The position numbers and the translations under genes were made by a program. Source: Candidatus Aminicenantes bacterium (GTDB lineage Bacteria > Acidobacteriota > Aminicenantia > UBA2199). From it: a stretch of DNA of 64,000 nt. The stretch is taken from NCBI GenBank assembly GCA_963770755.1, contig CAVYQZ010000009.1, forward strand, positions 209,195 to 273,194. The letters run 5' to 3'. Each line of letters opens with the position of its first letter. Positions within the stretch are counted from its first letter, which is position 1. A model generated the notes under the pieces. That model was not told the origin of the DNA and searched no databases. It was given only the letters and a program-made list of their open reading frames with translations. This document shows, piece by piece, positions 1 through 64,000 of the stretch.

Positions 1-680
1 CGCGGATGGTGTTGCCGATGCCGTCAAGCAGCAGGCTGCCGATCCCCATGGCCGAGCGGATGCTGCCCGAAAAAAAAGTCCCCGCTTCGGTAATTCCCAG
101 ATGCAGAGGATACTGGCATTGCCGGTCGGCCAGTCGGTTGGCGGCCACAGTCTCCCTGACATCGTGCGACTTGAGCGAGATTTTCAAGTCAAAAAAATGC
201 TGGTCCTCGAAGAACTTGACCTTGTCGAGCAGGGAAGCAACCATGGCCTCGGCACGGGAAAGCCCGGCCCGGCAGTATTTTTTTTCCAATGATCCGGCAT
301 TCACGCCGATGCGAATCGGGATCTTTTTCAGGGCAGCCAGACGAACCACGGCCTTCAATTTCTGGTTGGCGCCGATGTTGCCGGGATTGATGCGGATGCC
401 GTGGGCACCATTTTCAATGGCCGCCATGGCCAGTTCGGCGTTGAAATGGATGTCAGCGATCACGGGCAACGGCGATTGCGCCGTGACCTTGCGAAAGGCG
501 GGCAGTGCCGATCTCGCAGGCAGGGAAACACGCACGATGTCGCAACCGGCGCTTTTCAGCCGCCGGATCTGTTTCAAGGTGGATTCCGCGTCTTCGGCCG
601 GTGTATTGGTCATGGATTGGATGGAGACGGGGTGATCGGCACCGATGCCGACGCCGCCGATGAAAATCTCCCGCTTCATG
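1..680 (-). CDS. ispG: 4-hydroxy-3-methylbut-2-enyl diphosphate synthase (IspG/GcpE), N-terminal part; gene runs off the window edge
   Basis: Minus-strand translation from ATG at 680..678 reads MKREIFIGGVGIGADHPVSIQSMTNT...IADIHFN...IRINPGNIG, the typical IspG TIM-barrel N-terminus. There is no stop before position 1. The listed + ORF 6..635 is the antisense shadow. Confidence 0.85.
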
Positions 681-693
681 AATGCATTATACC

Positions 694-930
694 GAACTCG
701 ATAGTAAAAAGTAAGTAGTGAAAAGTGAAAAGTAAATTCAATTGCCTTTTCATCTTCACCTTTCACTTTTCACTTTTCACTTTTCACTTTTTACTTTTTA
801 CTTTTTACTTTTCACTTTTTACTTTTTACTTTTCACTTTTCACTTTTCACTTTTCACTTTTCACTTTTCACTTTTCACTTTTCACTTTTCACTTTTCACT
901 TTTCACTTTTCACTTTTCACTTTTCACTAA
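694..930. repeat. Inverted heptamer tandem-repeat hairpin: ~5 copies of GTGAAAA/GTAAAAA (694-735), an attcaattg centre, then ~24 copies of TTTTCAC/TTTTTAC (761-927)
   Basis: Direct reading of the sequence: perfect 7-bp periodicity, and the two arms are reverse complements of each other. Confidence 0.9.
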
Positions 931-950
931 GCTAAAGGGCAATGCCGGTA

Positions 951-987
951 AAAAAAAAGGGCGACTTGGGAAAGCCGCCCTTTTTTT
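951..987. terminator. Bidirectional rho-independent terminator downstream of hsp20 (A9-gggcg-loop-cgccc-T7)
   Basis: GC stem 959-963/976-980 flanked by an A-tract and a T-tract. It lies immediately 3' of the minus-strand hsp20 stop at 998. Confidence 0.7.
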
Positions 988-997
988 AAAGTACCGG

Positions 998-1444
998 TTA
1001 CTTGACCGAGATGGAGATGGCCTTGGTTTTCGCTTCTTCGACCTTGGGGATGGTGAGCAGCAGGATGCCGTCCTTGAGTTCGGCTTCGATCTTTTTGGGA
1101 TCGACATTCTTGGGAATGGTGAAGGAACGCTCGAAAAGGCCATAGCTGCGCTCCAGGCGGTGGCAATTCTCGTTTTTCGTTTCTTCCTCATGCTTCCTCT
1201 CACCGCGCATGATCAGGGTTTCACCGGTGAATTCCACCTTGATGTCCTCCTTTTTAAAGCCCGGTAGATCAACCTTAAACACGTAAGCGTCCTTGGTTTC
1301 ATAAATGTCCGTCAAGGGCCTCCATGCACTTGGAGTCAGTCCGTTCTTGGCAGTTTCATCAAGAAGGTCCTCACCGAAAAACCGGTTCAAGCGGTCATAC
1401 ATATTGACCAGGTCCGAATAAGGTTGCCATTTGGTTATTTTCAT
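998..1444 (-). CDS. hsp20: Hsp20/alpha-crystallin family small heat-shock protein
   Basis: 148 aa; alpha-crystallin domain motifs (DIYETKDAYVFKVDLPGFKKEDIKVE...GILLLTIPK). Confidence 0.9.
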   Translation of the reverse strand: MKITKWQPYSDLVNMYDRLNRFFGEDLLDETAKNGLTPSAWRPLTDIYETKDAYVFKVDLPGFKKEDIKVEFTGETLIMRGERKHEEETKNENCHRLERSYGLFERSFTIPKNVDPKKIEAELKDGILLLTIPKVEEAKTKAISISVK

Positions 1445-1603
1445 ATTAACCTCCTTTTTTTATAACAAAAATATAGAATAAATTTCTGATTTTGTCAACA
1501 AATCTAACTTTAATATAATAAAATATTTCTAAGTACATTATTATCAACTATCGACATTTCTCTCTCTTGCATTTAAAGCAATATTGGTATAAACTTAAGT
1601 TAT

Positions 1604-2533
1604 ATGAAAATCAATGACATGCTTGCCCGTATTCGCCAGGGGGACGCCGTGGCTTTGGCCAAGGCCATCACCACGGTGGAAAACCGCAAGAAAGATTATA
1701 AAAAACTGCTGGCAGGCATTTATCCCCTGTCCGTCAAGGCATTGAAAATCGGAATTACCGGTGCGCCGGGCAGCGGTAAGAGTTCACTGATTGACAAAAT
1801 GATCACCGAACTGAAAGTTCAGGGCCGCTCCATCGCCGTCCTGGCCGTGGACCCGTCTTCGCCACTGACGGGCGGTGCTCTGCTCGGCGACCGCTTGCGC
1901 ATGATCCAGCACAGCAACGATCCGAACGTTTTTATCCGCAGCATCGCCAATCGCGGCCACCTGGGAGGACTGAGCCTTTCCACCCAGGAGATCGTTGATT
2001 TGCTTATTGCCTCGGGCAAGGAGATCGTCATCATCGAGACCGTGGGCGTCGGCCAGTCCGAGGTCGAAATCGTCAATGTCGCCGATGTGGTACTCATGGT
2101 GCTGAATCCGGACAGCGGCGACGAGATCCAGATTTTCAAGGCCGGCATCATCGAGATTGCCGATATATTCGTCATTAACAAGGCCGACCTGGGCGGCAGC
2201 GACAACAAGATCGGCGAGATAAAAAACTATTTCGCCACCAGTGCCCACAGTCCGCTGATCTTCCCCACCTCGGTCCGGGAGGACAAGGGCATTTCGGAGC
2301 TGCTGGCCGCGATCAAACAATTCCAGCATGAAGAATACGGGCGCATCGATGAAAAAAAGACGGCGATTAAAAGAAACTACGTGGAAAAAATCGTCTGCGA
2401 TCGCATCCTGGAAGAGATGCGTCTCGATCCGGGCCTGGAAGACATGCTCAGGACGGCCAGCACGGCCAACCCTTTCCAGTTGGCCGAAGCGATTTTCCAG
2501 AAAATTAAAAGCGGAGGTGGCCATGATAAATAA
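1604..2533 (+). CDS. meaB: Methylmalonyl-CoA mutase-associated GTPase MeaB/ArgK
   Basis: P-loop GITGAPGSGKSSLID, switch motifs VGVGQSE and INKAD, and the overall MeaB architecture. Confidence 0.85.
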   Translation: MKINDMLARIRQGDAVALAKAITTVENRKKDYKKLLAGIYPLSVKALKIGITGAPGSGKSSLIDKMITELKVQGRSIAVLAVDPSSPLTGGALLGDRLRMIQHSNDPNVFIRSIANRGHLGGLSLSTQEIVDLLIASGKEIVIIETVGVGQSEVEIVNVADVVLMVLNPDSGDEIQIFKAGIIEIADIFVINKADLGGSDNKIGEIKNYFATSAHSPLIFPTSVREDKGISELLAAIKQFQHEEYGRIDEKKTAIKRNYVEKIVCDRILEEMRLDPGLEDMLRTASTANPFQLAEAIFQKIKSGGGHDK

Positions 2534-2933
2534 AATCGACCATATCGCCATTGCGGTAAAAAACCTGGCTGAAGAAATCGTTCGTTACCGTGATGTGCTC
2601 GGCCTGGAATACCTGGGCAGAGAAACCGTCGCCGAACAAAAGGTCAATGTCGCTTTTTTCAGGATCAACGATATCTTTATCGAACTCCTCGAGCCCACGG
2701 GGTCCGATTCCCCCATCAGCGCTTTCATTGAAAAAAAAGGCGGCGGCCTGCACCACCTGGCGCTGGAAGTGGACGACATCCACGGCGCCATCCGGAAGCT
2801 GCAGGAAAAAAACGTGCACATGCTCAACAGTGAACCCAGGGTCGGCGCCCACCATGCGCAGATCGCTTTTGTCCATCCGAAAAGCTTTTCCGGAGTGCTA
2901 TTCGAATTAAAGCAGCAAGGGGATGAGTCGTAA
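2523..2933 (+). CDS. mce: Methylmalonyl-CoA epimerase (VOC/glyoxalase fold)
   Basis: MINKIDHIAIAVKNL...GGGLHHLALEVDDI, a typical epimerase, adjacent to meaB. GGAGGTG RBS precedes the ATG at 2523; the longer 2328 ORF overlaps meaB out of frame. Confidence 0.8.
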   Translation: MINKIDHIAIAVKNLAEEIVRYRDVLGLEYLGRETVAEQKVNVAFFRINDIFIELLEPTGSDSPISAFIEKKGGGLHHLALEVDDIHGAIRKLQEKNVHMLNSEPRVGAHHAQIAFVHPKSFSGVLFELKQQGDES

Positions 2934-5073
2934 AACCAGGCTGGCCATTTTATGGCACATGCACCAGCCATGCTATAGAAATCCCCAGAACGGTAATTTC
3001 GAACTGCCCTGGCTGCGTCTGCATGCCCTTAAAGACTATTACGGCATGGTGCATCTGCTCGAAGAATTCCCAAACCTGCGCCTGACCTTCAACCTCGTTC
3101 CTTCGCTGCTGGCCGGCCTGGAAGCGTACCAAGCCGGGGCAACCGACAGCTACCAGGAGATTTTCAATAAGCCGGCGGACGCATTGAACCGTGAGCAAAG
3201 CAACTTTCTGGTGCAGCACTTTTTCGCAATCCAGCATGAAAACCATATCAAACCGTTCCGCCGTTTTGACGCCCTGTACCAGAAAAAGATGGCCCGCCTG
3301 GCCCAGACAGCGGCCCCGGATTGGCGGCAGTATTTTTCCCCGGCCGATCTCCGCGACCTTCAGGTCTGGTTCCAATTGAGCTATTGCGATGAATTCTATA
3401 AAAACAACGACCCGCGCGTCAAGGCCTTGATCGCCCAGGGACAATCTTTTTCAGAAGCGGACAAGGCCACGGTCCGCGCGGTGGAAAATGAAATCCTGGG
3501 CCGGATCGTTCCGGAATATAAAAAATTTCAGGACCGCGGCCAGGCCGAATTATGCACCAGCCCCTTCTATCATCCGATCATGCCGCTGCTGCTCGATCCG
3601 CAGCAAGGCCGCAAAGCAAACCCGAGCCTACCGGCTTATGACCTGGAATTCGACTGGGAGGATGACCTGCGCGCCCAGTTGGACACCGCGCTGGCCATGA
3701 TGGAAAAAACTTTCGGGCGCCGTCCCCGGGGCATATGGCCTTCAGAGGGCGGGATCTCTGAACGGGTGATCCAGATCCTGGCCCAGACGGGCATCGACTG
3801 GACCGCTTCGGACGAGCACGTATTGAGCCGCTCGCTGCCGCGGGAACTGGAGCGCAATTCCCGTTTCGAGGTCACGACTCCGGAGCTCCTTTACCGGCCC
3901 TATCGCCTGGCCTCCGCTCCGCTGCGTATTTTTTTCCGCGACCAGCTCCTTTCCGATCTCATCGGTTTTTATTATCAGAAATTTCCCGCGGCCGACGCCG
4001 CCGCCGACCTGGTCAGGCGCATCAGGGATATAGCCCGATCCACAGACCAGGAGTTGACCATCCCCATCATTCTCGACGGCGAAAACGCCTGGGAATTTTA
4101 TCCGCACAGCGGCCGCGATTTTCTTCGCGAGTTTTACCGCCTCTTGAGCCTGGATGACGAGATCGAAACCGTCACTTTTTCCCAGGCTTTGGACAGTCCC
4201 TGCCTGGAGCTGAGCAGGCTGAAAGCCGGTTCCTGGATCAACGCCAACTTTGACATCTGGATCGGAGACCGGGAAGATCAAAGGGCCTGGGAATTTCTGA
4301 AGCAGGCCAAGGACGCCTTTACGGCGGCCAGGGACAGCCTCGACCAAGAGCAGGTCAAGGCCGTCGAAAACCTGCTGCACATTTCCCAGGGAAGCGACTG
4401 GTTCTGGTGGTACGGCCGCGAGAATTACACCCCCGATATTGCTGTTTTCGACAACCTGTTCCGCCAGAACCTGATCAAAATCTATTACATCCTGCAGCAG
4501 CCCGTACCGGAAGCGCTGGCGCGGCCGATCGCCGAAGCGGCGCATGCGGAGCGCCTGGTCATCGGCCAGCCTCAGGACTACCTGGACGCCCTCATCGACG
4601 GCAGGATCAGCGATTTCTTTGAATGGCTGGACGCCGGGCGCATTGACATCAATTCTTACGGTGGGGCCATGAATATCGCCAATCCAATCGTCAAGACCAT
4701 GTACTTCGGCTTTGACGCCGCCCATATATATTTAAGGATCGACACCAAGAAAGACGCCCGAACCTATTTTGAAAACGGCTTTTCGTTGCGTATCTCCCTG
4801 CAAAGCGAGAAAAAGCTTTGGCAGGGGACCATTGCCAAGAAAGAGCAACAAGTGGCCTTGGACGGTTTTTCCGACGCCGCCCGGGGTGCGGTGGGCCGGA
4901 TCATCGAGATCAAGCTGCCGCTGAGCCTCCTGGCCGTCGGCCAAGGCGGCATTTTCAAGCTGAAATTGGAATGGTCCTTCGACGGCCGGCCTTTTCAGAG
5001 CATTCCCTATGGAGATCCGATCGGCATCACCGTCCCGGATGACCGGGCCTATGCGGCCAACTGGCAGGTGTAA
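2923..5073 (+). CDS. Glycoside hydrolase family 57 protein (alpha-glucan-acting; amylase/branching-enzyme type)
   Basis: N-terminal LAILWHMHQPCY(R) with an HQP signature and the GH57 catalytic-domain arrangement; 716 aa. Confidence 0.75.
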   Translation: MSRKTRLAILWHMHQPCYRNPQNGNFELPWLRLHALKDYYGMVHLLEEFPNLRLTFNLVPSLLAGLEAYQAGATDSYQEIFNKPADALNREQSNFLVQHFFAIQHENHIKPFRRFDALYQKKMARLAQTAAPDWRQYFSPADLRDLQVWFQLSYCDEFYKNNDPRVKALIAQGQSFSEADKATVRAVENEILGRIVPEYKKFQDRGQAELCTSPFYHPIMPLLLDPQQGRKANPSLPAYDLEFDWEDDLRAQLDTALAMMEKTFGRRPRGIWPSEGGISERVIQILAQTGIDWTASDEHVLSRSLPRELERNSRFEVTTPELLYRPYRLASAPLRIFFRDQLLSDLIGFYYQKFPAADAAADLVRRIRDIARSTDQELTIPIILDGENAWEFYPHSGRDFLREFYRLLSLDDEIETVTFSQALDSPCLELSRLKAGSWINANFDIWIGDREDQRAWEFLKQAKDAFTAARDSLDQEQVKAVENLLHISQGSDWFWWYGRENYTPDIAVFDNLFRQNLIKIYYILQQPVPEALARPIAEAAHAERLVIGQPQDYLDALIDGRISDFFEWLDAGRIDINSYGGAMNIANPIVKTMYFGFDAAHIYLRIDTKKDARTYFENGFSLRISLQSEKKLWQGTIAKKEQQVALDGFSDAARGAVGRIIEIKLPLSLLAVGQGGIFKLKLEWSFDGRPFQSIPYGDPIGITVPDDRAYAANWQV

Positions 5074-5141
5074 AGACAGTAACGCGTTGCGTGTCACGAT
5101 AGATCGTTGCTATCAAAAGCCACTTTGCATATAATTGGCTC

Positions 5142-6566
5142 ATGACAGACCAGGCAAAAAAAGAAAAATTCAAGCTGCCCCACCCGGTGGTGCTGATATA
5201 CATGCTGGTGATCATGATGATCATCCTGACCTGGATTATCCCGGCCGGCGAATACCAGCGGGTAGAGACCCGTGTAGGCGGCACCAGCCGCCTGGTCACG
5301 GCACCCAACACCTTCCACCCGGTCGAACCAAGGCCGGCCCGTTTGCAGGCACTGCTGCTGGCCCCCATCCGCGGATTCCAGGACGGCATGCTGATCATCG
5401 TCTTCCTTTTCCTGATCGGCGGGTCTTTCGCCGTCATCAACGAAAGCGGGACCATCGACCTGGCGATCAAGAAAATGGCCCTGGCTTTTGCACGCCATCC
5501 CCGCCTGCACAAGTTCATTATTCCGGTGTTGATGCTGGTGTTTTCCCTGGCCGGATCCGTTTTCGGCATGTGCGAGGAAACCATCCCCTTCGTGCTGATA
5601 TTCATTCCCCTGTCCCTGTCGTTGGGATACGACTCCCTGGTCGGCGTGGCCATTCCCTTCCTGGGGGCCGCCGCCGGATTCGCCGCCGCTTTTTTCAATC
5701 CCTTTACCGTGGGCATCGCCCAGGGATTGTCAAACCTGCCTTTGTACTCGGGCCTGGCCTACCGCCTGCTGTCCTGGGTCCTGGGCACCGCGATCACCAT
5801 CGCCTTTGTCATGATCTACGCGGCGAAAATCAAAAAAAACCCGCAAAAAAGTCCGGTTTATGAACTCGACAAGGAGCGCGCTCCTGCGGTTTCCAACGGA
5901 AACGGCGACATATCGGCCTGGAACTGGCGCCACCGGGGCGTGCTGCTGGTCTTCGGCGCCGGAATGCTGGCGCTCATTCTGGGCATCCTGTTGAAAAATT
6001 GGTACATCGAGGAGATCGCCGCTCTGTTCCTGGGTCTGGGCCTGGCCGCGGGGCTGATTTCAGGCATGACGCCAAGCAAGATCGCCCAGAATTTCATCAA
6101 CGGCGCCAAGGACATGGTCGGGGTGGCCTTCGTTATCGCCTGCAGCCGGGCGATCCTGATCATCGCCCAGGATGGAAAAATACTGGACACGCTGCTGTTC
6201 CACGCCTCGGGTTTCATTTCCTATTTCCCGCGCATCATCACGGCGCAGATGATGTTCCTCACCCAGGCGTTGATCAATTTTTTTGTCCATTCGGGAACAG
6301 CGCAAGCGGCGTTGACCATGCCCATCATGGCTCCCTTGAGCGACTTGGTGCACATCACCCGCCAGACATCGGTGTTCGCTTATCAGCTTTGCGAATTCGT
6401 TAATCCCATCCTGCCCACGTCGGCCGTTACCATGGGGGTTCTGGGCATGGCCCGCATCCCCTGGGAAAAATGGGCGCGCTGGTTTCTGCCGCTGATGTTG
6501 ATTCTGATGGGCCTGAGCCTGTTGCTGCTGATTCCCCCGGTCCTCACCAATTGGGGCCCCTTTTAG
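5142..6566 (+). CDS. YfcC/DcuC-like anaerobic C4-dicarboxylate or basic-amino-acid transporter family membrane protein
   Basis: 474 aa polytopic membrane protein. The N-terminus (KKEKFKLPHPVVLIYML) matches the YfcC family. Confidence 0.6.
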   Translation: MTDQAKKEKFKLPHPVVLIYMLVIMMIILTWIIPAGEYQRVETRVGGTSRLVTAPNTFHPVEPRPARLQALLLAPIRGFQDGMLIIVFLFLIGGSFAVINESGTIDLAIKKMALAFARHPRLHKFIIPVLMLVFSLAGSVFGMCEETIPFVLIFIPLSLSLGYDSLVGVAIPFLGAAAGFAAAFFNPFTVGIAQGLSNLPLYSGLAYRLLSWVLGTAITIAFVMIYAAKIKKNPQKSPVYELDKERAPAVSNGNGDISAWNWRHRGVLLVFGAGMLALILGILLKNWYIEEIAALFLGLGLAAGLISGMTPSKIAQNFINGAKDMVGVAFVIACSRAILIIAQDGKILDTLLFHASGFISYFPRIITAQMMFLTQALINFFVHSGTAQAALTMPIMAPLSDLVHITRQTSVFAYQLCEFVNPILPTSAVTMGVLGMARIPWEKWARWFLPLMLILMGLSLLLLIPPVLTNWGPF

Positions 6567-6699
6567 CAACTTGACCATGGGAGTAATTTATCCGCATAAT
6601 AAGTAATTTATATTATTTTTTTCAAAAAAACATTATCGTTTTCATTTTGGCCAGTGACAGGTCTTTTGTGACTTAAGTGAAAAATCTATTCAAAAATAG

Positions 6700-6727
6700 T
6701 TGACAGGATCTATAAATTGATTACAAT
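6700..6727 (+). promoter_or_regulatory. Sigma70-like promoter for the first TA operon: TTGACA, 16-nt spacer, TACAAT, followed by an AGGAGGA RBS
   Basis: Near-consensus -35 hexamer at 6700-6705 and -10 hexamer at 6722-6727, ~20 nt upstream of the ATG at 6748. Confidence 0.5.
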
Positions 6728-6747
6728 GTATTCAGGAGGATACGTAA

Positions 6748-6984
6748 ATGCGCGATGTCATGACAGTCCGGGTGGAACCGGAAGTTAAAACGAGACTCGA
6801 TAAACTGGCCAAAGCGACAGCCAGAACAAAATCATTCTTGATCGCGGATGCCATTCGCGAGTATATCGAGCTCAATGAATGGCAGATCGAAGCCATCCAG
6901 GAAGGCATTCGTCAGGCGGATGCCGGGAAACTGATAGCGCATGACAAGCTAAAAAAGAAGTGGGAGCGTAAACTTGCGGATTGA
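6748..6984 (+). CDS. Ribbon-helix-helix antitoxin (ParD/CopG-like)
   Basis: 78 aa; RHH-type N-terminus; overlaps the downstream toxin gene by 11 nt. Confidence 0.75.
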   Translation: MRDVMTVRVEPEVKTRLDKLAKATARTKSFLIADAIREYIELNEWQIEAIQEGIRQADAGKLIAHDKLKKKWERKLAD

Positions 6985-7267
6985 GTGGACATTGGCCGCT
7001 GACGCTGATCTTGAAAGTATCGTCGCTTATATCACTGAAGACAATCCCCGGGCGGCGGCGGGAATAGTCATGAAGATAATCCAAATCGTGGAAGATCACC
7101 TATCGCAAACTCCAGCTATGGGCCGTCCCGGGCGAGTGCCCAAAACCCGTGAACTGATCGTCCCGGATACCCCATATATCGTGGCTTATCGGATCAAGGA
7201 TAAAAACCTGGAGATTCTCAGAGTCATTCACGGCTCCCGCAGATGGCCCGGGAAATTTAAAACATAA
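6974..7267 (+). CDS. ParE/RelE-family type II toxin
   Basis: 97 aa; ParE-like (…IVAYRIKDKNLEILRVIHGSRRW); translationally coupled to the upstream antitoxin. Confidence 0.75.
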   Translation: MRIEWTLAADADLESIVAYITEDNPRAAAGIVMKIIQIVEDHLSQTPAMGRPGRVPKTRELIVPDTPYIVAYRIKDKNLEILRVIHGSRRWPGKFKT

Positions 7268-7385
7268 AAAGCAGCATGGCCGTGCAACTCTCATGGGGAT
7301 ATAAATAGAATTATTTTTGTGCCAACCCAAAATAGACTTGACAATACATATAATTGGATATATATTTATATGTGTGAAGTGCAAG

Positions 7386-7613
7386 ATGAGCCGTCCGAAA
7401 GTTATTTTCACCCTTGATCAGGCTATCATCGACGAACTCAATACCGTCTCCGCCGAACTCAAGGAAAAGAAGAGCCATATCGTGGAAAAAGCCCTGATGC
7501 TCTATTTCGATATTCTGGACATCCGGATCGCCGATAAAAGGATGAGTGACGTCAAAAAAGGTAAGTCCAAGCTGCTCCCCGCTGAAGACGTTTATAAAGA
7601 ACTCGGGCTGTGA
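7386..7613 (+). CDS. Antitoxin of the second TA pair (RHH/RelB-like)
   Basis: Small protein (MSRPKVIFTLDQAIIDELN...); its stop overlaps the toxin start (GTGA). Confidence 0.6.
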   Translation: MSRPKVIFTLDQAIIDELNTVSAELKEKKSHIVEKALMLYFDILDIRIADKRMSDVKKGKSKLLPAEDVYKELGL

Positions 7614-7879
7614 GATATAATGTTTTTTACGAAGAGAGAGCCGCAAAGGAACTGGCCAGGATAGACAGGCCCTACCAACTGTTGATCAAAAAGATATTTG
7701 AGCAGTTGGCGGCTGATTTCGAGTCCATGTCCGGGAACCTGAAGCTGCTGAAGGGAAAATACGACTTTTTCCGGCTGCAGGTGGGCAGCTACCGCGTGAT
7801 ATTCCATAAAGACGCCAAAAAGATCATGATCACCATCGTCCGCATTGGCCAGCGCCGGGAAGTCTATAAAGATTTGTAA
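7610..7879 (+). CDS. RelE/StbE-family mRNA interferase toxin
   Basis: 89 aa; the C-terminus (YRVIFHKDAKKIMITIVRIGQRREVYK) is typical of RelE. Confidence 0.75.
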   Translation: MRYNVFYEERAAKELARIDRPYQLLIKKIFEQLAADFESMSGNLKLLKGKYDFFRLQVGSYRVIFHKDAKKIMITIVRIGQRREVYKDL

Positions 7880-7911
7880 ATTTCGACAGCTAAAGTAAAT
7901 AGTTTTTTCCC

Positions 7912-8838
7912 TTATTTTTTTCTTTCTAATACATCAAATCCAGATATTACGGCGTCAGAAATAAAATCCTGCAATAAACTGGAATCTCCCGTCATTTGAA
8001 ATTTATTAAGATATTTAATGTATAAAGGTTTTTTTTCCTGCAAAATCAGCGCTGGAGGGATATTTTTTTGCAGAAGCATGATCTGAATCAGAAGTCTGCC
8101 AATTCTGCCATTTCCATCAGAAAAAGGATGGATTTGTTCAAAGCGTCCATGAATTTCAGAAACATGGGCAATTATGTCTTTGCCGGGAGCATTTACATTT
8201 TTTATTAATTCTTTCAACAAGACGGGAATTTTCAAATAATTCGCGGTTGGAACGTAGGAGCCCAATATTCTTACTCCGTGATTACGGTAGGCACCGGCAT
8301 CCTCGCGAATGCTATTCATTAAAATGGCATGCAATTTTAAAACTAATCCTTCGTTTATTTTATTTTTATCAAGAACCCAAGTAAATAAATAGCGCAGCGC
8401 GGATTGATGATTTTTGGCCTCCAATTGTTCGGTTAAGCTTCTATGCGGCGGGGAAACATTTTCGAAAAGTATTCCAGCCGTTTCGTCTTCGGTCAGGGTG
8501 CTGCCTTCAATCCGATTTGTGTTGTAAGTTAAGGATAAAACAAATCGTTTGTGAATATCAGGATTGCTTAAAATTTCTTTCACAATGCCAGGATGTTTTT
8601 GACTTTTTATGGCGACGACTTCTTTTTTGGCTTGCAGTAAAGTATCCGGAATAATCTTTATTCCGGCATATTGGGAATACAATTCATTTATGGCATCTTG
8701 CTTCTTTTTTCGCGGCAGGGATTTTTCATTAATCCAGCTATTCAGGGTTGCAAAAGATACTTCCAGTTGTCTGGATATTTTTTCCTGGGTTAGTCCGGAA
8801 ATTTGCTGGATAAGTTTTAATTTTTCTGATATTTCCAT
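7912..8838 (-). CDS. Fic/Doc family protein (AMPylase-type) with an N-terminal HTH
   Basis: Canonical Fic motif HPFSDGNGRIGR; XRE-like HTH at the N-terminus (ISGLTQEKISRQLEVSFATLNSWIN); AT-rich gene. Confidence 0.85.
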   Translation of the reverse strand: MEISEKLKLIQQISGLTQEKISRQLEVSFATLNSWINEKSLPRKKKQDAINELYSQYAGIKIIPDTLLQAKKEVVAIKSQKHPGIVKEILSNPDIHKRFVLSLTYNTNRIEGSTLTEDETAGILFENVSPPHRSLTEQLEAKNHQSALRYLFTWVLDKNKINEGLVLKLHAILMNSIREDAGAYRNHGVRILGSYVPTANYLKIPVLLKELIKNVNAPGKDIIAHVSEIHGRFEQIHPFSDGNGRIGRLLIQIMLLQKNIPPALILQEKKPLYIKYLNKFQMTGDSSLLQDFISDAVISGFDVLERKK

Positions 8839-8963
8839 AAGTCAATTTTACCTAACTTTATAAGCTATGTCAAAATCATCAAACTTTATAAAGTTACCAT
8901 TTTGTATTTTAAGGCGTAAAACAGGGTGTTGTTTGCCCAAGCGGTTTATAATATAATCGCCAA

Positions 8964-11294
8964 ATGGCTGACCAGAAATTCCGCAGCGCCTTGGGGACAA
9001 TCGCGCCGCTGTACTTTCTCCTGGGCGCTTTCAGCCTGGTATTCCAGACCGTGCTGCTGCGCGAATTTTTCACCGTGGCGGCCGGCAACGAAATTTCATT
9101 CGCCGTCGCCCTGGGCGCCTGGCTGCTCGGTGTCGGTGCCGGCTCCCTGTGCGCCGGATTTTTGAGCACCGGGACACAGCGCACGGCACATGCCCTGCCC
9201 TGGGTAGTGATCGCCATGTGCGTCAGCGCACCGCTGCTGCTGGCCGGCGTTCGCTGCCTGCAGCAGATCAGCGCCGTCCCGCCTGGGGCACTGATTCCCT
9301 TGAGTAAAACATTCTGGCTGGTTCCCCTGCTGACGATTCCTTTTAGCTTCTGCTGCGGTTTTGCTTTCCCGCAGGCCGGCAGGCTCGCCATGGCATCCAC
9401 GTTGAGCCCGGCCCAAAAAATGGTCCGCGCCTATGCCTGGGAGTGCATCGGCGCCCTGGCCGGCGGCCTGCTTTACACCTTTTGGCTGCTGGAAAAAATG
9501 AATCCCGTGCTGATTATCGCCTGCTTCACCCTGCCCCTGCTGTTCGGCTCGGCTTTTTCCGTTATGCTTGAAAAGAGAAAAAAAGCGCTGGCCGTCCATG
9601 TGCTGCTGCTGGCCTTCAACCTGGTCGCGATTCTGGGCGGAGGAGCCGGCAAGCTCGACTCATGGCTGGTGCGGCAAAGGTGGCGGGGTTTGTCCAGTAC
9701 GATCTGGGTGGAAGGCCGGGATTCAAAATTCCAGAACCTGCAGCTGGGCCTGAGCCACGGCCAATATTGCCTGTACGGCAACGGCCAGCTGGCCGCGGTA
9801 TTCCCGGATGATGACCAGCAGCAGATACTGGCCGCCCAGATTATGACCCAGCATCCGCGGCCGCGCCGCGTCCTGGTCATCGGCGACGGGGCCAGCGGCC
9901 TGGCCGCGCAGCTGCTGCAATATGAAATAACCAGCCTCACCGTCGTGGAGATAGACGGTGAGTTCCTGGAACTGGTTTGGAACCATTTGCCGGCCGGCCG
10001 ACGGCGCGAACTGCATGATCCGCGCCTGCGCATGCTGGTGATGGACGGCCGCCGCTTCGTCATGGAGGCGGCCAGGGCAGCGCACGGCCCCGAAAACAGA
10101 TTCGATCTGGTTTTCCTGCAGCAGCCCGATGCCTGGACCGCCCGCCTGAACCGGTATTACACCAGGGAATTTTTCATGGACTTGCGGGCGATCCTGAACC
10201 AGGGCGGCGTGGCGGCCATGCGCCTGACTTCAGCGGAAAATTATGTCTCGGAAATAACCAATCCTTACACGGCCACCATTTACCAAACCCTGAAAAGTAT
10301 TTTCCCGGCCATCAGCGTATCTCCGGGCCCGAGCAATTTCCTGGCTGCTTCATGGACACCGGACAGCGTCAGCAGCAATCCCCGCGTCCTGGCCGAACGC
10401 TATGAGCGCCTGGTCAGGCCCCCGGCCGACCTGCAGGCTATATTCGGCTCTTTGTACCCCGTACAAAAAACCGGATTCATCAAAAAGGCCCTGGATGAAT
10501 ACCCGCTCAGGTCATTGAACCGCGACCAGCGTCCCATTGCCTACTTTCTCTGCAGCCGTTTATTGGGCTGGACCAGCGGCAGCCCCCTTTCGGGCTGGTT
10601 CGATTTTTTCGAAAAAGTCGAATTTCGCAGCCTCTTTGTGATCCTGGTAGTGTTGTGCGTACTGGTGCTGCTGCGGGGCGTGCTGCGCCGGCGCAGGACG
10701 CCCGGGAATTTTTCACTTCTGTTGGCCGCGGCCGGCGGCGGATTTGCCGGGCTTTGCTTTGAAATTTTAACCATTTTCTATTTTCAGAATATCTGGGGCT
10801 ACGTTTACCAGGCCATCGGCCTGCTGATCGCCGCCTTCATGCTGGGCATGGGCGCCGGCGCCGTCTGCTTATATCGCTATCTTGAAACCAAGCCGCTTTC
10901 CAAAAAAAAAGCCAGAAATATGCTGGCCGCCATCCAGCTGCTCATCGCCGGCGCCAGCCTGACCTGCCTGCCGTTCATGAATTTTTTCGCCAAAATGGCC
11001 GGCGGATTGGGACGGATTGCACTTTTTTTCTGGCTGGGCGGGATTGGTTTTTTGATCGGGGCCATTCTGCCTCTGGCCCTGTGCGTCCATGGCCGGCAGG
11101 CGACCGCCGCCAAGGCCGGCTTTCTAATCGCCGCCGATTACCTGGGCGGCGCTATCGGCGCTCTGGCCGCGGCTTCCTTCTTACTCCCCCTCTACGGCAG
11201 CGCCAACAGCCTACTGCTCATAGCCGTGCCGGCTCTGACCACGGCGTTGCTGCTGCGGCTCGAAGCCGGATTCAATGATCCCGGCTCGGCGTGA
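8964..11294 (+). CDS. Polytopic membrane protein fused to a spermidine-synthase-like (aminopropyltransferase) domain
   Basis: N- and C-terminal multi-TM regions flank a SpeE-like Rossmann core (VLVIGDGASGLAAQLLQY...VVEIDGEFLEL...LVMDGRRF). Confidence 0.6.
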   Translation: MADQKFRSALGTIAPLYFLLGAFSLVFQTVLLREFFTVAAGNEISFAVALGAWLLGVGAGSLCAGFLSTGTQRTAHALPWVVIAMCVSAPLLLAGVRCLQQISAVPPGALIPLSKTFWLVPLLTIPFSFCCGFAFPQAGRLAMASTLSPAQKMVRAYAWECIGALAGGLLYTFWLLEKMNPVLIIACFTLPLLFGSAFSVMLEKRKKALAVHVLLLAFNLVAILGGGAGKLDSWLVRQRWRGLSSTIWVEGRDSKFQNLQLGLSHGQYCLYGNGQLAAVFPDDDQQQILAAQIMTQHPRPRRVLVIGDGASGLAAQLLQYEITSLTVVEIDGEFLELVWNHLPAGRRRELHDPRLRMLVMDGRRFVMEAARAAHGPENRFDLVFLQQPDAWTARLNRYYTREFFMDLRAILNQGGVAAMRLTSAENYVSEITNPYTATIYQTLKSIFPAISVSPGPSNFLAASWTPDSVSSNPRVLAERYERLVRPPADLQAIFGSLYPVQKTGFIKKALDEYPLRSLNRDQRPIAYFLCSRLLGWTSGSPLSGWFDFFEKVEFRSLFVILVVLCVLVLLRGVLRRRRTPGNFSLLLAAAGGGFAGLCFEILTIFYFQNIWGYVYQAIGLLIAAFMLGMGAGAVCLYRYLETKPLSKKKARNMLAAIQLLIAGASLTCLPFMNFFAKMAGGLGRIALFFWLGGIGFLIGAILPLALCVHGRQATAAKAGFLIAADYLGGAIGALAAASFLLPLYGSANSLLLIAVPALTTALLLRLEAGFNDPGSA

Positions 11295-13365
11295 ACCAAT
11301 CGTTGAGCACCTGGACGGCTTCCTCCACGACCGGGTCCCGGCGCAGGGCGTCCAGCCATTCCTTGCGCTTGGCGTCCCGGGCATCCTCTTTGCTTTGCAT
11401 CGAGCGCGCCTGCAGATAGGGAAACTCGACCTGCTCGCGGTTGAATTTTTCGGCTTCCTGGAAAAGAACGTCCTGCTCGGCCTGGAATTTTTCCAGATTG
11501 AGGGTCACCATTGTTTTCTCACGCTGTTTTTTCAGGCGGCTGATATTGGCGTCGATCTGCGCGAAGCGCGGGCTGTTCTTCAGCCGCTGCCGGCTCCTGG
11601 CTTTGATTTCGTCGAGGTCGCGGTATGAGTTTTTCCAGGGAGTGAAGGACAGCGCCGGAATCGTGTCCCAGGGCAGTGAATAGGGCTGGCTTTTTTCGCC
11701 GATATCGAGATAGGAATACAGGTCGGGCAGGATGATGTCCGGAACCACGCCCTGGTACTGGGTGGAAGCCCCGGTGATCCTGTAATACTTTTGCACGGTC
11801 ATCGTGATGGCTCCCAGGGGCTTGTAGCGGGCCATCTCGGCCGGAAGGTAGCGGTCGAGGTCCAGCATGACCTGCACCGTGCCCTTGCCGAACGTATGCT
11901 CGCCGCCGATGATAATCGCTCGCCTGTAATCCTGCAGGGCGGCGGCCACGATTTCCGAGGAAGAGGCGCTGATGGCATTAACCAGGATGACCAGCGGCCC
12001 GCCGTAACTGACCGTGGCATCGCGGTCCTCATGCACCTGCGGCGCCGATTGCCGGTCCTTCAACTGCACCAGCGGACCCGTGGGGATGAACAGCCCGGAC
12101 ATCTTTTCGGCGTCATCCAGGGCGCCGCCGCCATTGCCGCGCAAGTCCAGGATCACGCCCTCCACCTTCCGGGCCGCCAGTTTCTGCAGTTCTTTCTTCA
12201 CGTCGTCACTGGCATTGCGACCGTTGCGGCGATTGAAATCGTGATAAAACTTGGGCAGGAAAATATAGCCGAATGATTTTTTCAGATTCTCATTGAACAG
12301 GACCGCCGAACGGGCATAGGTTTCCCTGATCTCGACCACATTGCGCACCAGCGCAATCTCCATGATCCGGCCGTCCGTTTTCTTGACCGTCAGGCGCACC
12401 AGGCTGCCTTTTTTGCCGCGCACCAGCCGGGCGGCATCGCTGACGTTCATACCCACGATATCCACGGGCTCGTCGTCTCCCTGGCCGACCTTGAGGATGA
12501 CATCCTCGACCTTGAGCAGGTTCTGTCTCCAGGCCGGGCTGCCGGGAATGATCTCGAAAACCTTGATGTATCCGTCGTCTTCACCCAGCAGGGCGCCGAT
12601 GCCTTCCAGGGTACCCGACATGTCAATATCAAAATCCTCCTTGGCCCGGGGTGGAAAATACTGGCTGTGCGGATCGAACACGGCGAGCAGAGCGTTGAAG
12701 TACAAGGACTGTATATCTTCGGACCTTTCCTCCAGGAGCCTTTTGAACAGGCGCTGCACGCTCTTTTCCACAGCTTTTCGGGCCTGCACTTCCAGTTCCG
12801 GCGAAAAAACACGCTTGCGTTTCTTGCCCGGGTCCTGCTTGGCTTCGGCCAGCTTGGCCAGGTTCAGGTACTGGATCAGGGTCAAGTATTTCAGGCGCTT
12901 GGACCACCATTCTTTCAGGTCATCGAAACTGCGACCGTATTTTCTTTTTTCGGCATTAAGCTCAATCTGATCGTCAATGGAAAAATCAAACGGATTTTTC
13001 AACATGTCGCAGCAAAAATCCCGGACCTGCAGCACTCGCTGGCGCAGAAGCTGCTTGCCCAACCTGGGCAAAGCAAAATCTCCGGCAAGGATCTCATCGT
13101 CAATTTTCAGGTTGAAGACCTTGAGCGAGTCCAGGTCGCTCTGGATCAGAAAACTCTTGGAGTAATCCAGGTATTTGGCGTACTGGGCGAAACTTTTGGT
13201 TGAAAAATCATCGTCGATCTTTTTTCCGCTGTAATGCCAGTTCAGCAAACCGTTGCTAATCATCTGGCTCAGAAGTTTTTCCCGTGTTTCGGTGACCGCC
13301 GCTGCGGCGACGCCTGATAAAAATGTGCTCAGCAAAATGAGTGCGAGGACTCTGTTTTTCATCAT
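11272..13365 (-). CDS. S41 family C-terminal processing (tail-specific) protease with PDZ domain
   Basis: Signal peptide; PDZ region; S41 motifs (ILDLRGNGGG, TFGKGTVQ); 697 aa Prc/Tsp-like. Confidence 0.85.
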   Translation of the reverse strand: MMKNRVLALILLSTFLSGVAAAAVTETREKLLSQMISNGLLNWHYSGKKIDDDFSTKSFAQYAKYLDYSKSFLIQSDLDSLKVFNLKIDDEILAGDFALPRLGKQLLRQRVLQVRDFCCDMLKNPFDFSIDDQIELNAEKRKYGRSFDDLKEWWSKRLKYLTLIQYLNLAKLAEAKQDPGKKRKRVFSPELEVQARKAVEKSVQRLFKRLLEERSEDIQSLYFNALLAVFDPHSQYFPPRAKEDFDIDMSGTLEGIGALLGEDDGYIKVFEIIPGSPAWRQNLLKVEDVILKVGQGDDEPVDIVGMNVSDAARLVRGKKGSLVRLTVKKTDGRIMEIALVRNVVEIRETYARSAVLFNENLKKSFGYIFLPKFYHDFNRRNGRNASDDVKKELQKLAARKVEGVILDLRGNGGGALDDAEKMSGLFIPTGPLVQLKDRQSAPQVHEDRDATVSYGGPLVILVNAISASSSEIVAAALQDYRRAIIIGGEHTFGKGTVQVMLDLDRYLPAEMARYKPLGAITMTVQKYYRITGASTQYQGVVPDIILPDLYSYLDIGEKSQPYSLPWDTIPALSFTPWKNSYRDLDEIKARSRQRLKNSPRFAQIDANISRLKKQREKTMVTLNLEKFQAEQDVLFQEAEKFNREQVEFPYLQARSMQSKEDARDAKRKEWLDALRRDPVVEEAVQVLNDWFTPSRDH

Positions 13366-13567
13366 TCTTCCTTATTCTTCCTTCATCATGGCGATTTTTA
13401 ATTGTACCCCGATTTTGCCCCCATGGCAATATGAAAAAGCGATTGGCATGTTTTTTTTAGATAAATTATATTGACATGCAAATATTAATATATCATAATA
13501 TTATTTTGCGTCAGCCCGCTACAAACGAATCCAGTCTGCCGGTGGGCGACGCCCAAGGAGTTGCCAC

Positions 13568-13822
13568 ATGAACGAAGACGAACTGAAGAATTTAAAAGCC
13601 GACAAGGTCGTGGATGCCCGCGGTATGGCCTGCCCCGGGCCGCTTCTGGAAGCCAAAAAAGCCATCACCGCGGTCCCGGTCGGCGCGGTCATGGAAGTAC
13701 TTTCGGCCGACGAAGGCACCAACAGCGACATCCCCATGTGGGCCAAGAAAATGCAGTATGAGTTCCTGGGCATTATCGCCGATGCCGGGTTCTGGAGACT
13801 TTTTCTAAAAAAATCGAAATAA
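13568..13822 (+). CDS. TusA-like sulfurtransferase (SirA/YedF/YeeD family)
   Basis: 84 aa with the CPGP (CPxP) motif: DARGMACPGPLLEAKKAI. Confidence 0.8.
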   Translation: MNEDELKNLKADKVVDARGMACPGPLLEAKKAITAVPVGAVMEVLSADEGTNSDIPMWAKKMQYEFLGIIADAGFWRLFLKKSK

Positions 13823-13846
13823 CCCCGGGCGGAGGTAAAACAACGC

Positions 13847-14152
13847 ATGGCCGCCAATACAAAGCCACCCTATGATAAAAAACGCTGCGCCCGTTCGGCG
13901 GCCATTTTTAAGACCTTGTCCCATCCGCAGCGGCTGCAGATTTTTTGCTGCCTGTGCGAGATGGAACGGACGGTCAGCGGCCTGCAGCAGGAATGCGCCA
14001 TCCCACAGGCGGTCATTTCACAGCACCTGTCGCGCATGCGCCTGGAGGGCCTGGTGCTGGCCAGGCGCAACGGCAGTTTTGTCAGTTACCGCATCGCCGA
14101 TCCCAAGCTGCTCAAATTGATCGACACCATGCAACGGATCACCCATGAATGA
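13847..14152 (+). CDS. ArsR/SmtB family metalloregulatory transcription factor
   Basis: Winged-HTH pattern (FKTLSHPQRLQIFCCL...VSQHLSRMRLEGLV). Confidence 0.75.
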   Translation: MAANTKPPYDKKRCARSAAIFKTLSHPQRLQIFCCLCEMERTVSGLQQECAIPQAVISQHLSRMRLEGLVLARRNGSFVSYRIADPKLLKLIDTMQRITHE

Positions 14153-14555
14153 ATTCAAACCAAAAATACTTGTTTTTTCGACCGACAACGTCTCGGACCC
14201 GGGCATCGACCTGGCCGGCCGCAACAGGATGCACTACCCGGCGCAGGTGTCTGTGATCACCGTCCCCTGCTCGAGCGCCATCAAGCCGCGCTGGATCTGC
14301 CATGCCATCGAGCACGGTTTCGACGGCGTCTTCATTGCCGCCGACGGCAGCGACTGCTCCTTTATTCCTGATTGCACCCGGCGCACGGCCGGGACCGTCA
14401 GCGCAGCCCAGGAACTGCTAAAAGAGAAAGCGCTCGAACCGGCGCGGATCAAGATGTCGGCCATATGTTCGGTCTGCGCCGAATCGTTCCAGAAGCACAT
14501 GATCAATTTCAGCGAAACGCTCAGGAAACTCGGACCCGCAGCCAAGGGAAGCTGA
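14145..14555 (+). CDS. MvhD/FlpD-like (methyl-viologen-reducing hydrogenase delta subunit family) electron-transfer protein
   Basis: PKILVFSTDNVSDPGIDLAG...VPCSSAI matches the MvhD core. Its stop codon is immediately followed by the HdrA-fusion ATG at 14557. Confidence 0.7.
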   Translation: MNEFKPKILVFSTDNVSDPGIDLAGRNRMHYPAQVSVITVPCSSAIKPRWICHAIEHGFDGVFIAADGSDCSFIPDCTRRTAGTVSAAQELLKEKALEPARIKMSAICSVCAESFQKHMINFSETLRKLGPAAKGS

Positions 14556-14556
14556 C

Positions 14557-17265
14557 ATGGATTACGACGTTCTGGTCATCGGCGCCGGCATCGCCGGCAT
14601 GGAAGCCGCCGTCAACCTGGGCGACATGGGCTACAAGGTGCTGCTGGTGGAAAAGGAGCCGAGCATCGGCGGCAAAATGATCCTGCTCAGCAAGGTCTTC
14701 CCCACCCTGGACTGCGCCAGCTGCATCTCGACCCCCAAGATGGCGCAAGCCGCCAGCCACGCCAACATCGACCTGCGCGTCTACAGCGAGGTCAGGGACG
14801 TGCGCAGCGACGGCAACGGCGGTTTCAGGGCCCGGGTCATCCAGAAACCGGCTTTCGTGGACTTCGCCAAGTGCACCGGCTGCCAGGACTGCGAAAAGGC
14901 CTGCACAGTCACCGTTCCCGATGAATACAACGAAGGGCTGGTGTCGCGGCGCGTGGCCCACATCGCGTTTCCCCAGGCCGTGCCCAAGAAGGCCGTCCTG
15001 GACCGCGCCGGCACGTCGCCCTGCACCCATGCCTGCCCGGCCGGCATCAAGGCCAACGGCTACATCTCACTCATCCGCCAGGGAGAATTCGCCAAGGCCT
15101 TCAAGCTGGTACTGGCCGCTGCGCCGCTGGTGGGCAGCTTGGGCCGGGCCTGCTACGCTTTCTGCCAGAACGAATGCACGCGCGAAGAGATCGGCGACGC
15201 CCCGCACATCCGCCATCTCAAGCGCTTCGTCGCCGACTGGTACTACGCCCGCCACCCCAAGCCCGAATATGGACTGCCGGAAAAAAAGCTGGAAAAAAAA
15301 GTGGCCGTCATCGGTTCCGGCCCGGCCGGCCTGAGCGCCGCCTATTTCCTGGCAAAAAACGGCTACCCGGTAACGGTCTTCGAGGCCGACGCCGAGGCCG
15401 GCGGCATGCTGCGCTCCAGCCTGCCCGAGTACCGCCTGCCCAAAAACGTCGTCGACCGCGACATCCTCAACGTGACCGCACTGGGAGTGGAGATCAGGAC
15501 TTCAACGCCCATCGAGTCGCTGGCGCGGCTGCGGCAGGATGGCTATGCCGCCGTGCTGGTCGCCATCGGCACGCCAAAGCCGAAAAAACTCATGATAGCG
15601 GGCGAAGACCTGCCTGGCGTGGTCAGCGGCATCGAGTTCCTGGCCGAGGTCGCCTGCGGCCAGAAGGTCGCACTAAACGGCAAGAGCATCGTGGTCATCG
15701 GCGGCGGCAATGTAGCCGTGGACGCCGCGCGCACGGCGCTGCGCCTGGGAGCCGCGAAGGTCGTGCTGCAGTATCGCCGTTCGCGGGCCGAGATGCCGGC
15801 CTTTCGTGAAGAGGTCGCCGCGGCGGAGGCCGAAGGGGTGGAACTCTCCCTGCTCAGCAATCCCGTCGCTTTCGAGGCTGACGCGGGCCGCCTGAAACGG
15901 GTGCGCAGCGTGCGCATGAAGCCGGTCGAGGCGGAAGCCGACGGCCGGCGCCGCACCGTCCCCATCCCCGACACCGAGTATGGCAGCGAGTTCGACCTGG
16001 CCATCGTCGCCGTCGGCCTGAGCGCCGAGGCGGCCGCTCTGAGGAATGAAATGCGTTTGAACCGCGACGGTTCCATCTGGGCCGATCCGCGCACGCTGCA
16101 AACGGAAAACCCCTGGCTGTTCGCCGCCGGCGACGCCGTGACCGGACCGGCCATGATCGTCCAGGCCATCGGCCTGGGCAAGCAAGCCGCTTTTTTCATG
16201 GACCGCTGGCTGCGTGCCGAGCCCATGGACGGCGTTGAGTTCGCTCCCAGCCTCCCGGCCGTCGACAAGCGGGACGTGCTGGCCCGCCAGTTCGATTTTC
16301 CGGCCCAGGCGGTGCATAAAAGCGAGCGCCATCCCCACGAGCGCGTCAAGGACTTCGATGAAGTCGATATTCCGTTCAGCGAAGCCGAAGCGCTGACCTC
16401 GGCCGCCAACTGCCTGAACTGCGGCATCTGCAGCGAATGCCAGGAGTGCAAGAACATTTGCCCGGCCGACGCCATCGACTTCGACCAGCGCGCCGTCGAA
16501 AACGAATATGCCGTCGGCTCCGTGGTTGTGGCCACCGGCTTCCGCCTCTTCCCGGCCGAGCTCATGGCCAACTTCGGCTTCGGCCGCTTCGCCAACGTCA
16601 TCACGGCCATGCAGATGGACCGCCTGGTCGCGCCGACCCGGCCCTACAACTATGTCCTGCGCCCCGGCGACGGCAAGACGCCGGCCGACATCGCCTATGT
16701 CTTGTGCACCGGCTCGCGCGACCGCACGGTGAACAATCCCATCTGTTCCCGCGTCTGCTGCATGTACTCGCTCAAACAGGCCCAGCTCCTACTCGGGGCG
16801 CTGCCGATAGCCGACGTCACCATCTACAACATCGACATCCGCGCCTTCGGCAAGGGCTATGACGAGTTTTTTGAACAAACCAGAGCCATGGGCGTGCGTT
16901 TCGTGAAAGGCAAGATCGCCAGGATCAGCGAGAAAGAGAACGGCAACCTGCTGGTGCGCTACGAGGACATCGACGACAACGGCACGGTTCGGGAAACCGA
17001 GCACGACCTGGTCGTGCTTTCGACCGGCATGGTGGCCCATGACGAGTGCCGGCGGCTGTTCAGCGGCAGCGAGCTGGCCGTCGACGAGAACCTGTTCGTT
17101 GCCCAGCCCGGCGAGCAGGTCGATCCGGCCCGCACCTCGATCCCCGGCGTCTTCAGCGCCGGCACGGCCACCGGGCCGCTGGACATCCCCGATTCGATCC
17201 TGCACGCCGGGGCCGCCGCCGCCCAGACCGCGGCCTATATTGAAAAAATGAAAAGGAAATCCTGA
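14557..17265 (+). CDS. HdrA-like flavoprotein with an inserted GltD/NfnB-like NAD(P)H-binding module (HdrL-type)
   Basis: N-terminal FAD motif (VLVIGAGIAGMEAA); GltD-like FeS region plus a second dinucleotide fold (VAVIGSGPAGLSAAYFLAKNGYPVTVFE...GGML); HdrA Cys signature (CTGSRD...ICSRVCC); ferredoxin CxxCxxC motifs. Confidence 0.75.
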   Translation: MDYDVLVIGAGIAGMEAAVNLGDMGYKVLLVEKEPSIGGKMILLSKVFPTLDCASCISTPKMAQAASHANIDLRVYSEVRDVRSDGNGGFRARVIQKPAFVDFAKCTGCQDCEKACTVTVPDEYNEGLVSRRVAHIAFPQAVPKKAVLDRAGTSPCTHACPAGIKANGYISLIRQGEFAKAFKLVLAAAPLVGSLGRACYAFCQNECTREEIGDAPHIRHLKRFVADWYYARHPKPEYGLPEKKLEKKVAVIGSGPAGLSAAYFLAKNGYPVTVFEADAEAGGMLRSSLPEYRLPKNVVDRDILNVTALGVEIRTSTPIESLARLRQDGYAAVLVAIGTPKPKKLMIAGEDLPGVVSGIEFLAEVACGQKVALNGKSIVVIGGGNVAVDAARTALRLGAAKVVLQYRRSRAEMPAFREEVAAAEAEGVELSLLSNPVAFEADAGRLKRVRSVRMKPVEAEADGRRRTVPIPDTEYGSEFDLAIVAVGLSAEAAALRNEMRLNRDGSIWADPRTLQTENPWLFAAGDAVTGPAMIVQAIGLGKQAAFFMDRWLRAEPMDGVEFAPSLPAVDKRDVLARQFDFPAQAVHKSERHPHERVKDFDEVDIPFSEAEALTSAANCLNCGICSECQECKNICPADAIDFDQRAVENEYAVGSVVVATGFRLFPAELMANFGFGRFANVITAMQMDRLVAPTRPYNYVLRPGDGKTPADIAYVLCTGSRDRTVNNPICSRVCCMYSLKQAQLLLGALPIADVTIYNIDIRAFGKGYDEFFEQTRAMGVRFVKGKIARISEKENGNLLVRYEDIDDNGTVRETEHDLVVLSTGMVAHDECRRLFSGSELAVDENLFVAQPGEQVDPARTSIPGVFSAGTATGPLDIPDSILHAGAAAAQTAAYIEKMKRKS

Positions 17266-19019
17266 TGGAAGATAAAAAGAGGAAGATCGGCGTTTATATC
17301 TGCCACTGCGGCGGCAACATCTCCGACCACGTCAACGTCGAGGCCGTGCGCAAGCAGGTAGAGGATAAGTACGGCGTCACCGTGGCCAGGACCTCGATGT
17401 TCACCTGCTCCGATGCCTCGCAGAACGACATGATCAAGGATATCCGCGAGCAGGGGCTTGACGGCATGGTGGTGGCTTCCTGCTCGCCCAAGCTGCACCT
17501 GACGACCTTCCGCAACATGTCGACGCGGGCCGGGCTCAACCCTTTCCAGTACGTCCAGGTAAATATCCGCGAGCAGTGTTCCTGGGCCCATTCCGACGAC
17601 CCATCGGGCGCCACCTGCAAGGCGGCAAACCTGGTCGGGGCCGGCATCGAGAAGGCCCTGCGCCAGGAGGCGCTGCAACCCATACGCGTGACCTCGGTCA
17701 AAAGGGTGCTGGTCATCGGCGCCGGCATCGCCGGGCTGCGCGCGGCGCTGGAACTGGCCGACCTGGGGGTCGAAGTCTTCCTGATCGAAAAGGAAGCGGC
17801 TGTCGGCGGCCAGGTCGCCAAGCTCGGTGAGATGTTTCCGGTGGGCAAGACCGGGTCCGTCCTGATCGACAGTCTGCTGGCCGAGGTAAATAAAAGAGCC
17901 AACATCACCCTGTTCCTGAACGCGGAGCTGGCCGAAAAGAGCGGCCACATCGGCGAGTTTGAATTGGCGATCAGGATCAGACCCGCCTCGGCGGGCGCGG
18001 AGGAGACGGTGCGCATCGTGGTGGGGGCCATCGTGGTGGCCAGCGGCTTCGCCGAGTACGAGCCCAAGTCGGGCGAATATGAATTCGGTCGGCCGGGAGT
18101 GGTCACCCTCTCCGAATTCGAGCGCCTGCTGCGGGAAAGCGGCGAGCAACTTCTCCACAACGGCCGTGAAATGAAGAATATCGCTTTCATCTACTGCGTC
18201 GGCAGCCGTCAGGGCGCGGATAGCGAGGAGGCCAACCGCTACTGCTCGCGCACGTGCTGCAGCACCGCTACGCACCTGGCGCTGCAGGCCAAGAAGAATT
18301 TTCCCACGACCCGCTGCTACCATTTTTTCCGCGACATGCGCACCTACGGCAAGTTCGAGTCGCTCTACGAGGAAGCGGGCAAGGCGGGATCGGTCTTCCT
18401 GCGCTTCCACGAAGAGCATCCGCCCCAGCTCAAACGCGAGGGCGATTCCTGGCTGGTCGCCGTGCAGGACCTGTCCACGGGCGGCGCCGAGATCGGCGTA
18501 CCGGCAGACCTGGTGGTTCTGGTCACCGGCATGACGGCGCGGGCCAACGACAACCTGACCCGGGTGCTCAAGCTGCCCCTGGGCGCCGACCGCTTCTATA
18601 ACGAGATCCATCCCAAGTTGCGTCCGGTGGAGACGATCATCGACGGCGTCTACATCGCCGGCAGCTGCCAGGGGCCGAAAAACGCCGGCGAAAGCGTGGT
18701 TTCCGCGCTTTCCACCGTGGCCAAAGCGGCCGCACTGCTGATCAAGGGCTATGTCGACCTGCAGCCCTTCGTGGCTACGGTCAAGCCCGAGCTCTGCACC
18801 TGGTGCGGAAAATGCCAGCCGGCCTGTCCCTACAGCGCCATCGAGAAAGTGGCCTACGGCGACAAGGATGTGGCCAAGGTGGTCGATGTCCTGTGCAAGG
18901 GCTGCGGCGCTTGCCTGCCGGTGTGCCCGCTCGACGCCACCCAGCTCAAGGGCTACAGCGACGAACAGATCGAGGCCATGATCGATGTCCTGGCCCGGGA
19001 GGCCGCCCATGAAGGATAA
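17265..19019 (+). CDS. HdrA-like heterodisulfide-reductase subunit A family flavoprotein (QmoA/QmoB-like)
   Basis: Cys-rich N-terminus (IGVYICHCGGNI); FAD motif (VLVIGAGIAGLRAALEL); HdrA signature (CVGSRQ...YCSRTCC); C-terminal 2x[4Fe-4S] ferredoxin. Confidence 0.8.
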   Translation: MEDKKRKIGVYICHCGGNISDHVNVEAVRKQVEDKYGVTVARTSMFTCSDASQNDMIKDIREQGLDGMVVASCSPKLHLTTFRNMSTRAGLNPFQYVQVNIREQCSWAHSDDPSGATCKAANLVGAGIEKALRQEALQPIRVTSVKRVLVIGAGIAGLRAALELADLGVEVFLIEKEAAVGGQVAKLGEMFPVGKTGSVLIDSLLAEVNKRANITLFLNAELAEKSGHIGEFELAIRIRPASAGAEETVRIVVGAIVVASGFAEYEPKSGEYEFGRPGVVTLSEFERLLRESGEQLLHNGREMKNIAFIYCVGSRQGADSEEANRYCSRTCCSTATHLALQAKKNFPTTRCYHFFRDMRTYGKFESLYEEAGKAGSVFLRFHEEHPPQLKREGDSWLVAVQDLSTGGAEIGVPADLVVLVTGMTARANDNLTRVLKLPLGADRFYNEIHPKLRPVETIIDGVYIAGSCQGPKNAGESVVSALSTVAKAAALLIKGYVDLQPFVATVKPELCTWCGKCQPACPYSAIEKVAYGDKDVAKVVDVLCKGCGACLPVCPLDATQLKGYSDEQIEAMIDVLAREAAHEG

Positions 19020-19287
19020 CAGCCGCGAACGGTTTCCGGAAAGCATCTCCATCATCGGCAAAAAACGCGAGATCGCCCGCCAGGAGTTTGCCGTGCGCGC
19101 CCGGATTCTGGCCCTGCTGCGGGAGAAGGGTCCGCTGACCGTGCCCGAAATCGCCCAAGCCCTGGCCATTCCCGCCTATGACGCCAACTGGTGGCTGATG
19201 GGCTTCGTGCGCTACAACCAGGTCAAGGCTTCGGAAAAGGCCGATGACGAAGGCTACTACCGCTATGCGCTCATCGAGGCGAAATGA
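19008..19287 (+). CDS. Small hypothetical protein (possible winged-helix) inside the Hdr-like operon
   Basis: ATG at 19008 overlaps the hdrA stop. The ORF is conserved in frame with neighbours on both sides; no recognisable motif. Confidence 0.4.
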
Positions 19288-20417
19288 CCATGGAAAAAGT
19301 CAACGAGAACATCCTGGCCCAGATCAAGAAACTGGGCGCCTTCGACCTGGAAGCCTGCTACAGCTGCGGCACATGCTCGGCCATCTGCCCCCTCTCCAAG
19401 GACAGCGCCTCCTTCCCGCGACGCATGATCCGCTACTCGCTGCTCGGCCTCGAAAAACGGATACTGGCTGCCCCCGAGCCCTGGCTTTGCTATTACTGCG
19501 GCGAATGCAGCGAGACCTGCCCGCGCCAGGCCGAACCCGCCGCCCTGATGATGGCCCTGCGCCGTTTTGCCACCCGCCGGTATGCGCTGGGCCGCGCCGC
19601 CGACGCAGTTTATTCGTCAATGGCCTCGATTTTTACCTGGGTCCTGCTCAGCGCCGCGTCACTCGTTTTTGTTTTGCTGGCCTACAACCCCGAAATGAAC
19701 CGCAAACAGGTCGACTTCATGTCATTTATCGGCCTCGAGCCCATCCACTTGGCCGGCATCGCGCTGGTGGCCTTCATTGTCCTGGTCGCGGCGGCGCAAA
19801 TATGGATCCTGTACCGCAATCTGCGCACCTGCCTCCCGGTCCGAAGGGACCGGGACGTCGGGACTCAAACGGCCCCTCCAGCCGGCGCGGCCGTTCTCTC
19901 GGCGAAAAAGGCGGCCGTTTCGGCCTGGAAAGCCCTGAGCGAATCGGTCGTTCAGAAACGGTTTGCGGAATGCGACAACGGCCGGCCGCGCCGCCTGGCG
20001 CATATGGCCGTCTCCTGGGGTTTCATGGGCATGTTCCTGGCCACGGTCATCATCGGCGCCGTCGATTTCCACTGGCTGCCCTGGCCGCGCTGGGTTTCGC
20101 TCGTGATCGGTTCAGTCTCCGGTGTGCTGACCACGCTCGGCCTGGCCTACTATATTTACCTGCGCCTCAGCCGCAAGACGGCGGTGGGCAAATATTCCCA
20201 TCCCAGCGACTGGGCCTTCCTCATCCTGCTGGCCCTGTCGGTGCTCAGCGGCTTCGTCATGGTCCTGTTCCGCTTCCTGAACCTGCCCATGGCCGCTTAC
20301 GGCACATTCGCTTTCCACCTGGTCGTGGTTTTCGACCTGCTGGTGACGTTCCCCTTCAGCAAATTCGCCCACGTGCTCTACCGGCCGGTCGCACTTTGGA
20401 TCGCCGGATTGAAATAA
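19284..20417 (+). CDS. QmoC-like subunit: HdrC-type 2x[4Fe-4S] ferredoxin fused to an HdrE/NarI-like membrane cytochrome-b domain
   Basis: N-terminal CYSCGTCSAICP and CYYCGECSETCP motifs, followed by ~6 TM helices with His residues. Confidence 0.7.
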   Translation: MTMEKVNENILAQIKKLGAFDLEACYSCGTCSAICPLSKDSASFPRRMIRYSLLGLEKRILAAPEPWLCYYCGECSETCPRQAEPAALMMALRRFATRRYALGRAADAVYSSMASIFTWVLLSAASLVFVLLAYNPEMNRKQVDFMSFIGLEPIHLAGIALVAFIVLVAAAQIWILYRNLRTCLPVRRDRDVGTQTAPPAGAAVLSAKKAAVSAWKALSESVVQKRFAECDNGRPRRLAHMAVSWGFMGMFLATVIIGAVDFHWLPWPRWVSLVIGSVSGVLTTLGLAYYIYLRLSRKTAVGKYSHPSDWAFLILLALSVLSGFVMVLFRFLNLPMAAYGTFAFHLVVVFDLLVTFPFSKFAHVLYRPVALWIAGLK

Positions 20418-20446
20418 CGCAAAAAAGTAATTCGAGGAGGAAATAA

Positions 20447-20929
20447 ATGAGCGACACGCAAGTTCCCGAAAAAGTCAGTCTGATCGTCATGAGCGGTGAC
20501 ATGGACAAGGTGATGGGCGCCTTCATCATCGCCAACGGCGCCGCCGCCTTCGACATGCAGGTGACCATGTTCTTCACTTTCTGGGGCTTGAAGGCCATCC
20601 AGAAAGGCAGCCGCACCGGCAAGGGCATCATGGGCAAAATGCTGGGCGTCATGAACCGCGGCGGCATCGAGCGCCTCTCCCCCAGCAAGCTTAACATGGG
20701 CGGAATGGGCCGCTGGATGTTCAAGAAGATGATGAAAAAACACAACGTAACGCCTTTGGCAGAACTGCTGCGCCAGGCCCAGCAACAAGGCGTCCAGCTC
20801 ATCGCCTGCGAGATGAGCATGAACGTCATGGAAATCGCCAAGGAAGACCTGATCGATGGAGTCAAGGTCGGCGGCGTGGCCACGTTCATCGCTGAAGCTT
20901 CCGAATCCAAGATCCAGCTGTTTATTTAA
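20447..20929 (+). CDS. DsrE/DsrF-like sulfur-relay family protein
   Basis: 160 aa; DsrE-fold pattern with the conserved Cys in QLIACEMS. Confidence 0.65.
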   Translation: MSDTQVPEKVSLIVMSGDMDKVMGAFIIANGAAAFDMQVTMFFTFWGLKAIQKGSRTGKGIMGKMLGVMNRGGIERLSPSKLNMGGMGRWMFKKMMKKHNVTPLAELLRQAQQQGVQLIACEMSMNVMEIAKEDLIDGVKVGGVATFIAEASESKIQLFI

Positions 20930-20947
20930 TTCAATCATAACGGCTCA

Positions 20948-21781
20948 TTGCTTTATTCCGAACCGCTGTTCCGTCCGCCGGCCGAAGCCACGTCGCTGAT
21001 CGTCCAGGTCAGCGAAGGCTGCGCTTACAACCGCTGCCGGTTCTGTCCGATGTACAAGGGCAAAAAATTTCGGGTCCGCGCTCAAGAGGAGATCGATCGC
21101 CATCTGGACAATCTGAGCAGGGCGTTCGGGACCGCCCAGAACCGTGTGTTCCTGGCCGACGGCGACGCCCTGGTGCTGCCCACGGCGGATTTGCTGACCG
21201 TCATGGCGCAGGTCCGGCGCTCATTCCCGACCGTGCGCCGTTTCGGCGTTTACGGTTCGGTCTTTTCACTGGCTGACAAGACCCGCAACGATCTACTTGA
21301 ACTCAAGCAGGCCGGACTGCGCACGGTGTACCTGGGACTGGAGTCAGGCGACGAAGAGACGCTGCGACGGATGGAAAAATACATGGAAGCGCGGCGCATG
21401 GCCGAACTCTGCCGCCGCGTGGTCGCGGCCGGCCTCAACCTGTCGGTGATGGTCGTCATCGGCCTGGGCGGCCGCTCGCGCTCCCGGCTGCACGCCGAAG
21501 CCTCGGCAAGGCTGGTCAACGAGATCGGCCCCAGCCACACCTCGCTGCTGAACCTGCTGCTCGCCCACACCCCACTGGCGGAAAATCCTGATTACAATGC
21601 CTTCGGCATTGAAGACTATTTTTCCGAAACAGCGGCCTTTGTCTCGCGCATCGAATGCAGGACTATTTTTCGCGCCAACCACGCCTCCAACCCGGTGGCG
21701 CTGGAAGGGGTGCTGCCACGCGATCGCGATAGTATCCTAAGCCAGCTGGAGATGGCCTTATCTCACTATCGCGATGCGTAA
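20948..21781 (+). CDS. Radical SAM domain protein, function unknown
   Basis: CAYNRCRFC (Cx3Cx2C) cluster motif near the N-terminus. Confidence 0.75.
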   Translation: MLYSEPLFRPPAEATSLIVQVSEGCAYNRCRFCPMYKGKKFRVRAQEEIDRHLDNLSRAFGTAQNRVFLADGDALVLPTADLLTVMAQVRRSFPTVRRFGVYGSVFSLADKTRNDLLELKQAGLRTVYLGLESGDEETLRRMEKYMEARRMAELCRRVVAAGLNLSVMVVIGLGGRSRSRLHAEASARLVNEIGPSHTSLLNLLLAHTPLAENPDYNAFGIEDYFSETAAFVSRIECRTIFRANHASNPVALEGVLPRDRDSILSQLEMALSHYRDA

Positions 21782-21783
21782 CA

Positions 21784-22075
21784 TACTTTCACTATGATTT
21801 CAACTAGTCTCTAAGTTGTTGAAATCATCTAGTGAAAGTATACCATCACTTGATGTTTTCAGCGGCTTTCTATGCATGCTGAAAACATAGTGATGGTAGA
21901 CGAATCAGATCCGCCTAAGTCGGCGGATGATTTGTGCTGCCCCTCTCTTTGGAAGAGAGGGGTTGGGGTGAGTTATGTGTTCTCCAACTCATTTCCCGGG
22001 CAGGGTCTTTCCATCACTGGATGTTTTTGACGGATTGATTGTATTGTCAAAAACATAGTGCTGGTAGACAAATCA
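21784..22075. repeat. Cluster of REP/BIME-like bulged hairpin elements: hairpins at 21784-21840 (inverted orientation), 21843-21896 and 22010-22064; each of the latter two is followed by GGTAGAC(G/A)AATCAG; three short GC hairpins lie between
   Basis: Imperfect ~55-nt palindromes whose arms carry CACTNGATG on one side and CATAGTG on the other, leaving an asymmetric 2-nt bulge. Hairpins 1b and 1c differ by compensatory stem changes (CAGC/GCTG versus TGAC/GTCA). Confidence 0.8.
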
Positions 22076-22113
22076 GCTAGCGCAACTGCCGCTTGCCGTG
22101 AAATGATTGTGCA

Positions 22114-22491
22114 TTATTTACGGGCGGCGGTCCAGGTGCCCGAGACCCCGCCGGTGCTGGTAAAGGTGCCGGAAATGGTGTCCTCGCTGCTGAACGAACC
22201 GCTCAGCGTCTCGGAGCCGCCGGGAACGCTGCCGATGAGCTGGATGGTCACATTCTTTTCCGAGACGGTGTAGGAACCGCTGCCGTTGTGGCCGAGATTG
22301 TCGATATACTGGGCGGAGCCGGTTTCCACCGACCCACTACAGGTCAGGACGGCAGTGCCGTTGCCATCGCCGCTGATTGCGAAGCTGACATCCCAGGTTC
22401 CGGAAATAAAATAATCCCCACCGGCCAGGCAGCCGGAGGTGCTGCCAAGCAGCCAGGCCAACAGGCCCCCAATCAGAAATGCGTGCTTCAT
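22114..22491 (-). CDS. Small secreted Gly/Ser/Thr-rich lipoprotein
   Basis: Signal peptide with a lipobox-like STSGC; no domain match. Confidence 0.5.
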   Translation of the reverse strand: MKHAFLIGGLLAWLLGSTSGCLAGGDYFISGTWDVSFAISGDGNGTAVLTCSGSVETGSAQYIDNLGHNGSGSYTVSEKNVTIQLIGSVPGGSETLSGSFSSEDTISGTFTSTGGVSGTWTAARK

Positions 22492-22579
22492 GCCCTTTAC
22501 CTCCTCGAGTTGATTGCTTTCTTTTATATTGACAGAAATGAGTACCGGAAGTCAACCGTGCCCTTGCCGGCCATCACCT

Positions 22580-22786
22580 TTAATAATTCTCAGATACTAC
22601 CGGTTCGGCGAGAAGTTTTTTGGCGACCTCTTGAGCTTCTTCATAAGACGCTGCTTCGAATGGTTTCTCAAGGAAACGCTTAACATTCGGAGACGTACGG
22701 GCTTCATTCAGATAAGTATTGTCCGGGTACCATTCTTTCACTTGAATGTTGCCGTATTTATGCAAATATGCCCACCAAAGTTTCAT
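22580..22786 (-). CDS. Hypothetical small protein
   Basis: 68-aa ORF in an AT-rich segment; weak. Confidence 0.3.
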   Translation of the reverse strand: MKLWWAYLHKYGNIQVKEWYPDNTYLNEARTSPNVKRFLEKPFEAASYEEAQEVAKKLLAEPVVSENY

Positions 22787-22800
22787 GCTGATCCTCCTTT

Positions 22801-23220
22801 TTAGCGATTCGAGCTATTTCTCTTGTTTCTTGATATTTCCCAAAATTCCCTGGGCGTTAGAATTGCTATTGATTCGATTTTTTTCAATACCAAAAGATCC
22901 TTGTCACCAGTGATAATGAAATCGACTCCGGCGTTAACAGCCAAGCCCAATATTTTATCATCTTCACGATCACGGCATACATTTTTCTTTAATTTTTTTG
23001 CATCAGCAATCAGACAAAACTCTTTCAAGAACGATAAAATCGCCTGAATTTTATCCTGAGGCATTTTGAGTTTCTTCGAAAAGTTTTTTTCAAGTTCCCC
23101 GAGAATATGATCGCTTAAAACAATGGTATGCTGCTGCAAACAAAATTCGAAAATGGAATCGGCCAAACCATGAGTCGCGAATGCCGAAAAAATAACGTTG
23201 GTATCAAAAACAAGTTTCAT
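22801..23220 (-). CDS. PIN-domain toxin (VapC-like)
   Basis: MKLVFDTNVIFSA...D-rich PIN acidic residues; overlaps the upstream RHH gene. Confidence 0.75.
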   Translation of the reverse strand: MKLVFDTNVIFSAFATHGLADSIFEFCLQQHTIVLSDHILGELEKNFSKKLKMPQDKIQAILSFLKEFCLIADAKKLKKNVCRDREDDKILGLAVNAGVDFIITGDKDLLVLKKIESIAILTPREFWEISRNKRNSSNR

Positions 23221-23435
23221 GAAATATCTTTGTAAACATCCTCGTCAGTCAATATCCCCCGGGCTTCGGCAAAAGGCAAAACCATATTTCTGAGCTGGCG
23301 GAAGCGGTAGACGGCAATGTATTTTTGCAACGACTCCCTGACCAGATCGCTCAGTGGTTTGCCTTCTTTTTTGCTTATGGCCTTGAGATTTTTCCTTATA
23401 TCATCGGGAATTCTTATACTAATTGACTGGTTCAT
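23217..23435 (-). CDS. RHH/CopG-type antitoxin (VapB-like)
   Basis: 72 aa; RHH N-terminus (ISIRIPDDIRKNLKAISKKEGKPLSDLVRESL); 4-nt overlap with the PIN gene. Confidence 0.7.
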   Translation of the reverse strand: MNQSISIRIPDDIRKNLKAISKKEGKPLSDLVRESLQKYIAVYRFRQLRNMVLPFAEARGILTDEDVYKDIS

Positions 23436-23525
23436 GCCATGCCTCCACGTAATACATTGTAATGCGTGTTTTTTGAAATGTCAACTTCGCCAAGGTGAGG
23501 GATTGATTTATATATCCCCAAGGGT

Positions 23526-23640
23526 ACCAACATATGTTTTTGGCAATATCGGTAAGCACCAAAAACATCTAGTGTTGGTATAGCCATACTAGATGGTTTC
23601 AGCGACTAATAGACTTGCTGAAACCATAGTATGGCTATAT
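23526..23640. repeat. Two bulged hairpin elements of the same family as 21784-22075 (23526-23580 and 23584-23640)
   Basis: GCCATACTAGATGGTTTCAGC...GCTGAAACCATAGTATGGC shows the same CTAGATG/CATAG asymmetry and the same TTTCAGC/GCTGAAA inner stem as hairpin 21843-21896. Confidence 0.75.
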
Positions 23641-23648
23641 AATTATTC

Positions 23649-26378
23649 ATGCACTTCAGCACCAGATTGCCGGTCGATGACTTTAGGGAGCGGATCGAAA
23701 GCGAAATCGCCACCCACCCGGTGTTGGTCCTGACCGCCGAGACCGGCGCCGGCAAATCGACCCGCGTCCCCACCTGGCTGTGGCAGGCCGGTGTCAAGGT
23801 CCACGTCACTCAGCCGCGGCGTATCGCCGCCCGCTCGCTGTCCAACTACCTGGCCCGTGTTTGTAATGTGCGCTGGGGCCAGGAGATCGGTTTTCAGACC
23901 GGCCTGGACAGCAACCGCTCGTCGAAAACAACTCTCCTTTACCTGACCGACGGCGTGCAAATGGTCCAGGAGATCCAGGGCAAACGGGAATACGACGTGC
24001 TGATTCTGGACGAGATCCACGAATGGAACCTCAACCAGGAAGTGCTGGTCGGCCTGGTCAAAAAAAACCTGGACAGCGGCTATTACCAGCGCAGCGGCAA
24101 GCGGGTGCTGATCATGAGCGCCACCCTGAAAGCCAAGCAGATTTCGACCTTCCTGAACCACGCCCCGGTGATCACCATTCCCGGCCGCGGCTTCCCGGTC
24201 GTCTGCCAGCAGCGCCACCCCTGTTTTCTCCTGCCTGACACTGCCAACCTCCTGGAAACGGGCCATAACGTGCTGCTGTTCCAGCCCGGGAAGCAGGAAA
24301 TCGAAGAAACCATGCAAAACCTGAAGGACCTGCTGGAGCACGACAAGCAGCAGGCGGTCATCCTGCCCCTGCATTCCGAATTGTCCATCAGCGAGCAGAC
24401 CAAGGTTTTTAAAAACTATCCGCTGCCCAAAGCCATCGTGGCCACCGACATCGCCCAGACCAGCCTGACCATCGACGATATCGACGCGGTCATCGACAGC
24501 GGCATCAAAAAGGAAGTTCGACTGGTCTCGGGCATTGAGGGCCTCTATCCCACCGAAATCTCCACCTCAGAATGCCGGCAGCGCGCCGGCCGCGCCGGCC
24601 GGGTGAAAAAAGGCGTGTACATTCTATGCTCGGAGCGCGGCATGAAAGAACGCAGCGATTTCCCCGAGCCGGAAATCCGCCGCCTCAACCTGGAAAGCGT
24701 GGTACTGCGCATGTGCAAGTGGGGCCTGGCGCCGTTGGAGTTCAATTTTTTTCACCGCCCCAATCGCAGCCTGATCCTCAAGGCCATCCAGAGCCTGAAA
24801 AATTTCGGTGCCCTGAGCCCGGAAGACAAGGTTACGGCCGACGGCCGCCGGATGGCTGAACTGCCCTTGGCGGTGCGCAGCGCGCGGCTGCTGCTCGAAG
24901 CTGAAAAAGGCGGCACCCGGGTCGTCGACCGGGCCCTGAAAACCATCGCCATCTTCGAAACCCGGGGCATCGTCAGCAAGGAATTCGCGGGTGGATGCTA
25001 TTCGCGCTCGCCGTACAAGTCCGACCTGATCAATCAGCTTGACATATGGGAAAATCCTAAAGACAACGCCCGGGTCATCTCGCGCAAGAAAACGGCCCTG
25101 GCCCGGGAGATTTACCTGGAACTTAAAAAACGGCTGGCTTTGCCGGCAATCAAAGGTCCCTGGTCCGACCGGGACCAAAAGCATCTTTTCCGGGCCGTTT
25201 TATCAGCATTTTGCGACGGCGTTTATTTCAAGGGCGACGGTATTTACTGGCGCGAAAAGGAAGAAAGGCAGCTCGAACGCACATCGATTCTGAATGAAAT
25301 CAAACCGGAAATGGCCGTGGCCTTGCCTTTCGACCTGGTCATCAACCGCGAAGATCAGAAAACCGGCAACAAGGAGGAAAAATATATCCCGCTGCTGACT
25401 TTCGCCTCGGAGCTTTCGCTGAAGCAGCTTGAAGAACTCAAACCTTTCAGCTATGATAAACGGCGATCCATCGTCCTGAAGGAAGATAAGATCAGCGTCG
25501 ATGAACAGTTTTTTTTCGGCGGCAAGCTCATTAAAACCATGCCCGCCGCTCCCGATTGGACGAATCCCGACGAAAAGCATCACTTGCTGACGCTGGCCCT
25601 GCAATGGTTCGCCGACAACTTCCAGTGGCTGCCCTGCCGCGGCGAAATCGAAAAAAACCGGGCCTGGTTCAAAGAGGCGGCCGCCGTTCTGCAGGAAAAA
25701 TTGCCTCCTTTTGACCATGCCTTGCGTGAATTCCTCTATCGCCAATTGCGCCGCAGTTTGAAAATCGACGACTTGCGCTTTTTTTTCCAATTCCACCCCG
25801 CCCTGCAGCGCATCACCCTCAACCATTTGCTGCCCTACAGCTGGTTGAAAAAATTGAAGGCCGTGCGCTGGCCCGGCCGGCTGATGATCAAGGACATGGA
25901 AATCCCCCTGACCTATATCAACCAGAAGCCGTATCTGACCCTGAGTTACGAACAGTTCCATCGCGTACAGAAGGATGAAATCACCCTGCCCAGCGGCGAG
26001 CAAGCCGGATTTTTACTGCAGGGTCTGCGCTTTGAAAACTGGGCCGCGGCCGTGAGCCATTACAACGATTACCTGAAGAACGAAATTTTCTGCCGCAAGT
26101 GGCAGAATGAGAAAAAAAGCATCGAGATCAACGATATCGTCGACCTGCCGTTTCCATTGCCTTTCCAGGGCGGCAACGGCAAGGAAAACGTGCCTTTCGA
26201 GTTCTATTCGGTCCCGACCGTGGAGAACGGCCAGGTTTTCCTGGTGCACTTCCCTACCCTGGAACAGGCCAACGCCTCCTTCCTGCCCCTGGCGGCGCAA
26301 TGGCGGGAACTGAAAGCCAGGTGCAAGAAGGCCGCCCTGGACAATGTTTTCCGCGGCAAGGGCTGGACCGTCAAATGA
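23649..26378 (+). CDS. hrpB: DEAH-box ATP-dependent RNA helicase (HrpB/HrpA family)
   Basis: Motif I TAETGAGKST, motif II LILDEIHE, SAT, QRAGRAGR, and the HA2 region. Confidence 0.85.
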   Translation: MHFSTRLPVDDFRERIESEIATHPVLVLTAETGAGKSTRVPTWLWQAGVKVHVTQPRRIAARSLSNYLARVCNVRWGQEIGFQTGLDSNRSSKTTLLYLTDGVQMVQEIQGKREYDVLILDEIHEWNLNQEVLVGLVKKNLDSGYYQRSGKRVLIMSATLKAKQISTFLNHAPVITIPGRGFPVVCQQRHPCFLLPDTANLLETGHNVLLFQPGKQEIEETMQNLKDLLEHDKQQAVILPLHSELSISEQTKVFKNYPLPKAIVATDIAQTSLTIDDIDAVIDSGIKKEVRLVSGIEGLYPTEISTSECRQRAGRAGRVKKGVYILCSERGMKERSDFPEPEIRRLNLESVVLRMCKWGLAPLEFNFFHRPNRSLILKAIQSLKNFGALSPEDKVTADGRRMAELPLAVRSARLLLEAEKGGTRVVDRALKTIAIFETRGIVSKEFAGGCYSRSPYKSDLINQLDIWENPKDNARVISRKKTALAREIYLELKKRLALPAIKGPWSDRDQKHLFRAVLSAFCDGVYFKGDGIYWREKEERQLERTSILNEIKPEMAVALPFDLVINREDQKTGNKEEKYIPLLTFASELSLKQLEELKPFSYDKRRSIVLKEDKISVDEQFFFGGKLIKTMPAAPDWTNPDEKHHLLTLALQWFADNFQWLPCRGEIEKNRAWFKEAAAVLQEKLPPFDHALREFLYRQLRRSLKIDDLRFFFQFHPALQRITLNHLLPYSWLKKLKAVRWPGRLMIKDMEIPLTYINQKPYLTLSYEQFHRVQKDEITLPSGEQAGFLLQGLRFENWAAAVSHYNDYLKNEIFCRKWQNEKKSIEINDIVDLPFPLPFQGGNGKENVPFEFYSVPTVENGQVFLVHFPTLEQANASFLPLAAQWRELKARCKKAALDNVFRGKGWTVK

Positions 26379-27667
26379 CCGCCTTGGCTGGGGCTGTCGT
26401 CAATGAGAAGGCGCTGCAAAGGCGCGTCAAGGACCATGTCATCGGCAGCCGCCACGAGTTTTTTGCCGTGGTTCATCCGGGTTTTGAAGCGGCGGCCGGA
26501 CGGGAACTGCGCGACCTGGGCATCAGAGACATCCAGTCCCCGACCACGGGCGGCATCACCTTTGCGGCGAAGCTGAACGACGGCTACCGGGTGAATTTGG
26601 CTTGCGGCACGATCAGCCGCCTGCTGCTGCGCCTGGGCCATTTCAAAGCCCAAAGCTTCAGTGAATTCAACGAAAAAATGGCCGCTTTGCCCTGGGAGCT
26701 GTATCTTAGTGACAAGACCGTTGTCCGCTTTACCGTCAGCGCCGGCCGCTCCCGCTTATGGCACAGCGGCCGCCTGGCCGCGGAAAGCCTGGCGGCCGTC
26801 ACAGCCAGGCTGGCACTATACGGCCGGCAGGTTTTTCATGCCGCGCCAGGGTCCGCTGCGGCCGACGGCCCTGAACAGGCTGTTTTCATTCGCTTCGACC
26901 GCGACCGCTGCCAGGTCAGCCTCGACAGCAGCGGCGAACTCCTGTACAAGCGCGGCTACGACAAGTACAGCGCCGCGGCACCGCTCAGGGAAACCCTGGC
27001 CTGCGCCATTCTGAAAACCGCGGTTATCGAGCGCTACCAGGTTCTGCTCGACCCTTTCTGCGGCTCGGGCACCTTCGGACTGGAAGCCGGGCTGATCTTT
27101 TCGGGACGGCCCGCCAACCTGAACCGGTCTTTCGCCTTTGAGAACTGGCCTTCGTTCCGCCCGGCCGCCTACGCGCACCTTAAGGCGCAATGGGAGATTG
27201 AGTGCAGACAGCGCATGCAGCCGGCAATGAAAAAAATATACTGCTCCGACATCGCGGCCAGGGCTGTGCGCACCACGACCCGCAATATGGAGGTCATGGG
27301 ACTGGGTTCATTGCTCCAGATCAGTCACGGCGATTTTTTCAAACTGCCCCGGCCCGAAACAGACCCGGCCGAGGTGCTGCTGGTCCTGAACCCGCCTTAC
27401 GGCAACCGCCTGGGGAGCCGCGACGACACCGTCACGCTCTACCGCCGCATCGGGGCCAAGATCCGCGGCGATTTTGCCGGCTGCGGCTATGCCGTCATCG
27501 TGCCGGGACTGGAATTGGAAAAAGTCCTTTCCCTGCCTTACGACAAAAAAATCCTCTTCCGCAACGGCGGCATCCCGGTATCGGTTCTGATTCATCACAG
27601 CAAATCAATCATTGACAAGAAAGAAAAAGATGTAGGGGCGCGGTTCTCGCGCCCAGGGCTGTCATAA
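26375..27667 (+). CDS. THUMP-domain class I SAM-dependent RNA methyltransferase (RlmL/Trm14-like, COG0116)
   Basis: DPFCGSGT and LNPPYGNRLG motifs; ATGA start/stop overlap with the helicase gene. Confidence 0.8.
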   Translation: MTALAGAVVNEKALQRRVKDHVIGSRHEFFAVVHPGFEAAAGRELRDLGIRDIQSPTTGGITFAAKLNDGYRVNLACGTISRLLLRLGHFKAQSFSEFNEKMAALPWELYLSDKTVVRFTVSAGRSRLWHSGRLAAESLAAVTARLALYGRQVFHAAPGSAAADGPEQAVFIRFDRDRCQVSLDSSGELLYKRGYDKYSAAAPLRETLACAILKTAVIERYQVLLDPFCGSGTFGLEAGLIFSGRPANLNRSFAFENWPSFRPAAYAHLKAQWEIECRQRMQPAMKKIYCSDIAARAVRTTTRNMEVMGLGSLLQISHGDFFKLPRPETDPAEVLLVLNPPYGNRLGSRDDTVTLYRRIGAKIRGDFAGCGYAVIVPGLELEKVLSLPYDKKILFRNGGIPVSVLIHHSKSIIDKKEKDVGARFSRPGLS

Positions 27668-27745
27668 TGCTACGAGGGGCGGGAAAACCCCACCCCTACA
27701 AAAGAATATTTCATCAAAACACGATCTTATGTTATATTGCGACAA

Positions 27746-29014
27746 ATGAACCTGAAACGATTGCTTTTTATCGGCATTTTATTGGCATTGTTCGCCTTTT
27801 CCTGCACGCAGCCGAAAAAGATCTACGTAGCTCCCACACTTCCGCCCACGAAAACGGTGCCGTTGGTTGTGCCGCCGATCGTATCGCCGCCGCCCATAAG
27901 CTGGACGGCCGCCAACGCCCTGCAGCCGGCAGCCGTCATCCCCGCACTGCGGGACGACGAACCGGCGCAAACACTGATCAACGCCGTCAACCTCAGCCTG
28001 GAAAAATTCGCCGCCATGGATCCGGCTGCCGTCCTGCGTTTCGGCGCCGAATCGGTGTCGGTCGAGCGTATGATGGACAGCCTGAAGGATTTCCGCGCCA
28101 AGCTGGCCGAAATGGGACTGAACCAGGAATTTTTCAATTATCTGCGCCAGAACTATGTATTCTATTCCAGCACGGCGCCGCAGGTCGTCTTCACCGGCTA
28201 CTACGAACCGCTGCTGCGCGGCTCGCTGCTTAAATCGCCGCAATTCCCCTACCCTTTGTACGGCCGCCCGGGCGACCTGGTCAGCGTCGATTTAAAGCAA
28301 TTTTATTTTTACAAGGAACAGAACTACAACCTGCCGAACCAGATCAAGGGCCGGGTGGACGCAAACAACCGACTCGTCCCCTACTACAGCCGCGAGGAGA
28401 TCGACTTCAAGAGCATATTGTCCGGCCGCGGCCTGGAGCTCGTCTGGATTGACAGTCTGGTCGATATCTTTTTCCTTCATATCCAGGGCTCGGGCATCGT
28501 CCAGCTCGAGGACGGCACCCGCATATTCGTCGGTTATGCCGACCAGAACGGCCACCCCTTCCGCTCCACCGGCAGGTATTTGCTTGAAAAGCAGCTCGTC
28601 GATCGCAGCCAGCTTTCGCTGCAGGGCATGAAGTCCTTTTTAAAGAAACATCCCGAAGTCATTCCCGAGACGCTGACGGCCAATCCCAGTTACATTTTTT
28701 TCCAGATCAACCGCCAGAGCGCCACCGGCACCTTCGGCGCCCGCCTGACCCCCTGGCGCAGCATCGCCAGCGACCAGCGCCTTTTTCCGCTCGGGGCCCT
28801 GGCTTTCATCGAATGCGAAAAGCCGGTTTTCGATCCGCAAAATCGCGTCAGCGGCTGGGAGAAGTTCGGCCGTTTCGTCCTGAACCAGGACACCGGCGGC
28901 GCCATCGTCGGCGCCGATCGCGTCGACCTCTTCACCGGCCACGGCGAATTCAGCGAACGGGTCGCCGGCAACATGAAGCAGAAGGGAAGCGTCTATTTTC
29001 TGTTGAAAAAATAG
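27746..29014 (+). CDS. mltA: Membrane-bound lytic murein transglycosylase A (MltA) lipoprotein
   Basis: Lipoprotein signal (LLALFAFSC) and the MltA/3D-domain pattern (…VDLFTGHGEF…). Confidence 0.8.
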   Translation: MNLKRLLFIGILLALFAFSCTQPKKIYVAPTLPPTKTVPLVVPPIVSPPPISWTAANALQPAAVIPALRDDEPAQTLINAVNLSLEKFAAMDPAAVLRFGAESVSVERMMDSLKDFRAKLAEMGLNQEFFNYLRQNYVFYSSTAPQVVFTGYYEPLLRGSLLKSPQFPYPLYGRPGDLVSVDLKQFYFYKEQNYNLPNQIKGRVDANNRLVPYYSREEIDFKSILSGRGLELVWIDSLVDIFFLHIQGSGIVQLEDGTRIFVGYADQNGHPFRSTGRYLLEKQLVDRSQLSLQGMKSFLKKHPEVIPETLTANPSYIFFQINRQSATGTFGARLTPWRSIASDQRLFPLGALAFIECEKPVFDPQNRVSGWEKFGRFVLNQDTGGAIVGADRVDLFTGHGEFSERVAGNMKQKGSVYFLLKK

Positions 29015-29092
29015 CCGGCGCCGAACGGATTTTTGATTTGACTTTTATTCCGGGCCAGAATATAGTGAAATCGTTTCCCCGGAGATACAGTC

Positions 29093-31420
29093 ATGAAATG
29101 TCCACAATGCGATTCACCGAACGATGAGCTGAACCGCTCCTGCAGCCAGTGCGGGGATATTTTCGACCTCACCGATCCCGTCCAATGTTCCCCTCCTGCC
29201 GTTGGCAACCTGAACAATTTCATGCTGAGTCCGGGCGATAATTTCGGCAGCCGCTACCAGATCATCGAACAGATCGGGTCCGGCGGCATGAGCAAAGTAT
29301 TCAAGGCACTGGACAAGGAGTTGAACATCCAGGTGGTGCTCAAGATCATCGACCCCGAACTGAGCAACACTCCTGATGCGGTGGAGCGTTTCAAGAGAGA
29401 ATTGCTCCTGGCCCGGGAGATCGTACACGAGAACGTGATCCGCATCCATGATCTGGGCGCAAAAGACGGTATTCGCTACATCTCCATGAACTATGTCGAG
29501 GGTCAGAACCTCCAGGAATTGATCGGCATGGCGGGTCCACTGTCGACGGGCAAGGTGCTCGACATCATCAGCACGATCTGTCAGGCACTGGTGATCGCTC
29601 ATGGCAAGGGCATCATACACCGCGACCTGAAACCGCAGAACGTCATGATCGGCAGTAAGGGCAAGGTGACCGTTCTCGATTTCGGCATCGCCCGCTCCCT
29701 GGACCAGGTGGGCACCACCCGCACCGGTTTCATCATCGGCACCCCGGAATGCATGGCGCCGGAGCAGATCCAGGGGGAAAAGGTCGATGCCAGCACCGAC
29801 ATCTACTCGCTGGGGGTCATGATGTACCAGATGGTCACCGGTCGCGTGCCGTTCAAGGCCGACAACATGCAAGCACTGCTTTTCAAGCACCTGAATGAAT
29901 CCCCGATCCCGCCGTCCGCCATCGTGCCAACCGTGCCGCCGGCCCTGGAACGCATCATTTTAAAGTGCATGAAAAAAAAACCCGGCAAGCGTTATACTTC
30001 GGCCGAAAAACTACTCAAAGCGGTCGGGCGCTTGCTGAAAAAAAAAGACCGGCGCGAAAACCTCAGGCGCAAACTGCTCCTGCTGCGCCGTCCGCTGCGC
30101 TTCCGCCCCCTGGTTTACCTGGTCCGCTTCCTGGAGCTGGCCATGCTGCTTTTCGCCTGCGCATCCGTTTTGGGCTGGGTCGTTGACAGTCATTACCGCG
30201 GCAAACTGCTCGAACTTACCGCCGAACATCCCCTCTACTTCAAGACCCGCTTTCCCATGGACAAGGATTACCTACCGCCTGACTGGCCGGTCAGGCAGGG
30301 CGATGCCTGGAAAAAATACCGCCACGCCGCGGCAATCCAGGCCGCCCTTCCTCCGGGCGAGACAGGGCTCCTGGAACGCCGTATCGAAAACCTTCACCAT
30401 GCCGTCATCCCACCGGCCGGCATCGAGGTTGTATCCGGAGTGTTGACCGACGCCGGGAATAGGATGGGCTTGGACAACGTGCTTGCCGGCATCGCCAGCG
30501 ACACCCTGGTCCCGCAGGCGGGAGAAATCCTGCCAACGGAATTCATCGCCTTCTTCAGCCGCTGGCAGACATTGAGAGCCAGGCTGGAATTCCTGAAGGG
30601 GAACAACGAAGGCGGCATGCAGCGACTCTGCGCATTGGGCATCTTTTTGACCGATTGCGAAGCGGCTGCCGGCAGCCTGGCCGACCACGCCCATACCCTT
30701 GCCCAGTTCCCCATTTTTTGCCAGGAGACCATGCTGCTGGCGCTGGCCAGCGACATCGAGCCGGACCGAAAGCAATTGGAAAGGATCGAACCCCTGCTGC
30801 TGCTGCTCCTGAAAAAAACACATGACGGCCGTTTTTTTCAATTGGCCTACCTGGACGACCTGCAGGCGGTCCGCCGGGAGGACTTCAGCGAGAGCTGGTG
30901 GTGGGGACCCGAATATTTCTGGTTCGGCAAGTTCCGTTTCATGGCCATGTTGGAAACCCGCGATCTCGTTCTGTGGCGAACCCTGGTTGCCGAGAGCCGG
31001 GCCCGGGAAACACTGTCAGCCAAACCGCCGCGAAGGGAAATCCGCACACTGCTGGACCGTTTCCGCCGCCATGACAACCGGAAGTGGCCGCAAGTCGGCT
31101 CGGAGCGTTTCTACCGCGGGCATGATTCCCTGCGCGTTAACCGCACCCTGGTCAAGCTGGCCTTGCTGCTGGAACGTCTGCAGCGTTTCGGCATCAACAG
31201 CAAAGAGGTAGTCTCCCTGCTTGCATCCGACCTGGGAGTGAACGAGCTGACCGGGGAACCGTGGCAGATCGTCCAGACCATCGATAGAACGGTCATCCGT
31301 ATCAGCGAGCGGGTTGAATTCACGTTCCGTCCCGTCAGCTACGCGGCCGACCACGCCACCGCCACCGCCGAGCTCGAAAGGCTCGCCACGGCCATCGGGG
31401 CAACGGGCAGTCGGCCCTGA
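29093..31420 (+). CDS. Hanks-type Ser/Thr protein kinase with an N-terminal zinc ribbon, a TM segment and a large C-terminal domain of unknown function
   Basis: CPQCDS...CSQCGD zinc ribbon; kinase subdomains (GSGGMSKVFKA, HRDLKPQNV, DFGIAR, GTPECMAPE). Confidence 0.85.
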   Translation: MKCPQCDSPNDELNRSCSQCGDIFDLTDPVQCSPPAVGNLNNFMLSPGDNFGSRYQIIEQIGSGGMSKVFKALDKELNIQVVLKIIDPELSNTPDAVERFKRELLLAREIVHENVIRIHDLGAKDGIRYISMNYVEGQNLQELIGMAGPLSTGKVLDIISTICQALVIAHGKGIIHRDLKPQNVMIGSKGKVTVLDFGIARSLDQVGTTRTGFIIGTPECMAPEQIQGEKVDASTDIYSLGVMMYQMVTGRVPFKADNMQALLFKHLNESPIPPSAIVPTVPPALERIILKCMKKKPGKRYTSAEKLLKAVGRLLKKKDRRENLRRKLLLLRRPLRFRPLVYLVRFLELAMLLFACASVLGWVVDSHYRGKLLELTAEHPLYFKTRFPMDKDYLPPDWPVRQGDAWKKYRHAAAIQAALPPGETGLLERRIENLHHAVIPPAGIEVVSGVLTDAGNRMGLDNVLAGIASDTLVPQAGEILPTEFIAFFSRWQTLRARLEFLKGNNEGGMQRLCALGIFLTDCEAAAGSLADHAHTLAQFPIFCQETMLLALASDIEPDRKQLERIEPLLLLLLKKTHDGRFFQLAYLDDLQAVRREDFSESWWWGPEYFWFGKFRFMAMLETRDLVLWRTLVAESRARETLSAKPPRREIRTLLDRFRRHDNRKWPQVGSERFYRGHDSLRVNRTLVKLALLLERLQRFGINSKEVVSLLASDLGVNELTGEPWQIVQTIDRTVIRISERVEFTFRPVSYAADHATATAELERLATAIGATGSRP

Positions 31421-31480
31421 GAGGCGCGAGTAAAGACGTAGGGACAGGTCGCGACCTGTCCCTACTAGCGAACAATGGTT

Positions 31481-33073
31481 TCAAGGGCAAGCATATTTCT
31501 TGATCAGGGCCTCGGCGACACGGATGCCGTCCACGGCCGAGGACATGATGCCGCCGGCATAGCCCGCCCCTTCCCCGGCCGGGTACAGGCCGCGAATGTT
31601 GCTCTCGAAGCATTCATCGCGGACCATGCGCACGGGCGACGAACTGCGGGTCTCGATTCCGGTCAGGATCGCGTCGGCCTGGGCAAAGCCGGGCAGCTGC
31701 CTGTCGAAATAGGGCAAAGCCTGGCGCAGGGTTTCGCTCACGTAAGCAGGCAGGCAATCGGCCAGATCGGCCAGGCGCCAGCCGGGACGATAAGTGGGTT
31801 GAATACTTCCCGGCGCTGCCGATGAGCGCCCCGCCATAAAATCACCGACCCGTTGCAGCGGCGCGAAATAATTGCTGCCGCCCAGGGCGAAGGCTTTTCT
31901 CTCCCAGGTCCTTTGGAACTCGATGCCGGCCAGAGGATGGTCGGTGTTAAAATCGCCAGGAGAGATTCCGACCAGAAGCGCGCTGTTGGCGTTGTCGCCA
32001 TCCCGGGCATACAAGCTCATGCCATTGGTGACCAGGCCGCCGGCCTCAGTCGCCGCCGCCACCACCAATCCGCCGGGGCACATGCAGAAGCTGTAGGCCG
32101 AACGGCCGCCGGGGGCGTGGAAGACCAGCTTATAGTCGGCCGCGCCCAGGCGCGGATGGCCGGCATCCGCACCGTAGCGGGTTTCATCGAGCCAGCGCTG
32201 GCTGTGTTCCACGCGCACGCCCATGGAAAACGGCTTTGCCTGAAGCTCTACGCCGCTTTCTAAAAGCATGGCCAGCGTGTCGCGGGCGCTGTTGCCCGTG
32301 GCCAGGATCACCGCCCCGGCCGACAAACCTCCCTGACCGGCAATGTCCACGCCGGCAATTTTGCCATCCCGGATGCACAGACCGCTGACCAGGCTGTTGA
32401 AGCGAAACTCGCCGCCCAGGGCGATGATGGTCTGGCGGATACGGGTGACGATGGCCGGCAAGCGGTCGCTGCCCAGGTGGGGCCTGGCCAGGAAAAGAAT
32501 GTCTTCGGCAGCGCCGGCGGCGACGAATTCCTCCAGCACCTTGCGGCAGCGCGAATCATGGATCAGGGTCGTCAGCTTGCCGTCGGAAAACGTGCCGGCA
32601 CCGCCTTCGCCGAAATGGAGGTTCGACTCGGCGGACAATACGCCGCCGGTCCAGAACCGTTCCACGTCGCGGCTGCGCTCAGCGACCGGCTCGCCCCGTT
32701 CCAGGACGACCGGCCGATAGCCCCTATGGGCCAGCAGCAGGGCGGCAAAAAGCCCGGCCGGGCCGCTGCCGACCAGCAATGGCGGTCCATTCAGTTTTTC
32801 GCGGCCCGCCTTGACATCATGGTAGGCCAGGTCGGGGCTGGGAAGGATCTTCGCGGATTTTTTCCGGCTCAAAAAACGCGGCTCATTTATTAAAGCCGCA
32901 TCCACGCTATAGACGAAACGGATAGCCCCTTTTTTTCGGGCATCGATAGCCTGACGAAAGATCCGGTATTGGATCAGTTCGCCTGCCTTAAGTCCAAGTT
33001 TGGCCAGAATGGCCCTGGATAAATCTTCCACTCCATGATCGAGCGGCAGTTTTATTTCATTAACGCGCACCAT
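31481..33073 (-). CDS. FAD-dependent oxidoreductase (COG2509 family)
   Basis: GSGPAGLFAALLL dinucleotide motif; 530 aa, typical of the family. Confidence 0.7.
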   Translation of the reverse strand: MVRVNEIKLPLDHGVEDLSRAILAKLGLKAGELIQYRIFRQAIDARKKGAIRFVYSVDAALINEPRFLSRKKSAKILPSPDLAYHDVKAGREKLNGPPLLVGSGPAGLFAALLLAHRGYRPVVLERGEPVAERSRDVERFWTGGVLSAESNLHFGEGGAGTFSDGKLTTLIHDSRCRKVLEEFVAAGAAEDILFLARPHLGSDRLPAIVTRIRQTIIALGGEFRFNSLVSGLCIRDGKIAGVDIAGQGGLSAGAVILATGNSARDTLAMLLESGVELQAKPFSMGVRVEHSQRWLDETRYGADAGHPRLGAADYKLVFHAPGGRSAYSFCMCPGGLVVAAATEAGGLVTNGMSLYARDGDNANSALLVGISPGDFNTDHPLAGIEFQRTWERKAFALGGSNYFAPLQRVGDFMAGRSSAAPGSIQPTYRPGWRLADLADCLPAYVSETLRQALPYFDRQLPGFAQADAILTGIETRSSSPVRMVRDECFESNIRGLYPAGEGAGYAGGIMSSAVDGIRVAEALIKKYACP

Positions 33074-33079
33074 GGCCGC

Positions 33080-34310
33080 TCAGGAGCCGGCGGCATGGCA
33101 CCCGGCCACATAGCCCGAGGACCAGGCCCACTGCAGGTTGAAGCCGCCGCAGTCACCGTCGACATCGAGAATTTCACCGCAGAAGAAAAGGCCGGGCACC
33201 CGGCGCGACTCCAGGGTGGCGGCATCGACTTCATTCAGGTCAATGCCGCCGGCCGTGACCTGGGCCTCGGGCCAGGGCATCGTGCCGCGCACCGGCAGTG
33301 ACCAATTCTTCAGGATCCGGACCAGGGCGGCCCTGTCCGCGGCCGATGAATTTGCAGCGGGTTGAGCCCGATCATCAATCCCGGCCTCGGACAAAACCAC
33401 CGGGATCAGACGCTTGTTCAGCAATCCGACCAGCGCATCGGCGAGCGTTTTGTTTGACTGGCGGCGGAAGCGGACCTTCAGGTCGGCGTCCAGTTCGTTT
33501 GGACCCATTGCGGGAAACAGATCGAGAACAATCTGCGGCGACAGCTGCTTTTTCAGGGCGATCGCGGCCGATCGGCTCAGTTGCAGGACCGGCATTCCGG
33601 TGATGCCGTTGTCAGTGAATAGAAACTCCCCCTCTTCGCTGCGCAGCACTTCGTCACCGCAGCGCACCTGGCCGCGACCCTCGAAGCGGACCCCCTTCAG
33701 CCGGCGCAGGAAATCGGCGCCCAAACGCAGCGGAACGAGGGCCGCCAGCGGGATCGATCAGGCGGTGGCCCAACGACGCGGCCAAGCGCAAACCCGAACC
33801 GTCGCTGCCGAATTGCGGTCCGGCCATGCCGCCGGCAGCCAGAACCAGGGACTCGGCCGCCAGCTCTCCGCCGGCGGCCAGAACCAGGGCGAAACCTTTG
33901 CCCTTTTTAATAATCCGCCTGACCTCGTGGCCGGGACGTACATCGACCCTCAGCCGCTCCAGTTCCCAGCGCAGAACATCCAGCACCGCCGATGCCTGTC
34001 CGCAGCGGGGATAGACACGCCCCTCGCTTTCGACCCGGCAGGAGATGCCCAGCTCCTCGAAGAATTCGATGGTGCTCGCGACCGGAAAGCGAGACAGGAC
34101 GGCCGTGATGAATGCCTGGTTGCCGCCGTGCAGCCTGAACAGGACGTCTTTGCTGTTGGTGAGGTTGCAGCGGCCGTTGCCCGTGGCCAGAAGTTTCTTG
34201 CCGAGGCGGTCCTTGCGCTCGAGCAGCAGCACCCGGGCGCCGCTGCGGGCGGCGCTGACGGCGGCCATCATCCCCGAGCAGCCGCCTCCGATCACTGATA
34301 CCTGTTTCAT
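33080..34310 (-). pseudogene. HI0933-family NAD(P)/FAD-dependent flavoprotein (aminoacetone-oxidase-like), split by a frameshift near 33700-33760
   Basis: N-terminal half (MKQVSVIGGGCSGMMAA…, ORF 33654..34310) and C-terminal half (…GGFNLQWAWSSGYVAG, ORF 33080..33724) are in different frames. Confidence 0.65.
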
Positions 34311-34329
34311 GTCAGCCGACTGGCGCCCA

Positions 34330-35121
34330 TCAGTGCCCGCGATGAAAATGATTGATCACCCGCGTCCCGGGCCGCAGGTAATGCGGCCGGCTCAGGCTGG
34401 CGGTGATAAACGCCTTGGCCTCGGCCACGGCGACACGCAGGGAACGGCCGCGGGCCAGGTAGGCGGCGATGGCAGCCGAAAACGTACAGCCCGAACCATG
34501 GCTGTTGACGCTGCGCACCATGTCGGCGGCATACTCCCGCACACCGCGGCGGTCCAGCAAGAGGTCAATGGCCCGGCCAGGCAGATGGCCTCCTTTCATG
34601 AGGAAAGGCACCTGGTATTTTTTGTAAAGGGTTTCACCGGCCTGGCGCAGTTCATCCAACGAGCTGATTTTGCGGCCGCACAGGAACTCGGCTTCAGGCA
34701 GGTTGGGCGTGATCAATACGGCCAAGGGGAAAACCCGCTCGGCCAGAACTCGCACGGCCTTGGGCTTGATCAGCCGGCTGCCCGAGGTGGCGGCAAACAC
34801 CGGGTCGACCACGATGGGGATGCGCCCATGCTCCTGGATAACGGCGGCCACGGTTTCAATGATATCGCTGTTGAACATCATGCCCATTTTGATCGCCTTG
34901 ACCGGGTATCCATCCAGCACCGCCTGCAACTGTGCCTCGACAACCCGGGGATCGACGGCCTGGATGGCGCGCACCCCATCCAGGTTCTGGGCGGTGACGG
35001 CGGTGATGACGCTGGCGCCATAAACCCCACAGGCCGAAAAGGTCTTGATATCGGCCTGGATACCGGCGCCGCCGCCGGAGTCCGAGCCGGCGATGGTCAG
35101 GGCTACGGCATGCTTCAACAA
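34330..35121 (-). CDS. thiD: Hydroxymethylpyrimidine/phosphomethylpyrimidine kinase ThiD
   Basis: [22 protein letters not shown] motif. The likely TTG start lies just after the serA stop; the upstream ATG extension overlaps serA and is implausible. Confidence 0.8.
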
Positions 35122-35128
35122 GGGATGG

Positions 35129-36055
35129 CTACTTGTTGACCTGGAAGGTCTTGTCGCCCTTTTCAAAGAAGGCGACGATCTGGCGGGCGGCAGCCATCCC
35201 GGCGTTGATATTGGCTTCCTCGGTCTGCGCCCCCATCTTCTTGGCCGTGAAAACAAAACGACCGGCGTACTTCTCGGCGATTTCCGCGGCACAGGCCGGC
35301 GCGACGTCGGCGCCGTACTTGAAATCGGGACGTTCGGCGAACATTTTCAATAAGGACGGTTCGTCAATCACTTCGGCGCGGGCGGTGTTGATCAGGGCCG
35401 CCCCTTTTTTCATCTGGCTGAGCAGGGCGAAATTAACGGAATTGACTGTTTCCTTGGTCTTGGGAATATGGATTGAAACGTAGTCGCATGATTGGTATAG
35501 TTCTTCCAGGGAAGCGACCGGGATGACGCCGTCCTTTTTCATCGCCTCGGCAGGCACATAGGGATCGAATGCGGTCACCTCCATGCCGAAGCCCTTGGCG
35601 ATGGGCATGACGCAGCGGCCGACGGCACCGTAGGCCTGCAGGCCGATTTTCTTGCCGCGCAGTTCACTCCCCGACTTGCCGGAAAAAGCGCCACGTGCCA
35701 GGTGGAGCATCAAAGCGAAAACCAGCTCGGCCACGGCGTTGGAATTTTGTCCCGGAGTGTTCATGGCCACAACGCCCTTCGCCGAGGCGGCCTTCAGGTC
35801 GATGTTGTCGTAGCCGGCGCCGGCGCGCACCACGATCTTTAGGCTGCCGCCGGCGGCCAGGACGGCTTCGTCGATGATATCACTACGGATAATCATGGCA
35901 TCGGCAGTAGCCGCGGCTTTGAGCAGGTCATCCTTGGACTGGTATTTTTCCAGCAGGATCATCTCGTATCCGGCATTTTTCAAAATATCGGTGATCCCGT
36001 TCACCGCTGCCTTGGCGAACGGTTTCTCAGTAGCCAATAATACTTTTTTCCCCAT
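35129..36055 (-). CDS. serA: D-3-phosphoglycerate dehydrogenase / D-isomer-specific 2-hydroxyacid dehydrogenase (short form)
   Basis: NAD-binding [10 protein letters not shown] and a catalytic His/Glu/Arg pattern; 308 aa. Confidence 0.75.
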
Positions 36056-36154
36056 GTCATCCTCCTTGTAAATTGATTTTCATCGGAATTCTAATGATTT
36101 TGCCGCCGGTTGTCAATGAGAATCCACGCCTGGTTTATTTTGAAATTGCCCGGC

Positions 36155-37687
36155 TTACTTGCCCAGGATGATGTCGCGCGCCATGTCGGTGATGCTGCGA
36201 AAATCAATCTTGCCGCTGCCGTGCTTGGGCATTTCGGAAATGACCACGAAACGGCTGGGCAGGGCGATTTTGGGCAGCTGCTCGGCCATTTCCTTCAGCA
36301 GGGCTTTTTCATCCACTTGCTGGGTAACCGCGGCGACGACCCTGGCGCCGCGCAACGAATCGGGTATCTCGACCACGCAGCATTCGACATCGGGCGGCAG
36401 GAGCTTTTCCAGCACGTCCTCCACCTTGACCAGCGAGACCATTTCACCGCCGATTTTTAAAAAACGCTTCAATCGGCCCACATGCCAAAGGTAGCCGTCG
36501 GCATCCATATAGCCCATGTCCCCGGTATCGTACCAGCCATGGCGGATGCTTAACGAAGTCTGTTCAAAATCATCGAAATAGCCCTTCATCACGTTGTCAC
36601 CCTTGACCAGGATCTTGCCGATCTCCTCGACCGCGCAACCTTCACCGGTTTCATAATTCTCCACCCGGATTTGCACCCCGTCCAAGGGCTTGCCCGTACT
36701 GCCGGGACGGTTATGGGACAAGGTGTTCACCGTAATGCCCGGGCTGGTTTCAGTGGTTCCATAGGCTTCGAGCAGAGTCTTGTGCTGTTTTTTCAAAAAG
36801 GCCGTGCGCAAGGCTTCGGGGCACTTGTCGGCGCCGCTGATCATGATGCGGACGCTCTCGAAATCACCGGGAGCCGAGTTGCGCACATAACCCCAGTAAA
36901 AGGTCGGCGTTCCCGCCATTAAGGTCACTTTTTCCTCGCGCACGATATCGCAGATGGTTTTGAAATCCAAAGGATTGGCATAGGTGACCAGGGTCATGCC
37001 CTCGCACAAGGGCACCCAGAGGTTGGCGGTCTGTCCGAAAACATGGAAATAAGGCAGGTTGGCCAGGAAAATATCATCGCCGGTGAAATCGTAGGCTTTT
37101 TTCAGGCTTTTATAGTTGGCGCTGATGTTGCGGTGGGTCAGCTGCACGCCCTTGGGGTCTTTTTCACTGCCGCTGGTAAAAAGGATGAGCAGCGTATCGT
37201 TTTCATCGCCGCCGTGGATCGATTTCAGCAGACGTTTGGTGCCGACAGCGGCCAGCAGGGCAGCTTTCAGCTTGTCCAGGATCGAGACCGATTTCATGAT
37301 GTCTTCGAGATAGACCATGCCCGGTACCAGGGGGCAATTGATCTTTTCGCACAGCGCCCGGGAGGTGATGATGGTCTTGAAGGCGCATTTCGTTTGCGCG
37401 TATTCGCAGTTGGCCGCCGCCCCGGTCGAATAGTTGATCATCACCGGCACGCGGCCGCCCATCAGCGTGCCCAGGATGGCCAGGACGGATCCGGCCGAAT
37501 TGGGCAGCATGATACCGAGAAACCCGGGATCGTATTTTTCAAACTTCCTGACCAGGATGAGCGAGCCGATGAGGGCGCGCTTATACGTAATGCGGCGATC
37601 GAGGGTGCGGTCAATGATGGCCAGTTTTTTTTCATTTTTCTTGGCGACGCGTACAAACTGCTGATGTAATAGCATGTTCAACTCCAA
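36155..37687 (-). CDS. AMP-dependent synthetase/ligase (acyl-CoA synthetase, ANL superfamily)
   Basis: AMP-binding motifs (TSGSEKDPKGVQLTH, YGTTE, WYDTGD). Confidence 0.85.
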   Translation of the reverse strand: MELNMLLHQQFVRVAKKNEKKLAIIDRTLDRRITYKRALIGSLILVRKFEKYDPGFLGIMLPNSAGSVLAILGTLMGGRVPVMINYSTGAAANCEYAQTKCAFKTIITSRALCEKINCPLVPGMVYLEDIMKSVSILDKLKAALLAAVGTKRLLKSIHGGDENDTLLILFTSGSEKDPKGVQLTHRNISANYKSLKKAYDFTGDDIFLANLPYFHVFGQTANLWVPLCEGMTLVTYANPLDFKTICDIVREEKVTLMAGTPTFYWGYVRNSAPGDFESVRIMISGADKCPEALRTAFLKKQHKTLLEAYGTTETSPGITVNTLSHNRPGSTGKPLDGVQIRVENYETGEGCAVEEIGKILVKGDNVMKGYFDDFEQTSLSIRHGWYDTGDMGYMDADGYLWHVGRLKRFLKIGGEMVSLVKVEDVLEKLLPPDVECCVVEIPDSLRGARVVAAVTQQVDEKALLKEMAEQLPKIALPSRFVVISEMPKHGSGKIDFRSITDMARDIILGK

Positions 37688-37717
37688 TAATTATTTGATA
37701 TTTTAAAGGATGGCCAA

Positions 37718-38086
37718 CTAGCTGGCCGGCGACTCGACAAAGCCCAGTTCCAGGCCGTTGACATCCCTGGCATGCAGCAATTTGACCCCGCTGTCCATGG
37801 TAATGGGTCCGAATAGAATTTCCACGCCATGGTTTTCCAGGTGGGCGGCGGTTTGCTTGATGTCGTTCACGTAGAAACCGAGCGATAGGCCCGAACCCGA
37901 ATAAGGCAATTCCTTGATATCCTTGATGAATTCGATCTGGTGGCCATGCTGATCGTCCATGAAGACGATGTCCACTCCCGCCCCCGGACTGAAGCGCCGG
38001 CTGACCTTGAAATCAAGGACGCGCTCATAAAAATCCACTGACTTGTGAATATCGATCGTATAGACGGTTATAAAATCAATCTTCAT
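37718..38086 (-). CDS. VOC (glyoxalase/bleomycin-resistance) family protein
   Basis: 122 aa; beta-alpha-beta-beta-beta VOC pattern. Confidence 0.6.
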   Translation of the reverse strand: MKIDFITVYTIDIHKSVDFYERVLDFKVSRRFSPGAGVDIVFMDDQHGHQIEFIKDIKELPYSGSGLSLGFYVNDIKQTAAHLENHGVEILFGPITMDSGVKLLHARDVNGLELGFVESPAS

Positions 38087-38198
38087 GGAACCTCCAACTC
38101 AATAAACTGGATCCATTGTCCGATAAAGCAAAGCTAAAATCAAGGGTTTGCAAATAAAATAATTAAAAAACGGCCGGTGGATTCCTTGAAAATTCCTC

Positions 38199-38672
38199 TT
38201 GACAGCTTGGGGCGATCCGGAATATGCTGTTGACCAAGGAGACCGGGTCATGAAGGTCGATCATCACGCGGAATACCGCTTCGTTGCCGAACGTTCGCGT
38301 TTTTTCGCCGTCCTCTTCACTGCCGCCGACGAAGCCGCCGTGGAGAAGATAGTGCGCCTGAAAAAAGGCGAGCAGCGCAAGGCCAGGCACCACTGCTGGG
38401 CTTTCCGCGGCCGCGGCGGCCAGGGTGAACTGATCGAAAAATCACGCGACGACGGCGAGGTCGGCCATCCGGGCCGGGTGCTGCTCGAACTGCTGCGCCA
38501 CCACGAATTGGAGGGCGGCCTGCTGGTCTCGCGGATTTTCGGCGGTGTCAAGCTCGGGGTCGGCGGCGTATCCAGGGCTTTCAGGGAAGCCGGGTCCGGT
38601 GCGATTGCGGAGTACAAAAAAATAGGGAAAACAGAGGGAAGTCAGAGGGAAGAGAAAGGGAAGCACAAGTAA
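38199..38672 (+). CDS. yigZ: IMPACT/YigZ (UPF0029) family protein
   Basis: HHCWAF motif. The 3' end runs into the purine-rich repeat arm, so the true C-terminus is uncertain. Confidence 0.65.
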   Translation: MTAWGDPEYAVDQGDRVMKVDHHAEYRFVAERSRFFAVLFTAADEAAVEKIVRLKKGEQRKARHHCWAFRGRGGQGELIEKSRDDGEVGHPGRVLLELLRHHELEGGLLVSRIFGGVKLGVGGVSRAFREAGSGAIAEYKKIGKTEGSQREEKGKHK

Positions 38673-38766
38673 ATTAAAGCCCTGCATTTTCCAGTTTATG
38701 GTTCTCTTTGTTATTCCCTCACTCCTCCCTCTGCCTTTCCCTCGCTCTTCCCTCATTCTTCCCTTT
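38617..38766. repeat. Low-complexity inverted repeat: purine-rich arm of (N3-4 GGGAAG)n (38617-38670), ~43-bp spacer, pyrimidine-rich (CTTCCCT N4)n arm (38714-38766)
   Basis: Arms are approximate reverse complements. A second copy of the same element lies at 59127-59266. Confidence 0.8.
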
Positions 38767-38819
38767 AGCCATATTTGACTCAGCTTCATGTTTGGCATAA
38801 AATTCATGTAGGGGCCCAA

Positions 38820-40323
38820 ATGAAACGCTGGACGATATTTTTTCTTTTGCTCCTGCCGGCTTTTTTAACGGCATCCGACAACGTCCGGCCCTACCTGAAC
38901 ACCGGGCCCTGGTATCCCGCCGACCCGCAGAAACTGCAAAAGATGCTCCAGGATTTTTTCGAGCAAGCACCACTCCCGGAAAAGAAGACAACCGTCCGCG
39001 GCCTGATCGCCCCCCACGCCGGTTTTACATATTCGGGCCGCTGCGCCGCCCGCGCCTACCGTTCTTTGAGTGCGGAGCAGGGCATCCGGCGGGTCATCCT
39101 GCTCGGTCCCTCGCACCGCTCCGGTTTCTACGGCGCCTGCGTTTCCGACTATACGGCCTACGCTACGCCGCTGGGCTCTGTCCCGGTCGACACCGCCATC
39201 TGCCGGGCCCTGGCCGCAAAAAAGCTTTTCAGCCATGACCGCGACACCATGCGTTTCGAGCATGCCCTGGAAAACCAGCTGCCTTTTCTTCAGAAAGTAC
39301 TGGGCAACACCCAGTACAAGATCGTTCCCATCATTTTCGGCAGCTTGGGAAAAAAAGATTTTTCAGCCATGGCCGCAACCATTGCCCCATTCATCGATGA
39401 GCGGACCCTGGTCGTGGCTTCGAGCGACCTGACCCATTACGGCGAAAACTTTTCATACACGCCCTTCAAGGCCGACCTGAAGAACAGACTGACCGCCCTC
39501 GATACGGGTTTCATCGACACGATACGCGGGCTCGATTTCGAAAATTACTGGCGCTACCACGAAAAAACCGGCATCACGGCCTGTGGATTCGTGCCCATCG
39601 GCATCATGATCACGCTGTTCGCCGGGAAGGACATCAGCGTATCTCTATCCGACTACAGCAAGTCCGGGGACCTGAACAACGATTATACGACCAGCGTCAG
39701 TTACGCGTCGCTGCTTTTCAACGCCCCGGGCCGGCCGTTGACCGGTCCGATCGGCTTGAACCGCACGGAACAGAAGCTGCTGCTCGGCATGGCCCGTTCC
39801 AGCCTGGACTCATACCTTTGCCGGCAAGCGGCCGCCGCCGCAAAATGAAAGCCGTTTTTCGGCTTTCCCCAAGCTCCGGAAAACCCTGGGTGTATTCGTC
39901 ACCCTGAGAAAAAACGGCGAACTGCGCGGCTGCATCGGCAGCATTATCGGCATGGAACCTCTCTTCCGCGGCGTCATGGCCAACGCCATCCACGCCGCCT
40001 TCGACGATCCCCGCTTCCCGCCGCTGCAAAAAAACGAACTGGCCGGGGTGGACATCGAGATATCGGTGATGACGGCGCTGCGGCCGGTCAATGATTATCA
40101 CGCCATCCGCCTGGGGACCGATGGCGTAGTCATCCGCGACGGGCGCGCCCAGGCCGTTTTTCTGCCCCAGGTGGCCACCGAAACCGGCTGGTCCCTGGAG
40201 CAATTCCTGGGCAGCCTGTGTCTCAAAGCCGGCTTGGCGCGCGATGCCTACCGCTTTTCCAACTCCATGCAGTTCCTTGTTTTCCAGGCCCAGGTGTTCG
40301 GCGAGGAGAATTTTAAAAAATGA
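38820..40323 (+). CDS. AmmeMemoRadiSam system Memo-like (protein B) fused to an AMMECR1 domain (protein A); apparent +1 frameshift near 39830-39850 in a GCC-repeat tract
   Basis: Sec-type signal (MKRWTIFFLLLLPAFLTA) and Memo core. The AMMECR1 N-terminal helix (EQKLLLGMARSSLDSYL) is in the Memo frame; the remainder (GVFVTLRKNGELRGCIGS…) continues in the +1 frame with no start codon of its own. Confidence 0.6.
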
Positions 40324-41447
40324 AAATCGCCCGCCGCTGCAGCCGCCGCTCTTTTCTGCAAACCGCCGCCAAAACCGCGCTAGCCGTTCCGGTCCTGCTG
40401 CAGGGGGCGCGTCTCGGGGCCGCGCCGGCAACCCTTCCCAAGGCCAGTGAGGCCATGTTTTACGAAAAATTGCCCGCTAAAAAAGTGCGCTGCCTGCTCT
40501 GCCCCAACGAATGCCGGGTGGCCGACGGACAACGGGGCGACTGCGGCGTGCGCGAAAACCGCGCCGGCGTCCTGCATACGCTGGTGTACGGCCAGCCTTG
40601 CGCCGTCCACGTCGACCCCATTGAAAAAAAACCATTGTTTCATTACCTTCCCGGCAGCCAGGCCTATTCACTGGCCACGGCCGGCTGTAACTTCAACTGC
40701 CGTTTTTGCCAGAATTGGGAAATTTCCCAACGCCGGCCCGAACAGGTCCGGGCCATCACGCTGCCGCCCGAAGCGGTCATCCGCCAAGCCCGGAATCTCG
40801 ATTGCCCGGTCATCGCCCACACCTATGGTGAACCGGTGGTCTTTTATGAATACATGCGCGCCTGCGCAGCTCTGGGCAAGGAAAAAGGCATCCCCAACGT
40901 CATGATCTCCAACGGCTTCATCCAAAAAAAGCCGCTGCAGGAACTCTGCCATCTGCTGGGCGCGGTCAAGATCGACCTCAAGGCGTTCACGGAAGATTTT
41001 TACCGCGAGCAATGCGGCGGCGAGCTGCAGCCGGTGCTGGACACCCTGCTCACCCTGCGCAGCGAGAATATCTGGTTCGAGATCGTGGTGCTGTTGATCC
41101 CCGGCCTGAACGACGGCCGCAGTGAAATCGAACGCATGTGCCGCTGGATGCGCCGTGAACTGGGGCCCGACGTGCCCTTGCATTTTTCGCGCTTCACCCC
41201 CAGCTACATGATGAAGAACATTCCGCCCACGCCGCCCGAAACCCTGCACATGGCGAGGAAAATAGCCCAAAACGCCGGCATCACGTTCTGCTATATCGGC
41301 AATCTGCTGTCCGATGCCGGGAACACCTATTGCCCGGGCTGCGGCAAGCTGCTGATCCGCCGCCTGCTGTACAGCGTTGAAAAACCGGGGCTGCAGGGCA
41401 ATCGCTGCAAGTTCTGCCAGACCGTCATCCCCGGCGTTTTCAGCTGA
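40320..41447 (+). CDS. AmmeMemoRadiSam system radical SAM enzyme with an N-terminal twin-arginine (Tat) signal
   Basis: SRRSFLQTAAKTALA Tat motif; CNFNCRFC radical-SAM cluster; C-terminal Cys pairs; ATGA overlap with the upstream gene. Confidence 0.75.
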   Translation: MKIARRCSRRSFLQTAAKTALAVPVLLQGARLGAAPATLPKASEAMFYEKLPAKKVRCLLCPNECRVADGQRGDCGVRENRAGVLHTLVYGQPCAVHVDPIEKKPLFHYLPGSQAYSLATAGCNFNCRFCQNWEISQRRPEQVRAITLPPEAVIRQARNLDCPVIAHTYGEPVVFYEYMRACAALGKEKGIPNVMISNGFIQKKPLQELCHLLGAVKIDLKAFTEDFYREQCGGELQPVLDTLLTLRSENIWFEIVVLLIPGLNDGRSEIERMCRWMRRELGPDVPLHFSRFTPSYMMKNIPPTPPETLHMARKIAQNAGITFCYIGNLLSDAGNTYCPGCGKLLIRRLLYSVEKPGLQGNRCKFCQTVIPGVFS

Positions 41448-41553
41448 AACCCGGGGGCCCGGATCTTTTATTTCAAGGTGATTTATTATATAATAAATTT
41501 TTAATGCCGATTCCTGCATAATTGCCGCAAATCAATTTAAAGAGTACAGGTAA

Positions 41554-43221
41554 ATGACTGAAAAAATATTGATCCGTGACCTGACCCTCCGCGACGGGCA
41601 GCAATCCCAGCTGGCCACGCGCATGAACCAGTCCCAGGTGGACCGCCTGCTGCCTTTGTACCGCCAGGCCGGGTTCTACGCCATGGAGGTCTGGGGCGGC
41701 GCTGTTCCCGATTCGGTGATGCGCTACCTGGACGAGAACCCGTGGCAAAGGCTGGAAAAAATCAAGGAAGCCATGGGACCGGTCTCCAGGTTGACCGCCC
41801 TGTCGCGGGGACGGAACCTGTTCGGATACAACCCGTATCCCGATGAAGTGATCGAAGGATTCTGCCGCAACGCCGTCCAGTCCGGGATCGATATCATGCG
41901 AGTTTTCGATGCCCTGAATGACGTCGACAACATGAAGTCGACCATCCGCTTCGTCAAGGAAAACAAGGGCAGTGCCGATTGCGCCGTTTGCTATACCGTG
42001 GATCCCAAGTTTACCTGGCTGCACAGGCTCAAGGCACTGCTCCAGGGCAAAGCGCTTCCCCGACAAATTTTTAACGTCGACTATTTCGTCACCAAGGCCG
42101 GGCAACTGGCCGACCTGGGCGCCGACATGATTACCATCAAGGACATGGCCGGTCTGCTCGATCCGGCCACCTGCGCTGAATTGATTCGCGCCCTCAAGAA
42201 AAACATTGACATTCCCATCAATCTCCACACCCACTGCACGCCCGGCTTCGGTCTGGCCTCGCTGTTGACAGCCATGGTCAACGGCGTCGATATCGTCGAC
42301 ACCGTGATCCTGAACTTTTCAGGCGGACCGGCCGCGCCGGCCTTTGAACTCATCCAGCTTTTCGCCGACAAGCTCGGCCTGGAAACCGGAGTCGACCGCC
42401 CGGCCGTCGCCCGGATCAATCGCTTGCTGCTGGAGATTCGCCACGAGCTGGCCCCGTTCGACCAGTACAAGATGTTTCCGCGGCCGTTCGACATCGCCAC
42501 GGACAAGCTGCCCGCCGAGATCGACATCCTGTTCGACCAGGCCATTGACGCGGTCCGGGACGGACGCAGCGCCGAACTGCTTCAGCACACCCAGGCCATT
42601 GAAAAATATTTCAACTTCCCGGCTCCCGACGATATCGTCCGTGTCGCCCAGATCCCCGGCGGCATGTACACCAATATGATGGCCCAGCTGCAGCAGGCCA
42701 AGCTGGAACATTTGAAGGAAAAGGTGCTGCAGACGGTGCCGCGCGTGCGCCTCGACGCCGGCGTGCCGCCCCTGGTCACCCCGACCAGCCAGATCGTCGG
42801 CGTACAGGCCGTCAACTGTGTCATCGACAACGCCAAGGGCAAGCCTTTCTACACCACCAAGTCCACCCAGTTCATCAACCTGGTCAAGGGCACCTACGGC
42901 AAGACCCCGGTCAAAATCAAAGCGGCGTTCCGGGAAAAGATCACCGGCACGCGCCTGGAAACTCCATACGACTCCGGCGACTACCGGAAACCGGATAACC
43001 CGATCCTGGCGGAACTGGGCGGCGTACACCTGGCCAAGGACGAAAAAGAAATGCTGCTGCTCGAACTCTTCCCAAACGTGGCCCATACCTTTCTGAAAAA
43101 GCTGCGCGAAAAGGAATTCCTGGCCGCCGGCAGCAAAGAGACCAAGCCCGAGGAGCCCAGCCCCGGCAGGACAAGATGTGGGAGAGCCTCTGGCGGATTA
43201 CGCGTGACTGAATATTCGTGA
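41554..43221 (+). CDS. Carboxyltransferase (5S) subunit of the oxaloacetate decarboxylase alpha / pyruvate carboxylase subunit B / transcarboxylase family, lacking a biotinyl domain
   Basis: LRDGQQS…MEVWGGA HMGL-like TIM barrel plus PYC_OADA region; no EAMKM biotinylation motif at the C-terminus. Confidence 0.75.
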   Translation: MTEKILIRDLTLRDGQQSQLATRMNQSQVDRLLPLYRQAGFYAMEVWGGAVPDSVMRYLDENPWQRLEKIKEAMGPVSRLTALSRGRNLFGYNPYPDEVIEGFCRNAVQSGIDIMRVFDALNDVDNMKSTIRFVKENKGSADCAVCYTVDPKFTWLHRLKALLQGKALPRQIFNVDYFVTKAGQLADLGADMITIKDMAGLLDPATCAELIRALKKNIDIPINLHTHCTPGFGLASLLTAMVNGVDIVDTVILNFSGGPAAPAFELIQLFADKLGLETGVDRPAVARINRLLLEIRHELAPFDQYKMFPRPFDIATDKLPAEIDILFDQAIDAVRDGRSAELLQHTQAIEKYFNFPAPDDIVRVAQIPGGMYTNMMAQLQQAKLEHLKEKVLQTVPRVRLDAGVPPLVTPTSQIVGVQAVNCVIDNAKGKPFYTTKSTQFINLVKGTYGKTPVKIKAAFREKITGTRLETPYDSGDYRKPDNPILAELGGVHLAKDEKEMLLLELFPNVAHTFLKKLREKEFLAAGSKETKPEEPSPGRTRCGRASGGLRVTEYS

Positions 43222-43253
43222 CGCGTAACACGTGACCGAGACAAGAAGAAATA

Positions 43254-43420
43254 AATTCCAAGCACCAAATTCCAAATAACGAATAAAATTCAAATCCCAA
43301 ACCCCAATTACCAAAACGAAATCCTTTGCAGTGGAATTTTCTTCGTTTGGGTCATTTGAACATTGGTGCTTGGAACTTATTTGTGATTTGGTGCTTGGTT
43401 TTTGGTGCTTTATTGTTTAA
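43254..43420. repeat. Low-complexity inverted repeat: CA-rich arm (ccaagcaccaaat-type units), ~20-bp spacer, TG-rich arm (tttggtgcttgg units); followed by a GGGAGGG-loop-CCCTCCC hairpin at 43459-43479
   Basis: Arms are approximate reverse complements. The element sits between convergent genes. Confidence 0.7.
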
Positions 43421-43495
43421 ATGTGCGGGCGGGTTTTAATCTTTTTATTTTTAAGTACGGGAGGGTTTTAAACCCTCCCCTACATTTCCTTTGGC

Positions 43496-44641
43496 TTATA
43501 TCTTTTCTATCCGTTGCTTATAGACGACTCCCCGCTCGGCCAGCTCCTTGAGCAGGAACTCCACGCATTCGGGTTGTTCGCCGATGAATTCCGGGGCGAT
43601 GATCCCCTGGCGGCTGAACAAACCGCTGCTGACCATCCTCAAGGCGGCGGTGGCCGTGTAGCCCGTGGTGCGGGCCATGGAATGGACATTACTGGCGCTG
43701 TCAAAGCGGTCGAACAGGTCATAGACGTAGCGGACCTTTTCACCCCCCTGCTCACCCTCGACGCTGACCTGCATCACCGTGATGTCGGTCTCTCCCGGCT
43801 GCAGCTTCCACAACGGGAAAAGCAGCCTGGCGGTGAAGTCCAGGGGACGGATGCGCACGCCGTTGACCTCCAGCGGTTCCTGGCTGAAAAAGCCGGTTTC
43901 GCGCAGGACCGCGATCTTTTCGATATGGCCGGGGTAGCGCAGGGTCTTTTCCTTCATGTTGGGAATATCGAGAGTGCGGGCCAATGTGCGCAGGCCGTCG
44001 CTGTTGAAAGCGACCAGGGTGGATATCCCGGGCAGGTTCAGATATTCGGAGTCGGAAAGGGCGGGGCGCACCACCATCTTGCCGTTCTCCACGTAACGGG
44101 CCGGACGGATGTATTCCTCGATCACGTCCAGGGGCGAAAAAACCGCCTTGTATTCGTAGGGCCAAACACGCATCTCGGGCAGGCCGCCGACGTAGATCAG
44201 GACGGAATTCGTTTTATCCAGCAGGTGATGGACGTGGCCGACCAGGACATTGCTCATGCCCGGGGCCACCCCGCAATCGACAATGGCGGTCACGCCGTTA
44301 TTTTTCGCCAGCTCATCCAGTGGAAAAGGGTCCTCGGAGAAAAAGGCGATATCGATCACGTTTTTCCCCGCTTCGATCACCGCCTTCAGGGTCTGGAAAC
44401 CCAGAAAACCGGGGACAGCGTTGATCACCATGTCCTGGCCGGAGACCAGTTCCCTGACCCTGGCCACATCGGCCAGGTCGGCCTGCAACACCGTGATGCC
44501 CGGTTGCTCCTGATATTTTTTCAGTGCTTCGCGGCTGATGTCAACGACACTGACGGCAAATTCCCGGTCCTGCGCCAGGTCCATGGCCATGGGGCCGCCG
44601 ACCAGACCCGAACCCAAAACAATTACTTTCTTTTGCTTCAT
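43496..44641 (-). CDS. Saccharopine dehydrogenase family NAD(P)-binding protein
   Basis: N-terminal VIVLGSGLVG Rossmann motif and family-typical length (381 aa). Confidence 0.65.
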   Translation of the reverse strand: MKQKKVIVLGSGLVGGPMAMDLAQDREFAVSVVDISREALKKYQEQPGITVLQADLADVARVRELVSGQDMVINAVPGFLGFQTLKAVIEAGKNVIDIAFFSEDPFPLDELAKNNGVTAIVDCGVAPGMSNVLVGHVHHLLDKTNSVLIYVGGLPEMRVWPYEYKAVFSPLDVIEEYIRPARYVENGKMVVRPALSDSEYLNLPGISTLVAFNSDGLRTLARTLDIPNMKEKTLRYPGHIEKIAVLRETGFFSQEPLEVNGVRIRPLDFTARLLFPLWKLQPGETDITVMQVSVEGEQGGEKVRYVYDLFDRFDSASNVHSMARTTGYTATAALRMVSSGLFSRQGIIAPEFIGEQPECVEFLLKELAERGVVYKQRIEKI

Positions 44642-44882
44642 TTATTCTCCTTCCATAGTGCAACGATCTGAAATTCAACAAGCAGGACCGCCATCGGTTT
44701 GAAAGGCGATTACAGGCCGCTGAAACGGTTCAAAAAAGCGACCACGACGCTGTGTCGGCTGTGGGTCATCATGGATCCATTGTACCCCGGGAGGAAAAAG
44801 TTGTAAACATCCGGCCCGCGAGCTTTCTGCGTTGACGGCAATGACGAAATATAATACAATAGCCCTTTCCTTCAACCCGCGG

Positions 44883-44956
44883 GCCGAAGTAGCTCAGTTG
44901 GTAGAGCAATTGATTCGTAATCAATAGGTCGGGAGTTCAAATCTCCCCTTCGGCTT
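44883..44956 (+). tRNA. tRNA-Thr (anticodon CGU)
   Basis: Cloverleaf: acceptor GCCGAAG/CTTCGGC, D-arm GCTCAGTTGGTAGAGC, anticodon loop TTCGTAA, T-arm GGGAGTTCAAATCTCCC; CCA not encoded. Confidence 0.85.
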
Positions 44957-45027
44957 CTTCCCATCAGGGTTTACCTCAAGTGTACTTCAACTATTCAGAT
45001 GACAATCCCCTATTTCACAGGATTTCT

Positions 45028-45588
45028 TTATTCGTCAACAGTCAGGTTCCCAGCCCTGCAACCTCTCCTCGGTAAAAGACCTCGCTCCAGCAAGACATGC
45101 GCAATGGCGTCTCGATAAGCCGAATATAGTTTATCAGGTAGGTCAATATAAAGTTTGTCAAGTCCTTTTCCATCCCCCTTGAAGCCCTTTCGTATCTCTT
45201 CATCGGATAAATCTTTCAGGGCAACTCGCATCTCGGCTAAGTTTTTTTCATTGTAAGGGGACTGAATATTTTTTAGGGCATCCTCCCGAGAGAAATGAAA
45301 TATTCTGTCTTTCTGAGATAATGCAAACTCTAAAACCTTGCGGATACCTGCATCTTCATAAGAAATTTGCAACTCTCGATGAATCGCGCCAAGAAGAAAA
45401 GGAGCCACTGTGCAAATCAACCGTGTTTCTTTTGTCCAATCGTTTACGACCGTGATGAGAACATAGTTTGGTGCAGTCGAATTATTTTCAATGGCTCTCA
45501 CATAGAGTTCGTAAGCATCGGGTTCAGCAGCATTCGCATATACTGACATCAGAATCAGAATCCCAATGCTGATTCTTATTCTATTCAT
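45028..45588 (-). CDS. Hypothetical secreted protein (AT-rich island)
   Basis: Signal peptide (MNRIRISIGILILMSVYANA) preceded by a GGAGG RBS; no domain recognised. Confidence 0.5.
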   Translation of the reverse strand: MNRIRISIGILILMSVYANAAEPDAYELYVRAIENNSTAPNYVLITVVNDWTKETRLICTVAPFLLGAIHRELQISYEDAGIRKVLEFALSQKDRIFHFSREDALKNIQSPYNEKNLAEMRVALKDLSDEEIRKGFKGDGKGLDKLYIDLPDKLYSAYRDAIAHVLLERGLLPRRGCRAGNLTVDE

Positions 45589-45725
45589 TTTATTCCTCCA
45601 CCCATTCCAATTCATCAAGCAGAACAAATTCACCGCCGCAATCACACTTATAATTTTTATCTCTATTTTTTTCTTTCGCACGTTTCAAACATATCATAAC
45701 CTCTGGTCCGGAAAAAATACGACGT

Positions 45726-45992
45726 TTAAAAAACAATTTGTCCTGCATAAATCACAAAAAATGTAAGCAATCCAAACCAAAAGGCTTCCAACAATCCATA
45801 TTCTAAAAATGCCCCCCAAGTTATTGGGTCAAACCAAGCAATAGCAATTTTACTAAAACCAATTTTTATTTTAATAGCCCCAACAATAAAAATCAAGCCA
45901 GCAAAAATGAATGGCCGCCAAATTTTCTTGTAAGCATTCTTTTTACTTTGTCTAATTTTCTTTACTTCTTCTTCATTCTTGTATTTCCACAT
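45726..45992 (-). CDS. Small hypothetical membrane protein
   Basis: 88 aa with two predicted TM helices. Confidence 0.35.
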   Translation of the reverse strand: MWKYKNEEEVKKIRQSKKNAYKKIWRPFIFAGLIFIVGAIKIKIGFSKIAIAWFDPITWGAFLEYGLLEAFWFGLLTFFVIYAGQIVF

Positions 45993-46168
45993 ACTTCCCC
46001 CACTTATGGAAAATCACCAACCACAATCATTCTGAGGTTCTTGCCCTGAGATGTCAAACTTGGCTGCAATTGAAGCAGGTGATTACTGTAGCGGAAAGAG
46101 GTCGAAAAACGTCGTTTATACCATTGAAAGCATGAACTAATAAGGGTTTCCGTTGTTTAGTCTATTTG

Positions 46169-46440
46169 TTCGTAATCAATAGGTCGGGATATTGCCACTT
46201 TGATTTTTCGAGGACTAGGATTTCTGGAAAATCAACTAGTGGCAATATGGCACTCTGATTTTCAAAGGATTTTTAGATCTGGAAAATCAGCTAGTGCCAA
46301 TATACCATCACTGGATGCGTTTCCAGCTTTCCGAACTTGGAAACGCATAGTGATGGTAACACTAGATGCGTTTCTGATTTACCGGCTGTGAAACGCATAG
46401 TGTTGCTATTCAAATCTCCCCTTCGGCTTCTCTTTCCCAC
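46169..46440 (+). repeat. Direct repeat of the 3' portion of tRNA-Thr (46169-46189 and 46409-46440), interrupted by four bulged hairpin elements (46190-46408) of the 21784/23526 family
   Basis: ttcgtaatcaataggtcggga and ttcaaatctccccttcggcttc match the tRNA at 44883-44956. Between them lie four ~50-nt palindromes of the same bulged-hairpin family; the two most distal carry CACTNGATG…CATAGTG-type arms. Confidence 0.8.
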
Positions 46441-46897
46441 CTTGCTTTTCCATTATCCATCAATGTTTTCGATGTTTTTCATATCTGTGACCATGAGTGA
46501 CTGGAACTACCCGAAACACCCCAAAATTGAGAATAACATAACACAATTTTGACACAGTGAAATTTCGGATTTAACGATTAGAAAGTGAAGCTCATGAAAA
46601 AGTCTTTTAAATCAGGCTAAGCAGATCGTCCTTGTTGAGAGCGGGCTATTCGCCGATGGTGACCGTTTTCTGGCAAGCGTCGCTGCCGTTGCTGTTAAAT
46701 AATACAAAATCCCCCATTATTAATTTGTCCCTGTACGACCGCTGTATACATGCAATAAATCTTAATTAAATCAACACTCATTTCCAGTTCCAAACAAATA
46801 ATGTCACATAATTCTCTATTTTAATTTACTCATTTTATTGATAAAGATAGCAAAACCGAACAGCTTTTCAGAAAAGCATACGGTCAAGGGAGAGAAC

Positions 46898-47251
46898 ATG
46901 GCTGATAACGTGCAATTTAGTTTAAGCGGCAAGGCCGAGAAATACCAAGGAGAAATCACCGGGAGCGGGAGCTTAAAATTAGAAACTGATGCCGCTTCAT
47001 TTTGCTTCAAAATGGATTACAAATCCAAGGACAAAGTGATCCTCACCCTTTCCGGAACACAGGGAATAACTTTATCAGCCAGCAGCAAGCTGAAATTTTC
47101 GGAAAGCATTGCCAAGAATCTGATCAACAACACATGGGAGGGGAAATACACCATTAAGCTTGAGATAAACAAGACAATTGCAGCCCAGCTCAACCAGGAA
47201 TTTTTAAAAGCCGGTCCGAAAACCAGCGCCGAGATCATTATAAAATTTTAA
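46898..47251 (+). CDS. Hypothetical protein
   Basis: ATG at 46898 with an AAGGGAGAG RBS; AT-rich island. Confidence 0.4.
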   Translation: MADNVQFSLSGKAEKYQGEITGSGSLKLETDAASFCFKMDYKSKDKVILTLSGTQGITLSASSKLKFSESIAKNLINNTWEGKYTIKLEINKTIAAQLNQEFLKAGPKTSAEIIIKF

Positions 47252-47284
47252 AATGAAGATTTCGATTACACGTAAGGGGGAATC

Positions 47285-48065
47285 ATGTCAGTAAAAATAC
47301 ATAACAAAATGCCGTTAATGCTTGCGCTAATTTTCCTGATTACCTGGCCGGGAAGTATTTTATGCTTCTCTTCCGGGCAAAGTGAATATGTCCCGGATAA
47401 AGAATTGACGGCAAAACTGAATGAATTCAGGTTCCTGCGCGAAAACGACCATTTCATTGAACGCCCTGCAGAAGGGATATGACGCGGTCCACAACGAAAA
47501 CATTTTCGCCAACGCCAATTATGGCGCGCAGGAATCGCTGATCTTCGAGGTGGCGATCTTCCATCTGGAATATATCGACAAAATCAGAAATGCTGACCAA
47601 GCCAGGCGTTGCGCCGAAAAAGCGGCCGCCTTATGGAATAAATATATTAATTGGTTTTCCCAACTATCGGAAGAGCAGCGCTCATCCATGCATGGATCCC
47701 ATATCCGCATCTACATGGCGGTTGTCCATCTGGGCAATTCACTACTTCGCCAAGGTGATCTTTCTCAGTTATTTGACTGCTATGCAAACATGGCCGCCGA
47801 CAACCTGCATTATTTTGGCACAACTGCAATGTCGGTATGGAAGAAAGGTCTCTACGGCTGTCCGGATGGAAATTTATCAAGACCTCATACGGAAACCAAT
47901 AGAAGAAACAGCATTAAGCATGGCTGTGATGAACATTGGAATAATTATGCGGCAACCCTCGGGGATTGGCTCCTGATCGCGCCGCTGCAAAACAGCGCCA
48001 AAATCGCCTATGGGCGAGAAATCGAACAAATTGCAAGAGAAATTAAAAATCTCGGCGGTGAATGA
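47285..48065 (+). CDS. Hypothetical protein with an N-terminal lipoprotein-like signal; two overlapping frames (47285..47482 and 47421..48065) suggest a frameshift
   Basis: A signal-peptide ORF and a 214-aa ORF overlap out of frame. Confidence 0.35.
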
Positions 48066-48089
48066 TGAAATCTTTGCTTGCGGCATTGA

Positions 48090-48749
48090 GTGTCTGTCTT
48101 TTTATTCCATTTCATGGCTCACGCGCAGAATCCGGCGGACAGCGCGGCCCAAGGCGAAGCCCTGAAGTATTTGTACGTGCAACCCGAAATCAAGGTAAAT
48201 GTTCAGCAGACGGACCGGGTAATCACCAGTCCGTTGTGCATTTCGGCGCACATCACCAACCTGACCGACTCCAACATGTCGCTGGTCGGGGCGCAGGTCG
48301 ATTTTCCGGAAATGGACATCGGCAGGGAGACGGGCAATCCCGTCGACCTTGTTTTCAGCAACACTGAAGACCTGGATTCGGGCAGCGCTATCATCGGCAA
48401 GGCCCGCTTCGCTGCCGCGAAATCTCACTGGTATTTCCCATTTTCAAATCCGAGACTGCTTTTTTTCAAGCCCGCCGAATACGAGGCCAGGGTCATCATC
48501 ACCTACAAGGTGTTTGACCGCAACCAAACCATGATCGAGGAAAAAGTGAAGGTCACGTTGGAGCCGCCGCTCAGTTCGATATTGTGGGGCAGCATTCTGG
48601 GCTCACTGCTTCTGGCCCTTTACATCGCCCTGTATAAGCGCAGTAAGGAAAACCTGCCCTGGAAAACAACGTTGTCCCGTTTCGCTGCGGTTTCCCTGAC
48701 CGGGATCGTCAGCGCCAGAGAGCCTCCAGGGGTCAGGTCTCAATTGTAA
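48090..48749 (+). CDS. Hypothetical protein with a C-terminal TM anchor
   Basis: 219-aa ORF. The alternative upstream frame (48062..) encodes a signal peptide, so a frameshift is possible. Confidence 0.4.
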   Translation: MSVFLFHFMAHAQNPADSAAQGEALKYLYVQPEIKVNVQQTDRVITSPLCISAHITNLTDSNMSLVGAQVDFPEMDIGRETGNPVDLVFSNTEDLDSGSAIIGKARFAAAKSHWYFPFSNPRLLFFKPAEYEARVIITYKVFDRNQTMIEEKVKVTLEPPLSSILWGSILGSLLLALYIALYKRSKENLPWKTTLSRFAAVSLTGIVSAREPPGVRSQL

Positions 48750-48802
48750 AGTTATCACGATTGGTTTATGCCTCAGGCATCAGCCAGCGGACAGGCAAGG
48801 CC

Positions 48803-49912
48803 TCAAGGAATTCTATTGATTTGCGCAATGCACGTCAGTTTCGTCTGACGGTCATAATATATTAGTTGATCTCCCTGTGGACTCCAACCCTGAACCTCTT
48901 CAATGCTGTTATCCGAGTTGGTCAACTGTGCATAGTTTCCATTTCTGTTGATTAAATAAATATCGGACTTGGTGAGTTTATAAGTATGTTCATCAACCTC
49001 ACCATATGATACGGCTAACAGATTTCCATTTGGGGCCAAGTAACTAGTCTTTATATAAAAAAATTCATTTTTTCTTCCTATGGGAAGGTTAGGGAATTTA
49101 TTAATTATTTTAAATACAACCATTCCGTCTTTGTCGATAAACACGTAATTTTTATCTTTTTGAATAGCTACCAACAAATCTTTGTTGCTTTTCAGCGGAA
49201 ATAATTTGACATTATATGTTTTCTCGAAATAGAGTTGAGTAGCGGTTTTAGCGGCGACGTTTATTTTCAGTAACGTTTTTCCTTTAAATATCAGAGAATT
49301 ACTTGGAATAAAATATCCCGCGAGAATTGCAGCGGTATCAGTAACCGAATAAACGTCTTCAGAGATTTTTGTATTAATTTTGTAAGCAAATATCTTCGAT
49401 TCCTTGTAATAATAAAATGTATCCCCTTCTGAATTGAAACACAGTAAAGACTTTATTCCTTTCCTGCCAAGATTTATTTCAAATAATAATTTTTCTGCGC
49501 CGACGATATCGCAAAGAAGAACTTTTTTATCTTTATCAACTATTACAACTTTTTTGGAATCCGGAGCCCACCACTTTGAATAACCTTCAAATTCCCGTAT
49601 CTTTTCCCCTTTTTTATTGAAAATAAATGTTTTCAATACCATATCCTTTTTTTCAGGAAGCATTTTAATAAAATCATCTCTATTCATACAAAAATAACTC
49701 GCAAGGATTTCATCTTCGTTCGAGGCACTGAAATACTCCCCATCTGGCGACCATGCCTTGAACATGTATCCATCAGGAATAGCAATCTCTTTTATGCCGG
49801 GAATCCTGATTTTTGCCGGATCATCCCCGACATCCAGATATTGCGCAAACAGATTACCTACGGCCGTCCCCAGAAATAATATTACCAGAACCGTAATTAT
49901 TGTTTTCTTCAT
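48803..49912 (-). CDS. Secreted beta-propeller (PD40/TolB-like repeat) protein, paralog 1
   Basis: Signal peptide (MKKTIITVLVILFLGTAVGNLFAQ); WSPDG / WSPQGD / LAPNGNLLA propeller-blade motifs. Confidence 0.6.
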   Translation of the reverse strand: MKKTIITVLVILFLGTAVGNLFAQYLDVGDDPAKIRIPGIKEIAIPDGYMFKAWSPDGEYFSASNEDEILASYFCMNRDDFIKMLPEKKDMVLKTFIFNKKGEKIREFEGYSKWWAPDSKKVVIVDKDKKVLLCDIVGAEKLLFEINLGRKGIKSLLCFNSEGDTFYYYKESKIFAYKINTKISEDVYSVTDTAAILAGYFIPSNSLIFKGKTLLKINVAAKTATQLYFEKTYNVKLFPLKSNKDLLVAIQKDKNYVFIDKDGMVVFKIINKFPNLPIGRKNEFFYIKTSYLAPNGNLLAVSYGEVDEHTYKLTKSDIYLINRNGNYAQLTNSDNSIEEVQGWSPQGDQLIYYDRQTKLTCIAQINRIP

Positions 49913-49959
49913 CGCCAATCCTTTAATTTGTTTTGCGCAGGTAAACAATTAAATCACCA

Positions 49960-51006
49960 TTAAGCAAGCGATCGCCTTGAGGGCTCCATTTTGTGGGAAG
50001 AAGTGGGATAAGGTATAGCAAAACGAACGTATTTTCCTTGAAAATTAAATAAATAAACTTCATCCGTTGAATTGCCAGTTTGGTCTCCAGATTCTGCCAT
50101 TCTTAAGAAAATTAGTTTTCCATTGGGAGCCAAAGCCCAATCAGATTTGTCTTCACCTGGAATTAAATCGGCGCAATCACCATTAGGTTTTGGTCCACCA
50201 CGATCAATAAATGCTCGGAAATTTCCTAGCACTGTTCCATTGTCTTCATACAAATATACCGTGTCCCAACCATTGCTTACCGCAAAAACCTGACGACCAT
50301 CATGTAAACATAAATATTTTGGTACTCCAATACCAGACGGAGTTATCGCAACAAATTGTCCAGTTAAAAAATTGTATCTTATTAGCTTAAAACTATCTTC
50401 CAATATCCATAAAAGTGTCTTTTCTTTGTTTAAATAACGATGAGCTCCGTGTTCAAAGGAAACTATCGCTTTTACATCTATTGTTCCCAATTCCTGTCTT
50501 ATACCTGTCTTCGGAGTTAAAGAAACAAACCTATATCTGGATTTTCGTGCCACAACTATAATCTGCTTTAAAAGAATATCACCTTGAGGAGATACGTCAA
50601 TAAATTGTTCTTTTTGAGGATCGACCGAAAGTATTATCTCTTGCTTGGCTTGAAGGTCATAGATTGCATAGAAGTGTTTTTTACCTTCCCAGAAATAGTA
50701 AAAGATCCGTTTGTTGTCGGGGAATATTGTGGTTTGATCAAAATTAAATTTCCTGGGAAGCTTTTGCAAGAAATTCCCGTCCTTGTCCATGATAAGCCAG
50801 CCTTCTTTGCTGCCACCAAGATACCATTCCCCGTCATGAGACCAGGCATATCCCCCAACCGGTTTGCCGTTATAAATAATATTTTTTGTTGATGCGATTT
50901 CAATTTTCGCCGGATCATCACCAACATCCAGGTATTGCGCCAGAAGATTGTCTGCAGCTGCCCCCAGAAACAATGCTACCAGAACCGTAATTATTGTTTT
51001 CTTCAT
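49960..51006 (-). CDS. Secreted beta-propeller protein, paralog 2
   Basis: N-terminal ~50 aa almost identical to the neighbours (AQYLDVGDDPAKIEIASTKNIIYNGKPVGGYAWSHDGEW). Confidence 0.6.
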   Translation of the reverse strand: MKKTIITVLVALFLGAAADNLLAQYLDVGDDPAKIEIASTKNIIYNGKPVGGYAWSHDGEWYLGGSKEGWLIMDKDGNFLQKLPRKFNFDQTTIFPDNKRIFYYFWEGKKHFYAIYDLQAKQEIILSVDPQKEQFIDVSPQGDILLKQIIVVARKSRYRFVSLTPKTGIRQELGTIDVKAIVSFEHGAHRYLNKEKTLLWILEDSFKLIRYNFLTGQFVAITPSGIGVPKYLCLHDGRQVFAVSNGWDTVYLYEDNGTVLGNFRAFIDRGGPKPNGDCADLIPGEDKSDWALAPNGKLIFLRMAESGDQTGNSTDEVYLFNFQGKYVRFAIPYPTSSHKMEPSRRSLA

Positions 51007-51152
51007 CGCCAATCCTTCAATTTTTTTTCCGTAGGTATACAATCAAGTCGCCATTGAGCATGCGGTCACCTTTGGGACTCCATTCTACGGAAGAAGGATA
51101 AGGTAAAGGAAAACGAACACTTTTGCCCTTAAAATTAAATAAGTACACCTCA

Positions 51153-52093
51153 TCAGCTCTGATTATCACCCTCACCGCTGCGTCTCATCATGCAAAACAA
51201 AATCAATTTGCCATTTGGAGCCAATGCTCGAAAAGCACGACTATCTCCAGGGATCAAATCTGGATTTATGCCATATACATCGGGTTCTCCTCGATCGAAA
51301 AGTGCGCTGAATTTCCCAAGCAAAGCTCCACCAGCTTCAAATAAATAGACCATATCATCAAATGTAGTAACTATAACCTGGCGACCATCCCGCAATTTTG
51401 AATAGGATGGTTCACCAATTTCAAAAGGAGTGATATTAAAGACTCATTTTTATAGAAATCATATTTTTTAATTTTAAATCCGCTATCTGATATTATCAAT
51501 AGGAAATTCCTTTTATCTAAATAGCGATTATCACCATATTGATAACTAAGGTTTACTTCAATTATTCCCAGATCTTGCCGCGAACCATTCTCGGGGTTAT
51601 AAGAAATAAATGAATATTTACTCTTTCGTGCCACCACAATAATCTGCATAAATAAAATATCCCCTTGTGGCGACACATCTATAAAACGTTCATTTTGCGG
51701 GTCAATTGTTAAAACTGTTTCCTGTTTGGTCTGCAGGTTGTATATTGCATAATAGTCCTTCTTGCTATTGATATCTTCAAACTCATAAAAAATTCTTTTA
51801 CTGTCAGAAAATATTGTGACTTGATAATAATTGAACTTCCTAGGCAGCTTCTGCAGGAAATTCCCGTTCTTGTCCATGATATACCCGCCATCATTGTTTG
51901 CTCCCAGAAACCACTCCCCATCATGAGACCAGGCATATCCCCCAACCGGTTTGCCATTATAAATAATATTTTTTGTTGATGCGATTTCAATTTTTGCCGG
52001 ATCATCCCCCACATCCAGGTATTGCGCAAACAGATTGCCTACGGCCGTCCCCAGAAATAATATTACCAGAATCGTAATTATTGTTTTCTTCAT
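51153..52093 (-). pseudogene. Secreted beta-propeller protein, paralog 3, disrupted by a frameshift/truncation
   Basis: N-terminal 252-aa ORF and a C-terminal 80-aa ORF are in different frames. Confidence 0.55.
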
Positions 52094-52103
52094 CGCCAAT
52101 CCT

Positions 52104-53175
52104 TTAATTTGTTTTTCGCAGGTATACAATCAAGTCGCCATTGAGCATGCGGTCACCCTGGGGGCTCCATTTTGGGGAAGAAGTGGGATAAGGTATAGCA
52201 AAACGAACGTATTTTCCTTGAAAATTAAACAAATAAACTTCATCTGATGAATTGCCAGTTTGGTCTCCAGATTCTGCCATTCTTAAGAAAATTAGTTTTC
52301 CATTGGGAGCCAAAGCTCGATCAGAATTGCTGTAACCCGGGATTAAATCTGCGCAATTGCCATTTTCTTCTGTTCCACCACGGTCAAAAAATGCCCAAAA
52401 TTTCCCTAACAATACACCACCTGCTTCGTACAAATAGACTGTATCCCAAAATGTTGCCACTACAACATGACGGCCGTCATGCAGTTGCGAATAAGTTGGC
52501 GAACTGGTGCGGTGAGAAGTTATATTGGCAAGTTTTTTTTCGATGAAATCATATTTTTTTAATTTATATCCATTATCAGATACTCTCAACAATAGATTTT
52601 CTTTATTCAAAAAACGATTATTGCCGTATTCATAACTAAGGTCTGCATCAATTATTCCTAAATCTTGTTGCGAACTATTCTCCGGATTTAAAGGAAAAAA
52701 ATGAATAAGTTATCTTTCTTGCGACAACAATAATTTGCATTAATAAAATATCCCCCTGCGGTGAGACATCGATAAAATGTTCTTTTGGGGGATCTATTGA
52801 CAAAATTGTTTCCTGTTTTGTTTCCCGGTTGTAAATTGCATAATAATCTTTCTTATTTTCCCAGAAACCATAAAAGATTCGTTTATTGTCAGAGAATAAT
52901 GTGACTTGACCATAATTGAATTTCCTTGGCAGCTTCTGCAGGAAATTTCCATTCTTATCCATAATATACCCGCCATCGTTGTTGGCGCCTAAAAACCATT
53001 CTCCATCATGAGACCAGGCATAGCCCCCAACCGGTTTTCCATTATAAATAATGTTTTTTGTTGATGCGATTTCAATTTTTGCCGGATCATCCCCAACATC
53101 AAAGTATTGAGCCAGGAGACCCGTCAAGGCCAGAAATAAAATAAAAACACTGAATGACAACCATTTCATTTTCAT
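52104..53175 (-). pseudogene. Secreted beta-propeller protein, paralog 4, split into N- and C-terminal halves
   Basis: ORFs 52675..53175 (signal plus N-terminal half) and 52104..52610 (C-terminal half) are homologous to the two halves of paralog 2. Confidence 0.55.
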
Positions 53176-53526
53176 CAGTTTACTCTATTTACATCCGATT
53201 TGGTATCCCTCATTTGCGAGCAGTCTCCTTACCTTCTCCGCACAAAAAATCGAAAATCGGTGTCAGGTCTTACATTATTACTTTTGCCTCTCTTTCCCAT
53301 GCTTTTTGCCGTCATTTTGATAGGCCGTTGCGGAGAAGTCTCTGCGCACAGACCTAGCGGTGAAACATCATTTCAGAACAAATGTCATAATGAAACGGGC
53401 TGTTGCCCAAACGGGCAAAATTATTTTCCCCTTCTGGCGGTTCCAGAGATAACAAGCGAATCTATTATAGAGACTTGCCCCGAAGTCTATCCCCGGGCAA
53501 CGGCAATGGCGGCCGCCATACGGGAT

Positions 53527-54696
53527 CTAGCTGCGGCTGAACAGGCGCTTAAAAAACCCAAGGACGCCGCGCCCGGATTGCCGCCGGGAAGCGCCGCCAA
53601 GGTCGTCCAGGGCCCTGAGAATCGCTTCGATATCCACTTTCCGTGCTACCATTTTGATGATGGAGGCAATCTTTTTGTTTTCCTCGGGTTCAGTCTTGAA
53701 CAGGCCGCGGGAAAGCTTCAGCGCCGAACCTTCCAGGCTGCTCTCGGTGAAGTAGAGCGGGATCCCCGCCGCGCTGCAGGCGGCCTGGCGCCGCGGGTCG
53801 GGATTTCCACCGCACACGACGATGATGGGAGGGCAGGGTCCTCCCGAGAGCCGTGATACGATCACGGCATCGATCAGTTCGGGCCGGGTATGGCTCACCA
53901 GCAGGGCTTTACCTGCCCCCGCTTCCACATTCCGGAGCACCTCTTCCGAAGAATCGAAGGCGGTGATGAATCCGGACCCCGCACCGGCGGGGGCGGCGGC
54001 GGAATGCAAGAGCGGCGCCGCGCCGATTTCGCGGGCGATCGTGGCGATCGATGGACGGGCGATCCGTTCTTCGAAGGGGAGGATGCCGAAAACGGGGATG
54101 CCCCTGGCGCCGAACCACATGCGCAACACTGCGGTCACCGTTTCCATTTTCGCCGGCAGAACCCGGTTGATCACGACGCCCAGGAGAGGAACGCCATGGG
54201 TTTTGAACGTATCATGACAAAGGCAGAAGCTGTCGATGGTGCTTCCCACCCCTCCATCCAGGACCAGGATGACCGGGATCCCGAGCACGGACGCCACCCG
54301 GGCGTTCCCCAGGTCAAACACCGAACCCACGCCCGGATGCCCGGTCCCCTCCACCAGGACCAGACCGTTGTTTTTCTGGAACTCCTTGAATGTCCGTCTC
54401 ACGGCGTCCTTCATCCCGTGCGGTTCACCGGTTCGCACGTACCTCTCGGCCGCGCCCCGGGATGCCAGCAGGGGGGTAGATTCCCTGAATGGGATGGAAA
54501 GTCCGAGGGCCCTGGAAATGAACCAGGCATCCTGCCCGACCGATTCACCATTGACCACCGTGATCTTCTGGCCCAACGGCTTGAAAAATGACACGCCGCC
54601 TGCGATCCGGGCATTGAAAGCGCCGGCCAACCCCAGGCAGAGGGTCGTCTTGCCGGCGTCCTTGCCCGAACCGGCTACATAGATTCCCTGGGTCAT
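53527..54696 (-). CDS. BioD-like / phosphotransacetylase N-terminal-domain family protein with DRTGG domain
   Basis: Walker-like GSGKDAGKTT; overall similarity to the N-terminal half of Pta. Confidence 0.6.
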   Translation of the reverse strand: MTQGIYVAGSGKDAGKTTLCLGLAGAFNARIAGGVSFFKPLGQKITVVNGESVGQDAWFISRALGLSIPFRESTPLLASRGAAERYVRTGEPHGMKDAVRRTFKEFQKNNGLVLVEGTGHPGVGSVFDLGNARVASVLGIPVILVLDGGVGSTIDSFCLCHDTFKTHGVPLLGVVINRVLPAKMETVTAVLRMWFGARGIPVFGILPFEERIARPSIATIAREIGAAPLLHSAAAPAGAGSGFITAFDSSEEVLRNVEAGAGKALLVSHTRPELIDAVIVSRLSGGPCPPIIVVCGGNPDPRRQAACSAAGIPLYFTESSLEGSALKLSRGLFKTEPEENKKIASIIKMVARKVDIEAILRALDDLGGASRRQSGRGVLGFFKRLFSRS

Positions 54697-54818
54697 GCCT
54701 CACCCGGGAAGGGGGAAACATATTTGAACAGGTTCGCCATTTCCAAGCGCTTGACCATCAGGCACCTCCAGACGGATCCGATTTCACAAATAAGTTTAAA
54801 CTAAAGCAACCAACGAAG

Positions 54819-55184
54819 CTATTTCAGACTTTCGCTGAACTCGGCCCAATGTTTTTTGGTGATGCCCAGGAACAGGACCGAATCCAGTCGCGAGACGATT
54901 TGGCCCTTGGCAAAGACGATGACCGTGGGCACGGCCCGGATCGTGTATTGGTGCCAGAGCGGATTCTGCGGATCAGTGAGCGTCACATGCAGGAAATCAA
55001 AATCCTTGGCCCGCGAGCCGGCAAATTCGCTGAAACGCGGCAGGAACATCCGGCAATAGGGGCAGGTGGTCATTTCAAAGAGAACCACCGTTTTCTTTTC
55101 AGAGCTTATGTAAGGAGAAATATCGAGAGGGTCGGAATATGTCGAGATCAGGTTGCTCTCGCTTTTCTCGTTGTTTGGATTCAC
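54819..55184 (-). CDS. Thioredoxin-fold protein (CPYC active site)
   Basis: …KKTVVLFEMTTCPYCRMF… GTG start with an AGGAG RBS immediately after the upstream gene's stop. The longer ATG ORF would overlap the CGGC gene by ~100 nt. Confidence 0.6.
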   Translation of the reverse strand: MNPNNEKSESNLISTYSDPLDISPYISSEKKTVVLFEMTTCPYCRMFLPRFSEFAGSRAKDFDFLHVTLTDPQNPLWHQYTIRAVPTVIVFAKGQIVSRLDSVLFLGITKKHWAEFSESLK

Positions 55185-55197
55185 ATTGGCTCCTGAC

Positions 55198-55641
55198 TTA
55201 ATTGTAATTTTCCATGACCTTTCGGTCCTCGGCCAGCAGCCCGGCGGCGAGCTCATCCATTTTGACCTGCTTCCAGAACGGTAGTTTTTCATGGATTTCG
55301 AGATATTTCAGGGGAATGGGATGGGTGCCGATTACGACCGGCAGTTGATACGCGGTTTCGATGAATTCCTTGAACTTGCGGATGCTGGGGCAAGGAGGAT
55401 ACCCGACCACCAGCCCGGTGGCCAGGTGGATGACCTGGGCGCCGTTCTTTATCATTTCCGCCGGCACATACTCCATGTTGCCGCCCGGGCAGCCGCCGCA
55501 GTTGGCAAAGCCGACGACTTCGACGGCTTCGTCCCCGGCATAGGCTGCAAACGCCCCGGCCCGCTCACGCAATGCCCGGAAACACTTGCCGCCGCCGCAC
55601 GACAGATAGCGGCCGCAAATGATGATGCCGATCTTCTTCAT
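55198..55641 (-). CDS. CGGC-domain protein
   Basis: MKKIGIIICG…CGGC…CPGG motifs. Confidence 0.6.
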   Translation of the reverse strand: MKKIGIIICGRYLSCGGGKCFRALRERAGAFAAYAGDEAVEVVGFANCGGCPGGNMEYVPAEMIKNGAQVIHLATGLVVGYPPCPSIRKFKEFIETAYQLPVVIGTHPIPLKYLEIHEKLPFWKQVKMDELAAGLLAEDRKVMENYN

Positions 55642-55768
55642 GAGTCCTCCACTGCCAGCCAACAATGTCTGGGCTCAGCCCGGAATAATGGCCAGTTGGA
55701 AAATATATTCCTGATCGGCTTCCTTGTCAACCACCACAAAAGGGGAAAACACAAATCGGGGCAGGCCT

Positions 55769-57311
55769 TTAAAAAGAAATCCCCATGCGGTAGAAAAACC
55801 GCAATTCATTGTTCCTGACGCTGACGTCGTGAAAACGGCCGCGGCGCTCGATGTTTTCCAGGTTCAACGAGAGGAAAAACGGCGTACGCGGGATGGCGGC
55901 CGCCAGGCTGGCTTTGCAGGCCAGGCGCGAGTCCCGCAGCCGGGAATCATCGGTCACCTGCTCCTGGAAACGGTCGCTGCCCTGGATGGAGCTGAACCAC
56001 TGGTACCTGACACCGGCCTCGGCGCGCAGCGCGCCGAAGCGCAGGTCCAGCCCGGCGTTCAGGCTGTAGCCCAGGGAATAATAGTAGCCCCAGTTGTTCA
56101 GCGTCGTTTTCACCCCCCAGATCTCATGGCCGGCGGAATATTCGTTGAGTGCCAGGGAGTTGATCATGCTGAAATCGAAACTGGCATCGAGATCGATGCG
56201 GGCGCTGAGCTTGCCGGCGTAGCCCGTCCAGTTAAAGGCCGGGCCGATGAGGTGCAGCGACGAAAACTTGTCGGCGAAAGCGGGTCGGCCGCTCGCGTTC
56301 GAGCCAGGCCTCGGCTTTGCCCAGCCACTTGCCGTCATAGGCCACCACGGCTTTTTTCTGGAAAAAATCCCAGGCCGTGGCCCAGCCCAGCCAGTACTCG
56401 GCGCCATGCAGCGCCCCGCTTTCATCGGCCCGGACATTTTTCCACCACCAGCCGCCCATGACGGTGCGCGTGTGCGCGTATACTTCCTCGTACATGCGTT
56501 CATTGAAGCTGAAATGGACCTGGTATTCGCTCTGCAGCGGCTGCCGCGCGTAGCCCGAGCCGGAGCCGGGCCGGCCGTAGCCGGGCAGAGTGACCTGGCG
56601 CAGGTCTACGTCCAGCGAGAAATGACTGCCGGCGTCGTCAGCCGGTGATATCGGCCCTTGCTTGCCGCCAAGGCTGAGACGAAAATCGCTCCAGTCGCTG
56701 GTCGGGATGCGCGGGCCCCGGCCTTTCCCGTCCAGGAGATCATTGATCCCCAATGTCGGATTGACCAGGAAGGTGGCGATGCGGTTGGCGAAGCCCGGAC
56801 GGCTGCGGAAGTGGTTGGCGATCTGGAACAGGGGTTCGCAGAATGAGAGGCCGCCGATGGCCGTGAAGATGTGGTCGTTGATCGACGAGATCTCGCGCCA
56901 CTCGGCAATATATTCCCAGATGATCGACCCGCCCGTTGAAAACAGCAGCGAAACGAACGGGCTGAGGCCGTTGGTGCGCGCACAGCTGTAATAAAACGCC
57001 CCGGCCCAGGAATGGATCACGTTGGTCACGAGCCGGTTCGAATCCATGCGCAAACCTTCGGAACTGAAAAATTTTTGTGATTGGTCTTTCCAGGTCAAGG
57101 TGAACTGCCAATCCTCAAGGAAATCCTGGTAGTTCATCCAGTAATAAACGGCGGTCACGACCAGGTTGAGCCCCATCTCGATGTAGGCCCTCGCCTTTCT
57201 CACGGGCAGTTTCATTCCATCCTGATCCGGCACGACGGCCTGATTTTCAGCGGCCCACAGCCCGGAAAACAAAGCCAGCAGCAGACAGAAAATGACCATA
57301 CTATTTTTCAA
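55769..57311 (-). pseudogene. Outer-membrane beta-barrel protein, frameshifted near 56232-56500
   Basis: Signal peptide (MKNSMVIFCLLLALFSGLWA). The C-terminal piece is in another frame and ends in the OMP-type aromatic residue (…RMGISF). Confidence 0.5.
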
Positions 57312-57470
57312 AAGGGATCCTTATAATAAAAGGTTTCTTAAGGTCAGAAAAATATCATAAACCCAGGCGGCTGTCAATTGCCCCCGGGCGCATGCAACCG
57401 GCGCCCGCGCCTTGACGCTGAATCTCGCGGCCAATTGCCAATCAACACCAGGTATGGGTATATTTTATGG

Positions 57471-58304
57471 ATGAAGGTCAGAGCCATCCAATTCAGTCCG
57501 GCCTTGGGCAATATCGGCAAAAACATGGACACCCACATCCGCCATATTTCCCAGGCCATCCGCGACGGCAGGGAGCTGATCGTATTTCCCGAACTGAGCC
57601 TCAGCGGCTATCATCTGAAGGACATCATCAGCGAAGCGGCTTTTAGAAAGGACGGAGCCGAATGGCGCGAAATCGAAAAACTGAGCAAAAAAATCGCCAT
57701 CATTGTCGGCGCCCCGCTGGAGGAAGAAGCGGGCATCATCTGCAACGCGGCCCTGTATTTCTGGCGCGGCCAATGCCGCCATGTCCATCGCAAGGTCCAA
57801 TTGCCCAATTACGGCATGTTCGAGGAAAAGATGATCTTCAAAGCCGGAGACACGTTCCGGACGTTCCAGATCGGCACCATGACCGCCGGCATTCTCATTT
57901 GCCGGGAAATCCTCTTCCCCATGCTGGCCTACCTGTATTTCATTCAAAAAACCGACCTGCTGATCGGTATTTCCAACAGTCCGCAACGGGGCATCGGCAA
58001 GGACGGGATCTCTTCCTTCCAGCTCTGGGAAACCATGGGCTACGTTTTTTCACAGTTCTATCACCAGAACTATTTGTTCGTCAACCGCGTGGGTTTTGAA
58101 GACGGTATCGGTTTCGGCGGCGGTTCTTTTTTCGCCCGCGCCGGCCAGGGCATCTGCCAGAAGGCCGCAACCGTCGATGAGGACGTACTCGACGCCGAAA
58201 TCCAGCTGGCCGACGTGCGCCGGGCCCGCCTGAGTTCCAACTATTTGCGCGACGATCAACCGGAGCTGGTGCTCAAGGAAATGCGGAGGATCCTCCATGC
58301 TTAA
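57471..58304 (+). CDS. Carbon-nitrogen hydrolase family protein (glutaminase domain of glutamine-dependent NAD+ synthetase, encoded separately)
   Basis: Nitrilase-superfamily E-K-C pattern (…VFPELSLSGY…ILICREI…). Confidence 0.7.
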   Translation: MKVRAIQFSPALGNIGKNMDTHIRHISQAIRDGRELIVFPELSLSGYHLKDIISEAAFRKDGAEWREIEKLSKKIAIIVGAPLEEEAGIICNAALYFWRGQCRHVHRKVQLPNYGMFEEKMIFKAGDTFRTFQIGTMTAGILICREILFPMLAYLYFIQKTDLLIGISNSPQRGIGKDGISSFQLWETMGYVFSQFYHQNYLFVNRVGFEDGIGFGGGSFFARAGQGICQKAATVDEDVLDAEIQLADVRRARLSSNYLRDDQPELVLKEMRRILHA

Positions 58305-59113
58305 AATACGCTGCGACCTGGTGGAAAAGATCCTGCGTCAATTCCATCCGCGACAGCATTTTAAAAAACGGCTATAAAAACGGCATCATCGGGGTTTCCG
58401 GGGGCCTGGATTCAGCCGTGGTTTTGGCCCTGAGCAGAAAGGCCCTGGGCGCCCGCCATGTTTCCGCCCTGCTTCTCCCCTACCGCGTTTCCGCCTCCGA
58501 AAGCCTGGAACACGGCAAAATGGTCTGCGCCAAGTTCAAGGTGCCCTATGAAATCATCGATATTTCTCCGTCCGTGGATGCTTACTTCGACCGTTTTCCC
58601 ACTGATAACCGGCTGCAGGTCGGCAACAAATGCGCCCGGGAACGGATGTCCGTGCTGTACGATTTTTCAGTGCGCAAAAAGGCGCTGGTTATCGGCACGG
58701 CGAACAAAAGCGAACTTCTGGTCGGCTACTCAACCCAGTTCGGTGATGCGGCCGCCGCTTTCCAGCCCATCGGCGATTTATACAAGACCCAGGTCTTCGA
58801 ATTGGCCCGCCACCTGGATATCCCCGAGGCCATCATTGCCAAAAAGCCTTCAGCCGACCTGTGGCCCGGACAGAGCGATGAAACCGAGATCGGCATAGCC
58901 TATAATGACCTCGACGTCATCCTGCACCTGATGGTCGACAAGCGCTGGGATGAAGGCGAGATCATCGAACGCGGCTACCCGCTGGCGCTCATCCGCCGCA
59001 TCAAGAAAATGATCGTCCAGTCCCAATTCAAGCGCACCATGCCGCCGGTAACCAAGCTGCATGCCCGGACCGTCGGCATTGACTTCCGCTATTTAAGAGA
59101 CTGGAACAAGTAA
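58297..59113 (+). CDS. nadE: NAD+ synthetase NadE (synthetase domain) with a single-base frameshift near 58343
   Basis: Removing one C from caattcCatccgc restores …ILRQFIRDSILKNGYKNGIIGVSGGLDSAVVLAL (the PP-loop SGGxDS); the remainder is intact. Confidence 0.7.
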
Positions 59114-59126
59114 TAAATGGCGTTCA

Positions 59127-59266
59127 GAAAAAAGTCAAGGGAAAACAAAGGGAAGAACAAGGGAAAGGCAGAGGGAAGAAAAAGTACTAAGATATCAACC
59201 AAAGCTTTTTTTCTTTCAACTCACTCTTCCCTCTCGCTTCCCTCAATCTTCCCTATCTCTTCCCTG
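59127..59266. repeat. Second copy of the GGGAAG/CTTCCC low-complexity inverted repeat
   Basis: Purine arm caagggaaaacaaagggaagaacaagggaaaggcagagggaag, spacer, pyrimidine arm tcttccctctcgcttccctcaatcttccctatctcttccct. Confidence 0.8.
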
Positions 59267-59274
59267 CTGAACTA

Positions 59275-60094
59275 ATGGCTCTATATATCGTTCCCACGCC
59301 GATCGGCAACCTTGGAGACATGACGCAGAGGGCCATCGCCATTCTGAACCAGGTCGATTTCGTCATCGCCGAGGACAGCCGTTATACGCTGAAGCTGCTG
59401 AACCACCTGGGGATCACTAAAAAGATCGTCAGCCACTACCGTCCCAAGGAGGAGATCCAGGCGGAGAAGATTGTGACCATGTTCAGACCGGGACGCTGCC
59501 CTGGTTACCGATTCGGGGACCCCCGGGATTTCGGACCCGGGGTTCATCCTCATCCGCCGGGCCATCGCCGCCGGCATCACGATCATCCCCCTGCCCGGGC
59601 CGACCGCCTTGATTCCCGCCCTGGTCGCTTCAGGCATCGACCCGCAACCCTTTGTTTTTCTCGGCTTTCCACCCCGTCGCCAGAATGACATGCGGCGTTT
59701 TTTCAAGTCATTGGCGCTCCTGCCCTATACCCTGGTATTTTATGAATCGCCGCGGCGAATTGAAAACTTCCTGAAAAACGCTGCCGAAACACTAAATGAC
59801 CGCCATTTCGCCCTGGCCAAGGAATTAAGCAAAAAACATGAAAAAATAATCCGCGGCCGCCTGGATCAATGGTCCGAGCTGCTGAAAGACGAAACCATTT
59901 TAGGCGAAATGGTCATCATCATCTCCGCCAATCCCCACCCGCAGACCCACGAGCCGGCACCCGGCCTGAAAAGCATCGAAGATGTTTACGCCTATTTCCT
60001 GGAGCGCCACGGCCTGCGTAAAAACGAACTGAAAAGAATCATCATGAAAAAGAAAAATAAAAAAACAACCGATGGGCCAATCCATGCCCGCTGA
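59275..60094 (+). pseudogene. rsmI: 16S rRNA (cytidine1402-2'-O)-methyltransferase RsmI, frameshifted near 59490
   Basis: MALYIVPTPIGNLGDMTQRAI…; continues in the +1 frame as …DAALVTDSGTPGISDPGF…. Confidence 0.65.
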
Positions 60095-61210
60095 ACTATG
60101 GCGAAAAATCAAACGCTGGGGGCACAGCGCTTGCGCCGCCGCCATCTTGCTGCTGGCTCTAACCCATGTGGGCTGGGGCCAGGATATAACCAGCGCTGAA
60201 GCCGCTTCCCCGGACCGGAACGGATTTATCATCACTCCGGTGATCAGCTATGCTCCCGAAACTCTCCTGGCTTGGGGTTTCGCCGGCATCCATTATTTCC
60301 AGTTCGGCCGTTCCCCTTTGCCCACCCGGCTTTCGCACTACCGCTTCAACTTGATCTATACCCAGAAAGCAGACAATCGCCCAGATCGATTATGAACTCC
60401 ACCTGGCCAGCGGCAAAATCATCCTGAACGGCCAGGCAAAATATTCGCTTTATCCCGATCGTTTTTACGGCATCGGCAACCGCAGCGCCAAGGAGAGCCG
60501 CGAGGATTTCAACGCGCGCAACTGGCGGCTGCAACTGAACGCCCAGCGCCGCTGGGGTGAAAACATCTTCACCGGGCTGCGTATGGAAGATTTACCCAGA
60601 GTCTCCTCGAGACCGAAGCCGACAGCCTGCTGACCGCGGGCGACATTCCGGGCAGCCGCGGCATGAGGCTATCGGGGATCGGGCTGTTCAGCCGCTGGGA
60701 CAGTCGCGACAACACGTTTTCACCGGCCAAAGGCGCCTATGGCGCCGTTTTTCTGAATTGCTTCACCAAGCTGCTGGGCAGTAATTTCGACTTCAGCCAG
60801 TTGACGCTGGATGCCAGGAAATATTTCTCCCTGGGCCGGGGATCGGTGCTGGCGTTCCAGGGAATGTTCAAATCGACGTGGGGCGAATCCCCTTTCAAAC
60901 CATGCCCCTGGTGGGCGGCTCGAGCCTGTTGCGCGGCTTCTACGAAGGCCGCCTGCGCGACAATTGCCTGCTGGCCCTGCAGACGGAATACCGCCTGCCC
61001 GTGGTATGGCGTTTCGGACTGTGCGCTTTTGCCGGCCTGGCGCAGGTGCAATCCAAACCGGGATTGATGTCGTTGGGGGGATTTCACAGCGCCGGCGGCA
61101 TTGGCGTGCGCTACAAATTCAATTCCCGGGAAAACCTGAATATCCGTCGGCACGTTGGTTTTGCCGAATCGTCGCCCTCCTTTTACCTGACTTTCGCCGA
61201 AGCTTTTTGA
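60072..61210 (+). pseudogene. Omp85/BamA-family (surface antigen D15-like) outer-membrane beta-barrel, with at least three frameshifts
   Basis: Signal peptide. Successive frame pieces end at 60395, ~60600 and ~60890. The C-terminus ends …SFYLTFAEAF. Confidence 0.5.
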
Positions 61211-61304
61211 CCATTTTTTATAAAAAAATCAGTAGAATGGCATAAAACTCGCTACCCCTTTCGGAAGAGTGCTTTTTCGGTTATGAGACCGTAGGAGGAA
61301 ATAA

Positions 61305-62917
61305 ATGAAAAATTTCACCAGCCGTATCATCATCGTGGCCCTGATGGTACTGCTAATTGTTCCAGCTTCCGCGGCCGAAGATATCTTTGAACCGATAAAA
61401 AAAGGTGACTTGGACAAGATAAAGGCGATATTGGAGAGCGATCCCAGCCTGCTGAATGTCCGCGAAGCCAACGACCGCACTCCGTTGATGCAGGCCCTGT
61501 TTTCCCGTCAAGTCGCTGTCTTCAAGTTCCTGCTGGAAAAGGGTGCGGATTTCAACGCAGCCAATAAGGATGGTTTTACTACTTCATTTTGCCGTTTTTT
61601 TCAGCGCAAAGGAGCTGGTTGAAATGCTCATCGCCAAGGGCGCCGCGCTGGATGCCAATGCCAACATAATCGCCGCCACCCCCCTGGACCTGGCGGTCAG
61701 CGGCCGGCACACGGATATCGTCAAATTGCTGATCGCCAAGGGAGCCGCGCTGGATCCGCAAGGATAAAAATGGGTTTACGCCGCTCATGAAAGCTATTTC
61801 GACCGGGCAGGCGGACATGGTCCAGATATTGGTCGACAAAGGGGCTTCCCTCAATGAGAAAGACAAAATGGGCAGCACGCCGCTGCTCCTGGCCTCCCTG
61901 ACCGGCCAGAAAGTCCTGGCGGAATGGCTGATCGAAAAAGGCGCCGATGTGAACGCGATGAATGACCTCGGCGGCACGCCGGCCAGTGTTGCGTTCCGGG
62001 AAGGGCACCGGGATATTGCAGACATGCTCATTGCCAAGGGAGCAAACAAAGAGAGCATCATTGAGCCCGTCCTGGAAGGAGACTACCTGGGGCAGAAAAC
62101 CCCCGGAACCATGCCGGAACGTTTCGCTCCGGGATCTGATCGACTGAAAAGAACGAATTGAATTCGGTTTTTTCCGCGGACGGCCGCGAGTTCTACTTTG
62201 CCATCCAAACCGGCCAGATGAAGTGGGTTATCATGGTGTATGAAACGCGTGAACGACCGCTGGTCCAAGCCGGTTCCGGCTTCGTTTTCAGGCCAATACA
62301 GCGACGTCGACCTGTTCATTTCGGCAGATGGCCAGAAGCTGCTCTGACTGTTCCAACCGCCCCCTGGAGAAAAAGGGGCGGAAAAAAAGGATTTCGACAT
62401 CTGGGTGGTGGAGCGCGACGGGGACGACTGGTCCAAACCCAAGCACATGGGAGCCCCGGTCAATTCAAACGAATCGGAATTCTATCCTTCGCTGACTAAG
62501 GACGGCACCCTGTATTTTCAATCACAGCGTCCCGACAGCCGCGGCTCGAAAGACATTTACCGTTCCAGACCGGTGGACGGCAAATACAAAAAAATCGAAA
62601 ACGTCGGCGACGTCATCAACAGCCCCCTCTTCGAAGGGGATGTCCTTATCGCGCCCGACGAAGATTACATGATCTATTCCGTCGATCGTCCCGAAGGATT
62701 CGGCCGGGGGGATTTGTACATCAGTTTCCGCGATGAGAACGACGGCTGGACGACCCCGAAAAACATGGGCGACCAGATCAACAGCGAACATAACGAGAAT
62801 TGCCCGATACTTTCTCCGGATGGAAAATTCCTTTTCTTCACCCGCAATGACGATATCTACTGGCTGGATGCGGGTGTTATCCAGAGCTTCAAGGAGAACA
62901 AACCCAGTATTGAATAA
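61305..62917 (+). pseudogene. Secreted ankyrin-repeat plus PD40/TolB-like beta-propeller protein, multiply frameshifted
   Basis: Signal peptide; ANK repeats (TPLMQA…, TPLDLAV…, TPLLLA…); PD40 repeats (…SPDGKFLFF…). Five overlapping ORF fragments in different frames. Confidence 0.5.
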
Positions 62918-63144
62918 TCCACTGGATCAGAGCGGCGGGATCAAGCAGCCAACCGAAGGGCCTTGGTCGGGAAAACCTCAAACGCCCTTTGTTAGGCCTT
63001 GCTCCGGATGGGATTTGTTTCAGTCCCGGCCGTCGCCGGACGGGACGGTAAGCCCTTATCCTGCTGATGCTCCGCCATGATACCAAGAGATGCGATTTTT
63101 TGATAGAGGTTGCGGCGGCGATCAATCATTCCATCATTGCAGGA

Positions 63145-63372
63145 TCACCCCGCCGGCGGGCTCTCCTGGTCTTTGCCTGACAGTTTCTGCTTCCGGCCAA
63201 TGAAAAAATAACTTAGCGGACCTATGAAAGGCACGAAGATAACGACCAAAAGCCATATGAGTTTGTCGTTCCCCTTGAAATCATTTTTCAGGATGTCCAC
63301 GAAGGCGATCAGCCAGATCGGCACACAAAGAAGAACCAGCAATAAAATAATTTCCGTTATGCCTAAGCCCGT
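63145..63372 (-). CDS. PLDc_N (cardiolipin-synthase N-terminal-like) small membrane protein; start uncertain
   Basis: KLIWLLVVIFVPFIGPLSYFFIGR is typical of the PLDc_N family. Confidence 0.45.
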   Translation of the reverse strand, partial: TGLGITEIILLLVLLCVPIWLIAFVDILKNDFKGNDKLIWLLVVIFVPFIGPLSYFFIGRKQKLSGKDQESPPAG

Positions 63373-63454
63373 ATAACTCCTTGCAAAAATAATAAAGGTT
63401 AGAAGATAAAGGAGGTGCGGATGCACCAGGATGGCTTGATCAGCAGGGTTCCCA

Positions 63455-63789
63455 CTAGAGTGTCCACCAGAATATCGGGGAGGAGCTTGGACCGTATCTC
63501 CTACCCATGTATATACCATAGTCAGAAACGTTTCCTAGCCCATAGCCGATCTGCTCGGCCTTCCGACGGCAGTAGTCCATTCTCATCTCCACATTGATGT
63601 CCCTCCTGCATCCGACAGTGCCAAAGCTGAACCCGAACAAAGAGCCCTTCTGGCTCACCAGGCTGGCCTTGTCCACAATCTCCTGCTGGCGCCGGCGAAT
63701 TCGAAGCCAATCGTTACAGCAGCCTGCAACGGGATGTCTATAGAGCACCATGGCCGCCGCAATCAATAGCGGAAATTTTTTTGATTAAT
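63455..63789 (-). CDS. Small Cys-rich lipoprotein; the N-terminal signal is recovered only if one T is removed from the T7 run at ~63780
   Basis: With T6 the ORF reads MKLIKKFPLLIAAAMVLYRHPVAGCC… (lipobox VAGC). Confidence 0.35.
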
Positions 63790-64000
63790 TTCATTGGAGC
63801 CTCCTGTAAAAATTATCAATTACGCGGCTCTTGTCAAGTAATCCAAGGTTGAAGCGAGGCGCTGTTTTATGGCAAAGTAACATTTCTTTATCGCCGTTAA
63901 AAAGAAGGTTTCTTTTCAGGATCGGTATACTAGCCCATTACTGCTTTTGGCATGACGACTCGATCCTGAACTTTGTGATCTTTTCCCAATCTTCTTCACT

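Follow-up and report, generated by a model that had tools for sequence, protein, structure and literature searches.

A Qmo-like HdrA gene cluster associated with the sulfur carriers TusA and DsrE in a Candidatus Aminicenantes bacterium

In the known Qmo complexes MvhD is fused into the QmoB subunit (PMC4911364), and a 'type II' Qmo, which occurs in organisms without Apr or Dsr, has been set apart from them (PMC10504309). Pairs of HdrL and MvhD tied to sulfur metabolism are known from Desulfobacterium (PMC2702500), and sets of TusA and DsrE are an established sulfur feed for another Hdr-like complex, sHdr (PMC11094781). We found no paper in the literature describing a linkage of TusA/DsrE to a Qmo-like HdrA complex. 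Here we analysed a stretch of 64,000 nucleotides (the window) from a Candidatus Aminicenantes bacterium, in which nine plus-strand genes between 13568 and 21781 combine these two sets of proteins in one operon (Table 1).

An earlier note on this DNA had described nine co-directional, tightly spaced or overlapping genes, and all of these ORFs and junctions were recovered. The genes arsR and mvhD overlap by 8 nt, hdrL and hdrA share one nucleotide in TGATG, hdrA and the small winged-helix ORF overlap by 11 nt, and the small ORF meets qmoC in an ATGA overlap at 19284, or else qmoC starts at 19290. The gap between dsrE and the radical SAM gene is 18 nt and contains no terminator-like site, and the latter gene, which starts with TTG without an obvious ribosome-binding site, is probably co-transcribed with the operon here. 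The promoter is strong and sigma-70-like (TTGACA-17-CATAAT, 11 of 12 consensus matches), and is overlapped by the AT-rich palindromes ATATTAATAT (13482–13491) and ATAATATTAT (13495–13504). The architecture TTGACA...ATATTAgAATATTaTAATAT...TAATATT is also found 5′ of tusA in the arsR-carrying loci of Aminicenantes and Krumholzibacteriota, and the palindromes are a probable ArsR operator. At the 3′ end of the transcription unit, two long palindromes (21783–21905) precede a terminator-like hairpin (21909–21928) and its T-rich tail. The flanking genes, a Tsp protease upstream on the minus strand and a helicase downstream, are unrelated.

Table 1. Features of the operon and its flanks (positions in the window)
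Feature	Position	Strand	Match or remark
Promoter-like site and palindromes	13471..13505	+	TTGACA 13471–13476, CATAAT 13494–13499
tusA	13568..13822	+	PF01206, E = 1.5e-20; 84 aa, CPGP motif
arsR/smtB	13847..14152	+	NF033788, E = 1.6e-21, 75.9 bits (cutoff 55)
mvhD (FlpD), [2Fe-2S] electron-transfer subunit	14145..14555	+	PF02662, E = 2.9e-30
hdrL, 902 aa, 'long' HdrA1	14557..17265	+	HdrA2 model E = 2.8e-134; PRK12771 E = 3.8e-136
hdrA (HdrA2), 584 aa	17265..19019	+	HdrA2 model E = 5.6e-149, 497.6 bits
Winged-helix protein, 92 aa	19009..19287	+	ATG 19009 start as in orthologues; between hdrA and qmoC
qmoC-like	19290..20417	+	Fer4_8 and Nitrate_red_gam; alternative start 19284
dsrE2-like	20447..20929	+	PF13686, E = 4.5e-53
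Radical SAM, 277 aa, CX4CX2C	20948..21781	+	PF04055, E = 7.6e-17
Inverted repeats and terminator-like hairpin	21783..21928	+	3′ end of transcription unit, after radical SAM gene

Profile searches upheld the identities proposed before for TusA, ArsR, MvhD, HdrL, HdrA and the QmoC-like, DsrE-like and radical SAM proteins, and with two HdrA flavoproteins, MvhD and a QmoC-like anchor all present, the assignment to a Qmo/Hdr-type module stands. HdrL carries an NfnB/GltD-like NAD(P)H-FAD-2×[4Fe-4S] module (Fer4_20 and Pyr_redox_2) set into the ferredoxin insert of HdrA: residues 1–130 and 604–897 match HdrA, residues 153–641 match GltD/NfnB, and the translation contains the dinucleotide motif GGGNVAVDAAR. 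Its conserved cysteines are those of FPTLDC53xxC56, C106–116, C156/160/199/203/207, C619–635 and C717/730/734/735, and C53 and C56 align with Cys194 and Cys197 of the methanogen HdrA 5odc_A. HdrA2 consists of an N-terminal Fe-S domain, an FAD domain, a C-x15-C-x3-CC cluster and a C-terminal 2×[4Fe-4S] ferredoxin domain, and has neither the ferredoxin insert nor the FPTxDCxxC motif; it matches 5odc_A over residues 11–247 and 315–652, and conserves Cys13/15/48/73, 311/327/331/332 and 511–554. In MvhD, Cys42/71/77/108/111 are conserved. The QmoC-like protein matches the QmoC model NF038018 over its full length with 213.9 bits, and six cluster-linked homologues scored between 149 and 214 bits, all below the NCBI equivalog cutoff of 300. 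It has two CxxCxxCxxxCP motifs, invariant His153/238/304/343/361 and about six hydrophobic segments, and at its N-terminus it is similar to HdrC from Hdr complexes of known structure. These domain matches agree with the proposed fusion of HdrC to a cytochrome-b anchor, and identify an HdrC-like 2×[4Fe-4S] domain joined to a NarI/HdrE-like domain, the probable site of two b-type hemes.

Both sulfur carriers fall below the equivalog cutoffs: TusA scored 40.7 bits against the 78-bit cutoff of the E. coli-type TusA equivalog and the DsrE2-like protein 86.7 bits against the DsrE2 cutoff of 210; no transmembrane segment was predicted in the latter. Cys22 of TusA, the presumed persulfide site, is invariant in all 59 cluster-linked homologues, and the single cysteine of the DsrE2-like protein, Cys121, in 49 of 49. 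Moreover, no component is better conserved than TusA (mean identity 66%), whose distances track those of the QmoC-like protein and HdrA2 (r = 0.90), indicating that it co-evolves with the redox subunits. A SufS/CsdA-like cysteine desulfurase, which the earlier note did not mention, adjoins the cluster in ∼14 relatives at three different positions, and is a lineage-specific neighbour outside the core.

Related loci carrying the cluster number ∼80. They come from over 10 phyla, archaea among them, and belong to Aminicenantes, Krumholzibacteriota, Chloroflexota, Actinomycetota, Bacteroidales, Planctomycetota, Ignavibacteria, NC10, Thermoplasmatota and others; the cultured Marinifilaceae Labilibaculum euxinus and Ancylomarina longa are included. 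The recurrence of the order tusA-(arsR)-mvhD-hdrA1-hdrA2-small-qmoC-(dsrE) in these loci across many phyla puts the arrangement far beyond chance. Its core comprises tusA-mvhD-hdrA1-hdrA2-(small winged-helix)-qmoC-like: of 52 informative loci, all have mvhD, in every case directly 3′ of tusA or tusA-arsR, and 51 have tusA, while a DsrE-like gene lies beside the cluster in 39 of 47 loci, with two copies in some. Clustering of flanking ORFs revealed no other recurrent partner and no AprAB-like, HdrB/CCG or hydrogenase genes. The synteny proposed earlier thus held for TusA, with its co-evolution, and for DsrE, with the cysteine of each invariant, and failed for the radical SAM gene, which has no homologue adjoining the cluster in any close relative; only locus L045 has one, 9 kb away, and we regard the gene as a lineage-specific passenger outside the conserved system. 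Nor does ArsR belong to the conserved unit, being found mainly in the Aminicenantes/Krumholzibacteriota branch. It shows a weak BigR-type likeness (63.1 bits against the BigR model and 54.6 against TsoR, both below cutoff), and conservation of Cys14 and Cys34 in 84% and 88% of 32 orthologues makes it a candidate thiol-based sensor. Finally, HdrA1 occurs in a long form with the NAD(P)H module in 31 loci and in a short form without it in 22, interspersed in the tree. The module is an optional add-on, and therefore 'NAD(P)H:quinone', as the module had been described earlier, cannot be the core reaction.

The ninth gene, unnamed in the earlier note, encodes a conserved winged-helix protein with 114 homologues, mostly of 92 aa, among which no conserved cysteine was found. 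Its AF2 model (mean pLDDT 81.5) is closest to the folds of Zalpha, the AF1sfx HTH, SmtB and MarR. Of 79 loci, 57 gave a BLAST match to the gene, and ORFs of 93–104 aa occupy the same position in others. The protein is translationally coupled, and serves either as a small conserved subunit or as a second regulator.

We consider it about an even chance, from gene content and motifs, that the operon encodes a Qmo-like ('type II') HdrA complex with sulfane sulfur on TusA/DsrE as redox partner, that is, a sulfur relay and a membrane complex. The relay would consist of TusA and the DsrE2-like protein with one invariant cysteine each, and may be fed in some lineages by the adjoining desulfurase. In the membrane-bound part, HdrA1 and HdrA2 would probably form a heterodimer like the methanogen HdrA dimer, MvhD would be a [2Fe-2S] connector, the small winged-helix protein may also take part, and the HdrC-type Fe-S domain of the QmoC-like protein should connect the flavoproteins with two b-type hemes and with the menaquinone pool; in the window HdrA1 is HdrL, with its full NfnB/GltD-type NAD(P)H-FAD-Fe-S module. 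A persulfide on TusA or DsrE, derived from polysulfide or S0, or from cysteine via the desulfurase, would then be the redox substrate in place of the AprAB or HdrB of known relatives. Electrons from NAD(P)H (via HdrL) and/or menaquinol (via QmoC) would converge on the HdrA flavins, and the carrier persulfide would probably be reduced to H2S, although transfer from menaquinol to persulfide is thermodynamically unfavourable unless coupled. The sequences themselves show the gene set, its cofactor motifs, conservation and joint inheritance, and the lack of AprAB and HdrB; the assembly of a complex, its substrate, the direction of the reaction and a possible bifurcation or confurcation of electrons are what we infer from them. 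Because no subunit has a CCG/non-cubane cluster, the catalytic site is hypothetical; it may be Cys53-x-x-Cys56 beside the HdrA1 flavin. Control of the operon probably lies with ArsR, acting at the conserved AT-rich operator; thiols or persulfides may be what it senses. Such a system would serve as an electron sink and in sulfane-sulfur detoxification in anaerobic, sulfidic habitats.

The same subunits would also suit a general bifurcating or confurcating NAD(P)H/ferredoxin:menaquinone oxidoreductase, an analogue of FixABCX or Nfn, with TusA/DsrE as accessories in Fe-S building or regulation. In its favour are the HdrA-type flavins, the NfnB-like module, the ferredoxin domain at the C-terminus and the quinone anchor, together with the absence of a disulfide-reducing CCG site; MvhD and the ferredoxin domains befit a pure electron-transfer machine, and a dozen or more Fe-S clusters could conceivably be supplied with sulfur by the carriers. 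However, TusA is co-inherited with the complex as its most conserved component, it is accompanied by a DsrE-like carrier, or two, and in some cases by a desulfurase of its own, generic Fe-S assembly normally needs no operon-specific TusA/DsrE, and 22 loci do without the NAD(P)H module, and hence we find this reading unlikely, if worth keeping in view. Rather improbable is the oxidative direction, in which sulfide or carrier sulfane sulfur would be the donor and the HdrA flavin would bifurcate electrons downhill to menaquinone and uphill to NAD(P)+/ferredoxin, making a cytoplasmic, bifurcating counterpart of sulfide:quinone oxidoreductase that also forms TusA persulfide for biosynthesis. It fits the same anatomy, the mid-point of the menaquinone and NAD(P)+/ferredoxin potentials is, by textbook values, near S0/HS−, and carriers come from sulfidic sediments (record titles, and a Black Sea isolate). 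Yet many carriers are fermentative lineages without an obvious quinol sink, the adjoining desulfurase already makes persulfide, leaving little need to make it from sulfide, and the cluster has no linked catalyst for oxygen-atom insertion or sulfite formation.

A desulfurase-TusA-DsrE relay delivering sulfur or selenium to a cofactor, tRNA or metabolite, with electrons from the complex and insertion by the radical SAM enzyme, would follow the logic of tRNA thiolation (E. coli IscS-TusA-TusBCD). Weak YedF and selenocysteine-lyase similarities and the radical SAM gene 3′ of dsrE accord with this, but that gene is not conserved with the cluster, MnmA, ThiI, MoaD, SelD or another target-specific enzyme is not linked, and a quinone-linked multi-flavin membrane complex is disproportionate for a biosynthetic reductant, so that we regard it as quite improbable. 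For an sHdr-type sulfur-oxidising system, with the radical SAM protein as LipS-type lipoate maturase, one could cite the HdrA-like protein, the radical SAM gene and the association of TusA with DsrE typical of sHdr (PMC11094781); such an identity is very improbable and conflicts already with the absence of the subunits that define sHdr, HdrB1/B2 (CCG domain), separate HdrC1/C2 and LbpA, as well as with the non-conserved radical SAM gene and the QmoC-type anchor. Least credible is an ordinary QmoABC serving an APS reductase encoded elsewhere: two HdrA-like proteins accompany a QmoC-like anchor whose best NCBIfam match is QmoC, but the cluster-linked homologues all score below the QmoC cutoff, and neither the window nor the annotated related loci hold aprAB, sat or dsrAB. 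Among the carriers are Marinifilaceae, Aminicenantes, Krumholzibacteriota and Anaerolineae, none of which is known for sulfate reduction. Against it also stand the separate mvhD (PMC4911364) and the prior separation of 'type II' Qmo without Apr or Dsr (PMC10504309). The earlier view that the locus matches neither canonical Qmo nor sHdr is supported in that no aprAB adjoins it and HdrB/CCG and LbpA are lacking.

The preferred reading, a Qmo-like complex with carrier-bound sulfane sulfur as partner, can be set against the known systems as follows. The Cys-x-x-Cys pair is common to methanogen HdrA and hence not specific to this system. Every characterised Hdr or DsrK has a CCG/non-cubane cluster for disulfide chemistry that no subunit has here. 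HdrB1/B2, separate HdrC1/C2 and LbpA of sHdr are absent, and the QmoC-type anchor is foreign to sHdr. Compared with the Qmo of sulfate reducers, this is a related membrane-anchored flavin/Fe-S complex, here in fermentative microbes of sediments, without linked sulfate-reduction genes and with MvhD as its own gene instead of a part of HdrA/QmoB, and the operon points to an undescribed way in which sulfur bound to proteins is coupled to NAD(P)H and the quinone pool.

The nine co-directional genes with overlapping or near-overlapping junctions that the earlier note had described were recovered exactly in that form by ORF calling and by Pfam and NCBIfam scans (see the table), and no plus-strand terminator-like hairpin was found at any gene boundary within the cluster. 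A near-consensus promoter is present ahead of tusA at 13471-13499, and terminator-like hairpins are located 3' of the radical SAM gene. An AT-rich palindromic element, ATATTAgAATATTaTAATAT...TAATATT (13480-13505), overlaps the -35 and -10 hexamers of the tusA promoter and is kept upstream of tusA in the arsR-carrying operons of Aminicenantes and Krumholzibacteriota (L005, L008, L010, L014, L017, L021-L024, L031, L045, L063 and L074; L-numbers denote related loci from other genomes). This element is likely the operator of the ArsR repressor. ArsR itself is largely restricted to the Aminicenantes/Krumholzibacteriota branch, scores 63.1 bits with the BigR model (cutoff 155), and carries two fairly conserved Cys residues (14 and 34), whose positions presumably differ from those of the sensing Cys of BigR and SqrR. 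It also matches weakly an NCBIfam model named 'TsoR', and no literature was found under that name. As a separate observation, two long and almost perfect inverted repeats, larger than a simple terminator, lie right behind the radical SAM stop codon at 21783-21905 (for example, ACTTTCACTATGATTTCAAC...GTTGAAATCATCTAGTGAAAGT and ATCACTTGATGTTTTCAGC...GCTGAAAACATAGTGAT).

Genes of the TusA-linked Qmo-like operon and its flanks (window positions)
Feature	Position	Strand	Source
TusA	13568-13822	+	Pfam and NCBIfam scans
ArsR/SmtB regulator	13847-14152	+	Pfam and NCBIfam scans
MvhD/FlpD, 136 aa	14145-14555	+	Pfam and NCBIfam scans
HdrL, 902-aa HdrA with complete GltD/NfnB-like module	14557-17265	+	Pfam and NCBIfam scans
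HdrA2, 584-aa HdrA	17265-19019	+	Pfam and NCBIfam scans
Small winged-helix ORF, weak HTH matches	19009-19287	+	Pfam and NCBIfam scans
QmoC-like protein	19290-20417	+	Pfam and NCBIfam scans
DsrE2-like protein	20447-20929	+	Pfam and NCBIfam scans
Radical SAM protein	20948-21781	+	Pfam and NCBIfam scans
Tail-specific protease gene, divergent, upstream flank	11272-13365	minus	
Helicase gene, unrelated, downstream flank	23649 onwards		

Close homologues of the QmoC-like protein are from Aminicenantes/Acidobacteriota MAGs (70-88% identity), and more distant ones are from Krumholzibacteriota, Latescibacterota and Bacteroidales. Gene calls around four homologues of 50-59% identity returned TusA, HTH_5, FlpD, HdrL, HdrA, a 92-aa ORF, the QmoC-like protein and the DsrE2-like protein, and the flanks of these four loci were entirely different despite the shared order. 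A scan of one genome per species gave 80 loci, and when the window proteins were mapped onto these by tblastn and blastp, the order tusA-(arsR)-mvhD-hdrA1-hdrA2-(small ORF)-qmoC-like was found in essentially every locus with sufficient sequence, down to 30-35% QmoC identity. TusA was present in 51 of the 52 informative loci and MvhD in all 52, a DsrE-like gene in 39/47 (two in some), and the small winged-helix ORF in at least 57 of 79. The carrier lineages include Anaerolineae/Chloroflexota, Actinomycetota, Bacteroidales, Planctomycetota, Ignavibacteria, NC10, Syntrophales, and Thermoplasmatota and Methanobacteriota archaea, and the cluster is also present in the cultured Labilibaculum euxinus (L088/L089) and Ancylomarina longa (L090). 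In these Marinifilaceae the operon is of the short form, that is, its first HdrA paralogue (HdrA1) has no NAD(P)H module, and a divergent Crp/FNR-family regulator stands upstream in place of ArsR, suggesting that the cluster is controlled by anaerobiosis or redox state. Synteny thus backs the proposal that sulfur carriers take the place of AprAB as partners of a Qmo/Hdr complex, and the TusA/DsrE carriers are tied by gene order to a Qmo-like complex in more than ten phyla including archaea. The association is more general than could be seen from the window. Clusters 71-78% identical to those of Aminicenantes (~52% for L040) also occur in MAGs labelled Chrysiogenales, Clostridia or Patescibacteria (L011, L020, L022, L023, L040 and L074); in these cases the contigs have probably been mis-binned and the labelled taxa are not the true hosts, and the labels were given no weight.

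The Cys22 of the TusA CPGP motif is invariant in 59/59 cluster-linked sequences. Among the proteins of the set, TusA shows the highest conservation (mean 66% identity), and its pairwise distances correlate with those of the second HdrA paralogue (HdrA2) and of QmoC (r = 0.90); therefore it was inherited with the complex and not repeatedly recruited. Its score is 40.7 bits versus the 78-bit cutoff of the E. coli-type TusA equivalog, and we regard it as a TusA-family member with a Cys-Pro-x-Pro motif, a putative carrier rather than a demonstrated TusA orthologue. The DsrE2-like protein scores 179.8 bits with PF13686 and 86.7 bits with the DsrE2 equivalog NF047629 (cutoff 210), and its Cys121 is invariant in 49/49 sequences. 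As the DsrE2-like protein has no hydrophobic or transmembrane segment, a membrane-anchor role such as that proposed for some DsrE2A finds no support here. Clustering of the flanking ORFs gave mostly antisense shadow ORFs of dsrE and of a desulfurase, and the sole genuine new family was a second, divergent DsrE-like protein. No fusion of the QmoC-like protein with TusA or DsrE was found among the long representatives in a Rosetta-stone search. Distant QmoC-like proteins are fused to a TauE/SafE sulfite-exporter domain (P0497; P-numbers denote homologous QmoC-like proteins), to a CCG/HdrD-like domain (P0383) and to an SdhB-like 2Fe-2S Fer2_3 domain (P0417), which shows that the QmoC-like anchor module is reused with other partners, some of them sulfur-related.

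The QmoC-like protein matches Fer4_8 and Nitrate_red_gam and contains a pair of CxxCxxCxxxCP motifs together with five invariant His and some six hydrophobic segments; its N-terminus matches HdrC from solved Hdr complexes. It follows the QmoC design, with an HdrC-like 2x[4Fe-4S] domain joined to a multi-span cytochrome-b (NarI/HdrE-like) domain. In the loop between hydrophobic segments, at residues ~183-198, a 16-residue insertion (PVRRDRDVGTQTAPPAG) is common only to the window protein and P0005 among 14 aligned homologues. HdrA2 aligns to residues 11-247 and 315-652 of 5odc_A, the methanogen HdrA structure, and retains an N-terminal Fe-S and an FAD domain, the C-x15-C-x3-CC cluster and, at the C-terminus, the di-cluster ferredoxin domain; the inserted ferredoxin domain is missing. 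HdrL, the long form of HdrA1, is an HdrA flavin core without the N- or C-terminal domains, and its inserted ferredoxin domain is interrupted by an NfnB/GltD-type unit of ~490 residues with two [4Fe-4S] sites, FAD and the dinucleotide motif GGGNVAVDAAR. The hallmark C-x13-15-C-x3-CC cluster of HdrA is present in both paralogues, and only HdrL still has the FPTLDC53xxC56 motif, the counterpart of Cys194/Cys197 in the alignment with 5odc_A, which HdrA2 has lost. Neither protein reaches the curated HdrA equivalog scores, as expected because they are non-methanogen paralogues. All five conserved Cys are present in MvhD. The small protein, 92 aa in orthologues and devoid of conserved Cys, is predicted to form a winged helix after a long helix (pLDDT 81.5) and resembles Zalpha, SmtB and MarR domains. 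With this fold, no conserved Cys and no DsrC Pfam match, it is out as a DsrC/TusE-like carrier.

Several parts of the operon vary between lineages. The long form of HdrA1 (850-965 aa) occurs in 31 loci, and the short form (425-535 aa, in most cases 425-470), which keeps the ferredoxin insert intact and lacks the NAD(P)H module, in 22. When the QmoC-like proteins were arranged by neighbour joining, the clade of the window was predominantly long-form, and the long form also turned up sporadically among short-form lineages; because the two forms are interspersed, NAD(P)H is an optional partner. Hence the view that an NAD(P)H:quinone module is the core of the system did not hold, as the 22 short-form loci do without the NAD(P)H part. 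The inclusion of the radical SAM enzyme in the system has to be given up as well, because no homologue adjoins the cluster in any relative and the single homologue found, in L045, is 9 kb away; the gene in the window is probably co-transcribed, but it is a passenger. Its start codon is TTG with no evident ribosome-binding site, its cluster motif is CX4CX2C (CAYNRCRFC) and not the canonical CX3CX2C, and comparisons with PDB and NCBIfam gave just a generic similarity to the class-B (B12-type) core, without the B12 domain. A SufS/CsdA-like cysteine desulfurase of 475-515 aa adjoins the cluster in ~14 Krumholzibacteriota-type loci, where it is placed upstream and divergent, upstream and co-directional, or downstream, and its C-terminus carries a LRTGCFCNPGAGE motif, which we take to be the one known from Moco-sulfurase-type NifS domains. 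When the remaining flanking ORFs were clustered (~75 loci), no further recurrent partner emerged and no AprAB-like, HdrB/CCG or hydrogenase gene was among them.

Elsewhere in the window, a second radical SAM gene (40320-41447) follows a Memo-like gene (38775-39848), a pair which we take to be reminiscent of the three-gene AmmeMemoRadiSam system, whose third partner is AMMECR1. An HI0933-like flavoprotein gene on the minus strand (33080-34310) is divided into two overlapping ORFs (33654-34310 and 33080-33724) that correspond to the N- and C-terminal parts and match the same Pfam families, which reflects a frameshift, a pseudogene or an assembly error. The region ~44000-53500, beside tRNA-Thr (CGT) at 44882-44957, has a G+C content of 38-47% versus 55-64% elsewhere, and may represent a genomic island that has inserted at this tRNA gene; eight of its ORFs (166-381 aa) gave no PHROG match, and three of these were scanned against Pfam without a match.

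The conserved parts list, the cofactor motifs, the invariant carrier Cys, the co-inheritance, the occasional desulfurase and the lack of any other catalytic partner lead us to infer that the substrate of the redox complex is brought to it by the sulfur carriers, so that sulfane sulfur bound to TusA or DsrE would stand in for AprAB or the heterodisulfide. By analogy with the Mvh-Hdr structure, HdrA1 and HdrA2 would form a heterodimer, electrons would pass via the HdrC-like domain of QmoC and the b hemes to menaquinone, and MvhD and the ferredoxin domains would link further partners, with the NfnB-like insert linking NAD(P)H in the case of the window. In its most specific form, the proposal is that the operon encodes a new class of HdrA-based flavin bifurcating/confurcating enzyme in which TusA-S-SH or DsrE-S-SH is one of three redox partners, occupying the position of a heterodisulfide, of APS reductase or of a soluble substrate, and in which the persulfide is coupled to menaquinone via the QmoC-like cytochrome b and also to NAD(P)H in the long form or to ferredoxin in the short form; we offer this as a tentative idea, and consider it rather unlikely to be correct as it stands. 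The main objection to persulfide reduction is that the cluster has no disulfide-reducing site of the CCG type. A candidate persulfide site is the Cys53-x-x-Cys56 pair next to the flavin of HdrA1, though this pair is common to ordinary HdrA. The missing CCG-type site would suit a rival explanation in which the complex is a general bifurcating NAD(P)H/ferredoxin:quinone enzyme and the carriers are merely accessory, and against that rival stand the near-constant presence of TusA and its common inheritance with HdrA2 and QmoC.

If the carriers do present the substrate, the direction of the reaction has to be considered. We favour, weakly, a reduction of the persulfide to H2S, for which NAD(P)H and/or quinol would serve together with a low-potential donor, over the rival oxidative, sulfide-driven direction, because the organisms concerned are mostly anaerobic fermenters of sulfidic habitats, because a persulfide made by the desulfurase needs reduction before it can leave as sulfide, and because no catalyst for oxidation to sulfite is linked to the cluster. 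A biosynthetic sulfur or selenium relay is a further rival, with which the desulfurase of some loci would be compatible; a quinone-linked membrane complex with several flavins would, however, be more than a biosynthetic reductant needs.

Qmo and Hdr complexes are central in anaerobic energy conservation, and the partners known for them until now are APS reductase, heterodisulfides and, in the case of sHdr, sulfur oxidation linked to lipoate. No published description of a TusA-linked Qmo-like operon was found in the open-access full-text literature, and the association of TusA/DsrE with a Qmo-like HdrA membrane complex is widespread and apparently undescribed, the window having its long variant with the NAD(P)H module. 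If the carriers indeed bring a persulfide as redox partner, this would be an unrecognised energy-coupled module for sulfane- or cysteine-sulfur respiration (or for sulfide activation) in a large set of 'fermentative' sediment lineages, among them Aminicenantes, Krumholzibacteriota, Marinifilaceae, Anaerolineae and Thermoplasmatota. The distribution of the cluster also suggests that 'fermenters' abundant in sulfidic sediments may join cryptic sulfur cycling via cytoplasmic sulfane-sulfur redox chemistry. An experimental approach is feasible since the cluster is present in cultured Labilibaculum and Ancylomarina, and the NfnB-like NAD(P)H unit, gained and lost as a module, offers a natural experiment on partner exchange in bifurcating enzymes.

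The insert of HdrL resembles the modules of the NfnAB/SudAB/DsrL type, matching NfnB/GltD-like proteins over ~490 residues that include the two [4Fe-4S] sites, the FAD site and the NAD(P)H motif, and among the relatives of NfnB, DsrL and SudA have roles in sulfur metabolism. Unlike in those systems, the module is spliced into the ferredoxin insert of an HdrA instead of being a separate enzyme, and it is missing from many orthologous operons. Compared with methanogen MvhAGD-HdrABC (PDB 5odc), the cluster shares the HdrA FAD domain, the C-x13/15-C-x3-CC cluster, the ferredoxin domains and the Cys194/Cys197 pair, together with MvhD as connector and an HdrC-type domain as exit to a high-potential acceptor. 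It differs in that a cytochrome-b/quinone module takes the place of HdrB, which holds the heterodisulfide site, that there is no hydrogenase, and that two distinct HdrA paralogues, one with an NAD(P)H module, replace the homodimer. HdrL of Desulfobacterium autotrophicum, the organism in which this design received its name, is likewise a fusion of HdrA with the glutamate synthase small subunit that has an NAD(P)H site and is always accompanied by mvhD, and at one locus hdrL and hdrA stand in tandem; HdrL was proposed to feed electrons from NADH into the metabolism of sulfur (Strittmatter et al. 2009, PMC2702500). The window has the same HdrA/GltD fusion with adjoining mvhD; the Desulfobacterium HdrLs, however, are described as soluble and lie beside dsrABC or fdh, whereas the present one lies beside a QmoC-like anchor, TusA and DsrE, and several of them are selenoproteins whereas the window HdrL uses Cys. 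In the sHdr system, TusA/DsrE sulfur transferases are always present and feed protein-bound sulfur, and DsrE2 was proposed as a membrane-associated partner (Tanabe et al. 2024, PMC11094781). As in sHdr-LbpA, an Hdr-related complex is genetically tied here to TusA and DsrE2/DsrE3-type carriers. Membership of sHdr nevertheless fails, since HdrB1/B2, HdrC1/C2 and the lipoate-binding protein are lacking (no PF02754 match for the CCG domain in the nine operon proteins and none recurrent in the flanks; no GcvH-like gene for LbpA in scans of the window), and a QmoC-type anchor, MvhD and full-length HdrAs are present instead. As for genes of LbpA maturation, the one radical SAM gene of the operon is not conserved with the cluster. 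Moreover, the hosts of the present cluster are mostly anaerobic fermenters and not sulfur oxidisers.

The nearest relative is Qmo. As in QmoABC, two HdrA-related flavoprotein genes lie directly 5' of a fusion of HdrC-like and NarI/HdrE-like cytochrome-b domains, and an MvhD module is present. The earlier note had set the arrangement apart from canonical QmoABC as well as from sHdr, and this distinction stood. With the QmoC equivalog NF038018 (cutoff 300 bits), the window protein scored 213.9 and five homologues from other phyla 148.6-208, all in full-length alignments, so that the QmoC-like proteins of this cluster are below the cutoff. Neither aprBA nor sat is linked to it, unlike in canonical QmoABC: no aprAB, sat or dsrAB was found among 30 further large ORFs across the 64-kb window, which are only housekeeping or unknown genes, nor in the annotated related loci. 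In the canonical complex an MvhD-like domain forms the C-terminus of QmoB, QmoA is described as a short FAD protein, and both lack certain HdrA domains (PMC4911364); here MvhD is a separate gene heading the operon, HdrA2 keeps the N-terminal Fe-S domain and ends in a ferredoxin domain, and HdrA1 retains the inserted ferredoxin domain, in the window together with the NfnB/GltD module. The winged-helix protein is extra, and TusA and DsrE-like carriers are constant companions. Neukirchen et al. 2023 (PMC10504309) describe a 'type II' Qmo that occurs in organisms with or without Apr or Dsr proteins and in which subunits A and B come nearer to typical HdrA, its role being left unclarified there. 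The present cluster, compared with that account by description, likewise has HdrA proteins resembling typical HdrA and apparently occurs in hosts without Apr or Dsr, and it probably belongs to type II Qmo. The persulfide reading, if true, would also account for type II Qmo in organisms without Apr or Dsr, and the link to TusA/DsrE gives a concrete, testable candidate function for type II Qmo proteins.

Follow-up and report, generated by a model that had tools for sequence, protein, structure and literature searches.

What is an HdrA flavoprotein doing when an NAD(P)H oxidoreductase module is lodged within its own polypeptide and its gene lies amid sulfur-transfer genes? To our knowledge, HdrA modules are the best understood flavin-based bifurcating devices, and we know of no substrate for most bacterial gene sets that contain them. 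The answer that we favour for the 64-kb window (the whole stretch of DNA that was analysed), with a probability of roughly 60%, is that the protein would belong to an NADPH-linked, Qmo-like electron-transfer complex that is built on an HdrL:HdrA heterodimer and tied to sulfane-sulfur metabolism. On its own the fusion protein is of modest interest, this type of fusion being already known from HdrL (Strittmatter 2009, PMC2702500) and from ANME-1 HdrA9-11 (Chadwick 2022, PMC9012536); the novelty appears to lie in the operon context.

An HdrA core with a nested, permuted NADPH module

The preliminary description of this DNA had reported a 902-aa HdrA with a CTGSRD...CSRVCC cluster motif, and the open reading frame and all of the quoted motifs are indeed present in the translation. 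A search of PDB sequences aligned the two ends of the protein with HdrA of 5odc, the solved Mvh-Hdr complex: residues 5-150 match 5odc_A 146-290 and residues 625-894 match 5odc_A 293-564. The N-terminal part contains a GxGxxG motif, C53 and C56 (the equivalents of Cys194 and Cys197 of 5odc) and the first Cys motif of the inserted ferredoxin domain (C106, C109, C112 and C116), with these Cys invariant in 39 of 39 sequences. The C-terminal part begins with the second Cys motif of that domain (C625, C628, C631 and C635) and also has the [4Fe-4S] motif of the HdrA FAD domain (C717...C730, C734 and C735, invariant in 39/39). Both CxxCxxCxxxC motifs of the inserted ferredoxin domain are present, aligning with C246-C256 and C293-C303 of 5odc_A in the same search, and are separated by an insert of 474 aa. 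The NCBIfam HdrA families are matched by the two ends of the protein, below their curated equivalog cut-offs, HdrA2 with 449 bits (best stretch residues 604-897) versus 1100 and HdrA with 322.6 versus 1400. As HdrL spans the equivalent of 5odc_A residue 142 to ∼570, it is without the N-terminal FeS and C-terminal ferredoxin domains of HdrA. To judge from its sequence, the 902-aa protein is an HdrA flavoprotein core with a complete, predicted NADPH-oxidising module spliced in, the point of insertion falling exactly between both Cys motifs of its inserted ferredoxin domain.

The insert had been described as a GltD-like unit, and this part of the claim stands. Pfam placed Fer4_20 at residues 153-231 (E 3.5e-16) and Pyr_redox_2 at residues 247-538 (E 3.9e-44), GltD-type NCBIfam families matched residues 142-641 (PRK12771, 454.9 bits), and the PDB sequence search aligned residues 153-643 with NfnA of NfnABC (9bov_A, 320 bits) and residues 153-555 with Thermotoga maritima NfnB (4ylf_B, 254.6 bits). 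The AlphaFold2 model of HdrL has a mean pLDDT of 80.3 and a pTM of 0.75, most 10-residue blocks of the insert averaging above 90, and a Foldseek comparison with the PDB returned 9bov_A (E 6.5e-49, rmsd 1.9 Å over 480 columns) and 4ylf_B (target TM 0.81). Recognizable within it are the residues of an FeS domain (C156, C160, C199, C203, C207 and K222), an FAD fold with GSGPAG at 253-258, and an NADPH fold with GGGN at 382-385 and Y406-R407-R408; the surrounding YRRSRAEMPA matches NADPH-binding NfnA and NfnB sequences, which suggests that NADPH is preferred. The domain mapping, structure prediction and NfnB alignment that had been suggested as checks agree with one another, and since the insert both aligns and folds as NfnA/NfnB, it is more than the canonical inserted ferredoxin domain of HdrA. 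Residues 151-624 are, by alignment and model, a genuine GltD/NfnB-fold module predicted to accommodate NAD(P)H, FAD and two [4Fe-4S] clusters.

What did not stand is the order of the parts, given as an FeS N-domain followed by Rossmann domains. In HdrL, the first CxxC (C619/C622) and the ERVKDFDEV...EA helix that precedes it now stand last in the module (residues 590-623). When residues 586-623 were re-joined ahead of residues 151-556, the NfnB spacing CxxC-x6-C-x3-CP was restored, and the insert aligned with 4ylf_B end to end (9-462, 275.9 bits), as opposed to 44-462 and 254.6 bits in the native order; only the artificially permuted form aligned from residue 9. Against 5jca_L the permuted insert scored 254.3 bits versus 232.6 for the native one. 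The CLNCG segment aligns with 9bov_A 537-568, and C160, C199, C203 and K222 align with C108, C147, C151 and K170, which are the ligands of cluster A7 in Csac NfnA (PMC11829005). These comparisons show the insert to be a circularly permuted form of NfnB, as is also found in NfnA of NfnABC.

The same features bear on whether the insert FAD might be a second bifurcating flavin as in NfnSL, the two sites being placed head to head via their low-potential arms. Chadwick et al. raised such a two-site arrangement for ANME-1 HdrA9-11 (PMC9012536), and the insert is 35-38% identical to the large subunits of bifurcating NfnSL (4ylf_B, 5jca_L). However, K222, invariant in 39/39 sequences, is a Glu in these NfnSL proteins, and the Lys ligand and the permuted topology are those of NfnA of NfnABC, whose FAD is the end of the chain, a terminal NADPH port and not the bifurcation site (PMC11829005). 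Moreover, neither the operon nor the conserved cluster encodes an NfnS-like partner (FNR fold with [2Fe-2S]), and we regard a second bifurcating flavin as highly improbable.

Such a polypeptide could also have resulted from misassembly, or from reading through one gene into its neighbour, and here conservation decides. Among the matches listed are at least 120 homologues of 857-931 aa with 57-100% identity, the same fused architecture recurs across many lineages (53 genome loci), and none of the 24 cluster-ligand Cys of HdrL varies among 39 sequences, invariant ligands flanking both junctions on both sides. Because of this shared architecture and these invariant Cys the fusion is not an assembly artefact, a reading in favour of which no evidence was found and which can practically be dismissed.

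A conserved operon with sulfur-transfer genes

HdrL is encoded in an operon with the order TusA-ArsR-MvhD-HdrL-HdrA-small protein-QmoC-like-DsrE2 (Table 1).

Table 1. Features of the HdrL operon, with positions counted from the first letter of the window
Feature	Position	Strand	Basis or remark
Sigma-70-like promoter, TTGACA-17-CATAAT	13471..13499	+	11/12; overlapped by AT-rich palindromes
TusA sulfur-carrier protein, 84 aa	13568..13822	+	CPGP motif, Cys22; 60% identity to TusA of locus L001
ArsR/SmtB-family regulator, 101 aa	13847..14152	+	Cys-rich; Pfam HTH_5
Free-standing MvhD, [2Fe-2S] connector subunit, 136 aa	14145..14555	+	Pfam FlpD, E 2.9e-30
HdrL-type fusion protein, 902 aa	14557..17265	+	ATG to stop
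HdrL residues 1-150, first half of HdrA FAD (thioredoxin-reductase-like) domain	14557..15006	+	Aligned to 5odc_A 146-290
HdrL residues 151-624, nested NfnA/GltD-type module	15007..16428	+	Pfam, NCBIfam, PDB search, Foldseek
HdrL residues 625-902, rest of HdrA FAD domain	16429..17262	+	Aligned to 5odc_A 293-564
Partner HdrA, 584 aa	17265..19019	+	Aligned to 5odc_A 4-235 and 315-652
Small conserved protein, ∼92 aa, winged-helix-like	19009..19287	+	Start codon uncertain, ORF opens at 18985
QmoC-like membrane subunit, 377 aa	19284..20417	+	Pfam Fer4_8 and Nitrate_red_gam; NCBIfam qmoC
DsrE2-type sulfur-transferase-like protein, 160 aa	20447..20929	+	Cys121; Pfam DrsE_2, E 4.5e-53
Radical SAM protein, 277 aa	20948..21781	+	Pfam Radical_SAM

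The palindromes at the promoter are a possible ArsR operator. The regulator itself scores above the NCBIfam cut-off for HTH_metalloreg (75.9 versus 55 bits) and below that for the BigR type (63 versus 155). TusA matches its NCBIfam family with an E of 1.5e-10, below the cut-off, and its Cys22 is conserved in 49/49 sequences, as is Cys121 of the DsrE2-type protein in 35/35. The small protein has homologues at the same position in two related loci (L001 and L002), with W62 and Y86 invariant and no conserved Cys, and a family search gave nothing beyond a weak ArsR HTH match. The QmoC-like subunit combines an HdrC-like domain for two [4Fe-4S] clusters with a NarI-like domain of ∼6 transmembrane helices (by hydropathy); it matches NCBIfam qmoC over its full length (E 4.4e-63), at 213.9 bits below the equivalog cut-off of 300. 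Eight Cys and also H240, H345 and H363 are conserved in 21-22 of 22 sequences, these three being the only invariant His of the membrane domain, where two b haems need four. The radical SAM gene is part of the transcription unit here, a terminator-like hairpin (21909-21928) following it, and lies outside the conserved cluster, with a homologue in 0 of 82 related loci.

An HdrL orthologue was found in 53 genomes labelled as at least 15 phylum-level lineages, among them Aminicenantes, Actinomycetota, Chloroflexota, Bacteroidales, Gemmatimonadota, Verrucomicrobia, Zixibacteria and a Thermoplasmata archaeon. TusA is encoded upstream of HdrL in all 41 orthologous loci with enough flank, the small protein in 31 of 37 loci, DsrE2 inside the cluster in 20 of 28 and an ArsR-family regulator in 16 of 39, and the terminal module alternates between a QmoC-like subunit (20 loci) and HdrCB (16 loci). 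Genes for a CoA-disulfide-reductase-like protein and for extra DsrE-like proteins recur in 7-9 related loci. What defines the system are TusA, DsrE2, the QmoC-like subunit and the partner HdrA, none of which the preliminary description had mentioned; its trimmed HdrL stands in an operon context that is widely conserved and apparently undescribed. Cultured Desulfofundulus and Desulfotomaculum species encode close HdrL homologues, and the genome of Desulfofundulus salinus has the HdrCB version of the operon, so that biochemistry is feasible.

As the preliminary description had it, a free-standing MvhD directly precedes HdrL, ending one base ahead of its start; five Cys in it are conserved in 48/48 sequences. 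A free MvhD with conserved Cys might speak for an H2-dependent complex of the Mvh-Hdr type, in which MvhD would dock MvhAG as in methanogens and the hydrogenase would be encoded elsewhere. Yet MvhD homologues also serve the non-hydrogenase partners Flx, Qmo and MetFV (PMC2702500, PMC9012536), and no hydrogenase domain was found in the long ORFs of the 64-kb window, where none had been noticed before, nor any hydrogenase within 9 kb in two related loci with gene calls. We hold an H2-dependent complex to be extremely improbable.

A putative heterodimer and its proposed electron route

The hdrL and partner hdrA genes, which overlap by one base here, are adjacent in 41/41 loci with enough flank. 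The 584-aa HdrA has the N-terminal and C-terminal HdrA domains and is without the inserted ferredoxin domain and without Cys194/197: a Cys at this position was found in 0/42 orthologous partners, while C13, C15, C48 and C73 are conserved in 42/42, and HdrL and its partner are complementary in domains and Cys in all 42 cases. That HdrL is without two domains and its partner without the inserted ferredoxin domain and Cys197 points to a trimmed HdrL that needs a partner HdrA, and, by alignment with Mvh-Hdr, to an obligate asymmetric heterodimer of the two. Tandem HdrA genes with a complementary N-terminal domain and Cys197 have been described (Chadwick 2022, PMC9012536).

From the alignment with Mvh-Hdr we infer the following wiring. 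HdrL would pair with the 584-aa HdrA, whose N-terminal cluster would be completed by C56, the Cys197-equivalent that only HdrL possesses; the inserted ferredoxin domain of the heterodimer would likewise be supplied by HdrL only. NADPH would donate a hydride to the insert FAD, from which electrons would move one by one through the Lys-ligated cluster to the second GltD cluster. C619 and C622, which are the final two Cys of this second cluster, lie immediately next to the HdrA motif C625-C635, and electrons would continue to the inserted-ferredoxin clusters, the N-terminal cluster and the HdrA-type FAD. In methanogen Mvh-Hdr the corresponding arm terminates in free ferredoxin; by this route, NADP(H) would occupy it here. 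The high-potential arm would fall to the QmoC-like subunit, whose HdrC-like domain would feed a b-type haem and menaquinone in the membrane, soluble HdrCB standing in for it in 16 related genomes, and MvhD would link the third arm to a further partner. The whole would amount to a Qmo-like complex that joins NADP(H), menaquinone and a third couple and possibly works by flavin-based bifurcation or confurcation; the direct coupling of NAD(P)H into a putative bifurcating subunit, which had been proposed before, fits the fused architecture.

It is the gene neighbourhood that suggests what this complex is for: with TusA, DsrE2 and the ArsR-type regulator as its constant or frequent companions, it probably has a role in sulfane-sulfur (persulfide) redox metabolism. 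The same genes might instead belong to an NADPH-driven persulfide or polysulfide reductase that detoxifies or assimilates reactive sulfur captured by TusA and DsrE2, the redox complex being a mere source of electrons, with no bifurcation and with ArsR as a persulfide sensor. The 41/41 linkage of TusA and that of DsrE2 in 20/28 loci, the ArsR-family gene with a palindrome over the operon promoter, and the CoA-disulfide-reductase-like and extra DsrE-like genes of 7-9 related loci would all suit such an enzyme. Staphylococcus aureus CstA, which combines rhodanese, TusA and DsrE domains for the handling of reactive sulfur, also counts in its favour. However, a membrane complex with two flavins, ∼ten clusters and haem is far more machinery than this task needs, no site for persulfide reduction is obvious in the QmoC variant, and the match of ArsR to the BigR family (63 bits) falls well short of the cut-off of 155; we consider a simple reductase unlikely.

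Going further than the Qmo-like reading, one may tentatively, and with more doubt than confidence, picture a hitherto uncharacterised respiratory or bifurcating complex, widespread outside the classical sulfur specialists, in which HdrL:HdrA would have exactly one copy per electron arm, NADP(H) would serve the low-potential arm in place of ferredoxin, menaquinone (with QmoC) or a disulfide (with HdrCB) the high-potential arm, and TusA/DsrE2-bound sulfane sulfur would enter via MvhD at intermediate potential. If true, the sulfur, quinone and NADPH pools would be coupled by flavin-based bifurcation of a new type. In any case the HdrL system is a well-defined unit with every cofactor ligand conserved and with interchangeable output modules, membrane-bound (QmoC) or soluble (HdrCB); its heterodimeric HdrA core would have one copy per arm, with an NADPH port built in at the site from which ferredoxin receives electrons in methanogens. 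Given the strict linkage to TusA across at least 15 labelled phylum-level lineages, it can be asked experimentally whether an Hdr/Qmo-type machine that couples NADPH and quinone with protein-bound sulfane sulfur is at work in many anaerobes that are not classical sulfur specialists.

Comparison with known systems

The protein had been likened to the HdrL-type proteins of sulfate reducers, rightly as to its kind but not as to its subfamily. HdrL of Desulfobacterium autotrophicum and other Desulfobacterota likewise joins HdrA to a glutamate-synthase-small-subunit-like NAD(P)H module (PMC2702500; Sfum_0824, PMC5947623). In Desulfobacterales the insertion point is the same and the module is permuted, with single colinear HSPs over residues 4-893 at 38-42% identity; this comparison used ORFs from MAGs (L078, L082 and others), and D. 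autotrophicum HdrL is likened by its description. An adjacent mvhD without hydrogenase is common to both, but MvhD lies upstream here and, where present, downstream in Desulfobacterales-type loci. Long forms (open frames of ∼1116-1166 codons) in the 29 lower-identity loci, which include Desulfobacterales, keep the N- and C-terminal ferredoxin domains of HdrA, shorter forms of ∼910-940 aa also occurring in this group, and TusA/DsrE2, an obligate partner HdrA and QmoC are all absent from these 29 loci. On these grounds, HdrL here is of a different subfamily.

Could the protein nevertheless act as a classical soluble HdrL, oxidising NAD(P)H while HdrBC reduces a DsrC disulfide or trisulfide and ferredoxin is co-acceptor, by analogy with FlxABCD-HdrABC? 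Such a role has been proposed (PMC2702500, PMC5947623), and the shared fusion type and insertion point, the colinearity over residues 4-893, the adjacent MvhD and the HdrC and HdrB of 16 related loci agree with it. On the other hand, the window encodes a QmoC-like membrane subunit and the operon has no HdrB with a CCG site, no dsr genes were found in the operon or among the long ORFs of the window, the closest relatives of HdrL among the matches listed carry Aminicenantes labels and not those of sulfate reducers, and the sulfate-reducer type, at only 38-42% identity, has two domains that are missing here. We judge this role to be quite unlikely.

ANME-1 HdrA9-11 have, by description, an identical architecture with an insert of ∼500 aa in the inserted ferredoxin domain (PMC9012536). 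There, an NfnB insert and tandem complementarity are not combined in one pair, whereas here the NfnB-bearing subunit also carries Cys197, and these archaeal methanotrophs have HdrBC or FdhAB contexts as opposed to TusA, DsrE2 and QmoC. For the insert, the best matches in sequence and structure are NfnA of NfnABC and StnC of StnABC (9bov, 9n5u, 8oh5; PMC11829005), with which it shares the circular permutation (...CLxCG after the Rossmann domains), the Cys3Lys first cluster and the YRR NADPH motif. In NfnABC, however, a formate-dehydrogenase-like domain shares the polypeptide with the module, whose partners are the NuoF/NuoE-like NfnB and NfnC, and bifurcation takes place at an FMN-centred site, whereas here the module is nested in HdrA, the alignment to 9bov_A stops at residue 586 of 1178, and no Bfu-type genes (NuoF/NuoE-like NfnB, NfnC) occur in the operon. 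With the GltD/NfnSL large subunit (T. maritima NfnB) the insert has the folds and all ligands in common but not the canonical order; in NfnSL the flavin-proximal cluster has a Glu ligand and the partner is an NfnS/NfnA small subunit, whereas HdrL has an invariant Lys222 and no FNR-like gene in its operon.

The resemblance extends to systems that are not fusions. FlxABCD-HdrABC of Desulfovibrio joins pyridine-nucleotide input to an HdrA core via FeS proteins and an MvhD-like subunit. There, the NADH-binding unit consists of separate FlxABC proteins and enters by the MvhD arm, whereas here the NADPH module is fused into the ferredoxin arm. The sHdr system (shdrC1B1AHC2B2 with LbpA) is more distant: sHdrA (6tjr_A) matches HdrL only weakly in the PDB sequence search (115.8 bits), and the operon has neither HdrB/CCG nor lipoate-binding (LbpA) genes. 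Unlike QmoABC, the operon has no aprAB (nor do the long ORFs of the window contain Apr-type domains), its MvhD is separate and not a domain of QmoB, and one of its flavoproteins carries the NADPH module. Akin to QmoABC, it has a pair of HdrA-type flavoproteins together with an MvhD-type module and a QmoC-like subunit (HdrC-like FeS and NarI-like membrane domain), and the exchange of this subunit for HdrCB in some lineages matches the description for Qmo of Gram-positive sulfate reducers; 'type II' Qmo-like sets are known from organisms with or without Dsr/Apr (Neukirchen 2023, PMC10504309).

A redox module within the inserted ferredoxin domain of HdrL

The gene for HdrL, a fusion of an HdrA and a GltD-type protein, translates from an ATG to a stop codon into 902 aa, and every motif string quoted in the preliminary description is present in the translation. 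Pfam placed Fer4_20 (the GltD/DPD-type FeS domain) at aa 153-231 (E 3.5e-16) and Pyr_redox_2 at aa 247-538 (E 3.9e-44). In NCBIfam, GltD-type families extended over aa 142-641 (PRK12771, 454.9 bits) and HdrA families matched the two ends (HdrA2, 449 bits); none of these scores reaches its curated cut-off, so that HdrL falls outside every curated family. Alignment to solved structures related aa 5-150 to residues 146-290, and aa 625-894 to residues 293-564, of 5odc_A, the HdrA of the Mvh-Hdr complex from Methanothermococcus; in this alignment HdrL has no counterpart to the N-terminal FeS and C-terminal ferredoxin domains of HdrA. The motifs of the inserted ferredoxin domain, C246-C256 and C293-C303 in 5odc_A, correspond to C106-C116 and C625-C635 in HdrL, which puts a 474-aa insert (aa 151-624) in place of two loop residues directly before the second motif.

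The preliminary description had read this region as a GltD-like NAD(P)H-binding unit, the alternative being that it is merely the canonical inserted ferredoxin domain of HdrA. Matches to the insert in the PDB were NfnA of NfnABC (9bov_A, 320 bits), StnC (8oh5_C), NfnB of T. maritima (4ylf_B, 254.6 bits) and glutamate synthase small subunits. An AlphaFold2 model of HdrL built from 39 homologues (mean pLDDT 80.3, pTM 0.75) averaged a pLDDT above 90 in most 10-residue blocks of the insert, and a Foldseek search of the PDB with this model returned 9bov_A (E 6.5e-49, rmsd 1.9 Å over 480 columns) and 4ylf_B (target TM 0.81). The domain matches, the PDB matches and the model thus bear out a GltD/NfnB-type fold and not merely the canonical domain, and both the observation of a fusion and its structural interpretation hold.

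The Fer4_20 profile is matched only from position 29 onward. Of the first GltD cluster motif, just one half, C-x3-CP, stands at the start of the insert, and the other half is found at its end (ERVKDFDEV...SEAEALTSAANC619LNC622G). When aa 586-623 were moved ahead of aa 151-556, the NfnB spacing CxxC-x6-C-x3-CP was restored, the alignment with 4ylf_B grew from residues 44-462 (254.6 bits) to residues 9-462 (275.9 bits), and the score against the large subunit of NfnSL (5jca_L) rose from 232.6 to 254.3 bits. The relocated segment also occurs in 9bov_A, 9n5u_A and 8oh5_C, at about residues 537-595 of these chains, which identifies the insert as the NfnA/StnC version of the fold. We rejected an assignment of the C-terminal CLNCG to the HdrA ferredoxin motif, since the HdrA alignment begins only at C625 and the segment aligns with the NfnB N-terminus once permuted. 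Because C619 and C622 abut C625, the distal GltD cluster adjoins an inserted-ferredoxin cluster in sequence, and the two are probably neighbours in space as well.

In NfnA of C. saccharolyticus, the ligands of cluster A7 are C108, C147, C151 and K170, and the FAD occupies the terminal position of the chain and does not serve as the site of bifurcation (PMC11829005). In an ungapped alignment these ligands correspond to C160, C199, C203 and K222 of HdrL, all four invariant in 39 orthologues, whereas NfnSL proteins carry Glu at the position of K222. Residues Y406-R407-R408 (window 15772-15780) match the motif of NADPH-binding relatives; in the alignment of the 39 orthologues (A2), these positions read YRR in 27 proteins and CLE in 12, suggesting that the complex may exist in NADPH-specific (YRR) and NADH-specific (CLE) versions.

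The operon and the complementary HdrA partner

Most genes between a strong sigma-70-like promoter and a terminator-like hairpin overlap or almost abut. AT-rich palindromes at 13467-13504, e.g. ATAATATTAT and TATATTGACAT/ATATTAATATA, lie over the -35 and -10 elements upstream of tusA and are a candidate operator for the operon's ArsR-family regulator.

Features of the HdrL operon in window coordinates
Feature	Position (strand)	Remark
Sigma-70-like promoter	13471-13499	strong, 11/12 matches, overlapped by palindromes
TusA	13568-13822 (+)	
ArsR-family regulator	13847-14152 (+)	
MvhD	14145-14555 (+)	
HdrL	14557-17265 (+)	
Partner HdrA	17265-19019 (+)	
Small winged-helix-like protein	about 19009-19287 (+)	~92 aa
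QmoC-like subunit	19284-20417 (+)	full-length NCBIfam qmoC match, E 4.4e-63
DsrE2	20447-20929 (+)	
Radical SAM protein	20948-21781 (+)	directly after dsrE2, ahead of terminator-like hairpin
Terminator-like hairpin	21909-21928	

The gene downstream of HdrL overlaps it by one base and encodes a second, 584-aa HdrA (the partner HdrA) that aligns with 5odc_A over residues 4-235 and 315-652; it therefore possesses the N-terminal FeS and C-terminal ferredoxin domains and has no inserted ferredoxin domain. It reads FPVGKTGSV in place of the FPTNDCSIC of HdrA, which contains Cys194 and Cys197. In Mvh-Hdr, the N-terminal cluster of a protomer is completed by Cys197 from the opposite protomer, the same complementarity from which Chadwick et al. 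(PMC9012536) proposed that tandem HdrA genes of ANME archaea encode heterodimers. None of 42 partner HdrA proteins has a Cys at the Cys194/Cys197 position, and all 42 keep C13, C15, C48 and C73; an insertion at the position of the inserted domain is retained in 5 of the 42. HdrL orthologues, for their part, keep C53 and C56 in 39 of 39 cases. From these reciprocal patterns we infer that HdrL and its partner would form an obligate asymmetric heterodimer in which each electron arm is present once.

In the QmoC-like subunit, eight Cys are conserved and about six transmembrane helices are predicted. No HdrB gene was found in the window, and no hydrogenase among the long ORFs of the 64 kb. A 400-aa ORF at 19244-20446 (+) was rejected as a shadow frame typical of GC-rich DNA, as its translation is low-complexity, Arg/Pro-rich and devoid of family matches, the true gene being that of the QmoC-like subunit in another frame. 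The radical SAM protein had no counterpart in any of 82 related loci and was thus probably added to the operon in this lineage only. The small winged-helix-like protein, unassigned to any family, has two invariant residues (W62 and Y86) and no conserved Cys; its role could be structural or regulatory. Winged-helix-like proteins of this kind, 80-100 aa long, also separate the partner HdrA from QmoC or HdrC in related loci (L001, 13439-13684; L002, 13534-13812).

The region is flanked by genes for a Fic/DOC-family protein (7912-8838, -) and a PIN-domain protein (22801-23220, -), possibly toxin-antitoxin or mobile-element remnants. A 776-aa protein (8964-11294, +) is an unusual polyamine aminopropyltransferase fusion: besides a spermidine-synthase domain it has an extended N-terminal region with weak matches to fused MFS/spermidine synthase families.

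Conservation of the gene set

The matches listed in a protein search (at least 120) were HdrL homologues of 857-931 aa at 57-100% identity; an identical 902-aa sequence (P0001, from NCBI/ENA) is present in the database, and relatives in Aminicenantes MAGs are 82-86% identical. Scanning one genome per species yielded at least 598 relatives, the best 80 of which, together with two loci from an exact look-up, entered a BLASTP census of neighbours. HdrL was at least 49% identical in 53 of these 82 loci, which unverified MAG labels in record titles assign to Aminicenantes, Bacillota (Desulfofundulus), Chloroflexota, Actinomycetota, Gemmatimonadota, Bacteroidales, Ignavibacteriales, Verrucomicrobia, Kiritimatiellales, Pirellulales, Zixibacteria, Dormibacterota, Spirochaetota, proteobacteria and one Thermoplasmata archaeon. 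Counting only loci with enough flanking sequence, TusA was found upstream and the partner HdrA downstream of HdrL in 41/41 loci each, MvhD directly upstream in 33/41 (DsrE2 intervenes in others), the small winged-helix-like protein in 31/37 and DsrE2 in 20/28. The terminal module was QmoC-like in 20 loci, HdrC plus HdrB in 16 and missing in one; Desulfofundulus salinus has the HdrCB type. Invariant residues include the active-site Cys of TusA (49/49) and of DsrE2 (35/35) and five Cys of MvhD (48/48).

All-against-all clustering of flanking ORFs recovered mostly shadow frames of conserved genes; the clusters that looked real were DsrE-like (9 loci), CoA-disulfide-reductase-like (7), a second ArsR (7) and an ABC ATPase (8). 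By eye, a CoA-disulfide-reductase-like pyridine-nucleotide-disulfide oxidoreductase was identified beside the cluster in L005, L018, L020, L026, L032, L033 and L050, and a further DsrE-like protein in L006, L007, L010, L012, L017, L022, L024, L049 and L075. The recurrence of both gene types would fit a link to persulfide metabolism.

Proposed electron path and relation to known systems

In the mechanism that we propose, NADPH would reduce the FAD of the insert, from which single electrons would pass via the Lys-ligated cluster, and next the second GltD cluster, to the two inserted-ferredoxin clusters, then to the N-terminal cluster common to both subunits, and so arrive at the HdrA-type FAD. 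NADP(H) would form the terminus of the arm leading to ferredoxin in methanogens, the high-potential arm would run through the HdrC-like domain of QmoC to menaquinone, and MvhD would connect a third redox partner with the C-terminal ferredoxin domain of the 584-aa HdrA. Bifurcation or confurcation is plausible. The constancy of TusA and the frequency of DsrE2 and the ArsR-type regulator point to sulfane-sulfur metabolism as the probable role of the operon, although the QmoC variant lacks an HdrB-type site that could account for any sulfur chemistry.

The HdrA/GltD-type fusion itself is not new: it is known as HdrL, and proteomics detected it in Syntrophobacter under sulfate-reducing conditions (PMC5947623). 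We could not find a description of the variant reported here, which combines a trimmed HdrL subfamily, a complementary partner and a sulfur-carrier/QmoC operon; the literature searched contained none of a TusA-MvhD-HdrL-HdrA-(QmoC or HdrCB)-DsrE2 cluster, which does not prove that none exists. In Qmo complexes, HdrCB is already known to take the place of QmoC, and 'type II' Qmo-like sets of unknown function have been reported from organisms that have no Dsr or Apr (PMC10504309). In the remaining 29 of the 82 loci, with Desulfobacterales and Dehalococcoidia among their hosts, HdrL identity is at most 44%. As opposed to the gene set described here, these loci have neither TusA nor DsrE2, MvhD lies downstream where present, and the long forms among their HdrL proteins (open frames of about 1116-1166 codons), which represent classical HdrL, carry the N- and C-terminal HdrA domains. 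The HdrL proteins of these 29 loci are nevertheless colinear with the query over aa 4-893, so that the insertion point is common to both groups.

Follow-up and report, generated by a model that had tools for sequence, protein, structure and literature searches.

The double-hairpin repeat family analysed here is previously undescribed, and it is best explained as a non-autonomous mobile DNA family of the REP/BIME/REPIN kind, which is specific to a Candidatus Aminicenantes lineage and moves as folded single-stranded DNA. The probability of this reading is put at about 0.5. A REP/BIME-like nature had been proposed in a preliminary description of the region, and it is kept as the best reading in the form of a non-autonomous mobile DNA, with the canonical REP marks absent. 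A literature search returned neither a description of this hairpin family nor one of the repeat content of Aminicenantes (OP8), a group of which, to our knowledge, no member has been cultured.

Structure and covariation of the bulged hairpins

The window, i.e., the whole 64-kb stretch of DNA that was analysed, contains exactly nine bulged hairpins of about 57 nt, which is the number given in the preliminary description. They form three clusters (21784-22066, 23525-23637 and 46190-46406; Table 1). The copies were located with a covariance model trained on 54 copies and run on the window without filters, which places the clusters at 21783-21899 together with 22008-22067, at 23524-23638 and at 46189-46402. 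The model assigns the nine copies E-values from 1e-6 to 1e-19 and resolves their orientation by 20-40 bits. Its matches in the second and third clusters are at 23524-23581 (-), 23580-23638 (+), 46189-46248 (-), 46249-46298 (-), 46302-46359 (+) and 46360-46402 (+).

The region 21784-22075 lies between two stop codons, that of a radical-SAM gene on the plus strand (20948-21781) and that of a small convergent ORF on the minus strand (22114-22491). The three hairpins that had been claimed for this region, H1 at 21784-21840 (-), H2 at 21843-21896 (+) and H3 at 22010-22064 (+), are present there, and H1 is indeed inverted relative to H2 and H3. The pattern ascribed to them, CACTNNATG...CATAGTG, has five exact matches in the window, with 0.00 expected from 100 shuffles. 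With DNA parameters, every window copy folds into an outer and an inner stem that are separated on the 5′ arm by the 2-nt bulge and closed by a loop of 11-20 nt. The z-scores range from -4.8 to -10.4, and none of 200 shuffles gave an equally good fold. All three hairpins are real, statistically solid and non-random.

Table 1. Coordinates of the hairpins and associated elements in the window
Feature	Position	Strand	Type and sequence	Remarks	Bits	z-score
A-B dimer unit of cluster 1	21784-21898		TAC...GTA			
H1	21784-21840	-	type A; outer TAC-TTT-CACT, inner ATGATTTCAAC	left half of A-B dimer; begins 2 nt past the radical-SAM stop codon (gene 20948-21781)	72.5	-7.3
H2	21841-21898	+	type B; outer CAT, inner ATGTTTTCAGC	right half of A-B dimer	71.5	-9.7
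R element	21899-21945	+		second repeat family, same architecture as the main hairpins		
H3	22010-22066	+	hybrid; type B outer (one mismatch), type D inner ATGTTTTTGAC	solo	56.8	
Degenerate R-like tail	22067-22112	+	GACAAATCAG...GATTGTGC	adjoins the stop of the convergent ORF 22114-22491; read directly from sequence		
H8	23525-23580	-	type D; 1-nt deletion in one CACT	left half of D-C dimer	53.4	
H9	23581-23637	+	type C	right half of D-C dimer	71.1	
tRNA-Thr fragment, first half	46169-46189	+	TTCGTAATCAATAGGTCGGGA	partial second copy of tRNA-Thr		
F-like hairpin	46190-46247	-	outer TTGC/GCAA, inner TTGATTTT		59	
Type F hairpin	46248-46302	-	type F	orthologue L101 1086-1145; covariance-model match 46249-46298		
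Hybrid hairpin	46303-46358	+	type B outer, type G inner ATGCGTTTCCA		60.5	
Type G hairpin	46359-46406	+	type G; 5′ outer arm partly displaced by the adjoining copy	orthologue L101 1031-1087; covariance-model match 46360-46402		
tRNA-Thr fragment, second half	46409-46430	+	TTCAAATCTCCCCTTCGGCTTC			

The module has a length of 57-60 nt. Its outer stem ends in CACT and is followed on the 5′ arm by a 2-nt bulge (NG); next come an inner stem of the form NTG...CAN and then AGTG, which leads back into the outer stem. The unpaired 2-nt bulge on a single arm, noted already in the preliminary description, is found within the core CACT-NG-ATG / CAT-AGTG. The bulge is confined to the 5′ arm in 82 of the 83 copies, and its dinucleotide is AG in 53 cases, GG in 10, TG in 8, AA in 6 and CG in 3. 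The positions that do not vary among the 54 aligned copies comprise CACT/AGTG, the bulge G, TG/CA and TT/AA. Stem identity within a type is 85-93% across genomes whose genes are about 80% identical, and that of the loops is 42-52%; the type A loop of L043 is the reverse complement of the other A loops (compared with L029).

Among 54 aligned copies, which were chosen by a pattern demanding complementarity of the core, 95.8% of the stem cells are paired, compared with 77.8% in shuffles, and changes on both sides occur in 14 of the 21 stem pairs. The covariation score is 0.464 against 0.137 for shuffled alignments, and it does not exceed 0.093 when the partners are slid by one to three columns. 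Much of the covariation is carried by the outer-stem pairs (columns 2-7 with 59-64), which lie outside the selection. Structural covariation, proposed earlier as a check on the family, is present above both shuffles and slid partners. Within the window, the compensating differences claimed for the inner stems of H2 and H3 are confirmed as ATGTTTTCAGC/GCTGAAAACAT in the one and ATGTTTTTGAC/GTCAAAAACAT in the other, with three changes per arm; a compensatory TACT/AGTA variant is common to H9 and its orthologue in L103, a 261-kb metagenome contig.

Among 1133 cells, G-T pairs (7) are not more frequent than A-C mismatches (10), and both orientations are present in every dimer, which disfavours selection on one transcribed RNA strand and speaks against the small-RNA option that had been raised at the outset. 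We read this as a constraint on the Watson-Crick DNA palindrome and its asymmetry, rather than on one RNA strand; a small RNA fits less well than a DNA palindrome that is under selection or is corrected from a template. Arm-to-arm templated correction could yield such 'compensatory' changes without any selection on the structure. Such correction would, however, erase the bulge, and since the bulge is retained, it is probably required.

Types, head-to-head dimers and insertion sites

Seven discrete types, A to G, can be distinguished among the copies, and within each of them a given outer-stem triplet goes with a given inner stem. Type A combines the outer sequence TTT with the inner stem ATGATTTCAAC, type B combines CAT with ATGTTTTCAGC, type C GTCA with ATGGTTTCAGC, type D CCAA with ATGTTTTTGGC, type F TTGG with CTGATTTTCC and type G GCAA with ATGCGTTTCC; type E has the outer sequence GTCT and the same inner stem as type A. 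About one copy in ten is a hybrid, in which the outer module of one type surrounds the inner module of another. Examples are H3, with B outside and D inside, and the hairpin at 46303-46358, with B outside and G inside. The conserved core is the boundary across which outer and inner modules are reshuffled.

Abutting hairpins follow a strict rule. Among the 87 copies tabulated, all 29 abutting pairs run minus-then-plus, i.e., head-to-head, and none runs plus-then-minus, and the partnerships are fixed as A-B, D-C and G-F. The dimer folds into two abutting hairpins with their bulges beside the junction (GTATAC or GTATAG), and not into a single long hairpin. The BIME-like alternation claimed in the preliminary description holds as far as the inversion of neighbours is concerned; a general alternation is replaced by a strict head-to-head heterodimer (29/29).

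The dimer unit is 113-117 nt long and has the ends TAC...xTA. In an alignment of 9 A-B and 17 D-C dimers with 80-90 nt of flank, the similarity is limited exactly to TAC-nnn-CACT ... AGTG-nnn-(G/C)TA. The dimer is a discrete unit with sharp ends, which is present or absent at orthologous sites. An example is the site downstream of the radical-SAM gene, which is filled in the window, where the stop codon is followed by CA, the A-B dimer and GACGAATCAG. The same site is empty in L103 and L106, where it reads stop-CAGACCGATCAG, with no duplication.

Further insertions are found within other hairpins. A D-C dimer is located 2 nt inside the loop of a B hairpin (L010), and other D-C dimers interrupt R elements, the second repeat family of Table 1, in their inner stem or loop (L032, L007, L089). 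All four of these nested dimers have one common orientation relative to the host hairpin. Additional cases come from L103, where an R loop contains an E monomer (18150-18260) and an E loop contains half a C hairpin (9840-9930). The cluster at 46190-46406, an insertion with an F-G dimer, and its L101 orthologue split a partial tRNA-Thr copy at the boundary of T-stem and T-loop.

None of the seven insertions with a known pre-insertion sequence (the B loop, three R elements, the tRNA T-arm, the E monomer in the R loop, and the window compared with L103) has a target duplication, and none is seen around the half C hairpin either. In a systematic test, a flanking repeat was absent in 19 of 27 dimers and measured 4, 5 or 7 nt in the others. 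Six A-B copies are flanked by GACA...GACA, and direct repeats of 7 nt (L036) and 5 nt (L037) flank D-C copies, with 0.08 expected. The GACA repeats and the 5- and 7-nt repeats could be target duplications; the GACA flanks probably go back to one ancestral event, since the composite A-B-R is itself repeated. At the insertion target, a purine^pyrimidine tendency is seen, and no fixed motif.

Distribution, R elements and neighbouring genes

The pattern scan and the covariance model together recovered 83 distinct copies in 37 sources, so that further copies, proposed earlier as a check, do occur in related genomes. All copies come from Candidatus Aminicenantes/Acidobacteria MAGs and from metagenome contigs. 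In species-representative genomes, the pattern scan alone returned 102 stretches, of which about 65 are chance matches without a stem; those with complementary variable positions all belong to Candidatus Aminicenantes or Acidobacteria MAGs. Two MAGs with hairpins are labelled Chrysiogenales, and one of them is 84-87% identical to an Aminicenantes MAG. Around tRNA-Thr, the window itself shares about 85% identity with a contig of the Aminicenantes MAG JAPKZM, and over 20 kb it shares about 80% with L103. About 80 kb of related lineages sharing the radical-SAM gene contain no copy, which makes the family lineage-specific and patchy. Ten pattern matches in viral contigs (IMG/VR) were not confirmed by the covariance model in any case, and in Rfam the tRNA alone reaches the gathering score, the cluster giving sub-threshold miRNA/snoRNA noise. 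A cyanobacterial affinity, considered on account of GCGATCGC motifs, was rejected, as only 4 such motifs occur in 64 kb and the relatives are Aminicenantes.

Each of the 45 clusters is located between genes, be they convergent, tandem or divergent, and the neighbours are unrelated housekeeping genes. The extragenic position, the compensatory changes and the clusters with inverted neighbours bear out the earlier claim of a new dispersed family of bulged hairpins. CsrA-type GGA loops, type III toxin-antitoxin repeats, CRISPR and telomere-resolvase sites were also considered from the sequence alone, and their features do not fit.

The R element has the form GAC-AA-ATCAG-ATCCGCC-loop-GGCGGAT-GATTTGT-GCTGCC, also written GAC-AA-ATCAG-ATCCGCC...GGCGGAT-GATTTGTGCTGCC. 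In the copy that follows H2, ACGAATCA/TGATTTGT form the outer stem and TCCGCC/GGCGGA the inner stem, with a 2-nt bulge on the 5′ arm and a 6-nt loop; this copy ends in GTGCTGCC and is orthologous to a solo R located directly past the stop codon in L103 and L106. Solo R elements, with the form ...GACAGACAAATCA..., occur in at least seven places. They carry GACAGACA, which is either a native target or an excision footprint. R elements were flagged as terminator-like in a simple scan, and they carry CAGA, which fits CnGA, directly 5′ of the inner hairpin. A further hairpin, CCCCTCTCTT...AAGAGAGGGG at 21940-21962, was rejected as a dispersed repeat, being local orthologous sequence common to L109 only.

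The R element also accounts for the GTAG tail of the preliminary description. The sequence GGTAGAC(G/A)AATCAG is present behind both H2 and H3, as claimed, and represents the junction of the 3′ end of a B hairpin (...AGTGATGGTA) with R. No GTAG is found behind hairpins of other types; GGTAGAC occurs only after B-type copies and belongs to the 5′ end of R. Its interpretation as a REP-type head is therefore abandoned: a sequence confined to the B copies and forming part of R is not the head of the hairpin family.

Gene content differs next to the hairpins. Five differences larger than 0.5 kb separate the window from its relatives, and all of them abut these elements: a four-gene segment at 22068-23500 (with an RHH-PIN pair) that L109 lacks; a radical-SAM/SPASM gene confined to L103; an AbrB-PIN pair in L103 at the position of a protein kinase in the window; different cargo in L007 and L037; and a difference at 44958-46168, beside tRNA-Thr. 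Three of the differences are PIN toxin-antitoxin cassettes, at 22801-23435 in the window, at 17521-18097 in L103 and at 2250-2957 in L007, the last of which has hairpins on both sides; the enrichment of PIN is weak (3 of 45 clusters). The hairpins and the cassettes may simply gather in the same permissive intergenic spots.

Known systems, proposed mode of movement and alternatives

The likeness to the REP/BIME/REPIN elements of RAYT systems (Y, Z1 and Z2 REPs of E. coli, and those of Pseudomonas) comprises dense extragenic palindromes, several subtypes, inverted pairs and bulged hairpins, as well as lineage specificity, vertical persistence, and the lack of both target duplication and an adjacent transposase. 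Inverted REP pairs as the basic unit, several subtypes per genome and no adjacent transposase are known features of REP/BIME (PMC6006769; PMC2817692; PMC3733652; PMC3337134), and REP families with long hairpins and a bulge of 1-3 nt are known as well (PMC6006769). REPs have as a hallmark the conserved tetranucleotide GTAG/GTGG (or CGTC), which precedes the foot of the hairpin on the 5′ side by 0-2 nt (PMC6006769, PMC3733652). In the present family, by contrast, the foot is (A)TAC-nnn in all types, and the GTAG/GTGG/CGTC foot is absent. The stems have 25-50% G+C, whereas REPs are G+C-rich (>=50%); the loops measure 11-20 nt instead of 2-5, and the modules 57-60 nt instead of 20-40. A REPIN forms one long hairpin, whereas the pair described here is always heterotypic, has no spacer and forms two hairpins. 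Since the defining REP marks are absent, the family is filed as working like REP/BIME and standing outside the RAYT-REP families.

The ends of IS200/IS605 elements are hairpins in direct orientation, and these elements insert after a fixed tetra- or pentanucleotide. Together with their MITE derivatives (PATEs), they share with the present family imperfect hairpins, an extrahelical mark of the strand, the lack of target duplication (here in the insertions with a known target) and implied single-stranded DNA targets. The hairpins of the present family are, however, inverted, and neither a fixed target motif nor a TnpA/TnpB relative was seen. Integron attC sites, when folded, end in the boxes R'' (RYYYAAC) and R' (GTTRRRY). 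They resemble the hairpins in being folded single-strand sites of about 60 nt, with a one-sided bulge for strand choice and small cassettes including toxin-antitoxin genes. They differ in that the hairpins have the ends ATAC.../...GTAT and no R''/R', that the conserved bases are central (CACT/AGTG) rather than terminal, and that copies are dispersed in both directions and abut in inverted orientation, without forming arrays and with no IntI found among the ORFs scanned. The third comparison concerns the class 3 TnpA-Y1 'REPtron-like' systems of Acidobacteria and Planctomycetes, with about 600 atypical hairpins in Solibacter usitatus (PMC6006769). The atypical high-copy structures, the same phylum-level group and the CAGA of R, which fits CnGA, are points of resemblance. 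As a difference, the present hairpins have TnGA at the bulge and no CnGA foot, and no class 3 TnpA-Y1 gene was found in the window and related DNA.

The search for a moving enzyme gave negative results within its scope. Among the 50 ORFs of the window that were scanned against Pfam, including all those beside the clusters and leaving out about a dozen larger ones, none matched a transposase, Y1/HUH, TnpB or integrase family. Nothing credible as a RAYT/IS200 TnpA was found in 423 kb, including the window in six frames, by tblastn and by the HUH...Y motif, a search in which a single-copy gene is easily missed. The tblastn result is a weak negative, since the probes were weak. The 78 flanking ORFs belong to diverse Pfam housekeeping families among the 25 listed, and singletons could be hidden there; ORFs bracketed by hairpins encode a PIN toxin, a UPF0047 protein and unknowns, with no transposase. 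An all-against-all BLAST of 1056 ORFs from hairpin loci, which would reveal a recurrent neighbour protein, returned syntenic orthologues only.

In the preferred reading, the identity of the module resides in the core at the 2-nt bulge, and the surrounding stem differs by type. The usual mobile unit is the heterotypic head-to-head pair, either strand of which shows one hairpin with a 5′-arm bulge. This unit is found in the loops of other hairpins or where their stem meets the loop on the 5′ side, in a single orientation and with no duplication of the target, and it would move as folded single-stranded DNA. A structure-specific enzyme, encoded once at another place in the genome, would cut and join it in trans; the most likely candidate is a HUH/Y1 enzyme of the RAYT/IS200 type, which would read the bulge to tell the strands apart. 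Such movement is suggested by the one-orientation insertion into loops without duplication and by the strand-marking bulge. Heterotypic partners would prevent the inner arms from pairing into one long, unstable palindrome. The stems and the one-sided bulge are kept while the loops drift. Even old copies have strongly conserved stems, which points to selection at the level of the host or to ongoing correction and is not explained by simple selfish transposition.

It is unlikely that the dimers are MITEs moved as double-stranded DNA by a DDE transposase, with the distal arms (TAC-nnn-CACTATG-n-TTT...) acting as terminal inverted repeats of about 21 bp and the hairpins arising as a by-product. 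The distal arms of a dimer do match each other at about 15 of 21 positions, and GACA on both sides of A-B dimers and GACAGACA in solo R would correspond to a 4-bp duplication and its excision footprint, with the 7- and 5-nt repeats around D-C copies as a further argument. The known targets, however, lack any duplication, the apparent repeat lengths of 4, 5, 7 and 0 are not fixed, and no related transposase gene was seen among the genes beside the clusters or in the 423 kb. Terminal-repeat recognition would, moreover, need neither the internal arms nor the one-sided bulge, both of which are conserved in 82 of 83 copies. Selection of the hairpins mainly as RNA, be it as stabilisers or processing sites at mRNA 3′ ends, as terminators, as 5′ leaders or as small RNAs, with the head-to-head arrangement working in either direction of transcription, is likewise doubtful. 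The conservation of structure and stem sequence with drifting loops would suit it, as would the start of cluster 1 just past a stop codon, the retention in three genomes of the C hairpin directly before the helicase gene and the terminator-like R. Against it stand the lack of a G-U excess over A-C with 95.8% standard pairs, the lack of a U-tract behind the hairpins, their occurrence in convergent, tandem and divergent regions alike, and the lack of an Rfam match; nested insertions, sharp ends and presence/absence polymorphism are properties of DNA elements.

In a third alternative, the hairpins would be folded single-strand sites for a tyrosine recombinase, like attC or a folded phage attP, and landing pads for small cassettes such as toxin-antitoxin genes. 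Two helices parted by a one-sided bulge, with structure conserved more than sequence, are in line with this proposal; the tip-swapped hybrids (B outer with D or G inner, and the common inner stem of A and E) fit an exchange at the core, and every gene-content difference above 0.5 kb abuts the elements, three of them as PIN toxin-antitoxin cassettes. The proposal is nevertheless quite improbable, as there are no RYYYAAC/GTTRRRY boxes and no same-orientation array separated by ORFs, the cassettes have no hairpin at a fixed end, and no integrase was found in the window ORFs scanned or beside the clusters; shared permissive spots may explain the association, and PIN genes occur at few clusters. 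A small chance is given to the elements being substrates of an undescribed structure-specific system of single-stranded DNA insertion or recombination, with a bulge-centred core, hairpin-loop targets (terminators, tRNA T-arms, repeats) and cassette hot spots. Such a system would be attC-like in function, without the sequence features of integrons or RAYT.

The preferred reading, that of a REP/BIME/REPIN-like mobile family, widens this concept beyond the GTAG/CGTC super-families and the short G+C-rich hairpins, and adds to it a strict heterotypic head-to-head rule. Obligate heterotypic pairing, hairpin-loop insertion and reassorting stem modules are unusual properties, and the copies provide unusually clear natural evidence of insertion into hairpin loops without target duplication. 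The folded core CACT-NG-ATG/CAT-AGTG can serve as bait for finding the moving enzyme, and the covariance model can be used as a lineage marker in metagenomes. The family also offers an explanation for assembly breaks at these sites. If the link with cassette hot spots is causal, it would point to a novel way in which genes are gained and lost.

The elements may also affect adjacent genes secondarily, through termination at R and a promoter at the helicase gene. The C hairpin directly upstream of the helicase start is kept in three genomes, and in the window H9 ends 11 nt upstream of the helicase ATG (23649). A weak sigma-70 promoter-like match is located across the H1/H2 junction (21819-21846, 9/12).

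C hairpin, helicase start and radical-SAM gene end

In all three genomes (the window, L109, which is a related locus, and L103, a 261-kb metagenome contig), the C hairpin ends in GGCTA and is followed by TATAAT, which is separated by 5 nt from the ATG of the helicase gene; the L103 version reads TGGTATAAT. The hexamer TTGCTG is located within the C hairpin, 17 nt upstream of TATAAT. Such an arrangement is a possible promoter of a leaderless helicase mRNA, contributed in part by the repeat.

L109 (1470-1560) has an uninterrupted run of radical-SAM gene, R-like hairpin, D-C dimer and helicase start. Compared with this locus, the window carries four additional small genes in the segment 22068-23500, which is bordered by the solo hairpin H3 on one side and the D-C dimer on the other. 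An intermediate state is present at this site in L103, where the toxin-antitoxin pair is absent. Elsewhere in L103 (10763-11060), the final ~47 nt of the radical-SAM gene occur as three tandem copies, which alternate with R elements, the second bulged-hairpin family of these genomes, and one degenerate B hairpin. At its 3′ end, the R element carries GTGCTGCC, an 8-mer also present within the radical-SAM gene, and this common 8-mer suggests slippage or unequal exchange between the two.

Positions of the helicase-start stretch, the additional small genes and the toxin-type genes
Feature	Window	L103	L109
ParE toxin gene	6974-7267		
Fic/DOC gene	7912-8838		
Extra gene (ORF)	22114-22491		
Extra gene	22580-22786		
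Extra gene (PIN)	22801-23220		
Extra gene (RHH)	23217-23435		
C hairpin/helicase start	23610-23651	12020-12050	1650-1688

Toxin-type cassettes

Where the window has a gene for a 775-aa Ser/Thr kinase (29093-31420), L103 instead carries at 17521-18260 an AbrB-PIN toxin-antitoxin pair and, after it, two R elements; the loop of the second R element is broken by an E-type hairpin. Toxin-type cassettes do not always adjoin the repeats, since hairpin copies are absent near the ParE and Fic/DOC genes in the low-G+C window region 6600-8900 (37-45%).

tRNA-Thr repeats and a probable low-G+C island

The 3′ 44 nt of tRNA-Thr (window 44882-44957) recur 1.2 kb downstream with one G missing, and this partial copy is split into two pieces (46169-46189 and 46409-46430) with cluster 2 of the hairpins between them. 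The segment between the repeats (44958-46168, 39% G+C) contains two minus-strand ORFs without Pfam matches and no integrase; together with the flanking repeats, it looks like the remnant of a tRNA-integrated element. The interrupted fragment is also present at the related locus L101, where only 414 nt separate the repeats.

Another stretch, window 48800-53200 (35-38% G+C), contains five minus-strand ORFs of 381, 360, 252, 168 and 166 aa, none with a Pfam match, and probably represents an island gained by horizontal transfer.

A symmetric copy and a MAG label

The sole exception to the one-sided bulge among the 83 copies is a fully symmetric palindrome at the related locus L039 (379-440), in which both arms carry a 2-nt insert (CACT-AG-ATG ... 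CAT-CT-AGTG) and the scores on either strand are nearly equal.

The MAG "Chrysiogenales bacterium ELA510" (JBAXOR01; L037/L010 and other loci) is 84-87% identical over 4.5 kb to the Aminicenantes MAG JAPKZM01 (L007), and the two have the same hairpin types; the taxonomic label of ELA510 is probably wrong.
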